From Eledone cirrhosa (Eukaryota): a stretch of 64,000 nucleotides of DNA. The stretch lies in NCBI GenBank assembly GCA_964016885.1, contig OZ024743.1:326988001-327052000 (forward strand), given 5' to 3'. The position numbers and the translations under genes were made by a program. The notes beneath the pieces are model-generated. The model was not told where the DNA came from, searched no databases, and saw nothing but the letters and a program-made list of their open reading frames with translations. Positions 1 to 64,000 of this stretch are shown piece by piece; within the stretch, counting starts at the first letter, position 1; every line of letters starts with the position of its first letter.

Positions 1-11
1 TATATATATAC

Positions 12-45
<34 letters not shown>

Positions 46-84
46 GTATGCATATATATATATGTATGCATATATATATATGTA

Positions 85-145
<61 letters not shown>

Positions 146-171
146 ATATATGTATATATATATATATATAT
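1..171. repeat. (TA)n microsatellite with TACA/TATG interruptions
   Basis: Seen directly. Confidence 0.95.
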
Positions 172-1444
172 GTAAGTTCTAGTTTGTAGGAAAGAAAATA
201 AGGCGGCGGTCCCATCGGGGAAATGGCCATGCTCAGTGTGTAGGAAAGGCATAGGTAGAAACTCCATTTTATGTCCCAAATGCAAAGTATGGGTGCATAA
301 AAGATGTAGTGGGATCACAGGTAAGCTAACTAAGAACATAGATTTTACATGTGGCCGGTGCTCTGGTGCAATAAGTAGCAGCAAGTGCCCACAAAATACT
401 AGCTCCTTCAACTGCGCAGAGGGTTCTATAGAAATAGTGGACAGCTTCCGTTATCTGGGTGACAAAATCAGCAGTGGGGGAGGGTGCTCTGAAAGTACAG
501 TAGCTAGAGTCAGAACTGGATGGAAAAAGTTCAGAGAGCTTATACCACTATTAGCCGCTAGAGGGTTCTCCCTAAAAATGAAAGGCAGGTTATACGATGC
601 CTGCATACGAACAGCAATGCTGCATGGCAGTGAGACCTGGGCATTGTGTGCAGAGGATATACGCAGACTAGAGAGGAACGAAGCTTGCATGCTCCGCTGG
701 ATGTGCAATAGTAATATACGTGAACGGCAAAGCATAAACGAACTAAGGAAAAAATTAGAAATAAGAGGGATCAGATGTTGTTTACTCGAGAGAAGGCTAC
801 GTTGGTACGGTCACGTGATGCGCATGAAAGACGACAGCTGTATAACAAAGTGCAGGGCAATAAAGATAGACGGTAGCCACGGAGTAGGCAGACCCAGAAA
901 AACATCGGACGAGCTGATAAATTCCGACCTCACACGCTTACACCTCTCCAAGACAATGTCACTGGACCGAGACCTTTGGCGGTACTCAGTAATAGAGAAG
1001 ACCCGCCTTACCTAAATACAAAGTAAAAACCTACTACAGTCAGTAGGCACCTCTATCAAAACACCCCCCCGTCCCACCACCTCCACCCCACCCACACCGC
1101 CCCTTTCAATGTAAAGTTATGTTGGTCCCACAACATCCAGGCCGAAACAAATGAGATCGTGTAGGTGTCACGACAAAAAACACACAGTCCACGCTGTAAA
1201 TGTGGCCGTGTAGGCAACACGGTAAAAACCTCCCAGCCCCACACTGTAAATGTGGTTGGTGTTAGGAAGGGCATCCAGCTGTAGAAAACCCGCCAGACAG
1301 TCCACGCTGTAATGTGGCCGTGTAGGCAACACGGTAAAAACCTCCCAGCCCCACACTGTAAATGTGGTTGGTGTTAGGAAGGGCATCCAACTGTAGAAAA
1401 CCCGCCAGACAGTCCTATGCGAGCAAGACAACCACTCTTGCCTC
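172..1444 (+). mobile_element. 5'-truncated RTE-clade LINE (family A), ORF C-terminus plus 3' UTR with an internal tandem duplication of about 113 bp
   Basis: ORF 236-1015 has a Cys/His finger followed by RTE C-terminal motifs (FRYLG, LHGSETW, RRLRWYGHVMRM, GRPRKT). The block agtccacgctgta...cccgccagac occurs twice (about 1186-1298 and 1299-1410). Confidence 0.9.
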
Positions 1445-2095
1445 AAACGAACTAAGGAAAAAATTAGAGATAAGAGGGATCAGATGTTGTTTACTCGAGA
1501 GAAGGCTGCGTTGGTATGGACACGTGATGCGCATGAAAGTCGATAGCTGTATAACAAAGTGCAGGGCAATAAAGATAGACGGTAGCCACGGAGTAGGCAG
1601 ACCTAGAAAAACCTGGGATGAGCTGATAAACTCCGACCTCACACACTTACACCTCACCAAGACAATGTCACTGGACCGAGACCTTTGGCGGTACTCAGTA
1701 ACAGAGAAGACCCGCCTTGCCAGTAGGCATCTCTAACAAAATACACCCCGTCCCGCCATCACACCCACCCCACCCACACCACCCCGTTCTATGTAAAGTT
1801 ATGTTGGTGCCGCGCCATCCAGGCCGAAACAAATGAGATCGTGTAGGTGTCACGACAAAAAAACACACAGTCCACGCTGTAATGTGGCCGTGTAGGCAAC
1901 ACGGTAAAAACCTCCCAGACCCACACTGTAAATGTGGTTGGTGTTAGGAAGGGCATCCAACTGTAGAAAACCTGCCAGACAGTCCTATGCGAGCAAGACA
2001 ATCACTCTTGCCTCAAGTGGGACTACCCCCGTCCAAACCCATGCAAGCATGGAACACGGACGTTAAACGTTGATGATGATGATGATGATAATGAT
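1445..2095 (+). mobile_element. Second RTE family A 3' fragment fused head-to-tail to the first, ending in a (GAT)n tail
   Basis: Restarts at aacgaactaaggaaaaaattaga (also at about 737). Ends ccgtcc..ccatgcaagcatgg..ggacg plus tgatgatgat. Confidence 0.9.
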
Positions 2096-2150
2096 ATATG
2101 TATATATATATATGTATGTATATATATATATGTATACATATATATATATA

Positions 2151-2390
2151 CATGGTACCATGTGACGACAAGTGCAGAGAGATCCCCAGATATAAAGCAA
2201 TGCCTGTGCCGTGAAGCTTTTATAGTGAGCAAAGGCACTGCACTAAGCCAGTCCCACTCTCTTAACCAAGATGATATTTACCAAAAAGAAGAACAAGTCA
2301 ACATCATTGGATACCATCAGGGTTGCAGGTGTTATATCAGAGTTTTCCTTCTCCTAGAATTCTGATTGACAAAGGCTAAGGGGTCATTTG
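2151..2390. repeat. Unclassified interspersed repeat embedded in (TA)n, related to 10708-10885
   Basis: Shares gcaatgcctgtg..gtgaag..tgcact.agcca.tcccactctct...aaagaagaa with 10782-10885. Confidence 0.55.
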
Positions 2391-10097
<7,707 letters not shown>

Positions 10098-10332
10098 TGG
10101 TGGCTGCCAACTCGTTTTCGAGTACGGCCACTACTTTATATCCATGTAGGAGAACCCCTACCGATGCGCTGAACGAGTGTGACTTTTTAGTCCAGCCAGT
10201 GACTTGAAAACTCTGGTACAAACACTACACTTGTGACAATTATTGACACATAGTGCTGGGCCCTATATTATATATATAAATACATATATAAATACATACA
10301 TATATATATATACATACATACATATATATATA

Positions 10333-10649
10333 ATCATCATCATCATTTTACGTTTACTTTCCCCTGCTTGCAAGGGTGGCACGGGAACTGAATCTGGCTT
10401 GATTTCTACAGCTGGATGCCCTTGCTAACACCAACTGGGTGCTTCTTGCCGTGGCACCTCCACGACCACTTTGCAATGGAATGATATGGACCCCAGTCCT
10501 ATCATCTCATTTCTACAGCTGAGTAAACTGGAGCTATGTAAAATAAAGTGTCTTGCTCAAGGAAACAACACATCACCCGTTCTGAGAATTGAACTCACAA
10601 CCTTTTGATTGCAAGGCCAATGCTCTAACCACTAAGCCATGTGCCTCCA
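10333..10649 (-). mobile_element. tRNA-derived SINE with CORE-like middle and RTE-type 3' end (SINE-1)
   Basis: Minus strand: A box tggcttagtggttag, B box gagttcaattc, ccttgagcaagacactt, then ...agggcatccagctgtagaaa, ccacccttgcaagcaggg and (GAT)n. Copies at 16368-16694 and 33551-33885. Confidence 0.85.
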
Positions 10650-10661
10650 TATATACATACA

Positions 10662-10693
<32 letters not shown>

Positions 10694-10707
10694 CATACAT
10701 ACATATA

Positions 10708-10885
10708 TGATGGGTGCGCCCTCGTTATCGAGTATGGTCATTGCACGTCATACCATTATAAATAATAATTAATTCTATCGTGCAATGCCTGTGGGTGAAG
10801 AAATTTTTTAAAGTGACGAAAGACTGTGCACTGAGCCAATCCCACTCTCTGAGCGACAGTAGCTATAACCCGAAAAGAAGAAAAG
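10708..10885. repeat. Unclassified repeat related to 2151-2390
   Basis: Shared core sequence; flanked by (TA)n. Confidence 0.5.
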
Positions 10886-11051
10886 ATATATGTGTGTATA
10901 TGTGTATATATATGTATCATCATCATCATGATCATCGTTTAACGTCTATATTCCATGCTCGCATGGGTTTGGATGGGAGTTTTCCCACTTGACGGGAGTT
11001 TTCCACTTATATATATGTGTATATATATATGTATATATATGTATATATATA

Positions 11052-11372
11052 TCATCATCATCATCATCAACGTTTAACGTCCGTGTTCCACGCTTGCATG
11101 GGTTTGGACGGGGGTAGTCCCACTTGAGGCAAGAGTGATTGTCTTGCTCGCATAGGACTGTCTGGCAGGTTTTCTACAGTTGGATGCCCTTCCTAACACC
11201 AACCACATTTACAGTGTGGGTCTGGGAGGTTTTTACCGTGTTGCCTACACGGCCACATTACAGCGTGGACTGTGTGTTTTTTTGTCGTGACACCTACACG
11301 ATCTCATTTGTTTCGGCCTGGATGGCGCGGCACCAACATAACTTTACATAGAACGGGGTGGTGTGGATGGGG
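11052..11372 (-). mobile_element. RTE family A 3' UTR fragment
   Basis: Near-identical reverse complement of 1770-2090; identical 70-aa spurious ORFs appear at 1789-2001 and 11139-11351. Confidence 0.9.
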
Positions 11373-11989
11373 TATGTATATATATATGTAGAGATGTGTA
11401 TATATATATATATGTATATATATGTGTATATATATATGTATTATATATATATATACACATATATATACATATATATATATACACATATCTTCATATATAC
11501 ATATATATATATACATACACATATATACATATATACATACACATATATACATACATACATACACATATATACATACACATATAGATATATATATACATAT
11601 ATATATACACATATATACACATATATATACACATATATATACACATATATACATATATATATACACATATATACATATATATATACACATATATACATAT
11701 ATATATACACATATATACATATACATATATACATATATATATATACACATATATACATATATATATATACATATATATATATACACATATATATATACAC
11801 ATATATATATACACATATATATATACACATATATATATACACATATATATATACACATATATATATATACACATATATATATACATATATATATACACAT
11901 ATATACATATATATACACACATATATACATATATATACACACATATATACACACACATATATACATATATATATACACATATATACATA
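11373..11989. repeat. (TA)n/(CA)n microsatellite
   Basis: Seen directly. Confidence 0.95.
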
Positions 11990-13250
11990 TGCACCAAACC
12001 TAGACGCACACATTAAGATGCTCAACCCCAAAAAACTCTGTAACAACACCCCAATCACTCAATACAATAATACACCTAATACACAACCACCCACTAACAA
12101 ACAGTATGCACAAAACACACTCACATCCCAGCCCACCTATAACTCCACCACTGCCCATAACAGAAATTGTAATTGCCACCTTCCAGAGACTTGTCTATTG
12201 AATAACGAATGTTTGCATTCAAACCTAGTGTACAGGTGCTCGGTTGAGTCGGACAACCAAACCTGGCACTACATAGGCAGCACTGCAAACACCTTCAAAA
12301 CTTGTTGGTACACGCATCGTTACGCAATAAAGCACCCCCAACACTGTCACGTAACGACCCTCGCCGACAAAATTTGGCATTTAAAAGGGAGTAACCGACA
12401 ATACACCCTTAAATGGACCAAACTCTCACATGCTTCTCCATACCGGAGTGGGATGAAAACGTGCCCGTTGTGTAATAATGATCTCTTCCATATCCTAAGC
12501 TCAGGCCACCAACTACTCAACAACAAAATTGAAAGGTCAATCTTTTGCCAGCATAAACTGAAAGCGAAATTCTCACACTTCAAACCTTCAACTAAATCTT
12601 AACACTACTTTTCTACCCTAAATAACAATTCTACACTCCTAAAAATAGACTATATATGAAATTTAATACTTTCTTCCTTCATCTATTCTCTGGTAAAACT
12701 TTTGCCTGTCCACTACCAACTGCCACTTAAAATTCTATCTTCCTTATCTCTCCCTCTACTCATCACAACTTTTAGCACACAATCCTCCTCCCCCTCCCTT
12801 CTTGTAACTTAACTATATTCTATACAAATCCTCTCACACCACCCTATCTCTTTCTCTACCTACCTCCGTCCCTTTTCTCTCTCTCCCTCCCTCTCTTTTC
12901 CCCCTCTCTCTCTCTGTTCCTCTATCTTACACTATTACCCCTTATTTCATTTCCTAAGGTCATTTCAACTTTGTATTTTGAAAATTCGGATGTCACAGTA
13001 TCTTTCTTGATTGCCTATTATGACATGGTGTAGCAATAATGGACTGAAATTCTGATGAAACAATTGTTAATACGTGGATTAAATCCTTTTGTAACTGTTT
13101 ACCTTCGTCCTATTTCTCTTTTTTGATTACACTCCTCGTTTGTTCATGTTTCCACCACAGAATCCCTACCAGCCTGTCGAGTTACCTTAACGTATGTTGA
13201 TAACTTTCCTCACAACTTGTTCTACCAAGCTTTGGAATATTCCTAATTAC
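11990..13250 (+). mobile_element. Penelope-like element remnant: GIY-YIG endonuclease C-terminus plus 3' pLTR-like region
   Basis: [20 protein letters not shown]....[13 protein letters not shown]...[10 protein letters not shown]...LKW......PY....CPLC matches the PLE linker and GIY-YIG (VY..YIG) pattern; stop at 12602. A gaaacaattgt hammerhead remnant lies at 13057-13067. Confidence 0.85.
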
Positions 13251-13262
13251 ACATATACACAC

Positions 13263-13294
<32 letters not shown>

Positions 13295-13298
<4 letters not shown>

Positions 13299-16008
13299 GA
13301 GCATTCTAGTCAGATAGATTTTATTCTCATCAGAGGACATGACAGATGGACGGTCGTAAACACAAAAGCCTTCCCTAGTGAGGAATGTACCTCCCAACAT
13401 AGCTTAGTTGTCAGCGACTTCTTTGTCAGAACTAGAGTTACTTGGAAACAGAAGGCAAACTGGAGAAGAAAGATCTTGAAGCTGAAAGAACCTTCAGCCA
13501 GTAACAGAATTAAAAATTTCTTACTTGACGCCTATGACAGTAAAGAAGAACAGATAGAGACATTCAATGTAGAAGAGCACTGGGAGTTCCTAAAAAATAA
13601 CTTACTAGAGGCGACGGATGAGGTCTGTGGCTGGAGTAAGACCACAAGCAGGAGGAGAGTGACTTGGTGGTGGAACAATAAGGTAACTGAGGCAATTAAG
13701 GCTAAGAAACAGGCATGGAAAGAATGGAAGAACGGGGGGAGCAGGGTTCATTACATAGAGACCGAGATGGAAGCTAGGCGACAAGTATACTTAGCTAGGA
13801 GGGAAGCAGAGGATAGAAAATTCAAGCCTGTTTTGCAACGTGAGGACCAGAAACAGGTGTTCAAGATTGCGAGGCAGTGTGTCAGAGAGAATTGTGATGT
13901 CATTGGAGAGAAGTGTATCCGGAATGATAAAGGTGAGCTTGCCCTCACAAGTGCTGAGAAGAAAGATTCATGGAAGAGTCATTATGATAGATTACTAAAT
14001 GAGGAGAATGCATGGGAAGAAGAGACCCTACCCCAAGTAGACCCTATAGAGGGGCCAGCAGTACAAGTCAGCAGCAGTGTAGTAAGGCAATCAAAGATAT
14101 GAAGATGGGGAAGGCAACCGGTCCATTGGGTATAGCTGCCGAGATGCTGAAGGCATCTGGGTCTGTAGGTCACACTATAACCACACGTATTGTTAACCAG
14201 GTAATACTAGAAGGTGTCATACCAAAAGATTGGGGCAGTAGCATCATTGTCAACTGCTACAAAGGTAAAGATGATGCACTCAATAGAGGTATAAAGATGA
14301 TGGACCAGGTCATGAAAGTAACAGAAAGAGTTATAGCACAGCTGATTAGGGACCGGGTGAAACTAGATGAGATGCAATTTGGGTTTGTACCAGGAAGAGG
14401 CACCACTGATGCCCTCTTCCTTGTGAGGCAGTTACAGGAAAAAGTACCTAGCTAAAAGTAAGCCACTCTACCTGGCATTCGTCGATCTTGAGAAAGCCTT
14501 TGACAGAGTTCCACGTGCTGTAATCTGGTGGGCTCTTAGAAAACTAGGAGTAGATGAATGGCTTGTGAAAGCTGTACAAGCCATGTATAGGGGAGCAGTC
14601 AGCAAAGTTAGGATTAGCAATGAGTATAGCGAGAAATTTAGCGTACAGATTGGTGTCCACCAGGGCTCAGTTCTTAGCCCTCTCCTGTTCATCATAGTCC
14701 TGCAGGCAATAACAGAAGAGTTTAAGACCGGATGCCCATGGGAACTCCTGTATGCTGATGACCTCGCACTTATAGCTGAATCTATGGTAGAACTAGAGAA
14801 GAAATTCCAAACTTGGAAGCAGGGACTAGAAGGAAAGGGTCTCAAAGTCAACATGACAAAGTCCTTGTAAGTAGACGAGAAAACAACCCACATCCCCTCA
14901 GGGAAATGGCCTTGCTCAGTATGTGGGAAAGGTGTAGGTAGGAACTCCATTCTCTGCCCCAAATGTAAACTATGGGTACACAAGAGATGTAGTGGGATCT
15001 CAGGAAGCTTAGTTAGGAATGTAGGCTTTACATGTAGCAGCTGTAGTGGGACAGTAAGCAGCAAACGGCCACAGGAAGCAAGTACCACCAATCTCTGGGA
15101 GGGCTCTGTAGAGACAGTAGACAGCTTCTGCTACCTAGGTGACCAAATTAGCAGCGGAGGTGGGTGTTCAGAAAGTAGAATAACTAGGGTAAGAACGGGA
15201 TGGAAGAAGTTCAGGGAACTACTGTCACTGCTAGCTGCAAAAGGCTTCTCCCTCAAAATGAAAGGCAGACTGTATGATGCGTGTATCCGAACAACAATGT
15301 TACATGGTAGTGAGACCTGGGCGCTGAAGGTGGAAGACTTACGTAGATTAGAGAGAAACGAAGCCTGCATGCTCCGATGGATGTGTAATAGTAATATACG
15401 CGACCGACAAAGCATAAATGAATTGAGAGAGAGACTGAGCATAAGAGGAATCAAATGCTGTGTGCAGGAGAGGCGGTTGATTGGTATGGACATGTGATGC
15501 GTATGAAGGATGACAGCTGCATAAAAAGGTGCAGAGCACTAGAAGTCGATGGAAACCGCGGAGTGGGGAGACCCAAGATGACCTGGGATGAGGTGATAAA
15601 AGGCGACCTTACCCAATTACACCTCTCCAAGGCGATGACACACGACCATGACCTCTGGCGTCACGCAGTAATACAGAGTACCCGACCTCCCATGGGTACA
15701 AGCTGAAGCATATAGACAATATGCCCCCACACCCTCCCACTGCAAGGTGGTCGTGGAGGTGCCATGGCACAAAAGCACCCAGCCCACACTGTAAAGTGGA
15801 CGTGTAGGCGCCAAGAAAAAGCACCCAGCACTCACTGTAAATGAGGTTGGTGTTAGGAAGGGCATCCAGCTGTAGAAATCAAGCCAAATCAGTTCCTGTA
15901 TGAGCAAGGCATGGTCAGCCTACCAGACACTGCCCACAACAGGACAGCCTGTCTAACCCATGCTAGTGTGGAAGAACGGACGTAAAACGGTGATGATGAT
16001 GATGATGA
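13295..16008 (+). mobile_element. Large RTE LINE (family B): APE C-terminus, RT, PHD-type finger, 3' UTR and (GAT)n tail; frameshifted
   Basis: SQIDFIL..SQHSLVV (end of APE), TWWWN, QFGFVPGRGTTDA, FVDLEKAFDRV, GVHQGSVLSPLLF, LYADD, C4HC3 finger, GSETW. Several frameshifts. Confidence 0.95.
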
Positions 16009-16019
16009 TATACACACAC

Positions 16020-16050
<31 letters not shown>

Positions 16051-16130
16051 AATATACACACACATATATATATGTATATATATTGATATAAATATACACA
16101 TATATATATGTATATATATATACACACAAA

Positions 16131-16161
<31 letters not shown>

Positions 16162-16350
16162 GGATATATATATACACATATATATATATGGATATATATA
16201 TACACATATATATATATATACACATATATATATACACACATATATATATACACACACATATATATATACACACACATATATACATACACATATATATATA
16301 CACACACACATATATATACACACATATATATATACACACAAATATATATC
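16009..16350. repeat. (TA)n/(CA)n microsatellite
   Basis: Seen directly. Confidence 0.9.
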
Positions 16351-16367
16351 TTTCATTTCATTTAATT

Positions 16368-16694
16368 TCATTTTATGTTCGCTTTTTCCCTGGTTGCAAG
16401 GGTGGAACGGGAACTGATTTTAGCTTAATTTCTACAGCTGGATGCCCTTCCTAACACCAACCTCATTTACAGTGAGTGCTGGGTTCTTTTTTTCTGTGGC
16501 ACCTACACGACCACTTTGCAGTGGAATGATAGGGACCCCAGTCCTATCATCTCATTTCTACAGCTGAGTAAACAGGAGCAATGTGAAATAAAGTGTCTTG
16601 CTCAAGGAAACAACACATCACTCGGTCTGAGAATTGAACTCACAACCTATCGATTGCAAGGCTAATGCTCTAACCACTAAGTCATGTGCCTCCA
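16368..16694 (-). mobile_element. SINE-1 copy
   Basis: Same structure as 10333-10649 and 33551-33885. Confidence 0.85.
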
Positions 16695-16696
16695 TA

Positions 16697-16727
16697 TTTC
16701 AGGCTTAACTGGCCTTCGTCAGGACGG
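16697..16727 (-). ncRNA. Truncated hammerhead ribozyme core
   Basis: Minus strand reads CTGACGA-AGGC-cagttaa-GCCT-GAAA: canonical core with a perfect 4-bp stem II. Stem III and the stem I partner are cut off by the SINE at 16694. Confidence 0.55.
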
Positions 16728-16779
16728 TCCCTCCCACCGCTTGCGACTGCTGGACTAGAAGACACATATATATATATAT

Positions 16780-18610
16780 GTGCCGGTGTACTTAGTGTCA
16801 CAAATGATCAGAAAAAGGAGGCCTGGAAATGTCATTATGAGAGACTGATGAATGTGGAGAACGAATGGGAGAGAGAGAAATTACCCTTAGTAGATCTGAC
16901 AGAGGGACCAGCTATTGAGATTGACGAATATAGGGTCCAAGAGGCGATTAGGGAAATGAAAAATGGTAAGGCTGCTGGACCATCGGGAATAGTTGCTGAG
17001 ATGCTGAAGGCATCAGGGGACGTAGGCACTAAACTGGTTGCACGCATCATCAATCAGGCTATATATAGTGGTGTCATACCCAAAGACTGGTGCAGCAGTA
17101 TTCTCATAAATTGCTACAAAGGTAAAGGGGATGCTCTGGAGAGGAGCAATTATAGGGGTATAAAACTGATGGATCAGGTTATGAAAGTGGCAGAAAGGAT
17201 ATTAGCACAGCTAATTAGAGAAAGGGTCAAACTAGATGAGATGCAGTTTGGTTTTGTGCCTGGGAAGAGTACAACAGATGCCCTCTTCTTGGTGAGACAA
17301 TTGCAAGAGAGGTTCTTAGAGAAAAATAAGCCACTATACTTAGCCTTTGTTGACCTAGAGAAGGCCTTTGATAGGGTACCCCGATCTGTCATCTGGTGGT
17401 CCCTAAGGAAGCTAGGTGTTGAGGAACGGCTTGTGAGGACAGTGCAAACTTTGTACAGAGGTACTCTCAGTAAAGTGAGGGTAGGAATGGAGTTTAGTGA
17501 GGAATTCCAGATACAAGTAGGAGTACATCAAGGTTCGGTCCTCAGCTCGCTCTTGTTCATTATAGTCCTCCAAGCCATAACAGAGGAGTTTAAGGCTGGC
17601 TGTCCATGGGAACTTCTCTATGCTGACGATCTGGTTCTTGTAGCAGAATCAGTAGAGGAGCTAGAGAATAAATTCTGGCTATGGAAACAGCAGTTGGAAG
17701 CAAGAGGACTGAGAGTGAACCTAGCTAAGACAAAAGTATTGATGAGTAGAAAAGAGGACAAAACTCTGATTCCGTCAGGGAAATGGCCATGTTCGATACG
17801 CAGAAAAGGAACTGGCATAAATTCTATAAAATGCACACAATGCAGATCCTGGGTACACAAGAGATGTAGCGGGATAGCAGGCAAACTAACAGGTAGGGAG
17901 AAATATGTATGCAGTAGATGTACAGGGAAATTAGACAGTAGAAGTCGCACTGATAGACACATTTTTCAAATGCAGGAGGGCGCTATAGAAGTGGTGGATA
18001 GCTTCCGGTACCTAGGAGATCAGATTAGCATGGGAGGAGGGTGTTCCGAGGCCATAGTATCTAGAATAAGGACGGGTTGGAAGAAGTTTAGGGAGCTGCT
18101 TCCTCTGTTGACGAAGAAGGGTTTCTCCCTGCGTACGAAAGGCCGGTTGTATGATGCCTGTGTGAGGAACGCGATGCTGCATGGTAGTGAGACATGGGCA
18201 GCAACCGCAGAGGATATGCGACGGCTGGAGAGAAATGAGGTAAGCATGCTCCGTTGGATGTGCAGTGTAAATGTGCGTGAACGACCCAGCATAAATGTGT
18301 TGAGAGAGAAAGTGTGTCTGAGAGGGATAGAATGTAGTGTACGGGAGAGGAGACTGAGGTGGTATGGACATGAGATGCACATGGAGGATGACCGATAGGT
18401 GAAGAAGTGCCAGGAAATGCCAGTTGAAGGAAGACGTGGTAGAGGTAGACCACAAAAAACATGGGCGGCGGTGGTGAGAACAGACCTCAGATCATTGAAG
18501 CTCAGGGTGGAGATGAAGGACCGTGACGAGTGGAGAGATGCTGTGCTGAATAAGACCCATCCCACCCTTGCAAGCAGGGAAAAGCGGACATAAAATGATG
18601 ATGATGATGG
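16780..18610 (+). mobile_element. 5'-truncated RTE LINE (family C) with uninterrupted RT domain and almost no 3' UTR
   Basis: ORF to 18398 with NYRGIKL, QFGF, DLEKAFDRV, HQGS, YADD, Cys finger, GSETW. One in-frame stop, then GRPQKTW...KTHPTLASREKRT, directly followed by (GAT)n. Confidence 0.95.
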
Positions 18611-18661
18611 TGATACACACATATATATGTGTATATATGTATATATACATATACACATATA

Positions 18662-18940
18662 TATCATCATCATCATCGTCGTTTAACATCCATATTCCAC
18701 GCTTGCATGGGTTTGGACGGGAGTTTTCCCACTTGAGGCAAGAGTGGTTGTCTTGCTCGCGTAGGACTGTCTGGCGGGTTTTCTACAGCTGGATGCCCTT
18801 CCTAACACCAACCACATTTACAGTGTGGAACTGGGAGGTTTTTACCGTGTTACCTACACGGCCACATTACAGCGTGGTCTGTGTGTTTTTTTTGTTGTGA
18901 CACCTACACGACCTCATTTGTTTCGGCCTGGATGTTGTGG
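18662..18940 (-). mobile_element. RTE family A 3' UTR fragment
   Basis: Reverse complement of the family A 3' UTR with (GAT)n tail. Confidence 0.88.
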
Positions 18941-18944
18941 GGTA

Positions 18945-19620
18945 TACGAAAACCATAACATTGTTTTACTTCTCATTTTTAATGTTTTTAATATTTCTCT
19001 ACACACAAGCTTCTTTATCATACATATAAAAAAATACTTTACCAATACAACCCCCATAATACTCTTGATTGCCCGCTTAAAGTGCTTGTATTACATATAA
19101 CACCCTGCCGCACTATAATCTTATATAAATAAGACACACGTGCATGCCCCACGTGTAACTATTGCATAAACTAACTACTTCTAACTATCCTCTTGCATTT
19201 TCTTCGTAAACTGCCAATGTTGTATGTTAACTTTAATTTTGTTTTCTTTTAATATGACTTTAACCTTTGAATGTAAATTGCCATGCTAAAATATTATAAT
19301 GGATGTCAACCCACTGTGCGTCAATATATACATATGTTTCTGTATGTCTCTTGTGTTGAAAAGGAGGTCATGTATGTAAACAATCATTGAAAAATTGCTC
19401 CGAAGACTCCAAACCTCGGTTTGGAAGAAACAATTGTAAGCGAATAAATGGTTTAAACAGAACTTTGATTCATGTAATTTCTATATAACTGCTCTGTAGA
19501 ACAAGTGATGTTATTACATTGAGCTATTTATCTTACTGGTAATAAGGTAGTAATAAATTACTGTCTTTCACTATTTAGGGTTTAAAATATATAACTATAA
19601 AAGGTTTTAGTATATACATA
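18945..19620 (+). mobile_element. Probable Penelope-like pLTR/3' remnant
   Basis: AT-rich non-coding segment containing a minimal type I hammerhead motif immediately followed by AATAAA, an arrangement typical of PLE pLTRs. No ORF seen. Confidence 0.5.
19395..19443 (+). ncRNA. Minimal type I hammerhead ribozyme motif (variant core)
   Basis: ttgct [CCGAAGA] c-tccaaac-ctcg-gtttgga-a [GAAA] caattg [TA] agcga. Stem I ttgct/agcga, 7-bp stem II, palindromic stem III ACAATTGT. Deviations: U4 to C, and a C-A mismatch at the base of stem II. Confidence 0.65.
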
Positions 19621-19660
19621 ACCATAAATAGTGTCCTTAATACTATATATATATATATAT

Positions 19661-20518
19661 ATACCACTATTGGCCGCTAAAGGGTTCTCACTAAAAATGA
19701 AAGGCAGGCTGTATGATGCCTGCATACGAACAGCAATGTTACATGGCAGTGAGACCTGGGCATTGTGTGCAGAGGATATACGCAGACTGAAAAGAAACGA
19801 AGCTTGCATGCTCCGCTGGATGTGTAATAGTAATATACGTGAACGGCAAAGCATAAACGAACTAAGGGAGAAATTAGGAATAAGAGGGATCAGATGCTGT
19901 TTACTCGAGAGAAGATTACGTTGGTATGGTCACGTGATGCGCATGAAAGATGACAGCTGTATAAAAAAGTGCAGGGCAATAAAAATAGACGGTAGCCACG
20001 GAGTAGGCAGACCCAGAAAAACCTGGGACGACTTGCTAAATTCCGACCTCACACACTTACACCTCTCCAAGACAATGTCACTGGACCGAGATCTTTGGCA
20101 ATACACAGTAATACAGAAGACCCGCCTTGCCTAAGTACAAAGCGAAACCTACAGTTAGTAGGCACCTCTAACAAAATACACCCCAACCCCACTACCCCCA
20201 CCCCGTCCACACCACCCCTTCCAATGTAAAGTTATGTTGGTACCACAGCATCCAGTCCGAAACAAATGAGGGCGTGTAGGTGTAACGACAAAAAAAAAAC
20301 ACACAGTCCACGCTGTAATGTGGCCGTGTAGGTAACACGGTAAAAACCTCCCAGTCCACACTGTAAATGTGGTTGGTGTTAGGAAGGGCATCCAGCCGTA
20401 GAAAACCTGCCAGACAGTCCCATACGAGCAAGACAACCAATTTTGCCTCAAGTGGGAAAATTCCCATCCAAACCCATGCTAGCGTGGAAGATGGACGTTA
20501 AACGATGATGATGATGAT
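19661..20518 (+). mobile_element. RTE family A 3' fragment with full 3' UTR and (GAT)n tail
   Basis: IPLLAAKGFSLKMKGRLYDAC...GRPRKTW; flanked by (TA)n on both sides. Confidence 0.92.
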
Positions 20519-20547
20519 ATATATATACATATATATATATATACATA

Positions 20548-20617
<70 letters not shown>

Positions 20618-20950
20618 CATATATACATACACACATATGGAATCTATTGATGTCATATTTGCACAAAGCCAACACGAGTCAATTTATCTGAATTAGCCAA
20701 ATTAACATATAATAAAGTCACTGTTTCAGAGCGGCAATAAATTAATTTTGAAAAGAGAGTTATGAACAAAAGGAGGCATAGACAACATATGGATTGTGCA
20801 TAGAAGACAACAACAAAAGCCCAGGATATATATATATATACACACAAACACACACGTGTGTGGGGGGAGGGGGGCACGTGTGTGTGTAGGTTCCCGATTG
20901 GTGTCGGGGTAACCACAGTTAAAAACGACACTCAATACGTTTATTATGTT

Positions 20951-21061
20951 TAGAAATGACTTCTACAGGACAAGAACTGTTTTATTTGTATAAAATCATT
21001 AGGAGATTCCTGATGATTTTATACAAATTAAACAGTTCTAATCATGTAGAAGTCATTTCTA
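20951..21061. repeat. 54-bp inverted repeat with a 3-nt loop
   Basis: Arms 20951-21004 and 21008-21061 match at 49 of 54 positions (manual alignment). Confidence 0.92.
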
Positions 21062-22130
21062 TATATAATATATATAAGTTTATATCTATAATACATATAT
21101 TATTTGTATAGATACATGGGAGTAGGTTGAAACTGAGAACAAAATAGAATCAAATCAAAGCACCTGAGTAACAAATGAGTAGATAGAGAGAGAGAGAGAG
21201 AGAGAGGCAGAGAGTACTATTTTTGTATATATATACTTGTCTTCAGTAGTGTACAGAAGGATAAATGATATAATAAAATATCATTGTCAGAATTAATAAA
21301 ACACTGTTTGTCACTTGGATCAAAAATATAGCAAAACAAATTACAATATTTTATATTTTTTAGTCTAGTGTTAAACAGATTTATAATACTTCTGACAGAT
21401 ATACTTTATTGCTACACACACACATTATATATATATACACACACATTCGCACATTCAGACAGAGCAGGAGAGATGAAAAGATACAAATTTAGTTAATATT
21501 GTTACATTTTTCTTTGCGTTTTTTATTCAAATCATCATCAAAGTTAATGGAAGGCCAATAGCTCAATATTTTTGGTATGTGTACAAATATTTATTTATTT
21601 ACATGCATTCATAAAAATATAACATATATGACAGTTACTATATCTTCCATATCATGCTTTCATTTTGAAAGAAAAAAAACAACACATAAAACAATTGATA
21701 GTATCATTATTATTATCATATTATTATTATTATTGATTTCTTTCTTTCTAGCCAATCAAATTTTTACATTTTCCTCTCTTGCTCCCAAACCCAAACACTT
21801 TTAATACAATTATATATATATATCTTTATATATATAATCTCATCATATATTATATGTGTGTGTATGTTTGTGTGTGTGTGTATATATATATATAGATATA
21901 TATATATAGTTACTTGAATGTGATTTTGTATTATGAAAGAATGAGCCCTCGATATGCAAACATAGAGGTGATTTATATATTTGAATATATGGTATTAGTT
22001 GAATATTCAAGGGACTAATAGTTTCATAGTCTTTGCATCTCGTACATACAGCTTCTGATAATGGAGAATACATGCATTTAACAACAAAGTCTATGAAATG
22101 CATAATTCCATGAACATTCAACTCAAACCA

Positions 22131-22181
<51 letters not shown>

Positions 22182-22877
22182 CTTCCTTCGCAAAACTCAC
22201 ATTAGTGTAATAAAATACTCCAACAAATGTGAGAGTAGACAGAGATAGTGTGGGTGGGTGAGGACCAATTTGTAATGATCAAAGAGATTTGAAGAGAGGA
22301 GCAGCAATCTGCAGAAATCTCTCATAAACAAACAACAAGTTAGCTAGCATCCAGATGCAATCATTGATAAACTGCATGGAACTTTTTTCTTTTCCTTTCA
22401 TTTTTTACAACCGAATAAAAAAAAATTCTTCTAAAATTTCATCTCTTCACATTATTATTATAAATCTTTATTACTATTATTATTATTATCATTGTTTTAT
22501 TATGTCTTTTATAAATTTTTCTTTGTTCCTTTATTTTTCTTCTTACTTTATACCATGTATGTCACCAATTGATAAATGAAAAGATAAAACAGGTACAAAA
22601 TCTAAAGTAGCATGAAATTTCTGGTTTGTTTTTTGGACAGGGTCAAGATAGAACTAGAAACTTTGTATGACACACATATTTTGATATGGTCTATAGATTG
22701 TTTTAGCATTGGGGGGGGGGGGGGGGGGGACACAGAAAGAAGACAAAGAAAACAAAACAAAGAAAAAAAAAATCACCAGACTTTTAAACCAAGTTTCAAA
22801 TATAATTTAAAAAGAAAGAAAAAAAATACAGAAAGAGATGATACTGATAATAATGATGACAATAATAATCATCATAA

Positions 22878-23065
22878 TAATTGTTTCTACTTTTGGCACA
22901 AGGCCAGTAATTACCCAGTACATTACTGGTACTTTATTTTATCAACCTCATAAGGATGAAAGGCAAAGTTAACCTCGGCGGGATTTGAACTCAGAATGGC
23001 AAGGGCCGTAACTCTATACGTCAAAACATGGGGTCCGACCCTCTACCAATACTACCAATCCACTG
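22878..23065 (-). mobile_element. tRNA-derived SINE (SINE-2)
   Basis: Minus strand gtggattggtagtattggtagagggtcgg...gagttcaaatcccgccgagg...aaagtaccag...ggccttgtgcc; homologous to 56968-57158. Confidence 0.85.
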
Positions 23066-23079
23066 CCATCATCATAATA

Positions 23080-23283
23080 ATGATTTCTAACAAAGGCACA
23101 AGGCCATCAATTTGGGGGGGAAGGGAAAATTGGTTAAATAGATTCCAGTACTTGACTGGTACTTTATTTTATCGATTCCAGAAGGATGAAAGTCAAAGTT
23201 GATCTAAGCGGGATTTGAACTCAGAACAAAAACTGCTAAGCATTTTGTCCAATGTTCTAACAACTCTGCCAATCCACTACCTT
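23080..23283 (-). mobile_element. Diverged SINE-2-like copy
   Basis: Minus strand gtggattggcagagttgttagaac...gagttcaaatcccgc...aaagtaccag...ggccttgtgcc. Confidence 0.75.
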
Positions 23284-23398
23284 TTATAATAATGATAATA
23301 AGTACAATATCCTAAGTAGGCAAGTGTGTTGTTGCCTAAGAACAAAACTAATAATAATAATAACAATAATAATTGTTTCTACTTTTGGCACAAGGCCA

Positions 23399-23435
23399 GA
23401 ATAATAATAATAATAATAATAATGATAACAATGAC

Positions 23436-23485
<50 letters not shown>
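23399..23485. repeat. (AAT)n microsatellite
   Basis: Seen directly. Confidence 0.95.
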
Positions 23486-23486
<1 letters not shown>

Positions 23487-24424
23487 TGCCTGAAGAGAGA
23501 AAATTAGACATAAAAGGAGTGTAGGACAGGTGTTAAGGGTATGAAGTAATAGACCGACATCTATACAAATGTATATACACGGGCAGCACGTTTATTTTTT
23601 TTTCCGTTTTTTGTTTGGTTTGGTTTTTTGTCAGGCCAATATGGTGATGAGAGAGAGACAGAAAGATGAGGGAAAGAGGGGAGAGAGAGATGGGGAATAT
23701 TCTTAAGGAAATAGCTTCACAACTTTCTTTTCATTTTTCCATTCTGTTCTTTTTATGAAGTTATTTGTCTGTACAGTGGAGTGAGTAGGAATGGAAAGGG
23801 GACAGAATAATGAGAGAAGGGAGAAGGAAAAAGGGCAGAGCTATAGCTAGACAGAAATTACATTTATATTGTTGGTATCAAATGGATACATAAAGGAACT
23901 TAATATCAAGGAAACAGTAACAGGTATGATGCAGCAATCACCAAGAAAAAACAAAAAACAATCCACAGAGCATCCATTCGTTGGCATTTTTTTTTTTTTT
24001 TTGGCTTTAGTTTTGTTGGTATTTTTTAGCAGCAACAAGCTTTTCACAAATTTCTTTTCTAGTATTCTTTCAGAGGAAAACACGTTTTATTGTTTGTTGA
24101 TAATCCAGAGGGTTAAAAACAATTTGAGAAGTAGGATGGGGGGGAAACTGTAATTTTATTCAACAGTTGAATTAAGCAGCTCTTGCTGCTGCTATTGTTG
24201 CTGTATCCACACTAATCATGTAATCATGCCAAACATTTACTGGCTACAGCAAATATTTGACTAATGTTACAATGCTTAGTTGAGCATGTATGTATGTATA
24301 AATGTATATATGCAAGAAGTATTATGCATGCATTATCAATATATGTATATGTCAATGCATGTAAGTGGACAAGGAGCATGTTTGAAGTTGTCAATATGCC
24401 AGGAGAATTAGTACAGGCTGAGTA

Positions 24425-24484
24425 TCACAAAAAGGGGTTTGTGGAACTGCTTCGAGGTGGAACTTGCTGTTGTGTGGCAGCAGA
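24425..24484 (-). CDS. AGFG1: AGFG1 last coding exon ending in NPFL-stop
   Basis: Acceptor ttttttag|, then SAATQQQVPPRSSSTNPFL-TGA (60 nt). A C-terminal SSTNPFL is characteristic of AGFG1. Confidence 0.92.
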   Translation of the reverse strand, partial: SAATQQQVPPRSSSTNPFL

Positions 24485-24929
24485 CTAAAAAATTAAAAAG
24501 AATCATTTTTAAAAACTGTAACCAAAAAAAAAATGATTTTTATATAATGATCAATGATCAACATTCTAGATTGTCATTAAAGAAAATGACTGTATCAAGA
24601 CATAATTATTGACTCATACAATAAATGAACCTAATACATTCTGTAAAATAGTTGGTGATAGGAAGGGCATCTAGCTGTAGAAATTTTGCCAAACAAAGAA
24701 CCAGGAAGATTTTTCAGCTGTGTCAAAGGTATATTAGTAAATCCCTTCAAATTCTTGATTATTTTCAAAATGATTTGAAAATTATAAGCAATGTCTTTCA
24801 TTAACAATATGATAAAAAAAGGGTTAAACATATATCAATCTAAGAAAGAGTCTATACCAAAGGTAACAGTAGAAAGAACCTAAATTCACGTGTCTTTTTA
24901 TATCTAAAGTTACACATACATACAGACAC

Positions 24930-25530
24930 ATCATCATCATGAACTGTCTAACATCCGTTCTCCCTGCTAGCAAAGGTTGGACAGGTCAACCAAGACCAAG
25001 TCAGAACTTAATCAGAGCTATTGATATCACAGATTAGCCAAGGGCCTGCACTCACACACTCTCTCTTTCTCCAAAGGGCCCCCAAGTGCATTTCCGTGGC
25101 ACCAGCACTAGGGCAGTTGTTCATGATTAACTGCTTTTCAAACAACTTTGTGCTGCTATGGTCTACTCTCTCATCATCATCATCATCATTTAACAACCAT
25201 TCTCCCTGCTAGCAAGGGTTGGATGAGTTGTCACTACTGACCTTTCAGATGGAGTTTTTTTTTTTGTGGGGAGGGGGGTGCACCTCACATACACATATTG
25301 CTGCACTCTACAGAGTGCATTGGGTACATTTTATCATGGCACCTGCACTAGGGAGGTTGTCATATCTTTGACACAACTGAAGAGTCCTCCTCACTATTTG
25401 GCAAGTTTTTTAATGGTTAGATGCCCTTCTTAGCACAAACCACTTTACAAAGTGTACAGGGTGTGTTTTATCTTATCCACACCAGCACTAAAGAGGTGTT
25501 TTTGACACAACTGAAATGTCCTCTTGACGC
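24930..25530 (-). mobile_element. Degenerate RTE-related non-autonomous repeats (two 3' ends)
   Basis: catcatcat tails, ccctgctagcaagggttgga terminal hairpins, and decayed gatgccctt and ggcacc modules. Confidence 0.6.
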
Positions 25531-25690
25531 TTCTGGGAATTAAAATTAATTTCTTTGATTTGCTTTGAAACTCAGACCTCTTCCCACAACACTAATATTT
25601 TTGAAACACTGCATGTGTATAAGGATAAGAATTTAAAACTTATATCTTGAACCAACAAAGAAAATTTATGTAAAAATAAAAGATACTTAC

Positions 25691-26079
25691 CATGAAAGGA
25701 TTAGCTGATGAAACAGAATTTGGAGCCCAACCACTCCCAAAAGCCTGGGCTGCAGGATGTGTTGCAAATCCACTGAACTTGTCCATTTGTCCAGGAGGGG
25801 CAAATGCTTGCATTGACTGGTGAGGCACTCCAAACGTCTGCACTGACTGCTGAGGTATAGCAAAGCCAGCTGAAGTTGCAGGAGACATAGCATTGAAGTT
25901 GCCATTCTGCATACCAAATTGGTTGAAACCAGAATTTGTTGTGGGTTGCACTTGATTGCTAAATAGCGAATTAGTACCATTACCTCCATTTCCTGCTGTA
26001 GGAGTGCCTATAGCAAAAGGATTTCCTCCACCAGCCACTGGTGCTTGAGAAAATACACTGGTTCCAAAAGGATTAGGTA
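25691..26079 (-). CDS. AGFG1: AGFG1 exon with three NPF motifs and FG repeats
   Basis: Acceptor ttcttacag| and donor |gtaagt; 389 nt, phase 1-0. VPNPFGTS...GGNPFAIG...SSANPFM. Confidence 0.93.
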
Positions 26080-26328
26080 CTGTAAGAAAGGTATTTTTCA
26101 TATATATAATATATTTATTAGCAGAGAAAATGGATGTTAAATGGTGATAAATATGTGTGTCAGTATACACACACAATTAATAAATCCCTCCAAATTCTTG
26201 ATTATTTTTTAAATGATTTGAAAATTACAGGTAGTGTATTTCATTAGAAATAAGGTAACAAAAAGGTTATGTATTTATAGTTATCTAAAATCCTATTAAA
26301 ATTTTATGTAGGAACCTCTACATAGTTA

Positions 26329-27092
26329 CCGTATATACTCGAATATAAGTCGAAGCATATGTGACCAAAAACACCCACAGTAAAATCCCCCTCCCCCCTT
26401 ATATTCGGTGTCAATATTTTGACAACTTTCACCAGCCTCAAATTCTACATAAATAAGGTGCTAAAGTATCTGGAGTGATTATTTTACAATGAAACAGTTT
26501 TTCTAATTTACATAGTCATTGGTGTTATTTATGCATTCCTTTGAAAATATATCTAACAGATTTTTATAATTTAAACTTTTTAATACATAAATATCCCATA
26601 CAAAATACATGCATACACAAATGCAGAAACACATACATGTTTTTCTCAGTTATTACTTTTTCAATCTCCTGTAAGATTGAAATCTTACTTCTGATTTGAT
26701 TTTATTGCTCTCATCCTCTCTTTTTCTCACTCTGCCTCTCTTCTCTCTCTCCTTTCCACTTCTACTCAATGAATCCCTATACAAAGTTCTTTTATTCAAT
26801 CTTGCTTTCAAAGTACATGTGAAAGGCCGAAAATAAACAAAAATTCAAGAAACTTGTTCAAACTTAATGTAATGGAGTGCAGAATAAAAAAAATATTCTA
26901 AGCAACACTTAAAACATTTTAAACATTAAAATATTAAAACTTCATAAATATATTCTATACTCATGAGAATTTCAAAACCATGCCATCTAAAGCAATGTGT
27001 TGATAGCTGCCTTGGCTTATAAACGGGGTTTGGAGTTTTGCCCATTTCTCAGACATAAAATAAAGAGGTTGGCTTATATTCAAATATATTCC
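26329..27092. mobile_element. pogo/Tigger-like non-autonomous DNA transposon remnant
   Basis: Begins ta|ccgtatatactcgaatataagtcga and ends ..ttggcttatattcaaatata (degenerate inverted termini). A related piece lies at about 40190-40620. Confidence 0.55.
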
Positions 27093-27289
27093 AAACATCA
27101 GCTAAATAATGAGAAAGTTAGTTATATTACTAAATCTCTCTGAATATTCAAATTCAGTTGAAAATAATAGTGTTTTTCATCAGAAATGTGGTAATGAAAG
27201 TGTTAAATTTTTCTGTACATTGCCCATAGACTGACTGAATACACACATACTTTTTCTCAAAATTTTCTATTCTGTTCCTTTCTCTTCTA

Positions 27290-27430
27290 ACTCACTATCT
27301 TTCTATTTTTCATTCTATCTTCTGATGAAGGACCAGTGTCTGAAACAAAGACTCTTTTCCTACTATCAAACACTAAATTAATATATTTCTTCATTGTACT
27401 GTGTTCGCTTTGTTCTTTCATTGTTAATGA
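27290..27430 (+). mobile_element. Degenerate PLE-like short repeat with hammerhead core remnant
   Basis: ctgatgaa-ggac-cagt-gtct-gaaac at 27322-27346; stems I and III not recognisable. Confidence 0.4.
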
Positions 27431-28043
27431 TAAGATCATCCAGCTATATAAATACTTGCTAAAACAAAAACCTTAATTTGTATCAACAGAAAAAAGTTGC
27501 CTGCAAAACTTTTAACAAGTAGATAGAATCCTATTTTGTGAAGCATCTGGATAAACATCACTGGGGTTTTAGAAATATTCTCCTCCACGAGTAAAAAAAG
27601 TAAGGAATAATGGATTAGCTGGCTCTGAGTTGGGCAACAGTAAATTCTATGACAAAATTGATCAACTTGTTTCAACCATCAATTTGATACAACTGAGTGA
27701 GACAAGAAGAAAAACTATCATTTCTTCATTCTCTATTATTTCACAAACAGAAATAAATTTACAATATTTTCCATATTTGATTTACAAACATTTTATACTC
27801 TAAAATTTGAAATGTAGTTGTCTTAATACAAGTGACTAAGTCAATTACTATTAAAGTTGAGGCAGCGAGTACTCTACCTAATTTTCTTAACTATTACGTA
27901 TAGTAATTGACTATTATTATGATCATTTGCATTGGGTCTACTACATTTAAAATTTTCACTAATGATTCTTAAGTCAACCAAGTGTTTACAAAAAGGAATT
28001 AAGAAAAAAAAAATAGAAAAAGTAAAAAGATTTAAATAATCAC

Positions 28044-28544
28044 CTGCATTTCCAAATGCTGTTTGTGATGCAGTGACACCAACTGGTACACCCCAGTTCA
28101 TATTAGTTGATGCATTTCCAGGAGCTCCTTGTGTACCCCATTCCATTTGAGAACCACTTGTAGTAGGGGCATTTCCAAAAGCAAAGCCACCAGTGCTATT
28201 AGCAGGAATTGCTGAGTTAACACCAGTGGTACTGGAAGGAGGAGTATTCAGCCCTCCACCCCAATTGATTGCATGGGCTGTGTTGTTTGCATTAGTTGGA
28301 ACATTCCATGTTGACGGTGCAGTTGTGCTCACAGCACTGCCACCACTACCACCACCTCCTGCTCCACTGCCATTGTCAGAGAAAACACTACAGAGATCTG
28401 CTAATGCAGCATACTTATCCGTAGACTGGTTGTTGGTCGGCTGAGGATTGGATAAAGTAGTAACAGTTGAAGAGGTTGGAAAGTTGGCAAATCCACCATT
28501 TGAAACCGTAGAAGGACCTCCCAATCCTAAGGGCTGCAGTGGAG
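28044..28544 (-). CDS. AGFG1: AGFG1 exon with FANF, DKYAALADL and FG repeats
   Basis: Acceptor cctttttag| and donor |gtgatt; 501 nt, phase 1-1. APLQPLGLGGPSTVSNGGFANF...STDKYAALADLCSVFS...AFGNA; DKYAALA-L-SVFS is a conserved AGFG motif. Confidence 0.92.
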
Positions 28545-29084
28545 CTAAAAAGGAAAAAATAAGGAAAAATTAGATATATACATTATTTATATGCACATAC
28601 ACATACATACACAAGCACATATATATATACATATATGAAGTGTTCATGAAGATCAGGAAGACCATAGATCAGGATAATACTCAATGCATGTTTCAGTACA
28701 GAATAGGTATAGTAATCAGTAAAATTCCAACAGAGGGCCCACATTCTTTCGGCTGGCCTGCAAGCTAACTAAATTTGAGCCAGTTAGATTATAAGCTAGC
28801 CAAAACAGAGTGGGCCCTGTTATAGTCTTACTAATACACTTGCTAAACAAAAGAAATGAGATTATATCACATTACAGATAACCAATGATATAGCAATAGC
28901 ACTATGGAAACACCTTGAAGACTTGACCCCAAACAGCATATTTAAATCATGTGCAACACACACACAATCAGCACTACTGTTTTACAGAGTGGACTGGGTG
29001 CATTTTATTGTGGTGCCATCAGTACCACTTTAAAGTGTGGGCTGAGTGCATTTTATAATGCCACCTGCATTACCACTTTACAGA

Positions 29085-29640
29085 AAGAACAGGAGAGATT
29101 CACATACCAAAACCAATAAACCATAAAAACAAGATGTATGATCAATGAACTGTAAAAACTACTAGACCATGAAAACAACAAGAGATGTATTGGGATTACA
29201 GGCAGATAAATGGAGAAGAGAAACTTTGTATACAGCAGATGCACAAGAGAAGTAAGCACTATGACTACATGTGAAATAGATTCCCTCAGTTGCCAAAAAT
29301 TGTTGACAGCTCTTGTTACCTAAGTAACAGTAGTAGTGAAGGATGTTGTGAAAGTGTGATAGCCAGAATTAAGAACAGGCTGGAAGAAGTTTAGGGAGTT
29401 GGTACCTTTGCTGACAACAATAGACTTCTCCCTCAAAGTTAAGGGTAGATTGTATGATAACTGCATGCAAACTGCAATGCTAAATGGCAGTGAGAAATGA
29501 ACCTTGATTGTTGAAGACATGTAAAGGCTGGAAAGAAATGAGGTGAATATGCTCCACTGGATGTGTAAGATTAGTGAGCATGAACAACACAGCATAACTA
29601 AGCTGAGAGAAAAATTTAGAAATGTGTTCAACAAAACAAT
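29085..29640 (+). mobile_element. Old degenerate RTE fragment
   Basis: Decayed ..RTGWKKFRELVPLLT..FSLKVKGRLYDNCMQTAMLNGSE.. homology. Confidence 0.8.
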
Positions 29641-31507
29641 CATTTTTATTAACTCTAAATGTCCTGAACCACATGAAACCACATTAACAAGACATACTTG
29701 AAAAATACAAAAGACAATTATGACTGCATTAAAGACTCAATTTAATTCTTTAGTTTACTGCAAATTTTCACAAAGGTCTGTCCACTAGCAAAGATATAAT
29801 AACATGTAAATTAACAGGCCTTACAAAATGTTAAGAGTAAAAACATTAATTTGAAAAAAGGAAATATACTCAATGACCCTAAGAAGAAAAAGTTCCCAAT
29901 AAAACTGGTTTTCTACAAATAATTTTATTTTTTTTAAATATAAAAAAAAATATAAGCAACCAAAAGAAAAAAGACCTGTGAGGACTCTTGTGTCAAGGAC
30001 ACAACAACCTCTCTAGTGTTGGTGACATGATAGAACACACCCAGTACATCCTGTAAAGTGGTTGGTAATAGGAGGGGCATCCAGCCATAGAAAAGGTAGG
30101 GAGGACTCTTCAGTTGTATCAATGACAAGACAACCTCCCCAGTGCTGGTGCCAAAATAAAATGCATGGTGCACTCTGCAGAGTACAAGATTAGTGAACAT
30201 ATGAGGATGAGGGTGAGGATGATGATCAGGGTGTTGAAAACTTTTTAAAATGTCACTAAAAACAAAAATAAGACAAACTATGAAATCAAAATAAGAAAGT
30301 AACCCCAAAAAATCACAAGCAAAGTCCCAAATAAATATAACATAAGAAAAGGAACACAAGAGACCAAGTAAAAGAACAAACTGAAACCAGTGGATCATAA
30401 AAAAACAAATATACTGAGTAATAACTGATCTAATATACCCTTTTGATACCAATCCACCCTGGTTCTATAAAACAAAACCACCTGTTTTAAAGACTTCCTA
30501 TTTAAATTATAATCTTCCAACAATTGTATATAAGAACCATATGTTACTATCTGTAATGAAAGTTACTATTTTAATAATAAAATAAATAATTTTCGTAAAT
30601 CCCTCAAAATTCTTTAACTTATTGAACGCATTTCATTAGAAATAGTCACAAAAGGGTTAAATAAACTATATACACTTCAACATGTAGTGAGTACTTTCTT
30701 CCTGATTCACCAGCAAAAACTTATATATGATCATACACAAACATTGATACATGATTATAAATTTTGATTGTAACAGAAACTTTGAAAACAAGAATAAAGG
30801 AATATACCAACAAACAATTGAGTATCTTGTAAACAATTACATGGATATTCAAATATCTGAGAATAAATGACAAATTGCCAAAGTGCCCTAAACAGTACAG
30901 TATTAAGTCTAAATATATTTGCAATTACACTTGACAGCAAAACAACTAATAAAACAGATACACCATTTTAATTCTTAATTACTACATGGAACCACACTAG
31001 CAAGACATTTTAAAACAGTACAAAACAGCACTATGATTGCATTACATTAAAAATTAAAGTTTTTATTCAAACACTGCAAAATTTCACAATGATCTGTCCA
31101 CTAGCTAAAATATTATAAACACCAGACCCAGTTTTTTAAGACATTTTCTATTAAGTCATTAGAGTTCAGAGTTAAATTGATTTAGAATTTCTATATGCTA
31201 TCCTTGATATTGTTTCTCACCATTACATCATGTAGTTTTGTTTCCAGCTGTTTTTTTTTTTTTTTACTTGATTTCTATTTAGTGAATAAAAAACCTAATA
31301 TTTTATGGGCAATTTTACTGCATCAAATGACCTTTCAGCATTTAGTCCTTTCAACAATTACTATGAAATTTTGAAAGAAGAAAAAAAAACAAGTTGGAAG
31401 ATATGCAACCACATGAACAAAATATGATTTTTTTTTTTAAATCAAATTTTTACAACAAACGAAGACATTTCGCAACTACTCTCATAACTATTTGAATTAA
31501 GGTTTAA

Positions 31508-31719
31508 CTCTTAACATCCTGTACTGCATGAAACCGCATTAGCAAGATATCATTGAAAAGTATAGAACAGCACTAGGTATCATATTAAAATTTAAAGCCT
31601 TTACTCTGATACTGCAAATTTTCACAAGAATCTGTCACTAGTAAAGATACTCTAAACATTTGAATTAACAAAACCTGTTATTAGATATTTTCTGCAAAAT
31701 CATTACAGGATGTTAAGAG
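31508..31719. mobile_element. TTAA-flanked MITE (piggyBac-like), TIR CTCTTAACATCCTGTA
   Basis: Perfect 16-bp TIRs and TTAA on both sides. Related copies at 51350-51564, about 29650-29840 and about 30970-31170. Confidence 0.88.
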
Positions 31720-31906
31720 TTAAAGCAATACACTATCATTAAAAGTTATATTTTTTACGTATTTTTACTTCTCATGGACAAGAGAAAAGATACAGAGACA
31801 AACAAAACAAAAAGATTGGAGCTGAACAGCTGTTAATTTGATAACTAGGAGGGAATTGAAAAATATCAAGATCGGCACAATGAAGTCAAAAAGATGATAA
31901 ACAAAC

Positions 31907-31990
31907 CACTAGATGTTGGTGAGAAAGCATTGGAACCTGTTGGAGTTGAGGACTGGCTACTAAATTGGCTAAAATCAGCAAATCCACCAC
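31907..31990 (-). CDS. AGFG1: AGFG1 small symmetric exon (FADF motif)
   Basis: Acceptor cttctcag| and donor |gtttgt; 84 nt, phase 1-1. GGGFADFSQFSSQSSTPTGSNAFSPTSS. Not in the ORF track; found by reading. Confidence 0.8.
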
Positions 31991-32077
31991 CTGAGAAGCA
32001 GAAAAATATTATTAAAAAATAAATCAAACCTTGAAGAAGAAAAAAAAATATGAAAGTGAAAAAGGTGCAGAATATTT

Positions 32078-32143
32078 CCCAGAGGGATCATGCTGAAATC
32101 CCAGAGGAATCATGCTGAAATCCCAGAGGAATCATGCTGGAAT
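32078..32143. repeat. 22-bp tandem repeat x3 (cccagaggaatcatgctgaaat)
   Basis: Seen directly; copies 1 and 3 each carry one substitution. Confidence 0.9.
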
Positions 32144-32394
32144 GCAGAAGGAAGGCACTAGCTAGACAATATGGTTTTATAGAAAAAACGTTTTAATTTC
32201 TTTAACTTGCATTAACTATTTGAAGCACAGAGTGGTGGATTCGCAGAATCATTAATGCATTGGACAAATTGCTTTGTGGCATTTAGTTACAACTCTTTAC
32301 ATTTTGAGTTCAAATCCCACTTAGGTCCACTTTGTTTTCCATCTTTCATGCGTCGATAAAATAAAGTGCCAGTTAAGTTCTGGAATTGATTTAA

Positions 32395-32777
32395 TCAAAG
32401 GCGATGACACACGACCGTGACCTCTGGCGTCACGCAGTAATACAGAGTACCCGACCTCCCATGGGTACAAGCTGAAGCATATAGACAATATGCCCCCACA
32501 CCCTCCCACTGCAAGGTGGTCGTGGAGGTGCCACGGCAAAAAAGCACCCAGTCCACACTGTAAAGTGGTCGTGTAGGCGCCACAGTAAAAAAGCACCCAG
32601 CACTCACTGTAAATGAGGTTGGTGTTAGGAAGGGCATCCAGCTGTAGAAATCAAACGAAAATCAGTTCCTGTATGAGCAAGGCATAGTCAGCCGACCAGA
32701 CACTGCCCACAACAGGACAACCCGTCTAACCCATGCTAGCATGGAATAACGGACGTAAAACGGTGATGATGATGATG
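32395..32777 (+). mobile_element. RTE family B 3' end inserted into an older tRNA-SINE (about 32228-32394 and 32778-32830)
   Basis: Near-identical to 15630-16000. The flanks are two halves of a SINE (gtggattcgcagaatc..gagttcaaatccc..aaagtgccag on the left; gaaattgctggccttgt on the right). Confidence 0.88.
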
Positions 32778-33550
32778 AACTTTATCCTTTCCTTGAAATT
32801 GCTGGCCTTGTACGTAAATTAGAAGTTATTAATTACTTGAAGTATCATCATCATCATCATCATCACTTAACATCAGTTCTGCTTGCTAGCAAGAGTTGGA
32901 CAGGTCATCACAGACCAAATCAGTACTTAGAGCTACTGAACTTTCAGATGGGCTAGGGGATGCATCACACATATGCACCCATTTTCTCTAACTTTATCTC
33001 TATTTACAATATGCCCCAAGTACATTTTTATAATACCAACACTGGGGAGATTTTCATGTCCCAAACACAACTGAAAAGTCCTCTTAACCCCTTTGTTTGG
33101 CAAGTTTTCTATGACTAGATGTCCTTCCTATCATCAACCACTTTATACTGTTTTTACGACTGCATATATTTTGTATGTTGAAATACAGTGATGAGTAAAT
33201 AACACTATGGAATGGAACTCTATTGGTTTCAATAATCAACGTTCCAGTTGTTTGATCAATAGAACAGCCTACTCATGAAATTAACAAGTGACCAAGCATT
33301 CCACAGACATAGTTAACAAATTCTTTCAGGAACAATCAGTGTGACATAGTGTGGGACAAAGCTGGCCCTTTGAATTGAAGATACATCCAATGGGCTTCCA
33401 AACAGTGTCTATTCAATTTCACTCACATGATATGAATCAATCTGAAGTTATGGTAAACAACATTTACTCAAGATGCCATGCAGTGGGCTAAAACCAAGGA
33501 CCTAATGATTGTGAAACTATCTGGCCATGCTGCATCCACTTTTATATATA

Positions 33551-33885
33551 CATCATCATCATTTTACGTCCGCTTTTCCCTGCTTGCAAGGGTGGGACGG
33601 GAACTGATTCTGGCTTGATTTCTACAGCTGGATGCCCTTCCTAACACCAACCTCATTTATAGTGAGTGTTGGGTGCTTTTTTGCCGTGGCACCTTCACGA
33701 CCACTTTGCAGTGGAATGATAGGGACCCTAGTCCCTATCATCTCATTTTTACCGCTGAGTAAACTGGAGCAATGTGAAATAAAGTGTCTTGCTCAAGGAA
33801 ACAACACATCCCCCGGTCTGAGAATTGAACTCACAACCTTTCGATTGAAAGGCCAATACTCTAACCACTAAGCCATGAGCCTCCA
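33551..33885 (-). mobile_element. SINE-1 copy (best preserved)
   Basis: A/B boxes, CORE-like segment, structured modules and a 3' end matching RTE family C; (TA)n on both sides. Confidence 0.88.
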
Positions 33886-35554
33886 TATATATATATATGC
33901 ATATATTTTCAATGTTGCAATATGTAACTGAATAAATAACACTATGTTACTACATATATTTATATATTTACTGACTAGCAAATATTAAGTGGAGGGACTG
34001 AGAACAAACATCAACTAAGTATGATTCTCTCTCTATTTCATTTATTTCCTGCCACAAGGTATGAGGTTGTCTCAAAAATGAATAAATAAATAAATAAAAG
34101 ATACAAACATTTCTTAATACTCTTTAACCCTGGCTCTGGTTCTATGAAACAAAAGCACTCATTTTAAAAGGGTTCCTATTTAAATGAAAATCTTTCAACA
34201 TAATTTTACAAAAGAAATATGTTAAGTTACTATCTTAGTAATGAAACAATAATTTTAGTAAATCTGTCAAAGTTCTTCATTAATTCATTGAAATGTAGTG
34301 TAAGCCATTAGAAATATGGTAACAAAAGGATTAAACAACTATTTCAGTGAAGGACAGTCAAATCGTGACTTTTTGTTCATATTTCAACATTATCGACTCA
34401 ATTTGAAATAATGTTTTAAATTTGTAGAATTGGGATCAGCCATTCTTCTTGTTTCTTTATGAATCCCCAAATTGTTATGGTTACTGAACAGACACACACA
34501 AGGAGATGTAACCAAAATGGATGAAAATTAACTTATAATCAATGTGCATTTGCTGAACATTCTACATTGGCTAATATCATTTGACAACGGATGGCCATCA
34601 CCAATATATTTTTTTGTTATCTATCACAAACAACAATATCCAATATATTTCTTAACCCTTTTGGTACCAAACCACTTGAAACTGTCCATGGGTCTATGAT
34701 ACAAAGCTCCCTGTTTTAAAGTGTTCAAACTTGTATTAAATCCTTGCATCATAATTTTAAGAACCTTTGTTAAGTTATGTCCCAAATACCAACCAGCTTA
34801 ATAATGAGAAATTAATTATTTTACTAAATTCCTCCAAATTCTCGATTATTTTGAAAATTAATTGAAACACATTAGCAGTGTCTTTTATTAAAACTATATG
34901 GAAAAGGGAAAGTTTTAACTGGAATGTTCAACTAATACTCCTGGTTTTCATTTAACCACACAGAGTTTTTAGAAAGCATAGACAAATAAGCAAGTATGTT
35001 GAAGATGCTGCAGAATGAGTAATATAGATTAAAAATCTTATTTAGAAACAGATATATCTTAGATGACATACCACTAAAACAAGCAAACAAGCAGGAATAA
35101 ATTAACTTTTAGAAAAAGTCAGATGGGAGATGGACAAACAAAAATTAGGCAAACACTGCAGGAAGTGCTGATAAAGGAGTAATTAATATGATAGTGACAC
35201 ACACAGACAAATATATCAAACAGTATAATTATGTAAATTGCTAGAGATACAAAGCAAACTACAGCATAATACAAGTAAATTAATAAAACAAAAAATATAA
35301 ACATGTCATACACACACACAAACGCACATATATATATGCATAAAATATAATGTATAATATATGTATATAATATAGAATATAATTTATATATATATAAAAG
35401 GAAAAGTCTGTTACTTATAGAAAATGAAATGGTTGATCTTACAAATTTTAAAATAACTTCATAGTAACCAATTTTTTAATAAGAAAATGAATGATGCTAT
35501 TTATTTTGTATCTGATGTAGTATTTTAAAACGAAACTGACAATCATTATTGTCC

Positions 35555-35662
35555 ATCCCGCCGAGGTTAACTTTGTCTTTCATCCTTACGGGGTCGATAA
35601 AATAAAGTACCAGTAATACACTGGGATAATTGCTGGCCTTGTGCCAAAAGAGAAACAATTAT
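35555..35662 (+). mobile_element. 5'-truncated SINE-2 with TSD attattgtcc
   Basis: 3' half of SINE-2; attattgtcc occurs on both flanks. Confidence 0.85.
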
Positions 35663-35674
35663 TGTCCTTCTTAC

Positions 35675-35862
35675 ATAATTGTTTCTACTTTAAGCACAAG
35701 GCCAGCAATTACCCAGTGCATTACTGGTACTTTATTTTATCGACCCCCATAAGGATGGAAGGCAAAGTCAACCTCGGCGGGATTTGAACTCAGATCGTAA
35801 AGGGACGTAACTATGCTGGAAGGCATGGTGTCCGACCCTCTACTGATACTGCCAATCCACCA
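35675..35862 (-). mobile_element. Full-length SINE-2
   Basis: Near-identical reverse complement of 56968-57158. Confidence 0.9.
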
Positions 35863-36539
35863 TAATGAATAAATTCAGGACGCGCTTACACCTTAAATTA
35901 TCTCCCCTGTTCTACAAAAGTTTTTAAAAATTCCTTCAAGTATTTAGGTACAACTTCAAATGTAAATGTTCGATTTCCATTCAATAAGTCTTGATAGCTT
36001 GCACAAAGTAGTATTTTCTGAACCTGTGGAAGAGAAATACCTAGGAAAATATGGAATGACATGGTGAAGGCTCACTTGATGGAAGAGATGACATGATCAA
36101 GTTGACTAGTGATTTGCTATACTACAAAAGCCCACGCAAGCAAGATTAAATGAATATGGGGATGACCATGTTACAGTAGCTGAGAGATATTTTAACATTT
36201 AGGTCCCCAACAGACAATGTTTCTTCACTCTCATGTCTTCCCCATACCTTGATCTGCCTTTCCTCACATCCTTGATTTACATCCTTACTATCCCAATAAA
36301 TCACCCCTGCTGCCCACATAACTGGAGACAGTGTGGGTTCTGTCAGTCACCCAACAACTCTCTGATTGACCCCATATTCACAGAAAAATGAACACACACA
36401 AAAAGAATTATCTTAACCATGTACATACCCTCCGATCTTATCCATCCCACCTGTCCCTTTTCCCTGCTAACAAGTCTCAGGTGGGGCCCGGGCCTGCATC
36501 TTGTCAACAAAACATTCCCACGTTTTATCAAATGCATTT

Positions 36540-38420
36540 TATCATGGCACCAGCATGAAGAAGGTTGTCATATTTTCCTCCATACCTGAAGTAGCCTCCC
36601 AGCTCTGTTTGGTAAGTTTTTTATGATTGAATGCCCTTCCTATCACCAATTACAAAGTGTACTGGGTGTGTTTATTGTGTAAATCACCAACACTAGGGAG
36701 GTTGTCATGTCTTTGAAACAGCTGAAGAGTCTTTCCAACCCTTTTGGCATAATTTGCAGTGGGATGTCCTTCATATCACCAGCCACCACACAGGAAGAAC
36801 TGAGTGCATTTCTTGGGACACTAGCATGAAGGAGGTTTCAGTCATTGAGTCAACTGAGGAGCTCTCACTGCTCTAAAGGGCAGGAGGGGAGATTATGACT
36901 GGTGCATTAGGATTTTAGGGAGTTGGTGTGATCCTAAGTAGAGTGATGAACATGAACAGAGTGTGTGTTATTTAGGATATGGTGACCTCTAATTACTGTT
37001 ATAAATAGTTTAAGATTGTGTTGATGAGAATAACTATTAGGGAGTGATAGTGGAAGGGACATGGCGGGGGATGGAAGGGGTAAGGTATAGCTACAAAGGA
37101 ATGAGGAGGTGGAGAATTGCTATTAAAGAGTGATAGTAGATGGGGAGCTATATGAAATGTGTCAAGTTACATTTTATGTAGGCAAGTCTTCCAGCATATT
37201 TACAGTTCTTGCAGCCCTTTGTCTTCACTGGTGTTAGGTTCAGCTTTTTATGGTCAGTCCTCACCACCTCATCTAACATCTTGCTGGATCTGCCTTTTCC
37301 ATGTGTCCCATAATTGTTATGCCCTTCTTTATACAGCTGTTATCTATACCAAAAGTTTTCTCTTGCACACTACATCCAATTCTTCTTATGCAAATTTTTT
37401 TTATGTACAGTTGCTTCATTTCTTTGTAGATCAGCAATCAAGGCCCATATTTCACTGCCATATTGTAGTGCAGTTTGTATACAGGCATCATATAGTCTAC
37501 CTTTCATTCTGTAAGAGAAGCACTTTGTTGTCAGCTTCTTCCAGCTGGTTCTTACCTTGACTACCATGTTTTCAGAACATCATCCCCTATTGCTGATTAG
37601 ATTGCCTAGTTAACAAAAGCTGTCAACAACCTCTAGGGCATTTCCTGGCATTTGAGAGAAGCTATTTTGCATATTCTCTTAGTGCATACTCCTGTGCCTC
37701 TACTGCATATAAAATCTATCTTCTCTGTTACCCTGCCTTTAATCCGACTACATTTCTTATGTGTCCACAGGCTATACTGTGTGCACATTATGGAGTTTCT
37801 GCCTACCCCTTTTCGAGATATCAAGCAGGGGCTCTTCCATGACAGTAACAACTGCCTATCCTTTCTACTTATTAAGACTTTTGTTTTTGTTAAGTTTAGT
37901 TTGAAGCCTCTCAATTCTAAATTTTTCTCCATGTTTGGATTTCACTCCTAACTTTCCCATAGAATTTTCCTTAGTGCCCAACAGATTAAGGAGCCCTATT
38001 GAAACTTTTCTCTAGATCTACAAATGCTTAGTACAGAGGCTTACTCTTGGCTAAGTACTTCTACAAGGATAAAGGCATCAGTAGTACATCTCTAATTAGT
38101 TGTGCAAAGATCATTTCAGTAACCTTCATGACCTGGTCCATTAACTTAATGCCTCTGTAGTTACCTCTCTCTAGTGCATCCTCTTTACCCTTGTAGCAGT
38201 TTACAATGATACTGCTATACCAGTCATCAAGAATGACAAGCTTGCAGCACTTGATTAACTATGCATTTGACTAGCTTGTAACCCACCATGCTGGGGGTTT
38301 TCAGCATCTCAGCAATTAAGGCTGATGATCCAGCTGCCTTCCCATCTTCAATTGCTTTGCCTCTCACACTGCTGTCAACTTTTGTTTGGTCCCTTAATAG
38401 GGGTCACATGACGTATGGCC
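36540..38420 (-). mobile_element. Old degenerate RTE LINE (RT, finger, 3' modules)
   Basis: NYRGIKLMDQVMKV, RGFKLNLTKTKVLI..GRNSIMC..THKKCS and MKGRLYDACIQTA on the minus strand; many stops and deletions. Confidence 0.85.
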
Positions 38421-38953
38421 ATGGATAGCCAGGTGAAGCGACAAAGCTGAAATTTTGAAATAGCTGCCACATTTTTTACTTAGAAAATAAATTTCTACAC
38501 TCTACCCAGCAGTACTGAATGCTCATTCAAATGTTTGAATACTGCAGTAGTTTAAACACATATTCTATACACACACACATTCTTGTTTATAAAGTCTTTA
38601 TTTTAACCCTTTTGATACAAAACCACCTGAAACAGCCCCTGGTTCAACAATAGAAAATTATTTTAAAGTGTTTATATTTATCTAAAATCTTTTCAACATA
38701 ATTTTATGGAAGAACATTTGTCAAGTTATGTTCCAAATACCAACTTATTAAATTACTCTAAATTCTTAATTATTTGAAAATGATAGACAGTGTCTTTAAT
38801 TGAAAATATGGCAATGAAAAGGTTAAATAGAAAAAGAAATATTTCAGAAAATACTTGCTGTGAGATTATATCAAATGAACTTGAATAAATAAGAGAAAAC
38901 AAACAGTGTGTATATATAAGAAGAGTGTAAAAACAAGAATGGTACAACAGTAC

Positions 38954-39239
38954 CTGAAGATGTATTTGATGAGGGAGGTGTGCTGGCAAAGGGATCATTA
39001 CCAAGTTCCCCAAGTAAATCAAAAGTAGCTGAACTAGCAGGGTTTGTTGGAAGATGTATTCTATTAGTTTGTGACTGTTGTTGTTGCTGTTGTTGTTGTT
39101 GTTGCTGATGCTGTTGTGCTTGCTGTGCTTGCTGAGCTAAAGTTGGATTTTGATGCAACTGTAACTGTTGTGGCTGAGAAGATGTGACTTGTGAAACAAC
39201 AGGATTTGGCAAAGATGGCGACTGAGTCTTGGAATTGTT
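38954..39239 (-). CDS. AGFG1: AGFG1 exon with Q-rich tract and DLL/DPF motifs
   Basis: Acceptor ttttccag| and donor |gtactg; 286 nt, phase 0-1. NNSKTQSPSLPNPVVS...QQQQQQQQQQSQ...ATFDLLGELGNDPFASTPPSSNTSS. Confidence 0.88.
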
Positions 39240-40624
39240 CTGGAAAAGAAAATATTACAAGGTAAAATTTCAAATAATTCCGAAATTATTTTTTTTAACA
39301 TACTTTGGCAAGTATAGAAATAATCTTGACAAAAAGTAAACTTCTTGATATAAATTTATCTATAAATGGTAAATGCATGTATTAATGTACATATGCAGTG
39401 GCCAATGGTAACAGTATGAACTAGCTAATGAAAGTATGCCATTCCCCCTCACTTTTCATCTGCTATACATCTTCAACATGCAGAACTTTAGGTGTATGCC
39501 ACCTCATGGTCCAAGCAAGCATAATTTAGACAGGTAATAAACAAGATAGATTTCTCCAACCCATCTGGTCTCAAACCATGACAACCCATCCAACCCATGC
39601 CAGTATGGAAAGTGGGCATAAAATTGATGATGGTGGTGGTACTGAACATAAATATTAAACTAAAAATTGGTTTAATAACAAATTTAAAACGTATACTTTA
39701 GAGTTGAACATTTCTGATATATTCCTGCAATGCAGTAAAATACAAGCACTTTTTCAATTCTTTTATATATCATTACTGAAGAGCTTTATAAACTTTTTAC
39801 TGTGTATGAGCTAGATTACTGACTAAGCTATCAAGAGTTTAAACCTTGCTACTAGAGCCATTGTATTTGGCTTGTAGACAAGGGAAATAATTCCATTTGT
39901 TTCAGTGTGTTACCTGACAAACAGGTTCCACTTTTATTTCACAGTTGACTAATTAGCATTGGAAAGGTATCCAACTGAAAAAACAAATTGCCTTAGTAAA
40001 AACTATTTCAATTATGCTAGAAAAATAAATGTGGAAGAAGAACCATATTCAATAATTCAAATACAAAATCAATATCATTATTCAATGTTTAAAAAAAAAA
40101 TTGCTTTACAGAGATTATACTTAAAATATAAATAATTTGAGTGATGAGAGTTTCAATTTTCTCCCAACAAAATTACCATATATATATATAAATATATATA
40201 TAAGCTAATCCAAATATAAGCCGATGTCCCCCCACCCCCTATTTTATGTCTGAGATATGGGGAAAAAATCCAAACCTCATGTATAAGTCAAGGTAACTAA
40301 TCAATACATTATGTTTAGATGGTGCAGTTTTGTAAATTCTAAAATATTTTAAAGTGTTCTTTAGAGTATAGTTTTTGTTTCACAACTCTAATATATATGA
40401 TTTTTTACCATTTCATCTGTTTCCTAAAGTTTCAACAAGTTTTTCAAATTTTTGTTTATATTTTTTTTAGCAGTCAACAATAGTGCCATCTTCCAAGTGT
40501 AACAGGTTTTTATTTAACAAACAAATCAAATGAAATATGTGCTTTAAAAAGCTTGGAAACCTTTTAAATGTCCTGCAAGTATATCTATTTTTGTGAAGTT
40601 ATTAAAACTTTATACAGTGAACTT

Positions 40625-41178
40625 GATACCCATTCAAAACATTGGCCTCCTGAAAACTGTTCAGAGATGTGCAACCAAGTGAATACCCTCCATCAGGCAT
40701 CTACCATACTCTGAACGTCTTGCTTCCCTGAGCATGGATACATTGAAGCTCCGACGTCTGGCAACTGACTTGGTAAACACCCACAAAGTTATTAACCATC
40801 TTGCCAACAACCCTGAGCACCTTTTTGATCTCCATGTGTCTAACATACGTGGGCATGCCCACAAAGTCAGAAAACAGCACAGCTCCCATGACTTTCGGAA
40901 ACATTTTTTCACACTCAGAGTTGCTGAAGCATGGAACAAACTACCTGCATCAGCTGTTAGCTGCCGAGACACTGCATCCTTTATAACCTCCATGCTTCCT
41001 AAAATTCGCCAACACTATACCTGATATCCCCCTCCATACACATGTACACATGTATATCATGACTCATACACTGTTCATTTTCCTGACATTTGTACATTAT
41101 TCTATGTACTGTACATGCACCTTTGATGAGCTGTAGTGCACCTGAGCACTGTTCACAATAATTTCATTATCATTATAT
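40625..41178 (+). mobile_element. CR1-clade LINE 3' fragment
   Basis: VQRCATK..LPYSERL..L..LRR...DL...K...RGH..K......RKHFFTLRVAEAWNKLP is the CR1 ORF2 C-terminal signature; short 3' UTR ending cattat. Confidence 0.9.
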
Positions 41179-41970
41179 TGTACAATAGAAAAATAAAAGC
41201 TTAAGTGAAAAAATAACATTAAATTCACATGATTTTCAATAAATATGTATACAATAAATACATATAATCTATTTAAATTTATGTGATCGTAAGTATGTAT
41301 GTCAGTCTATGCATGATTATAAATTTATGTGTGCATTTGTGTTTCAGTATTTTTATAAAAGTATGTTTGTAAGTTTTTATATTTATCATTATTTCAATGA
41401 ACAAGATGTCTTCTATAAATAAACTTTGGTAATACTTTGTATTTATGTCTTCATGTGTGTGCGCACATGCTTGCACAGGTGCATAACTATACTGTCCTCA
41501 TCTCATTTTGTTTGCTCGCAAATTCTGTAAAATTATTTTCCAAATATGTTCATATTACAAGTATGATGATAACAGTTTTTCTTTAATATTGTTATTTTCA
41601 TTCACGGAAATCACTGGATGTATCTATGTTTTGGTGCTTTTTATGTAGATATTGAAGTTGGTGAAAGTTGGCAAAATACAAACCTCGAATATAACCTCGA
41701 AAAAGAAAAAATTAATAATGAAAAAGGTGGAAGAGGAAGGGAAGGACAAACAACATCCCTGGCTAGTCAGTATATCTCATTTGTGACAGCCTCTGCATCA
41801 GCTATTCTACCTTACGAGGCTTCTTTCTCATGTATATTTTCTAACATGAAATAATGTGACACTTGACTGTATACAAAAACAAAATCTAAAAACACTATGC
41901 CGAAAAACCCAAAAGAATGAGTACAATAAAATTAGGAATGAAAACAAAATTGAAACAGTATACTACTTAC

Positions 41971-42225
41971 TTGAGAATTTTGCACAACTAATTTTGGGGC
42001 ATTTTCACCAAGTAAGGATCTTAATGGTTTCGTAGTAATCTGTTTATTTAATGCTGATTCATTAAGACGGCGCGCTTCTTCTTTCAAGGCATCTGTGGGG
42101 GGTACATGCCAACGCTTTCGTTCATATTTTTGAATCATAAAATCTTTCACTTTGTGTTCTTCTCTGGAATCATATTCTTGACCAGATCTGGGATCATAGA
42201 GGCCAAGCCAAACCTTTTTACAAAA
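41971..42225 (-). CDS. AGFG1: AGFG1/HRB orthologue, first visible internal exon (C-terminal part of ArfGAP domain)
   Basis: Acceptor ttttcag| and donor |gtaagt; 255 nt, phase 0-0. Encodes FCKKVWLGLYDPRSGQEYDSREEHKVKDFMIQKYERKRWHVPP...KPLRSLLGENAPKL, which I recognise as the AGFG1 ArfGAP C-terminus (CKxxWLGL..KVKxFxxxKYExKRW..KPLxSLLG). Confidence 0.95.
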
Positions 42226-42271
42226 CTGAAAAATGAAAAAAAAAATAAAAATAAAAATAAATAATAATAAT

Positions 42272-45200
42272 GCTTTCTTTATTAACCACAAGGGTTTACA
42301 CAAAATGAGACATTAGGACAGTACAGGACGGTACAAATGGGCATTTCTGCGTGTAAAAAAAAAAAAAAACAGAGGATGTAACAAAAAAAGGAACAATGAA
42401 AAAATTCCCCAATAGGGGGGAGACTTCCGAGGGCCATCGTAGAGAAAGCCCATTAAAAAAGCCACAGTGACCCTGACCACCAGGGCAAGTGCACTCTCCC
42501 AGTTTTCCACCTTCAATTTACAGGCACATACTCAGAGTAGGTCCATTCACTCGGGCCATTCTTGCCTCTCTCACCCATCTTTCAACAAAACGCTGGGAAG
42601 AGAACACTTCCCTCTCTACCCTGATTTTCCTTTTCAAATGAAATTTGAAAAAGTTAATCAGGGTATCACCGAAGAGGTAAGTGCTCGTCTTCAGCCCTTT
42701 CAGACACGTCCACCATACTATCTCTTTCGCCATGGCCACCAGACAGATAAAAACTGCCTGCCCTTCCCGACTAACGGAAGAGGGCAGGGCAATCCTCACG
42801 ATGGACTCAGCTGATAGCCGGATCCGTTCTACACGCGACAGCAGGTGTTCGACATAAACCCACAAGTCAGCAATGCTCGGACACTGGACGAGTGCGTGCA
42901 GGACGGTTTCGTCGCCCTACGCGCATCTCGGACATGCCCGGCTGACGGCACTTCCATGCCTGTAGAGTTTATCCTGAACTGGCAAAGCTCCTCGGTAGCA
43001 CTTCCAGGCCAAGGATTTCTGGAAGTTGTCCATAGGCCCCGCCCCGAAAGTTCTTGCGAAGAGATTGGCTAGTTGATTTTTGTCGATGCCTAGAGTTTCC
43101 CCAAGTACGCCGTCGCTCTTCCCCTCCACTAATCCTCTATAGAACGCCAAGGTGGAATTTCCACCGATCACATTGCCCGACTGGTCGAGGGCTGTGAGCG
43201 CCTGAAGACATTCCAGTCTCCAAGCGCTCCCTTTCGGTCTTCGCTTGACCCAGGACTGCAGCTCCGTCAAGGAGACGTGCTGGGGAAAGACGCGTCTAGC
43301 AAACGGCGACCACACCTGATCACCATCGAGGAAGAGGTGGAGATGTTGTAGCCTGAGCGCATGTCTGCGCATCATCAGCCACGACATGCCCAGCCCTCCA
43401 CGTAGTGGGTGTTGACAGCAGATGGACCGCCTGACCATCAGAGCGCGTCCCTTCCACAAAAAGCAAAAGAGCAAACGCTCCAGTGCACTTAGGCGAGGCT
43501 TAGGAGAAGGCACAACTGTCAGGCGGTAGTAGATGACGGACGCGATGTACGCATTCGCCACCTCCGCTCGACCTTTCAGGGATAGCTTCCTCTCTGCCTA
43601 TTTCTGGGTGTGAGAAGCCACCCTGCTCATGACCTCTTCCCAGTTTTTGTTCGTCTGGAGGTCCGGACCGAACCAGACCCCTAGCAATTTAACCAGTCCG
43701 TCCGTCCAGCGCCCGACAACACTGTTAGACGGCATGGACTTGCCTCTCCAGGTGCCGAGCTGCAGGCCCACCGACTTTTCTTGGTTGATCATTGCTCCTG
43801 TTACCGTTTCGTATTCTCTTAGTGTAGTGCCGATCGCTTCGATCTTCCGCATCCTAGTTCATGCGGGACCCCCCCTCAACGTCTCCAGTTTGTGCAGTAA
43901 TGGCTCGAGTCAATACGTACAAGAGGGACGAGAGGGGACATCCTTGGAGGACCGAGTGCATGATGTTGAACGGTTCCGAAAGGTGACCATTCACTCTCAC
44001 CACAGAGCAGATGTCGCTGTGCTTGGCAGCGATCCAGCCTCTGAAGACGGGCCCAAAGCCAGCCGCCCTCAGGACTGCCGCCAGATAACGATGGTCAACC
44101 CTATTGAAAGCTTTCGACTGATCTAACTACCCTTTCCACGATGTATCGCATAAGGTGGAGGTTGTCATGGATGGATCTGTCTGGAATGGCGCATGTGTGT
44201 GCCTCTCCCACCAGACCACCAACAACAAGCGCCAACCTCTTTGCTAGCACCTTGGCCAAAATCTTGAACTTAGTGTTTAGCAGAGTTATGGGCTTGAAAT
44301 TATCTATGGTATCCCCCTTGTTCGGATCCTTTCTCAACAGCGCCACCGCTCCTCGGCTCACAGAGCTGGGAATTCTCCCGTTCTGTTGCCAGTTGCAGTA
44401 GACGTCTGCCAAGAGGCCTCCGAACAAGTCTAGTATCTGTACGTAAAGTTCATAGGGCAGACCATCCAAACCAGGCGATTTACCCCTTGTGCAGCCAGTC
44501 ATTGCTTCCCGTACTTCAGCGGCTGCTATCGGCTTTTCGCAACACTCCGACTCAGTAGCTGAGAGCCGCGGCAGTCCGCCAAGGTAGGCATTAAAGTCCA
44601 TCCCTCGATCCAGCCCACCGCTGCCCCCGAACAGCTGAGCGAAGTGTCGCTGAAAAGCTTCACACATTTGCCTGGGATTGAGTAGCATGCGCCTGTCGTG
44701 GGCCACCAAAGACCGGATCGTGGCTTTGTTTCCACGACGCGCCTCCGCCACTCGGGCCCATTGAATGGCTTTCGTCCCCTCGTGTACGAGAGCACGCACC
44801 CTAGCTCTGACAACGCAGCCTTCGTGCTTTACATTGAAGAATTGGTCACCGGCCAATTTCGCCGCAAGTACGTCGGTCACGATGCCTTTGCTAAGCGCCT
44901 CGTCTAATTTTCTAACTAGTTCTCCCTCTGCTCTATTTTTCTCTATTGCTAAAGCCTTACTAAACCTAATGGACTCTATTCTAATCGCTCTTTTCAGAGC
45001 AAACCACCATTTGTTGTTGACGATGGCCCCCGTCAACGCCCGCTTAACTAGCTCACTAATCCGGTCTCTGTAGGCCTTGCGCGCTGTTAATGACGCGTTT
45101 AGCTTCCAGTAGCTGGGTCCCTGTCTATGAAGCCTATCTAAGTCAACCACACAGATCACGAATTTGTGGTCCGTGTAGCTGACTATCTTGAATTGTGGAC

Positions 45201-47034
45201 AGCCTATGCTAGACCTATCTATTTCCCTACAAATTACTATCTAGATATGATCTGGATGACCCTATGCGATTTGTCCAAGTCCATATTGGCACATTCGAGA
45301 AATCCAATCGGTACCTGTCCGGCAGTTGAAAACGCCTGAGTAGGTTTGTGAGGCTTTTACACCCTCCTCCCCTATCCACTAATCCCACACAATCCCAGTG
45401 TGCATCTAAAATCCCATTCCAGTCGCCCACTAACACTCGAGAGCGGGACATTCCAAGAAAGGTCTCCAGACGCCGGAAGAATTCAGGCCGTCCTGCTCCT
45501 ATTGGGGCATAGGCGGCCACTAGCCTGAAAGCTTGTCCTTCTCCGCTGGTCACGTCCAGTACCACCAACTTACCCTCTGGGTCCAAGAAGACGGCCCTTA
45601 TCTCGAGATCCAGACTTCTGTGGGTGGTGGAAGAGATGGTGCTTTTGTTGTTGGGGATGGTGATTTCTCTTCTGCCACTGTGGTCTTTGTTTGTTTGTCT
45701 GCTCCAGTTGCAGGGCACGGCGTGGGGAGAAGGGGTGGGCGCGTGCCTGTTTTGGTAAGTTTGGGGCAGAATGCCTTAAGGTGCGTCTTGTCACCGCATC
45801 CATGACACCTTGGGTGCCTACCTTCGACAGTCACGGGTAGATGGCTGCCGTCGTCCAGGTCTATTACATCGGGGTTGGACTCAATGCTCTCATGGTTTGC
45901 TTGGATGATTAGCTCCATCCCCGACCCTGTCCAATTTTCCTGTCTTATTCACATGAGGTTGAGTATGGTTGTTGAATCCTCAACGTCAGTGAGGACAGCC
46001 GTCGTCCACCACGCCATCTCCACTGAGGGCGGAACCTGGCCCACTCAAACCCTCACGACTCTCTGGCCGCAATATGTGGGCATCATTATGATTTTGTCAC
46101 TGTGGAGTGGCACAATGGAGTGTACTCTGGCTTCTTCTGGTGTGGCGAAGAACACACCCACAGTGCCATATCTCGATCCCCAAGCTATATATGTTTTCTG
46201 TGCCCAGACGGTGCCCATGGCTCTTTGGACCTGTGACTCCGTTGCCCGTTCAACTCGCCGCGATTTTGATCCGATCGTGCAATAACTGACCGAACACAAA
46301 AGCTTGTTTCTTATTATCTCAGCTGGGCGGGTGAGACTTACCCTGTGTCCGGTCTTTTTAACCAAGACCTTTGCTTGTTTTATCTCTTCGTTAGTGATGT
46401 GTACTTGTTCAACATTGTTTGTCGCTTTAGCGAAAGATGTATTTGTTTTGATTTGTGTTGACTCGTCACTAGTTTTGTCTTTGTTGCAGTCGTTGGTGTT
46501 TTTTTTTTTTTTTTTTTTTTTTTCCTCTGTGTTGCTGCAGTTATAGTTGTTGTTCTTTGGGTTCTTTATGGCTGTTGCTGTTGTTATTGTTGTTATTGGG
46601 GTGGTGGTGGTGTTTGATTTTTCTAACGCAGGGAAATTTTCGTTGTAATTTTCACTACTGCTACTACTGTTCCAGTGGCTGCTGCTGCTGTTGTCACTAC
46701 CACTGTCGCCGTTGCTGCCGCTGCTGTTTCTCTTGTTTTTTACTTTGCCTTGTGATTGGGTGGAAATAGCTGGTCCACCGTCCGAACAACTCGCTGTTCC
46801 TCCCTGTGGACAATTTTCTTTTGTCCACCATGTTTTTTTAAAACAAAATTTGGGGGTTATGATTGTAAATAAATGCAAATTTAGCCCTCAAGGGCGCGAG
46901 ATACAGTTAAAAAAACCACCTCCTTTGACAGAGGGCTTCTTTAACTATACACCGATATAAAAAATATTATATAGAACTTTCGATAACTCATAAAAATTCA
47001 ACTAACTTACTCCGCCATAGTTACCGCCATCTTA
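42272..47034 (-). mobile_element. Tx1/L1-clade LINE with both ends apparently retained but internally deleted; sense to AGFG1
   Basis: ORF1 has a CCHC knuckle (CHGCGDKTHLKAFC). ORF2 has APE (LVGDWN, SYLD, SYWKLN), RT (KSPGLDGL, KPITLLN, KAFNRV, QGCPLS) and a C-terminal CPRC..H finger. The APE N-terminus and YADD region are missing. 3' end ccttgtggttaataaagaaagc; 5' end aagatggcgg. Confidence 0.92.
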
Positions 47035-47046
47035 TAATAACAACAG

Positions 47047-47047
<1 letters not shown>

Positions 47048-47101
<54 letters not shown>
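47048..47101. repeat. (AAT)n microsatellite
   Basis: Seen directly. Confidence 0.95.
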
Positions 47102-47102
<1 letters not shown>

Positions 47103-48110
47103 TGGCAAAAGCAAAAGAGCAAGGACAATTAGCATCAAATTGGGAGTAGAAACCTCTGCATGGTAAATATGTGGCCTGTAGCAAACAAGCTGATGGTGAC
47201 CAAAAGCACACCCATCAGTGGCTACATAGTTCAGGGCTAAAGGCGGAGAGTGAAGGCTTCATCTTAGCTGCCCAAGACCAAAGCTTATTGACTTGTAATT
47301 ACCAGGCCAATGTGATGAGAAACGGAATAAACCCAAAGTACCGATTCTGCAATGCTGGGGTTGAAACAGTGGATCACTTAGTCTCTGGATGTAAAGTTTT
47401 AGCACCAGTAGAATACAAATATAGATAGACATGACAGAGTTGGCCAATATCTACACTGGGTAATATGTCGGCATTATAAAATCAAAGCTGAAGACAGGTG
47501 GTACAATCATCACCCTGAGGCTGTAACTGAAGGAGAAAAAGTAACAATTCTCTGGGACTTTCCTGTACATACTGACAGGACCATAAAAGCAAATAGACCT
47601 GACATCATTATAAAAGATCAACATAACAAGGTCTGTTTGTTGATAGATATGAGCATCCCATGTGATCACAATGTCGCGGCAAAAGAATTTGACAAGCTAC
47701 GAAAATATAAAGATCTGCTTATTGAAATTGAGAAAATGTGGCACCTCAAGGCTGTTACAATACCAGTGATTGTGGGAGGACTTGGAATGATCAAGAAAGG
47801 AACAGAACAATATTTGCGAATGATTCCTGGTTTACCCTCTCTGCACTAGGTGCAAAAAATTGTTTTGACTGGTACTGCACACGTATTGAGAAGAGCACTA
47901 TCTCTGTAAGATTGATAACCCTCCTTGTATTTACATATGCACATGTGTATATATGTATACTGTTTTATTTTTGTTTTTTTAATTATAATCAATGTGCTGT
48001 ATTAACTGGCTTACCAATGCACACTGTGAATTTATTTGCCCTAGGTGTCAGGAAGACACTCGGCATATATCTCAGAAACAATAATGAAAGAAAATAAAAA
48101 TGATAATAAT
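47102..48110 (+). mobile_element. R4/Dong-like non-LTR retrotransposon 3' fragment (CCHC knuckle plus restriction-like endonuclease)
   Basis: KPLHGKY..WL..GLKAESEGFILAAQDQ..RFC...ETVDHLVSGC..RHD..LHW..ILWDF..TD....NRPDI....CLLID..P...K..KY....IPVIVGGLG. Begins in (AAT)n and ends in an aataat-rich tail. Confidence 0.9.
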
Positions 48111-49619
48111 AAACAAAATTACAACCAAAACATTCATTATCATCATTTTATGCTTGCTTTCCATGGAGTAAAGGGTAGATTATATAATGTCAATGTTCAA
48201 ATTTTTATGCTACATGATAGTGACACATGGGCCATAAATGCAGATTTGCAATGACTAGAAATAAATAAAGTATGCATGGTCCACTAGATGTGTAATGTTA
48301 GTTAGCATGAAAAGCAGAGCACAGGTGAGCTGAGAGAAAAGCTATGTATAAATTTGAGCTCTTTAACTACTCTTGTGACCTCAGCCTTTGAGAGAATAGT
48401 CACCACTCCCAGATGCACCTTATGTACATCAGAAGATGCTGTTGTGATCAGGTTTAGGAGATCAACAAAGTATTCTCTCCACCTGAAGAGAGGAGAACCC
48501 CAGACGTGTTCCTGATAGCAGGTGTGGAGGAGGACTTATTACTACAAAGTCGGCGGATGGTGTGCCAGAAAAATTTATTGCTGATCTCAAGTCAGATTCC
48601 AGCTTAACCTCCAAATCCTCCCACTTTGGACACCTTTACTGTCTCTGCTGTGATTCTTCGTGCCTGCTTGTATCTCAAATGCAAGAAGGAGGACTTATTT
48701 GTAGGGCCCCTTCTTTGCTAGGATGGCACCTTTGACCTCATGATTGAATCAATGAATGGGTCCTCCTGTTATCCATCACCACACCAAGCCTCTTTCACCC
48801 ACAGCTTTTAAGAGCTGAACAATCTCTACTCTTTCTCAACGTCCTCAGTTTGCTTGTGGATGCAATAGTATCTGCATACCTGGTCCTGACTTCCTTATCT
48901 ACCAACACTTCCTACTTTATCCTGTTTTGTGGGTTTCTTTGACTTCAGGTAGTCTCAAGATCATGATCAATAACACAATCAGTAATACAATCTCTTCAAA
49001 AATTAATTTGAATTAATTAAATCTGCAGGAGGTCTGAAATATTTTTTTTACAAGTCACATTTATCTCTAGTTAACCTGATTGTTTACTAATCACAACACA
49101 GCATGTCATATTTTATGTGCCCATCATTAAACTTCCACAATACCAACAATACCCTTCCACCAAAACCCCAACAAAGATAGGAATACACAATGAAAAATAG
49201 ACCATATTTTTTCACCCTTTTGACACCAAAAATGTAAAAGAAATCTAAAGACTCAAAGGCCTGACAAAATCATAAACATATGCTTAACCCTTTCATTACA
49301 GTATTTTCAATGAAATAAATTGCCTATGTTGTTCAAATTATCAAGAATTTGGAGGGATTTTAGTCATATAACTAACTTTCTTGTTAATAAGCTGGTGTTG
49401 GTACACGTGTCAGTGGAATGCTCAGCGCCTTACACATTAACTTCATGTGCAGTATGTTCCATTGATCGAATAACTGGAACACTCATTATCGAAACCAATG
49501 GAATCCATTGATTGATACATCTAACAAACAAATGTTCATATTCTGAACAAAACAAAGATTCAAGTATCTTACTTAAAATATAGATAGCCTGCTTTAGAGG
49601 TAATATCTAACAGAAGGTG

Positions 49620-49970
49620 AGAAGGGGCAAAGGAAGATGCTGGCACTGTAAAACCAATGCTTTCGGCAGATGGAACTCATCAGCTTGGAAGGGTAGTCCA
49701 TGTAAGAAAGAGAAAACTCTGATTTCAAACCTCTGCTGCCTTGTGGCTATTCAAACTCATGGGCATGGTTGCAGAAACGAACCTTGAGGACAAACCAGGA
49801 GCCAAAGTTACTCAGGTAGTATGAGGTTGATCTCAACTTTGTTTTGGAAACTCCTGTGACAACTCTGGTGTCAAGCTTTGCTTTTCCATTGAACCACATT
49901 GGTGGTGGGAAAAGGGGAGACATGCAGCATGAACAATTGCCAGTTATTCCATACTAACCTTGCCTAGACA
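49620..49970 (+). mobile_element. Degenerate RTE-like 5' UTR fragment
   Basis: gagaaaactctgatttcaaacctctgctgcc resembles RTE 5' UTRs; recognised from memory only. Confidence 0.4.
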
Positions 49971-50312
49971 AAGTAAAAAGAGAGAGAGTAGAATCAAAAC
50001 AAGACACTGGTAACAACACTAACTTTCATCCTTACAAGGTCAATAAAGTGCCAGTAATATACTTAAGTTGATTAAAGCAACTATGTTTCTCTATGAAATT
50101 AGCTTTGCATTTACTTGAAAGAAAGAAATGTTAAATTATAGAAAAATGACTACTATCATAACTATGTGAAATGTAACTGATATATCATCAATATTGGTGC
50201 AAGCTGCATTAAAATCTGATATTTAAAGCATCACTGGAGCACATTTTTACACTTAACATGTCATAGATAAATTATAATAGGGCTACCAAACATTTTACAC
50301 AGTTGCCATGTC

Positions 50313-50502
50313 CATAATTGTTTCTATTTTTGGCACAAGGCCAGCAATTATCCCAATACATTACTGGTACTTTATTTTATCGACCCCGTAAGGATGAAAG
50401 GCAAAGTGAACCTCAGCAGGATTTGAACTCAGACTATAAAGGGGCGTAACTCTATGCTGTAAAGCATAGCGTCCAACCTTCTACCAATAATGCCAATCTC
50501 CA
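50313..50502 (-). mobile_element. SINE-2 copy
   Basis: Homologous to 35675-35862. Confidence 0.85.
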
Positions 50503-51349
50503 TAATATAGATGAGATACTAAACAAAAGGTCATGATATGACAACCTCTCTAGTGCTGGTGCCACAAAAAAATGTACCCAGAAGTTGATGATAAGAAGGA
50601 CATCTAGTTATAGAAACCATGCAAACAAAGGGTTGAGAGGACTCTTCAGTTGTGTCAAGGGCACAATAACATCTAATGCTAGTGACATGATAAAACACAC
50701 CCAGTACACTATGTAAAGTGGTTGGTGTTAGGAAGAACATCCAACAGTAGAAAATGTGTCAAACAGAGGGTTGAGAGGATAGTTCACCTGTGTTAAAGAC
50801 AACCTCCCTAGTGCTGGTGTCATGGTAAAATGCACCCAGAGCATTCCATAGAGAGCCGGAACATATGTGAGAGGCAGATCCTGACCCATCTGAGAGATCA
50901 GTAGCTCTCTGTCCAATCTTTGCTAACAGAGAAAATGGAGGTTAAACTGAATATGATGATGCCATTTCTTCAAACTCACACATTGTTATATACTCTCAAT
51001 TGAATCTCCTTTTACTATGTTATCAATGAAATTTAAAGACAAAGTCTCCCAATTTTCCAACATATACTTTGATATGTATGTGTGCATATTTGACTAAGCT
51101 ATTAACTTGGATACCTACATGACATTATAATATGAATTAAATTAATGGTTTCATTTAGCAGAAAGAGTTGCTGAAAGTAATATGGTGCATGTATCCAACC
51201 ACATTTTAAGCAACATTATTTTTAAATACCATATATAAGCCACATTGGTAAACAAATTACACCTCCATTTTACATACATTTACACTGTACCATATATTTT
51301 GAATTGTGGTTTTGTAGGTCTAGTGGATAAATCACAGGTTAGGTTTTAA

Positions 51350-51564
51350 CTCTTAACACACTGTAATAATTTAGCAGCAATTATCTAAAAACAGGTTTGT
51401 TAAATCAAATGTCAATAGTATCTTTACTCATGGACAGATTGTTGTGAAAATTTGCAGTATCAGAAGTATTGAGTAATTTTTAATGTAACACAGTCATAGT
51501 GCTATTTTGTACTTTTCAAAAATGTCTAACTAATGCAATTTCATATGATACAGGACGTTAAGAG
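51350..51564. mobile_element. TTAA-flanked MITE, same family as 31508-31719
   Basis: ttaa|ctcttaacacactgta ... tacaggacgttaagag|ttaa. Confidence 0.85.
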
Positions 51565-52399
51565 TTAATATATTTTTGAGAGAAAAGGTGCGTACACAAG
51601 TATATACAGTATATATTTGTTGTTAGGTTTTACTACTTCTTTAGTGTAGCATTTTCCCCACCAAGTATGATTTACAAGACCAAGTTTGAAGCCAGAATTG
51701 TCTTTCTCCTTGGCTGGTTGCCGACCAAGGATGACAAAGTCTGGTTGCTCAACTTTTTGAGAAGCATACAAGTATTCTTTCTCTATCTTCTAAGTAAGTA
51801 AACTTGCAATTAAGTGACATTTCTTTTCTTTTTATTTTTAATATCGGTCAACTATTAGATCCCTCATCAAGTGTACAAAGTGAAAAACATGTTATTAACA
51901 ACTGTTTGTTGTATTATAAACTACCAACCATAATAATCCTTTAGTCAATAATTAGATTCATAAAATGCTTTAAGATCCAAAAGATTGTTTTTTTTTCTTA
52001 TCATGCTATCCATGTCAGTTACATTATTTTACTGATGAATTTCTGTACTAAATAATTTATAAGAATAATTTTGAAAAGATTCATATTGTATCATAAAAAT
52101 GTGCCAAGCCCTTGAGGTGGATGGAACCTGTAGTAGAGGAAAACCAAGGAAGAATGACCTCAAGAAACTGAAACTCATGAAGATGACACAGAACCAAGCT
52201 TAGACTGGCAATATGCCATAATACAAAAGACCCATCTACCAGTACAAGTACTGCGACACTAAAAGTAAATGTGGTGAAACAGGGCTACAATAGCAATCAA
52301 AATTCAACAGAGACACTATAAAGTTTGAGAGGACTCTTCAGACTGGCTTGACAACCTCTCTAGTGTTGGTTCAACTTGTGGAGTTGGGAGGCCAAGTGA

Positions 52400-53560
52400 A
52401 AATATGCCAGATGGTGCTGGTCGAGCCAATACACCAGCTTGTCATGTTGCACTGGATGGTGTCCCATTTGTGTTGGTGGAGACTGGACATCTATGGAGAG
52501 GACGTCCCCAAGAGCAAAGAGGAGAGACCCAATGGATCGCCCTGTTGGACGCTGATTGATGATGGTATGATCATGTTGGGAGACACATATGACAGGTAAG
52601 TCAGGGGATAGGTGGAGAGGGCATGGCTGAGGAAAACCTCGAGCAAGTGGTAGGCATTTTTCATATCAAGCTTGATGAGATGCCTGGAATCATTCAGTGC
52701 CAGCTCAGGAAGACAGTCATTGATTAGCTATTTAGCAGCAAGGGCAGCCCCTTGCAACCGCAAGCCACACCAACCCCTAGCTGCCATCAAGCCGAGTTTT
52801 TCACCTAGTTCAGGTGCAACTGACTTGTAGATGACCTTGGCTACAAGCCTCTGGAAGATATTTCCTACTGTGATGAGGCCCTTCCTAAGAGCAATGAGGT
52901 GGGCCAAAAAGAAGAGGCCTCAGTAATAAGGGTCGAGAGTGCTGTGAATGAACCTGTTAACGAAGGATACAATAGTGCTCAGCAAGTAGTGCCTGGCTTT
53001 GGCAGTGAGGGTGGGACAACACGTCTTTGAGGGAGCAAGGTCGGGGGACTAAGCTGGCACATGAATGAATGAAGTGTGTCCTGCTCGGAGACACAGGGTG
53101 TTGGCACCTGCCTGAAGGTCGAAATGTTGGCCCTGGCCAGAGCTGCTGTTGATAGGCCGACTCAATCAGCACTAGAGTTGGGGAGACCAAAGGTGAGTGG
53201 AGCAAAATAAAATAATCGCTCCCAAACACAGTGTCAATCTGCACCTGGGCTATTTTGGGGGGGGTTCTTCTGAAGTCGCCTGGGCCAAAAGATGTTTTCA
53301 ATAGAGGGCTGGGCATGAGGAAGGCATACTATATCATTTGAGGGTGCGGTGAATGGTCCCAGCTATGCAGGCAAGGAAAAGAGGCAGTTGCTGCATCTCC
53401 ACATTGAGAGCACATTCGAGGCCTATCTTGTCAGGCTTACGAAGAGAGATGATGGAAACCGTAGCATGCTGAACAGTTTTGACCGCTCTTCCACCTGTTG
53501 ATGGTGGCGCATATACTGCAGGTAGCTCCCTGCGGGGTGTTTAGATTGAGGTCAGCCCTG
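52400..53560 (-). mobile_element. Degenerate CRE-like non-LTR retrotransposon fragment
   Basis: GC-rich island. Minus-strand ITVGNIFQRLVAKV, LIKLDMKNA and VQQGDPLG..LFAL RT motifs across frameshifts. Confidence 0.65.
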
Positions 53561-54081
53561 ACTGAATAGACATATGATCAAAGGCATTCTAATTGCAAAC
53601 ATTCCATATTTTTATATATCCAGAGCTACACTGAACAATGTATGCCTTTTTTTATATGGTAAGGTGTGGTTTGATAGAAATTTGGCTGCTATTTCTAGCA
53701 AGTTAAGTGACTACATAGAGGCCCACTCATTGGCCTATTTTAATTTTAGTCTTATTTATTGCTTATTTGATTTTCTAAATCTAGTGGCTTGCGTGAGTTT
53801 GCTTGATAACATTACAAACAAATATTCCATTAAGTGTGTATGATGAAACCAGTAACAATCTATCCTAACTATATGTTTAAAGTGTTCTGGTATAATTGGT
53901 AACACAGTCATCTGGTATACAACAGATATGGGATTTGACTCCTGTACATTGTTCTGTTCCCTTTTACTTGTACAACTCATTGCAGCAGGGAAAGTGGAAG
54001 TAAAATGATGATGAAAGTGTCTACAAATCTACTGTATTTTGGCTTAGAGGAACATTTATTGTGCTTCTAGTCTTGCTTTAA

Positions 54082-54299
54082 CCCTTTAGCATTTAAACCG
54101 ACTGTATCCAGTCAAAATTCTGTCACCTCTTTCTGTTCAAACCAGCTGTAACCAGCCATTTATACAGATGTTATGGTATTGTTCTCAAAATAAATACCAA
54201 AATCTCGTAGATTCAATATTAAGTGACATAATCATGTGAGATAAAGACTTTACCATGAAAATATAATAGTAAATACAGAATAATGTAAATGCTAAAGGG
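54082..54299. mobile_element. piggyBac-like MITE, TIR CCCTTTAGCATTTA, TTAA TSD
   Basis: ttaa|ccctttagcattta ... taaatgctaaaggg|ttaa. Confidence 0.92.
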
Positions 54300-54964
54300 T
54301 TAAACAATATTTATGAATTCAGTGAAAACTATAGACAATTGTAGGAAATCTTATATGTTGTGGGAATATGAAAATTTAGTTTCTAGCTACAGTACTAGCA
54401 CAATTGTGAAACAGTCTTGTACCACACTCTCCTTACTCACAGACAATACATAAAGCATTCATAATTAGAATGAATGCCAAGCCTTTTTCTCATAGTAAGC
54501 TCACATATATAATATTGTCAAACCTGTAAATATTGACCCCTGGAGATACCAGTGGCTACAATTTAGTACCATTCAACCTTTACTAGCAAGAAAAACATGT
54601 TAAATTATGATGGTGATGATATTAAGAGCAAACAATTAATAAATAACATCAACTGAATTAGATTTTCAGATTCTCCTTTAATCTGTCTTTGACCCTTACT
54701 GTAATTTTCTGAGGCATTAAGTGTTAGATTCAAACAGAGGAAGGTTACAGTTTTCAGAAGAATGTGTAACCCAATCCTTTCTCTGTTAGAGAGCCTTATC
54801 TAACAACCTAGTCTTACTCAGGGCAACAATATTAATGTTGTGACTCTTCTGCTCAGCAGTGATCACTGCTATTCTTGGCCAGATCTGTCAGAGATGCCAT
54901 TCAAGCCCATCAGAGACCTTATGTTTGTGACACTAGTTTTATGTTGTATTATTATATTTCTGCC

Positions 54965-55063
54965 AAGGTTAACTTTGCCTTTCATCCTTACGGGGTCGAT
55001 AAAATAAAGTACCAGTAATGTACTGGGTAATTGCTGGCCTTGTGCCTAAAGTAGAAACAATTA
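54965..55063 (+). mobile_element. 5'-truncated SINE-2
   Basis: 3' half of the SINE-2 sequence. Confidence 0.85.
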
Positions 55064-56831
55064 TTATATTTCTGCCACAATAGGTGCAGTAACCTATCCA
55101 GGTGACCGACTGAGTGCCCACTTTTAGGCCACCTTTTCTAGGTCCTTCCTCAGTTGTGGTGAGCAATGTAGTTACTAAACTAGTCTACTCAGTCACACAG
55201 AAGTCAGCTGAAAAGAGTTACCACTCAGCCCCAGTTGATAATGACTAAACGCCTGTTTAGGTTATCACTAAGAGCTCCCAGTCTATTTAATGGGATGACT
55301 GCTCCAGTGACACACAGGCTATAGCAGAGATGTGTGCTAGAACCAGTGCTATTTAATATATTCCTTCAGCATGTTACCATGTTCCTTCACAACAAAACTG
55401 AGGACAGCAGTACTAAAATAAAAAATGTTCCAGCTATGACTTTCCTACATATTTTCTTTTCCTTTCACAAAATATCTAGAGCTACATTATCTAATATGTC
55501 CATATTTTTTTTAAAGACAGGGTGTGTACTTTGTGGGTGTTTCATATTTCTAGCAGATCAAGTAGATATAGAAGTCTCTACCCCAACATTGACTCAAACA
55601 ATCAATGGGTCAAAAGAAGGACACAAATAACTACTCCTTCATGATCTCTTCTATGAGGAGTCAACATCATTAATTTGATCAAGTACTAGGGCCAATACAA
55701 TCAACTTTCTTTCTGGATAAAATAGTGTAAAGTTTCCGTGCTCACTCCCACCTACACAAATGCACAGTAAACACACACACACATACATACATAGTAAATA
55801 CACACAAAACACTGTCAATTACAAATGTATCCATTACTATTCTATTTTCTACAAAATAACCTAGTTTTAGAAACAGAATGTTTATGTTTGTTCAACATAG
55901 CATAATCTGTGACAAGCCTGCCTAGGTTTTGTCACTTTCTACACACCTTAAAATGATCTAATAAATTAATGTATTTGGCATGTTTGAGGTTTTCACGGAG
56001 AACTAATAAAAACTCAAAATCATTAAAGTAATAGATAGGATTAATTATATAATGTAAAATTTTCTCCAATCATCTAAATGTTTCAAATTTAAAAGCAAAG
56101 TAATATTTCAATGTCCACCTCTTCAATCCTGTAAGATTTATCAACACAATTTAACAGCTGATGTCAGCAGAAACTAATTTAAAAGTTAGCCATTGAAGCC
56201 AGAGAGTGAGCATCTATGTGGTTGCTCGACCTGCTAGAAATAATAGCCAAGCTTCATCTGAATCACCCCCTACTATATCAAAAAAGGAAGGACACATTGG
56301 ATAATATAGTTCTGGTTACACTATGTCTGAAAACACAGGATTCTCATGTCTGGAATGTCTTTACTCATATGTCTGCTCAATTAGGGTTGACTTGAAGCTA
56401 AATAACAACAACCACCTTTGGTCATTCTACTAGTCCAAAACTTTCCAAACTGTTCAGATAGACAACACACTTTTTAAAAATATAATTTATCATAACACAT
56501 TAAGTTTCATCAGTCTAAATGTATGCAGAATTTGTCAGATCTAGAATTGACTTCACAACCAAATATATGCAGGATTCAAATTTGATTGAATTTCATGACA
56601 CACCTAGAGATTAACTCTTAATACCAAACTGCCCATGACCATGATATAAAACTGTCTGTTCTAAAGCATTTTATTTAAACCGGTCCTCAAAAGTTTACCT
56701 AAAAATCTTTCATTGTGTTGTGTTCCAAATAGCTTAAGAATGAAGAAATTAACTATCTTATTAAACTTTTACAAATTCTTGCTTATTTTTTAAAAAATGA
56801 ATTGAAATATATGAACATTTTATTTCATTAA

Positions 56832-57268
56832 CCCTTTAACATTTATATTACTCTATATATACTATTGTATTTTCACGGTAAAGGCTTTATGTTACATAAT
56901 TATCTCACATAATATCGATTCTACGAGATTTTTATGTTATTTATTTTGATGTTATTTATTTTGAAAAGGGTGTGGATTGGCAGTATCGGTAGAGGGTCGG
57001 ACGCCATGCTTTCCAGCATAGTTACGTCCCTTTACGATCCGAGTTCAAATCCCGCCGAGGTTGACTTTGCCTTTCATCCTTACGGGGGTCGATAAAATAA
57101 AGTACCAGTAATGCACTGGGTAATTTGCTGGCCTTGTGCCTAACGTAGAAACAGTTATTTATTTTGAGAACAATACTTTAACATCAGTATGAGCAACCAG
57201 TTATGGCCAGTTTGAACAGAAAGAAGTGAGAATTCTGGTCAGATACAGCCAATTTAAATGCTAAAGGG
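56832..57268. mobile_element. piggyBac-like MITE (same family as 54082-54299) carrying a nested SINE-2
   Basis: ttaa|ccctttaacattta ... taaatgctaaaggg|ttaa. Sits inside an older TTAA-type MITE (about 56612-57291). Confidence 0.88.
56968..57158 (+). mobile_element. Full-length tRNA-derived SINE-2
   Basis: A box tggcagtatcgg, B box gagttcaaatcc; gttatttattttga repeated on both sides (TSD). Confidence 0.92.
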
Positions 57269-57359
57269 TTAAAAATATGGTCATGAAAGGGTGGACAGCA
57301 ACAAACCAAAATGTTGCTACATAGTTTCAAAACCTACATACAAGTTGTTATTCATGTAT

Positions 57360-60300
57360 GATTCTTACAGAGTTAAAGATTTTGGCCAAGGTGTTGGCAA
57401 TGAGGTTGGTGCTTGTAGTCGAGAACCTGGTAGAGAAAGCGCAAACATTTAGCGTACAGGTTGGGGTCCACCAGGGCTCTGTTCTTAGCCCTCTCCTGTT
57501 CATCATAGTCCTGCAGGCAATAACGGAGGAGTTTAAGACAGGATGCCCATGAGAACTCCTGTATGCTGATGACCTCGCACTCATAGCTGAATCTATGGTA
57601 GAACTAGAGAATAAATTCCAAACCTGGAAGCAGGGACTAGAGAGAAAGGGTCTCAAAGTCAACATGACCAAGACTAAGGTCCTTGTAAGTAGACGAGAAA
57701 ACAGAACCCAGATCCCCTCGGGGAAATGGCCTTGCTCAGTATGTAGGAAAGGTGTAGGTAGGAACTCCATTCTCTGCCCCAAATGCAAACAATGGGTACA
57801 CAAGAGATGTAGCGGGATCTCAGGAAGCTTTATTAAGAATGTAGGATTCACATGCAGCAGCTGTGCTGAAACAGCAAGCAGCAAACAGCCACAGGAAACA
57901 AGTACCACCAATCTCTGGGAGGGCCCTGTAGAAACAGTAGACAGCTTCTGCTACCTAGGTGACCGAATTAGCAACGGCGGTGGGTGTTCAGAAAGTACAA
58001 TAACTAGGGTAAGAACGGGATGGAAGAAGTTTAGGGAACTACTACCACTGCTAGCTGCAAAAGGCTTCTCCCTCAGAATGAAAGGCAGACTGTATGATGC
58101 GTGTATCCGAACAGCGATGTTGCATGGTAGTTAGACCTGGGCGCTGAAGGTGGAAGACTTACGTAGATTAGAGAGAAACGAAGCCTGCATGCTCCGATGG
58201 ATGTGTAACAGTAATATACGTGAATGACAAAGCATAAATGAATTGAGAGAGAGACTGAGCATAAGAGGAATCAAATGCTGTGTGCAGGAGAGGCGGTTGC
58301 GCTGGTATGGACATGTGATGCGTATGAAGGATGACAGCTGCATAAAAAGGTGCAGAGCACTAGAAGTTGATGGAAACCGCGGAGTGGGGAGACCCAAGAT
58401 GACCTGGGATGAGGTGATAAAAGCCAACCTTACCCAATTACACCTCTCAAAGACAATGACACACGACCGTGACTTCTGGCGTCATGCAGTAATACAGAGT
58501 ACCCGACCTCCCATGGGTACATGCTGAAGCATATAAACAATATGCCCCCACACCCCCCACCGCAAGGTGGTCGTGGAGGTGCCACGGCAAAAAAGCACCC
58601 AGCCCACACTGTAAAGTGGACGTGTAGGCGCCACGAAAAAGCACCCAGCACTCACTGTAAATGAGGTTGGTGTTAGGAAGGGCATCCAGCTGTAGAAATC
58701 AAGCCAGATCAGTTCCTGTATGAGCAAGGCATGGTCAGCCGACCAGACACTGCACACAACAGGACAACCCGTCTAACCCATGCTAGCGTGGAAGAACGGA
58801 CGTAAAACGGTGATGATGATGATGATGATGTGCAATCCCGACCAGGTCCATACACGACAACCTCCACTTCCTGCGATACATCATAGAGAAAGTAGGGTGT
58901 AAACCCGGCTTCGGTGGGGCTCTGATCAATTTAGATCGGTCTAAGGCTTTCGATAGAGTCAACCATCGATACTTGGAAGCGGTTCTCAAGGCGGCCGGTT
59001 TCGGACCCGTCTTCAGAGGCTGGATCGCCGCAATGCACACCAACATCTGCTCGATGGTCAAGGTGAACGGTTACCTATCGGAGCCGTTCGCAATCAGGCG
59101 TTCCATCTGACAGGGATGCCCTCTCTCCTCCATTATGTACGTACTGACTCTAGAGCCACTACTGCGAAAGTTGGAGCTGCTGCAGGGCATCCCGTTGGAA
59201 CCGGGACTGCGAAAAGCGGTGTCGGCTTATGCCGACAACGTGATGGTAATGGTGTCGGAAATCGGGGCAATCGGCAACTTACTGTAGGAATACGAAAGGC
59301 TCACAGGAGCAAAACTGAACCCGGACAAGTCTGTTGATTTGCAACTCGGAACGTGGAGAGGCAAACCGATGCCGTCCGACAGCGTCGTCAGACACTGGAT
59401 GGAAGAACCGGTGAAATTGCTCGGGGGTCTGGTTCGGTCCAGACCTCCAGGTGGAGAAAAACTGGAACGAGGTCACGGCCAAGGTATTTGCGCTCACCCA
59501 GAAATGGGCAGAGTGCAAACTATCCTTGAAAGGTCGAGCGGAGGTGGCGAACACTTTCATAGCGTCCGTCATCTACTACCGCTTGACTGTTGTGCCTTGT
59601 CCCCATGAACACCTCACCAAGATGGAACAAATGCTCTTCCAGTTCCTTTGGAAAAAGCAGGCTCCACTGGTGAGGAGATCCGTCTGCTGTCAGCACCCTT
59701 CCAACAGAGGGCTAGGAATGCCATGGCTGATGATGCGCAAGCATGCAGTGCGGCTACTGCATCTACAGGTATTCCTCACCGACCCCCAACCGGTGTGGGC
59801 ACCGTTTGTGAGACAGGCCTTCACGCAACTTGTCTCGCTGATGGAGCTGCAGACCTGGGTCAAGCGGAGACCAAAGAAGTTGGGCGCCAGGCACATTGAA
59901 TGCGCTCAGGCGCTCTCAGTCCTCTGTCAAGCGGGCACGGCAATGAGTGGAGACTCCACTTCGACATTCTATAGAGGGTTAGTACGACACAAGGGCGACG
60001 ACGTGCTTGGAGAGACTCTAGGTGTCGAAGACGACGAACTCATCAGTCTGTTTGGTAGGACTTTCCGCCCGGGTCCTATGGACAACTTCCAGAGGTCCCT
60101 GGCCTGGCAGTGCTACCGAGGAGCTCTACCAGTTCGTGACAAAATCTACAGGCACGGACGCCCCGGCAGGGATTGAAACTGTCTTACACGCAATTGTACA
60201 CTGCCCGGGCGTAACCGACCTGTGGAACTACGCAGAACAACTGCTGTCGCGTATGGGACAAATCCTGTTGATTGCCGAGTCCATAGTAAAGATCAAACCT

Positions 60301-60800
60301 CCATCATCCTTCAAAAGCGAAAAAGAGGCGGTTTTCCTCTGTATAGTGGCTATGGTGAAAGAGGTTATATGGTGGACAAGATTGAGAGGACTGGGGACAG
60401 ATGCCTTTCTTTCCGGACACCAACTCATTCCCTTCTTTAGATACCACTTTAGAAGGAGAATCAGAGTGGGGAGAGAGGCATTGCACCCCAGTAAATTTAC
60501 TGAAAGGTGGGTGAATGTGGCAAAAATGGCCCGAGTGATTGGGCCTTCTCTGTATATAAACCTGTAGGTTGAAGAAGAGAGCAAAAGGAAGAAAAGAGCA
60601 CTTGCACAACACGCTCCTGAAGTTGAGGGTTGTTCTATCTACGGGGTATTAAACAACCCATTTGTGGCGCCTCCCTCCCATCAGGGATTTCGATTGTTAT
60701 ATTTATTTGTTTCCTATTTTTACACGATTGTATGAAAAATCCCCGGCATGTCCTTGTTCTGTCCCCTTTTCTTGTGCGCCCTTGTGGCTAATAAAGAAAT
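57360..60800 (+). mobile_element. 5'-truncated Tx1/L1-clade LINE (RT to 3' end), interrupted by an RTE
   Basis: TELKILAKVLA..EKAQT, then CAIPTRSIHDNLH..KAFDRV..QGCPLS..AYADN..SLKGRAEVAN..RGALPVRDK. 3' end ccttgtggctaataaagaaa, as in the copy at 42272. Confidence 0.92.
57448..58830 (+). mobile_element. 5'-truncated RTE family B nested in the Tx1-like element
   Basis: Near-identical to 14637-16008; GVHQGSVLSP, YADD, intact C4HC3 finger, (GAT)n tail. Confidence 0.95.
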
Positions 60801-60803
60801 ATA

Positions 60804-61431
60804 TTTATATATATAAAACTGAGGATGTCTGTCTGTGTGTGTGTGAGTTTTAATCCCTAAAACTAAAAAACTACCCAACCGATTTTGTTCGAACTTTACA
60901 TGTGTATTACTTATGTTTCAGGGAGTATTATGCACATTAAAAAATTCAACTTTTTGATCCCCTAGGGCCCACATTAGGTGAAAAACTGCATTTTTTTTTA
61001 GATTTTTAGGGGTTATTTGAGGCATTATGTCAGACTGATTTCCTTGAAATTGTAACTATGTATTAGTCAGTCTGTTCTTCATACCGTGAGCAAAGAAAAT
61101 CCAACTTTTTTATGACCTAGGTGAAAAACTTCATTTTTCAGCTTTTTAGGGCTTTTTTGAGGTGTTACATCTAGCCGATTTTCCCAAAATTTCAAGGCAT
61201 ATTAGGCACATAAAAAAAATTATTTTCTTGATCCCTTAGTACCCGCTTTAGGTGAAAACCTGCATTTTTCCTGCTTCATCGAGGAAAATCTTAAAGATTA
61301 TCCAACCATCAGAGTATTCTGTTTATTTTCTTTACATATTGTCCAGGCATGCAGTTTTTCCACGATTAGGTCTGTTGGAGGCCTGCGTTCCAAAATACCT
61401 TATCCCGTGCAACGCCGGGTACCACTGCTAG
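60804..61431 (+). mobile_element. Non-autonomous Helitron
   Basis: 5' tttatatatataaaac..gtctgtctgtgtgt; internal repeated taggtgaaaa blocks; subterminal hairpin cccg-tgcaacgc-cggg; terminal CTAG followed by T. Confidence 0.85.
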
Positions 61432-63428
61432 TGTATTCTAAAAGTGAAGTGAAGTGGATGCAGTATGGCCAAATGATTTTAAGGAGTTCATTTTGCAACC
61501 ATTAGGTCCCCAGTTCAATCCCACAACATGACATCTTAAGTGTCATTTACCATATAGCCTTGGATCAACCTAAAGCTCATAAGTGAGATCAGGTACAGAA
61601 ACTGTTTTGAAGCCTGTCAGAAGGGCCAGCTTGTAACACACTGTGTCATACTGAATCTCCCTGAGACTTACATTAAGAGTAAACATATCTTTGGAATGCT
61701 CATCCACTTACATGTTAATTTTGTGAGCAGGTTGTTCCATTGATCAAACAAATAGAACACTCATTGTTAAAACTCATGGAGCTCCATTTCATAGTAAATG
61801 GAACAATCAGGAGGAATTGTAATTTTGAGTTATACTAGTACATAACCTGTTGTTTTATGGAAGGGATTTAGCATAATATGTTGTGCACGCACATGTGTAC
61901 ATATATATCTCCGTTTGTAAATTTACAATTTACATATGCACAACGCATTTCCTATCTCAGTCATATTGTCACAATTAGAAGTTCCCTTTCCAATCACAAG
62001 GTCCTGGGTTCTAATCCTACATTTGTCCCTGTAAATAGTTATTTCTCTAATGTTACTCATACATAAGTCATGGGTGGACTGCAAGCAGAGATAGATGTAA
62101 TAACCTCTATAATCTCCCACACACACACCCGAACCCCCTCTCCCATTACCTCCTACCACCAACTAGTTTCCTCTCTCTTTCACACCACTGATCCTTCCTT
62201 ACCTCATCCAACCCATGTCAGCAAGGAAAGACAGCCACTCCCCTGATTTCTCTGTCCATCTAACCCTCACTCCCCAAGTTCCCTCTCCATTAACACTCTC
62301 CATCCCCACTTTTCTCAACCCATGCCAGTAGAGTCATGATAAAATGTTCCCAGTACATGCTGTAAAGTAGTTGGTGTTAAGAAGGGCATCTAGCCATAAA
62401 AACCATGCTCCCAGGACAAACTGTAAAGTGTTTTGTGTTAGGAAGGGTATTCAGCCATAGAAACCAAGCCAAAAATGGAAGCTTGGGCAAAACATGGTCA
62501 CCTGACTAGTTAAGCCTCAGAACATGACACCCCGTCTAAGCCATCCAAGCATTGAAAATAGACATTAAATGAGGATGACGATGATGAACATATATGTAGT
62601 TATATCCTGGAAATAAATTATTAGAATATTATCTTTAATTACTTCCACGTGTCAATAATGAATCAAATGCAAATTTCCTAGTTTTGATGTTTATATATCT
62701 GGTACACAGGGCATACTAATCCTGGATTCCAAAAATTAATACATCATTATTGACAACACAGGTCTACAACTATTTGGTTTCTTCACCCAACACAGCTGTG
62801 TATGTGTGCACATGCATTTACACTTACAATACATGCTTAACAACTGGTTCTGTTTTATAGATATCATTTAACGTCCGCTTTTCATGTAAGCATGAGTGGG
62901 TTGAATCCTTATGGTCTTGACTCTTACATTCCATATTTGGCATGGTTTCTACAGCTGAATACCCTTCCTAACACCAACCAATTTACAAAGTACATTAGGT
63001 GCATTTTGTCATGGCACCCTCAGTGTACAGATTGCATTTTATGGTGGTACCAGCATTAATACTTTACAGAGTGTATTGAATGTATGATGATGAGATAGAA
63101 TTGAAAAATCTACTCTTAAAGTCACATTCAGTATGTATAATTCTATTGATAGGGTTCCAAAGTTTATAGAAATAGGAAGTCTGATTTTCAGCTGCTAACT
63201 TACTCAGCATTGTAGTAGTACCTAAATCTTTTGTGATTCTGATGATATTACTGGTAAGTAAAATTCAACGTTTCATCAAACCTGTTAAATTATACACAAG
63301 GACTTACATTGCTCTAATGGTGAACTAATTTTTAACCCATTTGTTACCATATTTCTAATGAAAGACACTGCCTACGATTTCAAAATGTTTTTGAAAATAA
63401 ACAAGAATTTGAAAGGATTTCTCATTAA

Positions 63429-63652
63429 CCCTTTAGCATTTACATTACTCTATATTTACTATTGTATTTTCACAATAAAGGCTTTATCTTACATAATTAT
63501 CTCACATAATATCGAATCTACAAGATTTTGATGTTATTTATTTTGAGAACAATACCTTAACGTCATCAATATGAATAGCCAGTTACAGTTGGTTTGAAGA
63601 GGAAGAGGTGAGAGAACTCTGTCCGGATACGGCCGGTTTAAATGCTAAAGGG
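63429..63652. mobile_element. piggyBac-like MITE nested in an older TTAA-type MITE (63336-63851)
   Basis: ttaa|ccctttagcattta ... taaatgctaaaggg|ttaa. The host element has termini cccatttgttacca and tggtataaaaaggg. Confidence 0.9.
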
Positions 63653-64000
63653 TTAAACTAGTGATTGAAGTATAACAATAACAAAATTATGATGGAAGGA
63701 TTTTATAATTTAGTTTTAAACTAGCAATAACCACGCCTTGGATAACCCTCATTGGCTATGGTACGGCTTCTGTGCAAAACAAACACTTTAAAATAAACAG
63801 TTTTGCATCATAAAAGCAAGGGTGGTTTCAAGTGATTTGGTATAAAAAGGGTTTTAAAAAAAAAAGGGAAGAGAAAAAGCTTTGTTTCAATTCCATCAGT
63901 AGCTATTACTAAAACTGAGTGACATGCATGTAAGTTCTTGGTGAATGAAATCTGTAACATGGTTTTGATTACAGGTTGGAACTACTGGGAAGAGATATCA

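Follow-up and report, generated by a model that had tools for sequence, protein, structure and literature searches.

The focal array and its relatives in the window

Between coordinates 32395 and 32776, the window (the whole 64,000-nucleotide stretch of DNA that was analysed) carries the 3' end of a truncated RTE family B element, in which the end of the ORF is followed by an array of modules and by a (GAT)n tail (Table 1). The unit of the array is a hairpin followed by a predicted pseudoknot, and GYAA is the feature common to the hairpins. Three-module arrays are present at all five places listed in an earlier note on this DNA, on the plus strand, 3' of the ends of RT ORFs and 5' of (GAT)n tails, and the SINE-1 and decayed module copies which the note had claimed were both found. 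Not on that list are two minus-strand family A ends, one young family A array in which modules are duplicated, SINE-1 in three copies and some eight old, decayed module copies, all within the window.

Table 1. Module arrays and related elements in the window, with the focal family B copy in the first eight rows.
Feature	Position	Strand	Basis
End of RTE family B ORF (last codons and stop), 5'-truncated copy	32395..32475	+	Self-BLAST boundary; stop set by homology to full-length B copies
Hairpin 1: 5-bp stem, GCAA (GNRA-type) tetraloop	32506..32519	+	Fold; closing-pair counts
Short module 1: predicted H-type pseudoknot, S1 6 bp, L1 2 nt, S2 5 bp, L2 0, L3 A6	32519..32548	+	Descriptor, shuffles, pair counts
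Hairpin 2: stem CACU/AGUG, GUAA tetraloop	32553..32568	+	Fold
Short module 2, decayed: both stems mismatched	32568..32597	+	Descriptor not satisfied
Hairpin 3: stem CUCA/UGAG, 7-nt loop (family A: CACA/UGUG)	32603..32617	+	Fold, alignment
Long module (RTE-wide core): S1 GGUUGG/CCAGCU; loop conserved, linker rich in A; the GCC partner downstream is mutated in the focal copy	32617..32659	+	Alignment, homologues
Rest of family B 3' tail and (GAT)n	32660..32776	+	
Young family A array, modules 2 and 3 duplicated (five units)	1137..1415	+	
Family A array	1835..1985	+	
Family A 3' end with array, absent from the earlier note	11042..11373	-	
Family B array	15737..15894	+	
Family A 3' end with array, absent from the earlier note	18663..18934	-	
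Older family A array, module 1 stem broken	20270..20420	+	
Young family B array, GCAA tetraloop closed by C-G	58557..58714	+	
RTE family D copy, 5'-truncated, without 3' UTR (full-length D elsewhere: modules in 5' UTR)	16782..18613	+	
SINE-1 with tRNA-like head, modules 1 and 3 of B type and the 3' tail of family D	16330..16700	-	
SINE-1 copy	33540..33890	-	Includes weak tRNA match 33818-33875
SINE-1 copy without hairpin 3	10330..10660	-	Includes weak tRNA match 10582-10639
Family C: old tandem array of the same modules	50531..50839	+	
Further decayed module copies	near 24658, 30068, 62377, 62438	+	
Further decayed module copies	near 25430, 33130, 36643, 62971	-	

A 15-nt core of the long module occurs 61 times in 96 random 10-kb loci, matches close to locus edges being left out, versus once in the reversed control; this density (about 61 per 960 kb) extrapolates to about 190,000 copies in the 3.0-Gb genome. 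An exact 31-nt pattern found no match in the same genome. Elsewhere in the genome, a 48-nt short module forms kilobase minisatellites of dozens of units (G000:C22:21877007-21878299, C4:64807753-64811080 and C3:373570195-373575831).

Several other features of the window are recorded here. An 8-kb TA-rich compound microsatellite array occupies 2250-10200. A U4 snRNA match above the gathering score (61 bits) at 63666-63781 on the minus strand has a degenerate 3' part and is likely a pseudogene. Frames with an NPF-rich low-complexity peptide at 25640-26176 and 27874-28569 (minus strand) are likely exons of a host gene with repeats in its introns, and we take the peptide to resemble endocytic adaptors. 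Pieces of another LINE type, presumably L1/Tx1-like, lie at 42917-46887 (minus strand) and 59415-60567 (plus strand) and carry no modules.

Anatomy, conservation and covariation of the modules

The hairpins vary in loop size from 4 to 9 nt. When the smallest loop on a stem of at least 4 bp is counted over copies, which are not independent events, the short-module hairpins have loops of 4 nt in 278 of 424, of 6 nt in 97 and of 7 nt in only 14, whereas the hairpins before the long module have loops of 7 nt in 164 of 258 and of 4 nt in 43. Families D, C and G differ from 7 nt, and family A has lost the hairpin of module 1. A reading of the loop as a constant CUGUAAA is thereby rejected, most short-module hairpins being GYAA tetraloops.

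For the pseudoknots, a strict H-type descriptor was used, with S1 of at least 5 bp, L1 of 1-3 nt, S2 of at least 4 bp, L2 of 0-1 nt and an A-rich L3. Module 1 satisfies it in four of the five arrays listed earlier, the copy at 20270 being the exception, and shuffled sequences do so in 1-8 of 300. The best register of module 1 pairs GUCGUG with CACGGC as S1 and GGUGC with GCACC as S2, with GA as L1 and A6 as L3. Neither module 2 nor the short unit of family D leaders satisfies the descriptor; the stems of module 2 are broken in both B and A, and its second stem is weak in A. The proposal of tandem units, each a hairpin with an H-type pseudoknot, thus holds as a prediction for module 1, but only one module per array passes the strict descriptor.

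The long module consists of a 6-bp S1, a near-invariant loop, an A-rich linker and a downstream GCC. This GCC is found in 61/65 copies of family A, 91/107 of B and SINE-1, 35/39 of D and 30/50 of E and G, whereas a downstream CCU is found in 24/65, 0/107, 0/39 and 1/50, respectively; the old family C has GCC in 6/23 and CCU in 7/23. An AGG/CCU stem as the general partner in the last module is therefore rejected, CCU being confined to family A among the A, B/SINE-1 and D sets. Pairing of GGC(AU) with (AU)GCC would give the long module the same topology as the short module. The partner of GCC is invariant, and the two registers are equal in column score; in the pseudoknot-free minimum free energy (MFE) fold, GGC is used to extend a hairpin. 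The GCC register is favoured only slightly as a model of S2. For the whole array, the MFE fold prefers a competing long hairpin, and the folding energy, computed without pseudoknots, is ordinary (z of -0.97 and -1.20).

A third type of predicted pseudoknot, with stems of 5 and 8 bp and a hairpin inside L3, was noticed in D leaders (L311:1575-1620 and L429-L457) and in family C arrays, e.g., at 50531-50839 of the window. Its stem variants between D units and family C look compensated.

Conservation of the array is above neutral. Families A and B are 83% identical in the array versus 39% at fourfold sites and 64% in the tail behind the array, and the UTR before the array is unalignable between them; A or B and D are 71-74% identical in the long module versus 34% at fourfold sites. 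This conservation is the strongest sign of constraint on the array, to which local recombination between families could contribute.

Covariation was assessed for the short module in 18 representatives picked by hand from 410 parsed copies (284 distinct). Cells in the proposed stems are paired in 86.7%, versus 83.0% after shuffling (reached in 0 of 500 shuffles) and 29-59% when the stems are slid. Double changes are seen in 2 pairs versus 2.2 in shuffles, and the covariation score is matched by 13 of 500 shuffles. Fourteen long modules have zero double changes at the column level in either register, in an alignment in which MAFFT left a 4-nt insertion of D ungapped and so hid D's own S1. When the outer pair of S1 in D long modules was counted directly, it was U-A in 23, C-G in 15, U-G in 2 and unpaired in none of 40. 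Likewise, the pair closing the GCAA loop of hairpin 1 is U-G in 27, U-A in 39 and C-G in 16, is unpaired in 1 of 83 and is never C-A. Both sets of compensated pairs reflect few evolutionary events. The covariation score of the hairpin was reached in 1 of 500 shuffles, a value that is inflated by two non-homologous D rows and carries no weight here, and one alignment that had been chosen beforehand for its stems was left out of the covariation evidence. Many stems are broken in families that are young and active (B2, A2 and G2). Of the covarying stems claimed earlier, a few clean compensations and a modest short-module signal stand, but many stems are broken and the long module has no column-level signal. 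The broader claim of a selected, multimerised RNA element fares better, being supported by the 83% versus 39% identity, by the clean compensations in some stems and by modules duplicated in 11 of 12 young full-length family A copies.

Host families and homologues of the array

Full-length relatives in the same genome contain a single ORF, about 1020-1110 aa long, in which AP endonuclease, RT and PHD domains are encoded. From this anatomy (a single EN+RT ORF and a short tandem-repeat tail) and the match of their UTRs to those of hagfish RTE-2_EBu and of RTE-4_EBu, the host elements are called putative LINEs of the RTE clade. The ORF at 16674-18398 of the window belongs to a third young family, D, with 64-65% aa identity to A and B. 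In family A, the array lies 249-255 nt past the stop codon; in family B, it lies about 147 nt past the stop in the copies listed. The older family E carries several short units, with the end of an ORF upstream in 11 of 30 copies.

In family D, the ORF extends to the (GAT)n tail without a 3' UTR, and the core lies 74 nt upstream of the AUG in all seven young full-length copies. Upstream of the core, six of the seven long D copies have a U tract, a hairpin, a pseudoknot of the third predicted type, a short module and another hairpin. The number of such units reaches several in older D copies, with the ORF start downstream in 22 of 30; in young D copies, a long U tract replaces the sequence further upstream and one full set of units is kept. 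The D leader contains 18-25 upstream AUGs in 900 nt, five of them within the last 191 nt (four copies). In D, an out-of-frame AUG (L311:1701) falls within the downstream strand of the long module; it stands 46 nt ahead of the main AUG, which its 26-codon frame overlaps; in the predicted fold, pairing of that strand would hide the out-of-frame AUG.

The 5' UTRs of A and B do without modules: six B copies with an intact leader had none in the 420 nt examined, and matches upstream of A copies proved to be flanking repeats where inspected (L326, L328, L332 and L335, out of a set that also includes L336 and L337). Family A leaders 5' of the ORF contain tandem AT-rich monomers of about 190 nt in L329-L333. 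SINE-1 combines a tRNA-like head and B-type modules with the tail of family D. The description of the array as a 3'-UTR element is thus correct for A and B but incomplete, as the core is an RTE 5'-UTR element and lies in the 5' UTR of D.

A scan of metagenomes for the core gave at least 120 loci. Among the matches listed, 105 loci (L052-L171) represent a single family of short, RTE-tailed elements that begins sharply at its 5' end, some 30 nt ahead of the core. This family has UGCC at the 5' start and not downstream (downstream GCC in 1 of 104, among the matches listed), and may be a permuted form of the long module. One way to draw it is as a nested double pseudoknot in which the UGCC strand has shifted to the 5' end; its extra stem has no covariation (Fisher p 0.81). 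The other 15 loci, among the matches listed, include tRNA-headed SINE-like elements (including L060 and L095, which carry the core), a few likely chance matches and two cores adjoining a twister ribozyme. A twister lies flush with the core in L144 (E 3.2e-9), as does a weak twister match in L136 (E 0.21), and neither locus has the downstream GCC. Viral contigs yielded one match, which looks like chance.

The same core recurs in a published supplement (Kojima, 2020; PMC7245038), within the 5' UTRs of hagfish RTE-2_EBu and of RTE-4_EBu and in five hagfish SINE consensus sequences (SINE1-1, 2-1, 2-1B, 2-9 and 2-10_EBu, counted as four SINE families). As judged by eye, a twister-like sequence precedes the core in RTE-2_EBu. 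The hagfish segment, compared by eye, shares the core sequence of the long module, along with an A-rich linker and a downstream UGCC, and serves as a SINE body. Unlike the array, it is a single copy, lies in the 5' UTR and is without the hairpin and the short-pseudoknot units; the hairpin is absent from the metagenome relatives as well. In the parts of PMC7245038 considered here, the segment is treated only as a piece derived from an RTE 5' UTR, with no structure or function given. The core is thus shared by the hagfish supplement (by eye), the D 5' UTR and SINE-1, as expected of an RTE 5'-UTR-derived SINE segment.

Other RTE 5' ends show related arrangements. A distant RTE family in the same genome has nine twister-P1 matches at its 5' end, none of which reaches the gathering score; behind the twister come an analogous G-rich stem and GUAAAA. 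Members of this family (L192-L200 and L320) begin at the cleavage site, and L320 has an open frame of 1043 aa without a 3' UTR. Schistosome twisters in the supplement of PMC8501958 are followed by a similar start. The Perere-3 twister variants (Liu, 2021; PMC8501958) belong to the same clade and have the same neighbourhood as the core, which follows a twister in L144 and RTE-2_EBu; however, none of the modules is a twister, no twister lies near them in A, B or D, and the parts of PMC8501958 considered here describe no element behind the ribozyme. In L216:3359-3638, L225 and L147, the sequence upstream of the core is like the opening 70 nt of RTE-4_EBu from hagfish. It is a structured 5' piece that stands where other RTEs have a ribozyme. 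This piece has no Rfam match and is a candidate for an unknown ribozyme. A conserved RTE 5'-UTR piece in PMC5786205 is likewise reused by SINEs, sometimes twice, and its author suspects a function, but its sequence is different and the core has no match in the text of that supplement. A stretch resembling that piece, by eye, lies upstream of an older D array.

No Rfam covariance model matches any module at E<=5 or E<=10 (window 10200-64000 and 1000-2120, the focal copy and one older D locus). A reading of the modules as twister or permuted twister was rejected, as they have no Rfam match and the twister of other elements lies beside them. Viral tRNA-like structures and dicistrovirus IGR IRESs have a pseudoknot in common with the array, where it is predicted, some copies of which have an anticodon-sized loop; the array is unlike them in having no CCA end, no acceptor-arm geometry and no fixed loop size. 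In place of a 3' CCA with an acceptor-arm pseudoknot, a tail of about 110 nt and (GAT)n follow the array, and in D the array precedes the ORF. ARAGORN called no tRNA on the array. The upstream pseudoknot domain of tobacco mosaic virus (TMV) consists of three tandem pseudoknots. The array resembles this tobamovirus domain and 3' cap-independent translation elements (CITEs) in having predicted pseudoknots in the 3' UTR of an RNA without encoded poly(A), in modularity and in presumed movement by recombination (PMC5382211). Tandem units and a (GAT)n end are seen here too, but only one unit per array passes the strict descriptor. The likeness is one of design; the array has no Rfam match, resides in a retrotransposon, has interleaved hairpins and also occurs 5' of an AUG.

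No description of this structure was found in the main texts of open-access papers. The structure can therefore be called undescribed as far as those texts reach, but the sequence has been published, as a SINE segment that derives from an RTE 5' UTR (PMC7245038). A transcribed octopus RTE with a C2H2 finger has a mostly microsatellite 3' UTR and apparently belongs to another family, and no UTR structure is described for it in the parts of PMC9115989 considered here. The modules are best seen as a multiplied and relocated variant of an RTE 5'-UTR element, the sequence of which is in print and the structure of which apparently is not.

Possible function and history of the array

Our leading reading, offered tentatively as quite possible though short of probable, is that the array is a conserved, tandemly multiplied segment of RTE UTRs, with predicted GYAA hairpins and H-type pseudoknots with A-rich loops, that would recruit ribosomes or translation factors from either end of the RNA. 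Its function would be position-independent and exerted at the RNA level, because the array would have survived a move from 5' to 3' and is kept by SINEs. Recruitment was chosen because the core precedes the AUG of an AUG-rich leader, because it comes after ribozymes with cleavage products that undergo translation without a cap (PMC8501958), because in design it resembles TMV's upstream pseudoknot domain and mobile 3' CITEs (PMC5382211), and because it varies too little to suit a partner co-evolving with each family. In Perere-3 reporters, translation is supported by cleaved twister variants (PMC8501958); the TMV domain can replace poly(A) in stimulating translation, and 3' CITEs are mobilised through recombination (PMC5382211). 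Also counted in its favour are the conservation above neutral, the twister next to the core and the compensated pairs. Counted against recruitment are double changes no more frequent than in shuffles, the absence of a column-level signal in the long module, the broken stems, the failure of D's short unit to satisfy the descriptor, the ordinary folding energy, the missing downstream GCC in L136 and L144 and the module-free 5' UTRs of A and B; retention by SINEs would suit a protein-binding role equally well.

Historically, the long module may have begun as an element behind a 5' ribozyme and expanded in a D-like 5' UTR together with hairpin and short-pseudoknot units, after which the array would have been transferred to the 3' UTR in the A/B/E lineage. 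The array might allow translation of RNAs with a poor 5' end, either ribozyme-cut or rich in upstream AUGs, and a (GAT)n end. Non-coding SINEs might keep it since ribosome binding would place them near fresh RT, as argued for the Alu domain. Redundant copies would decay, one or more good short units being kept along with the long unit. An ancient 5'-UTR origin with later multiplication and a move to the 3' UTR is proposed because the core is the hagfish RTE 5'-UTR segment and lies directly behind a twister there and in a metagenome contig. A wider version, which we regard as conceivable but on the doubtful side, would make the core an animal-wide RTE pseudoknot, placed behind the 5' ribozyme and able to recruit ribosomes from either end with neither cap nor poly(A), multiplied and moved here from the 5' to the 3' UTR like a plant-virus 3' CITE, and this would be the reason why unrelated SINEs keep capturing the segment.

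Retention by non-coding elements and independence of position would also fit a binding site for the RTE protein, used in RNP assembly or the second-strand step at any position in the RNA and without a role in translation. The elements in question are SINE-1, the four hagfish SINE families, L060, L095 and the short element family with 105 copies among the matches listed, and the 5' pseudoknot of R2, which binds R2 protein, offers a precedent. This serious contender is nevertheless unlikely: the core is near-invariant across phyla and across RTE proteins that are only about 65% identical here, a pattern expected more of a conserved host partner than of element proteins that co-evolve, and SINE-1 pairs B-type modules with a D tail, so that specificity seems to reside in the tail. 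A view of the modules as passengers or as elements acting at the DNA level is improbable; they would be a 48-nt unit prone to duplication, or monomers resembling promoters, carried by successful elements and homogenised by recombination, with pairing as a by-product. Growth of the unit into kilobase minisatellites, broken stems in active families, and covariation that is weak overall and nil in the single testable stem of the metagenome family would all be expected of passengers. However, the array is more conserved than both flanks, unlike the outcome of a plain 3'-end swap, its orientation is always sense, pairs are compensated without an unpaired intermediate, and a promoter in the 3' UTR would be of no use to A or B.

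The place of the core directly behind a twister, together with the sharp start of the metagenome family shortly before the core, would suit pseudoknots that block an exonuclease after ribozyme cleavage in the manner of xrRNAs and serve stability only. We consider this decidedly improbable, as the 5' ends of A and B copies are scattered and do not pile up ahead of the array (30 A-matching and 15 B-matching ends, of which several are truncated by a locus edge), and a block to 5'-3' decay past the stop codon would give the ORF no protection. The lead of the earlier note, in which the hairpin mimics the anticodon arm of tRNA-Tyr and the array is a tRNA-like structure, draws on the 7-nt loop on a 4-5-bp stem before most long modules and on an A-U to U-A compensation between A and B in that hairpin. 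With other loop sizes in nearly all short-module hairpins and in D, C and G, no CCA end, no tRNA call and no hairpin in the hagfish and metagenome relatives, such mimicry is not supported and appears barely plausible.

The finding of the third young family, D, with modules in its 5' UTR is new here, as is the proposed 5'-to-3' relocation. RTE UTRs are being optimised empirically for RNA-only gene writing (PMC13708176), and a defined structural element in these UTRs would be of practical use there. Natural compensatory variants define mutants for testing. With some 190,000 core copies extrapolated for the genome, many could lie in host transcripts. The three related young families, which carry the same element at opposite ends, and the SINE, which carries it without an ORF, constitute a natural experiment.
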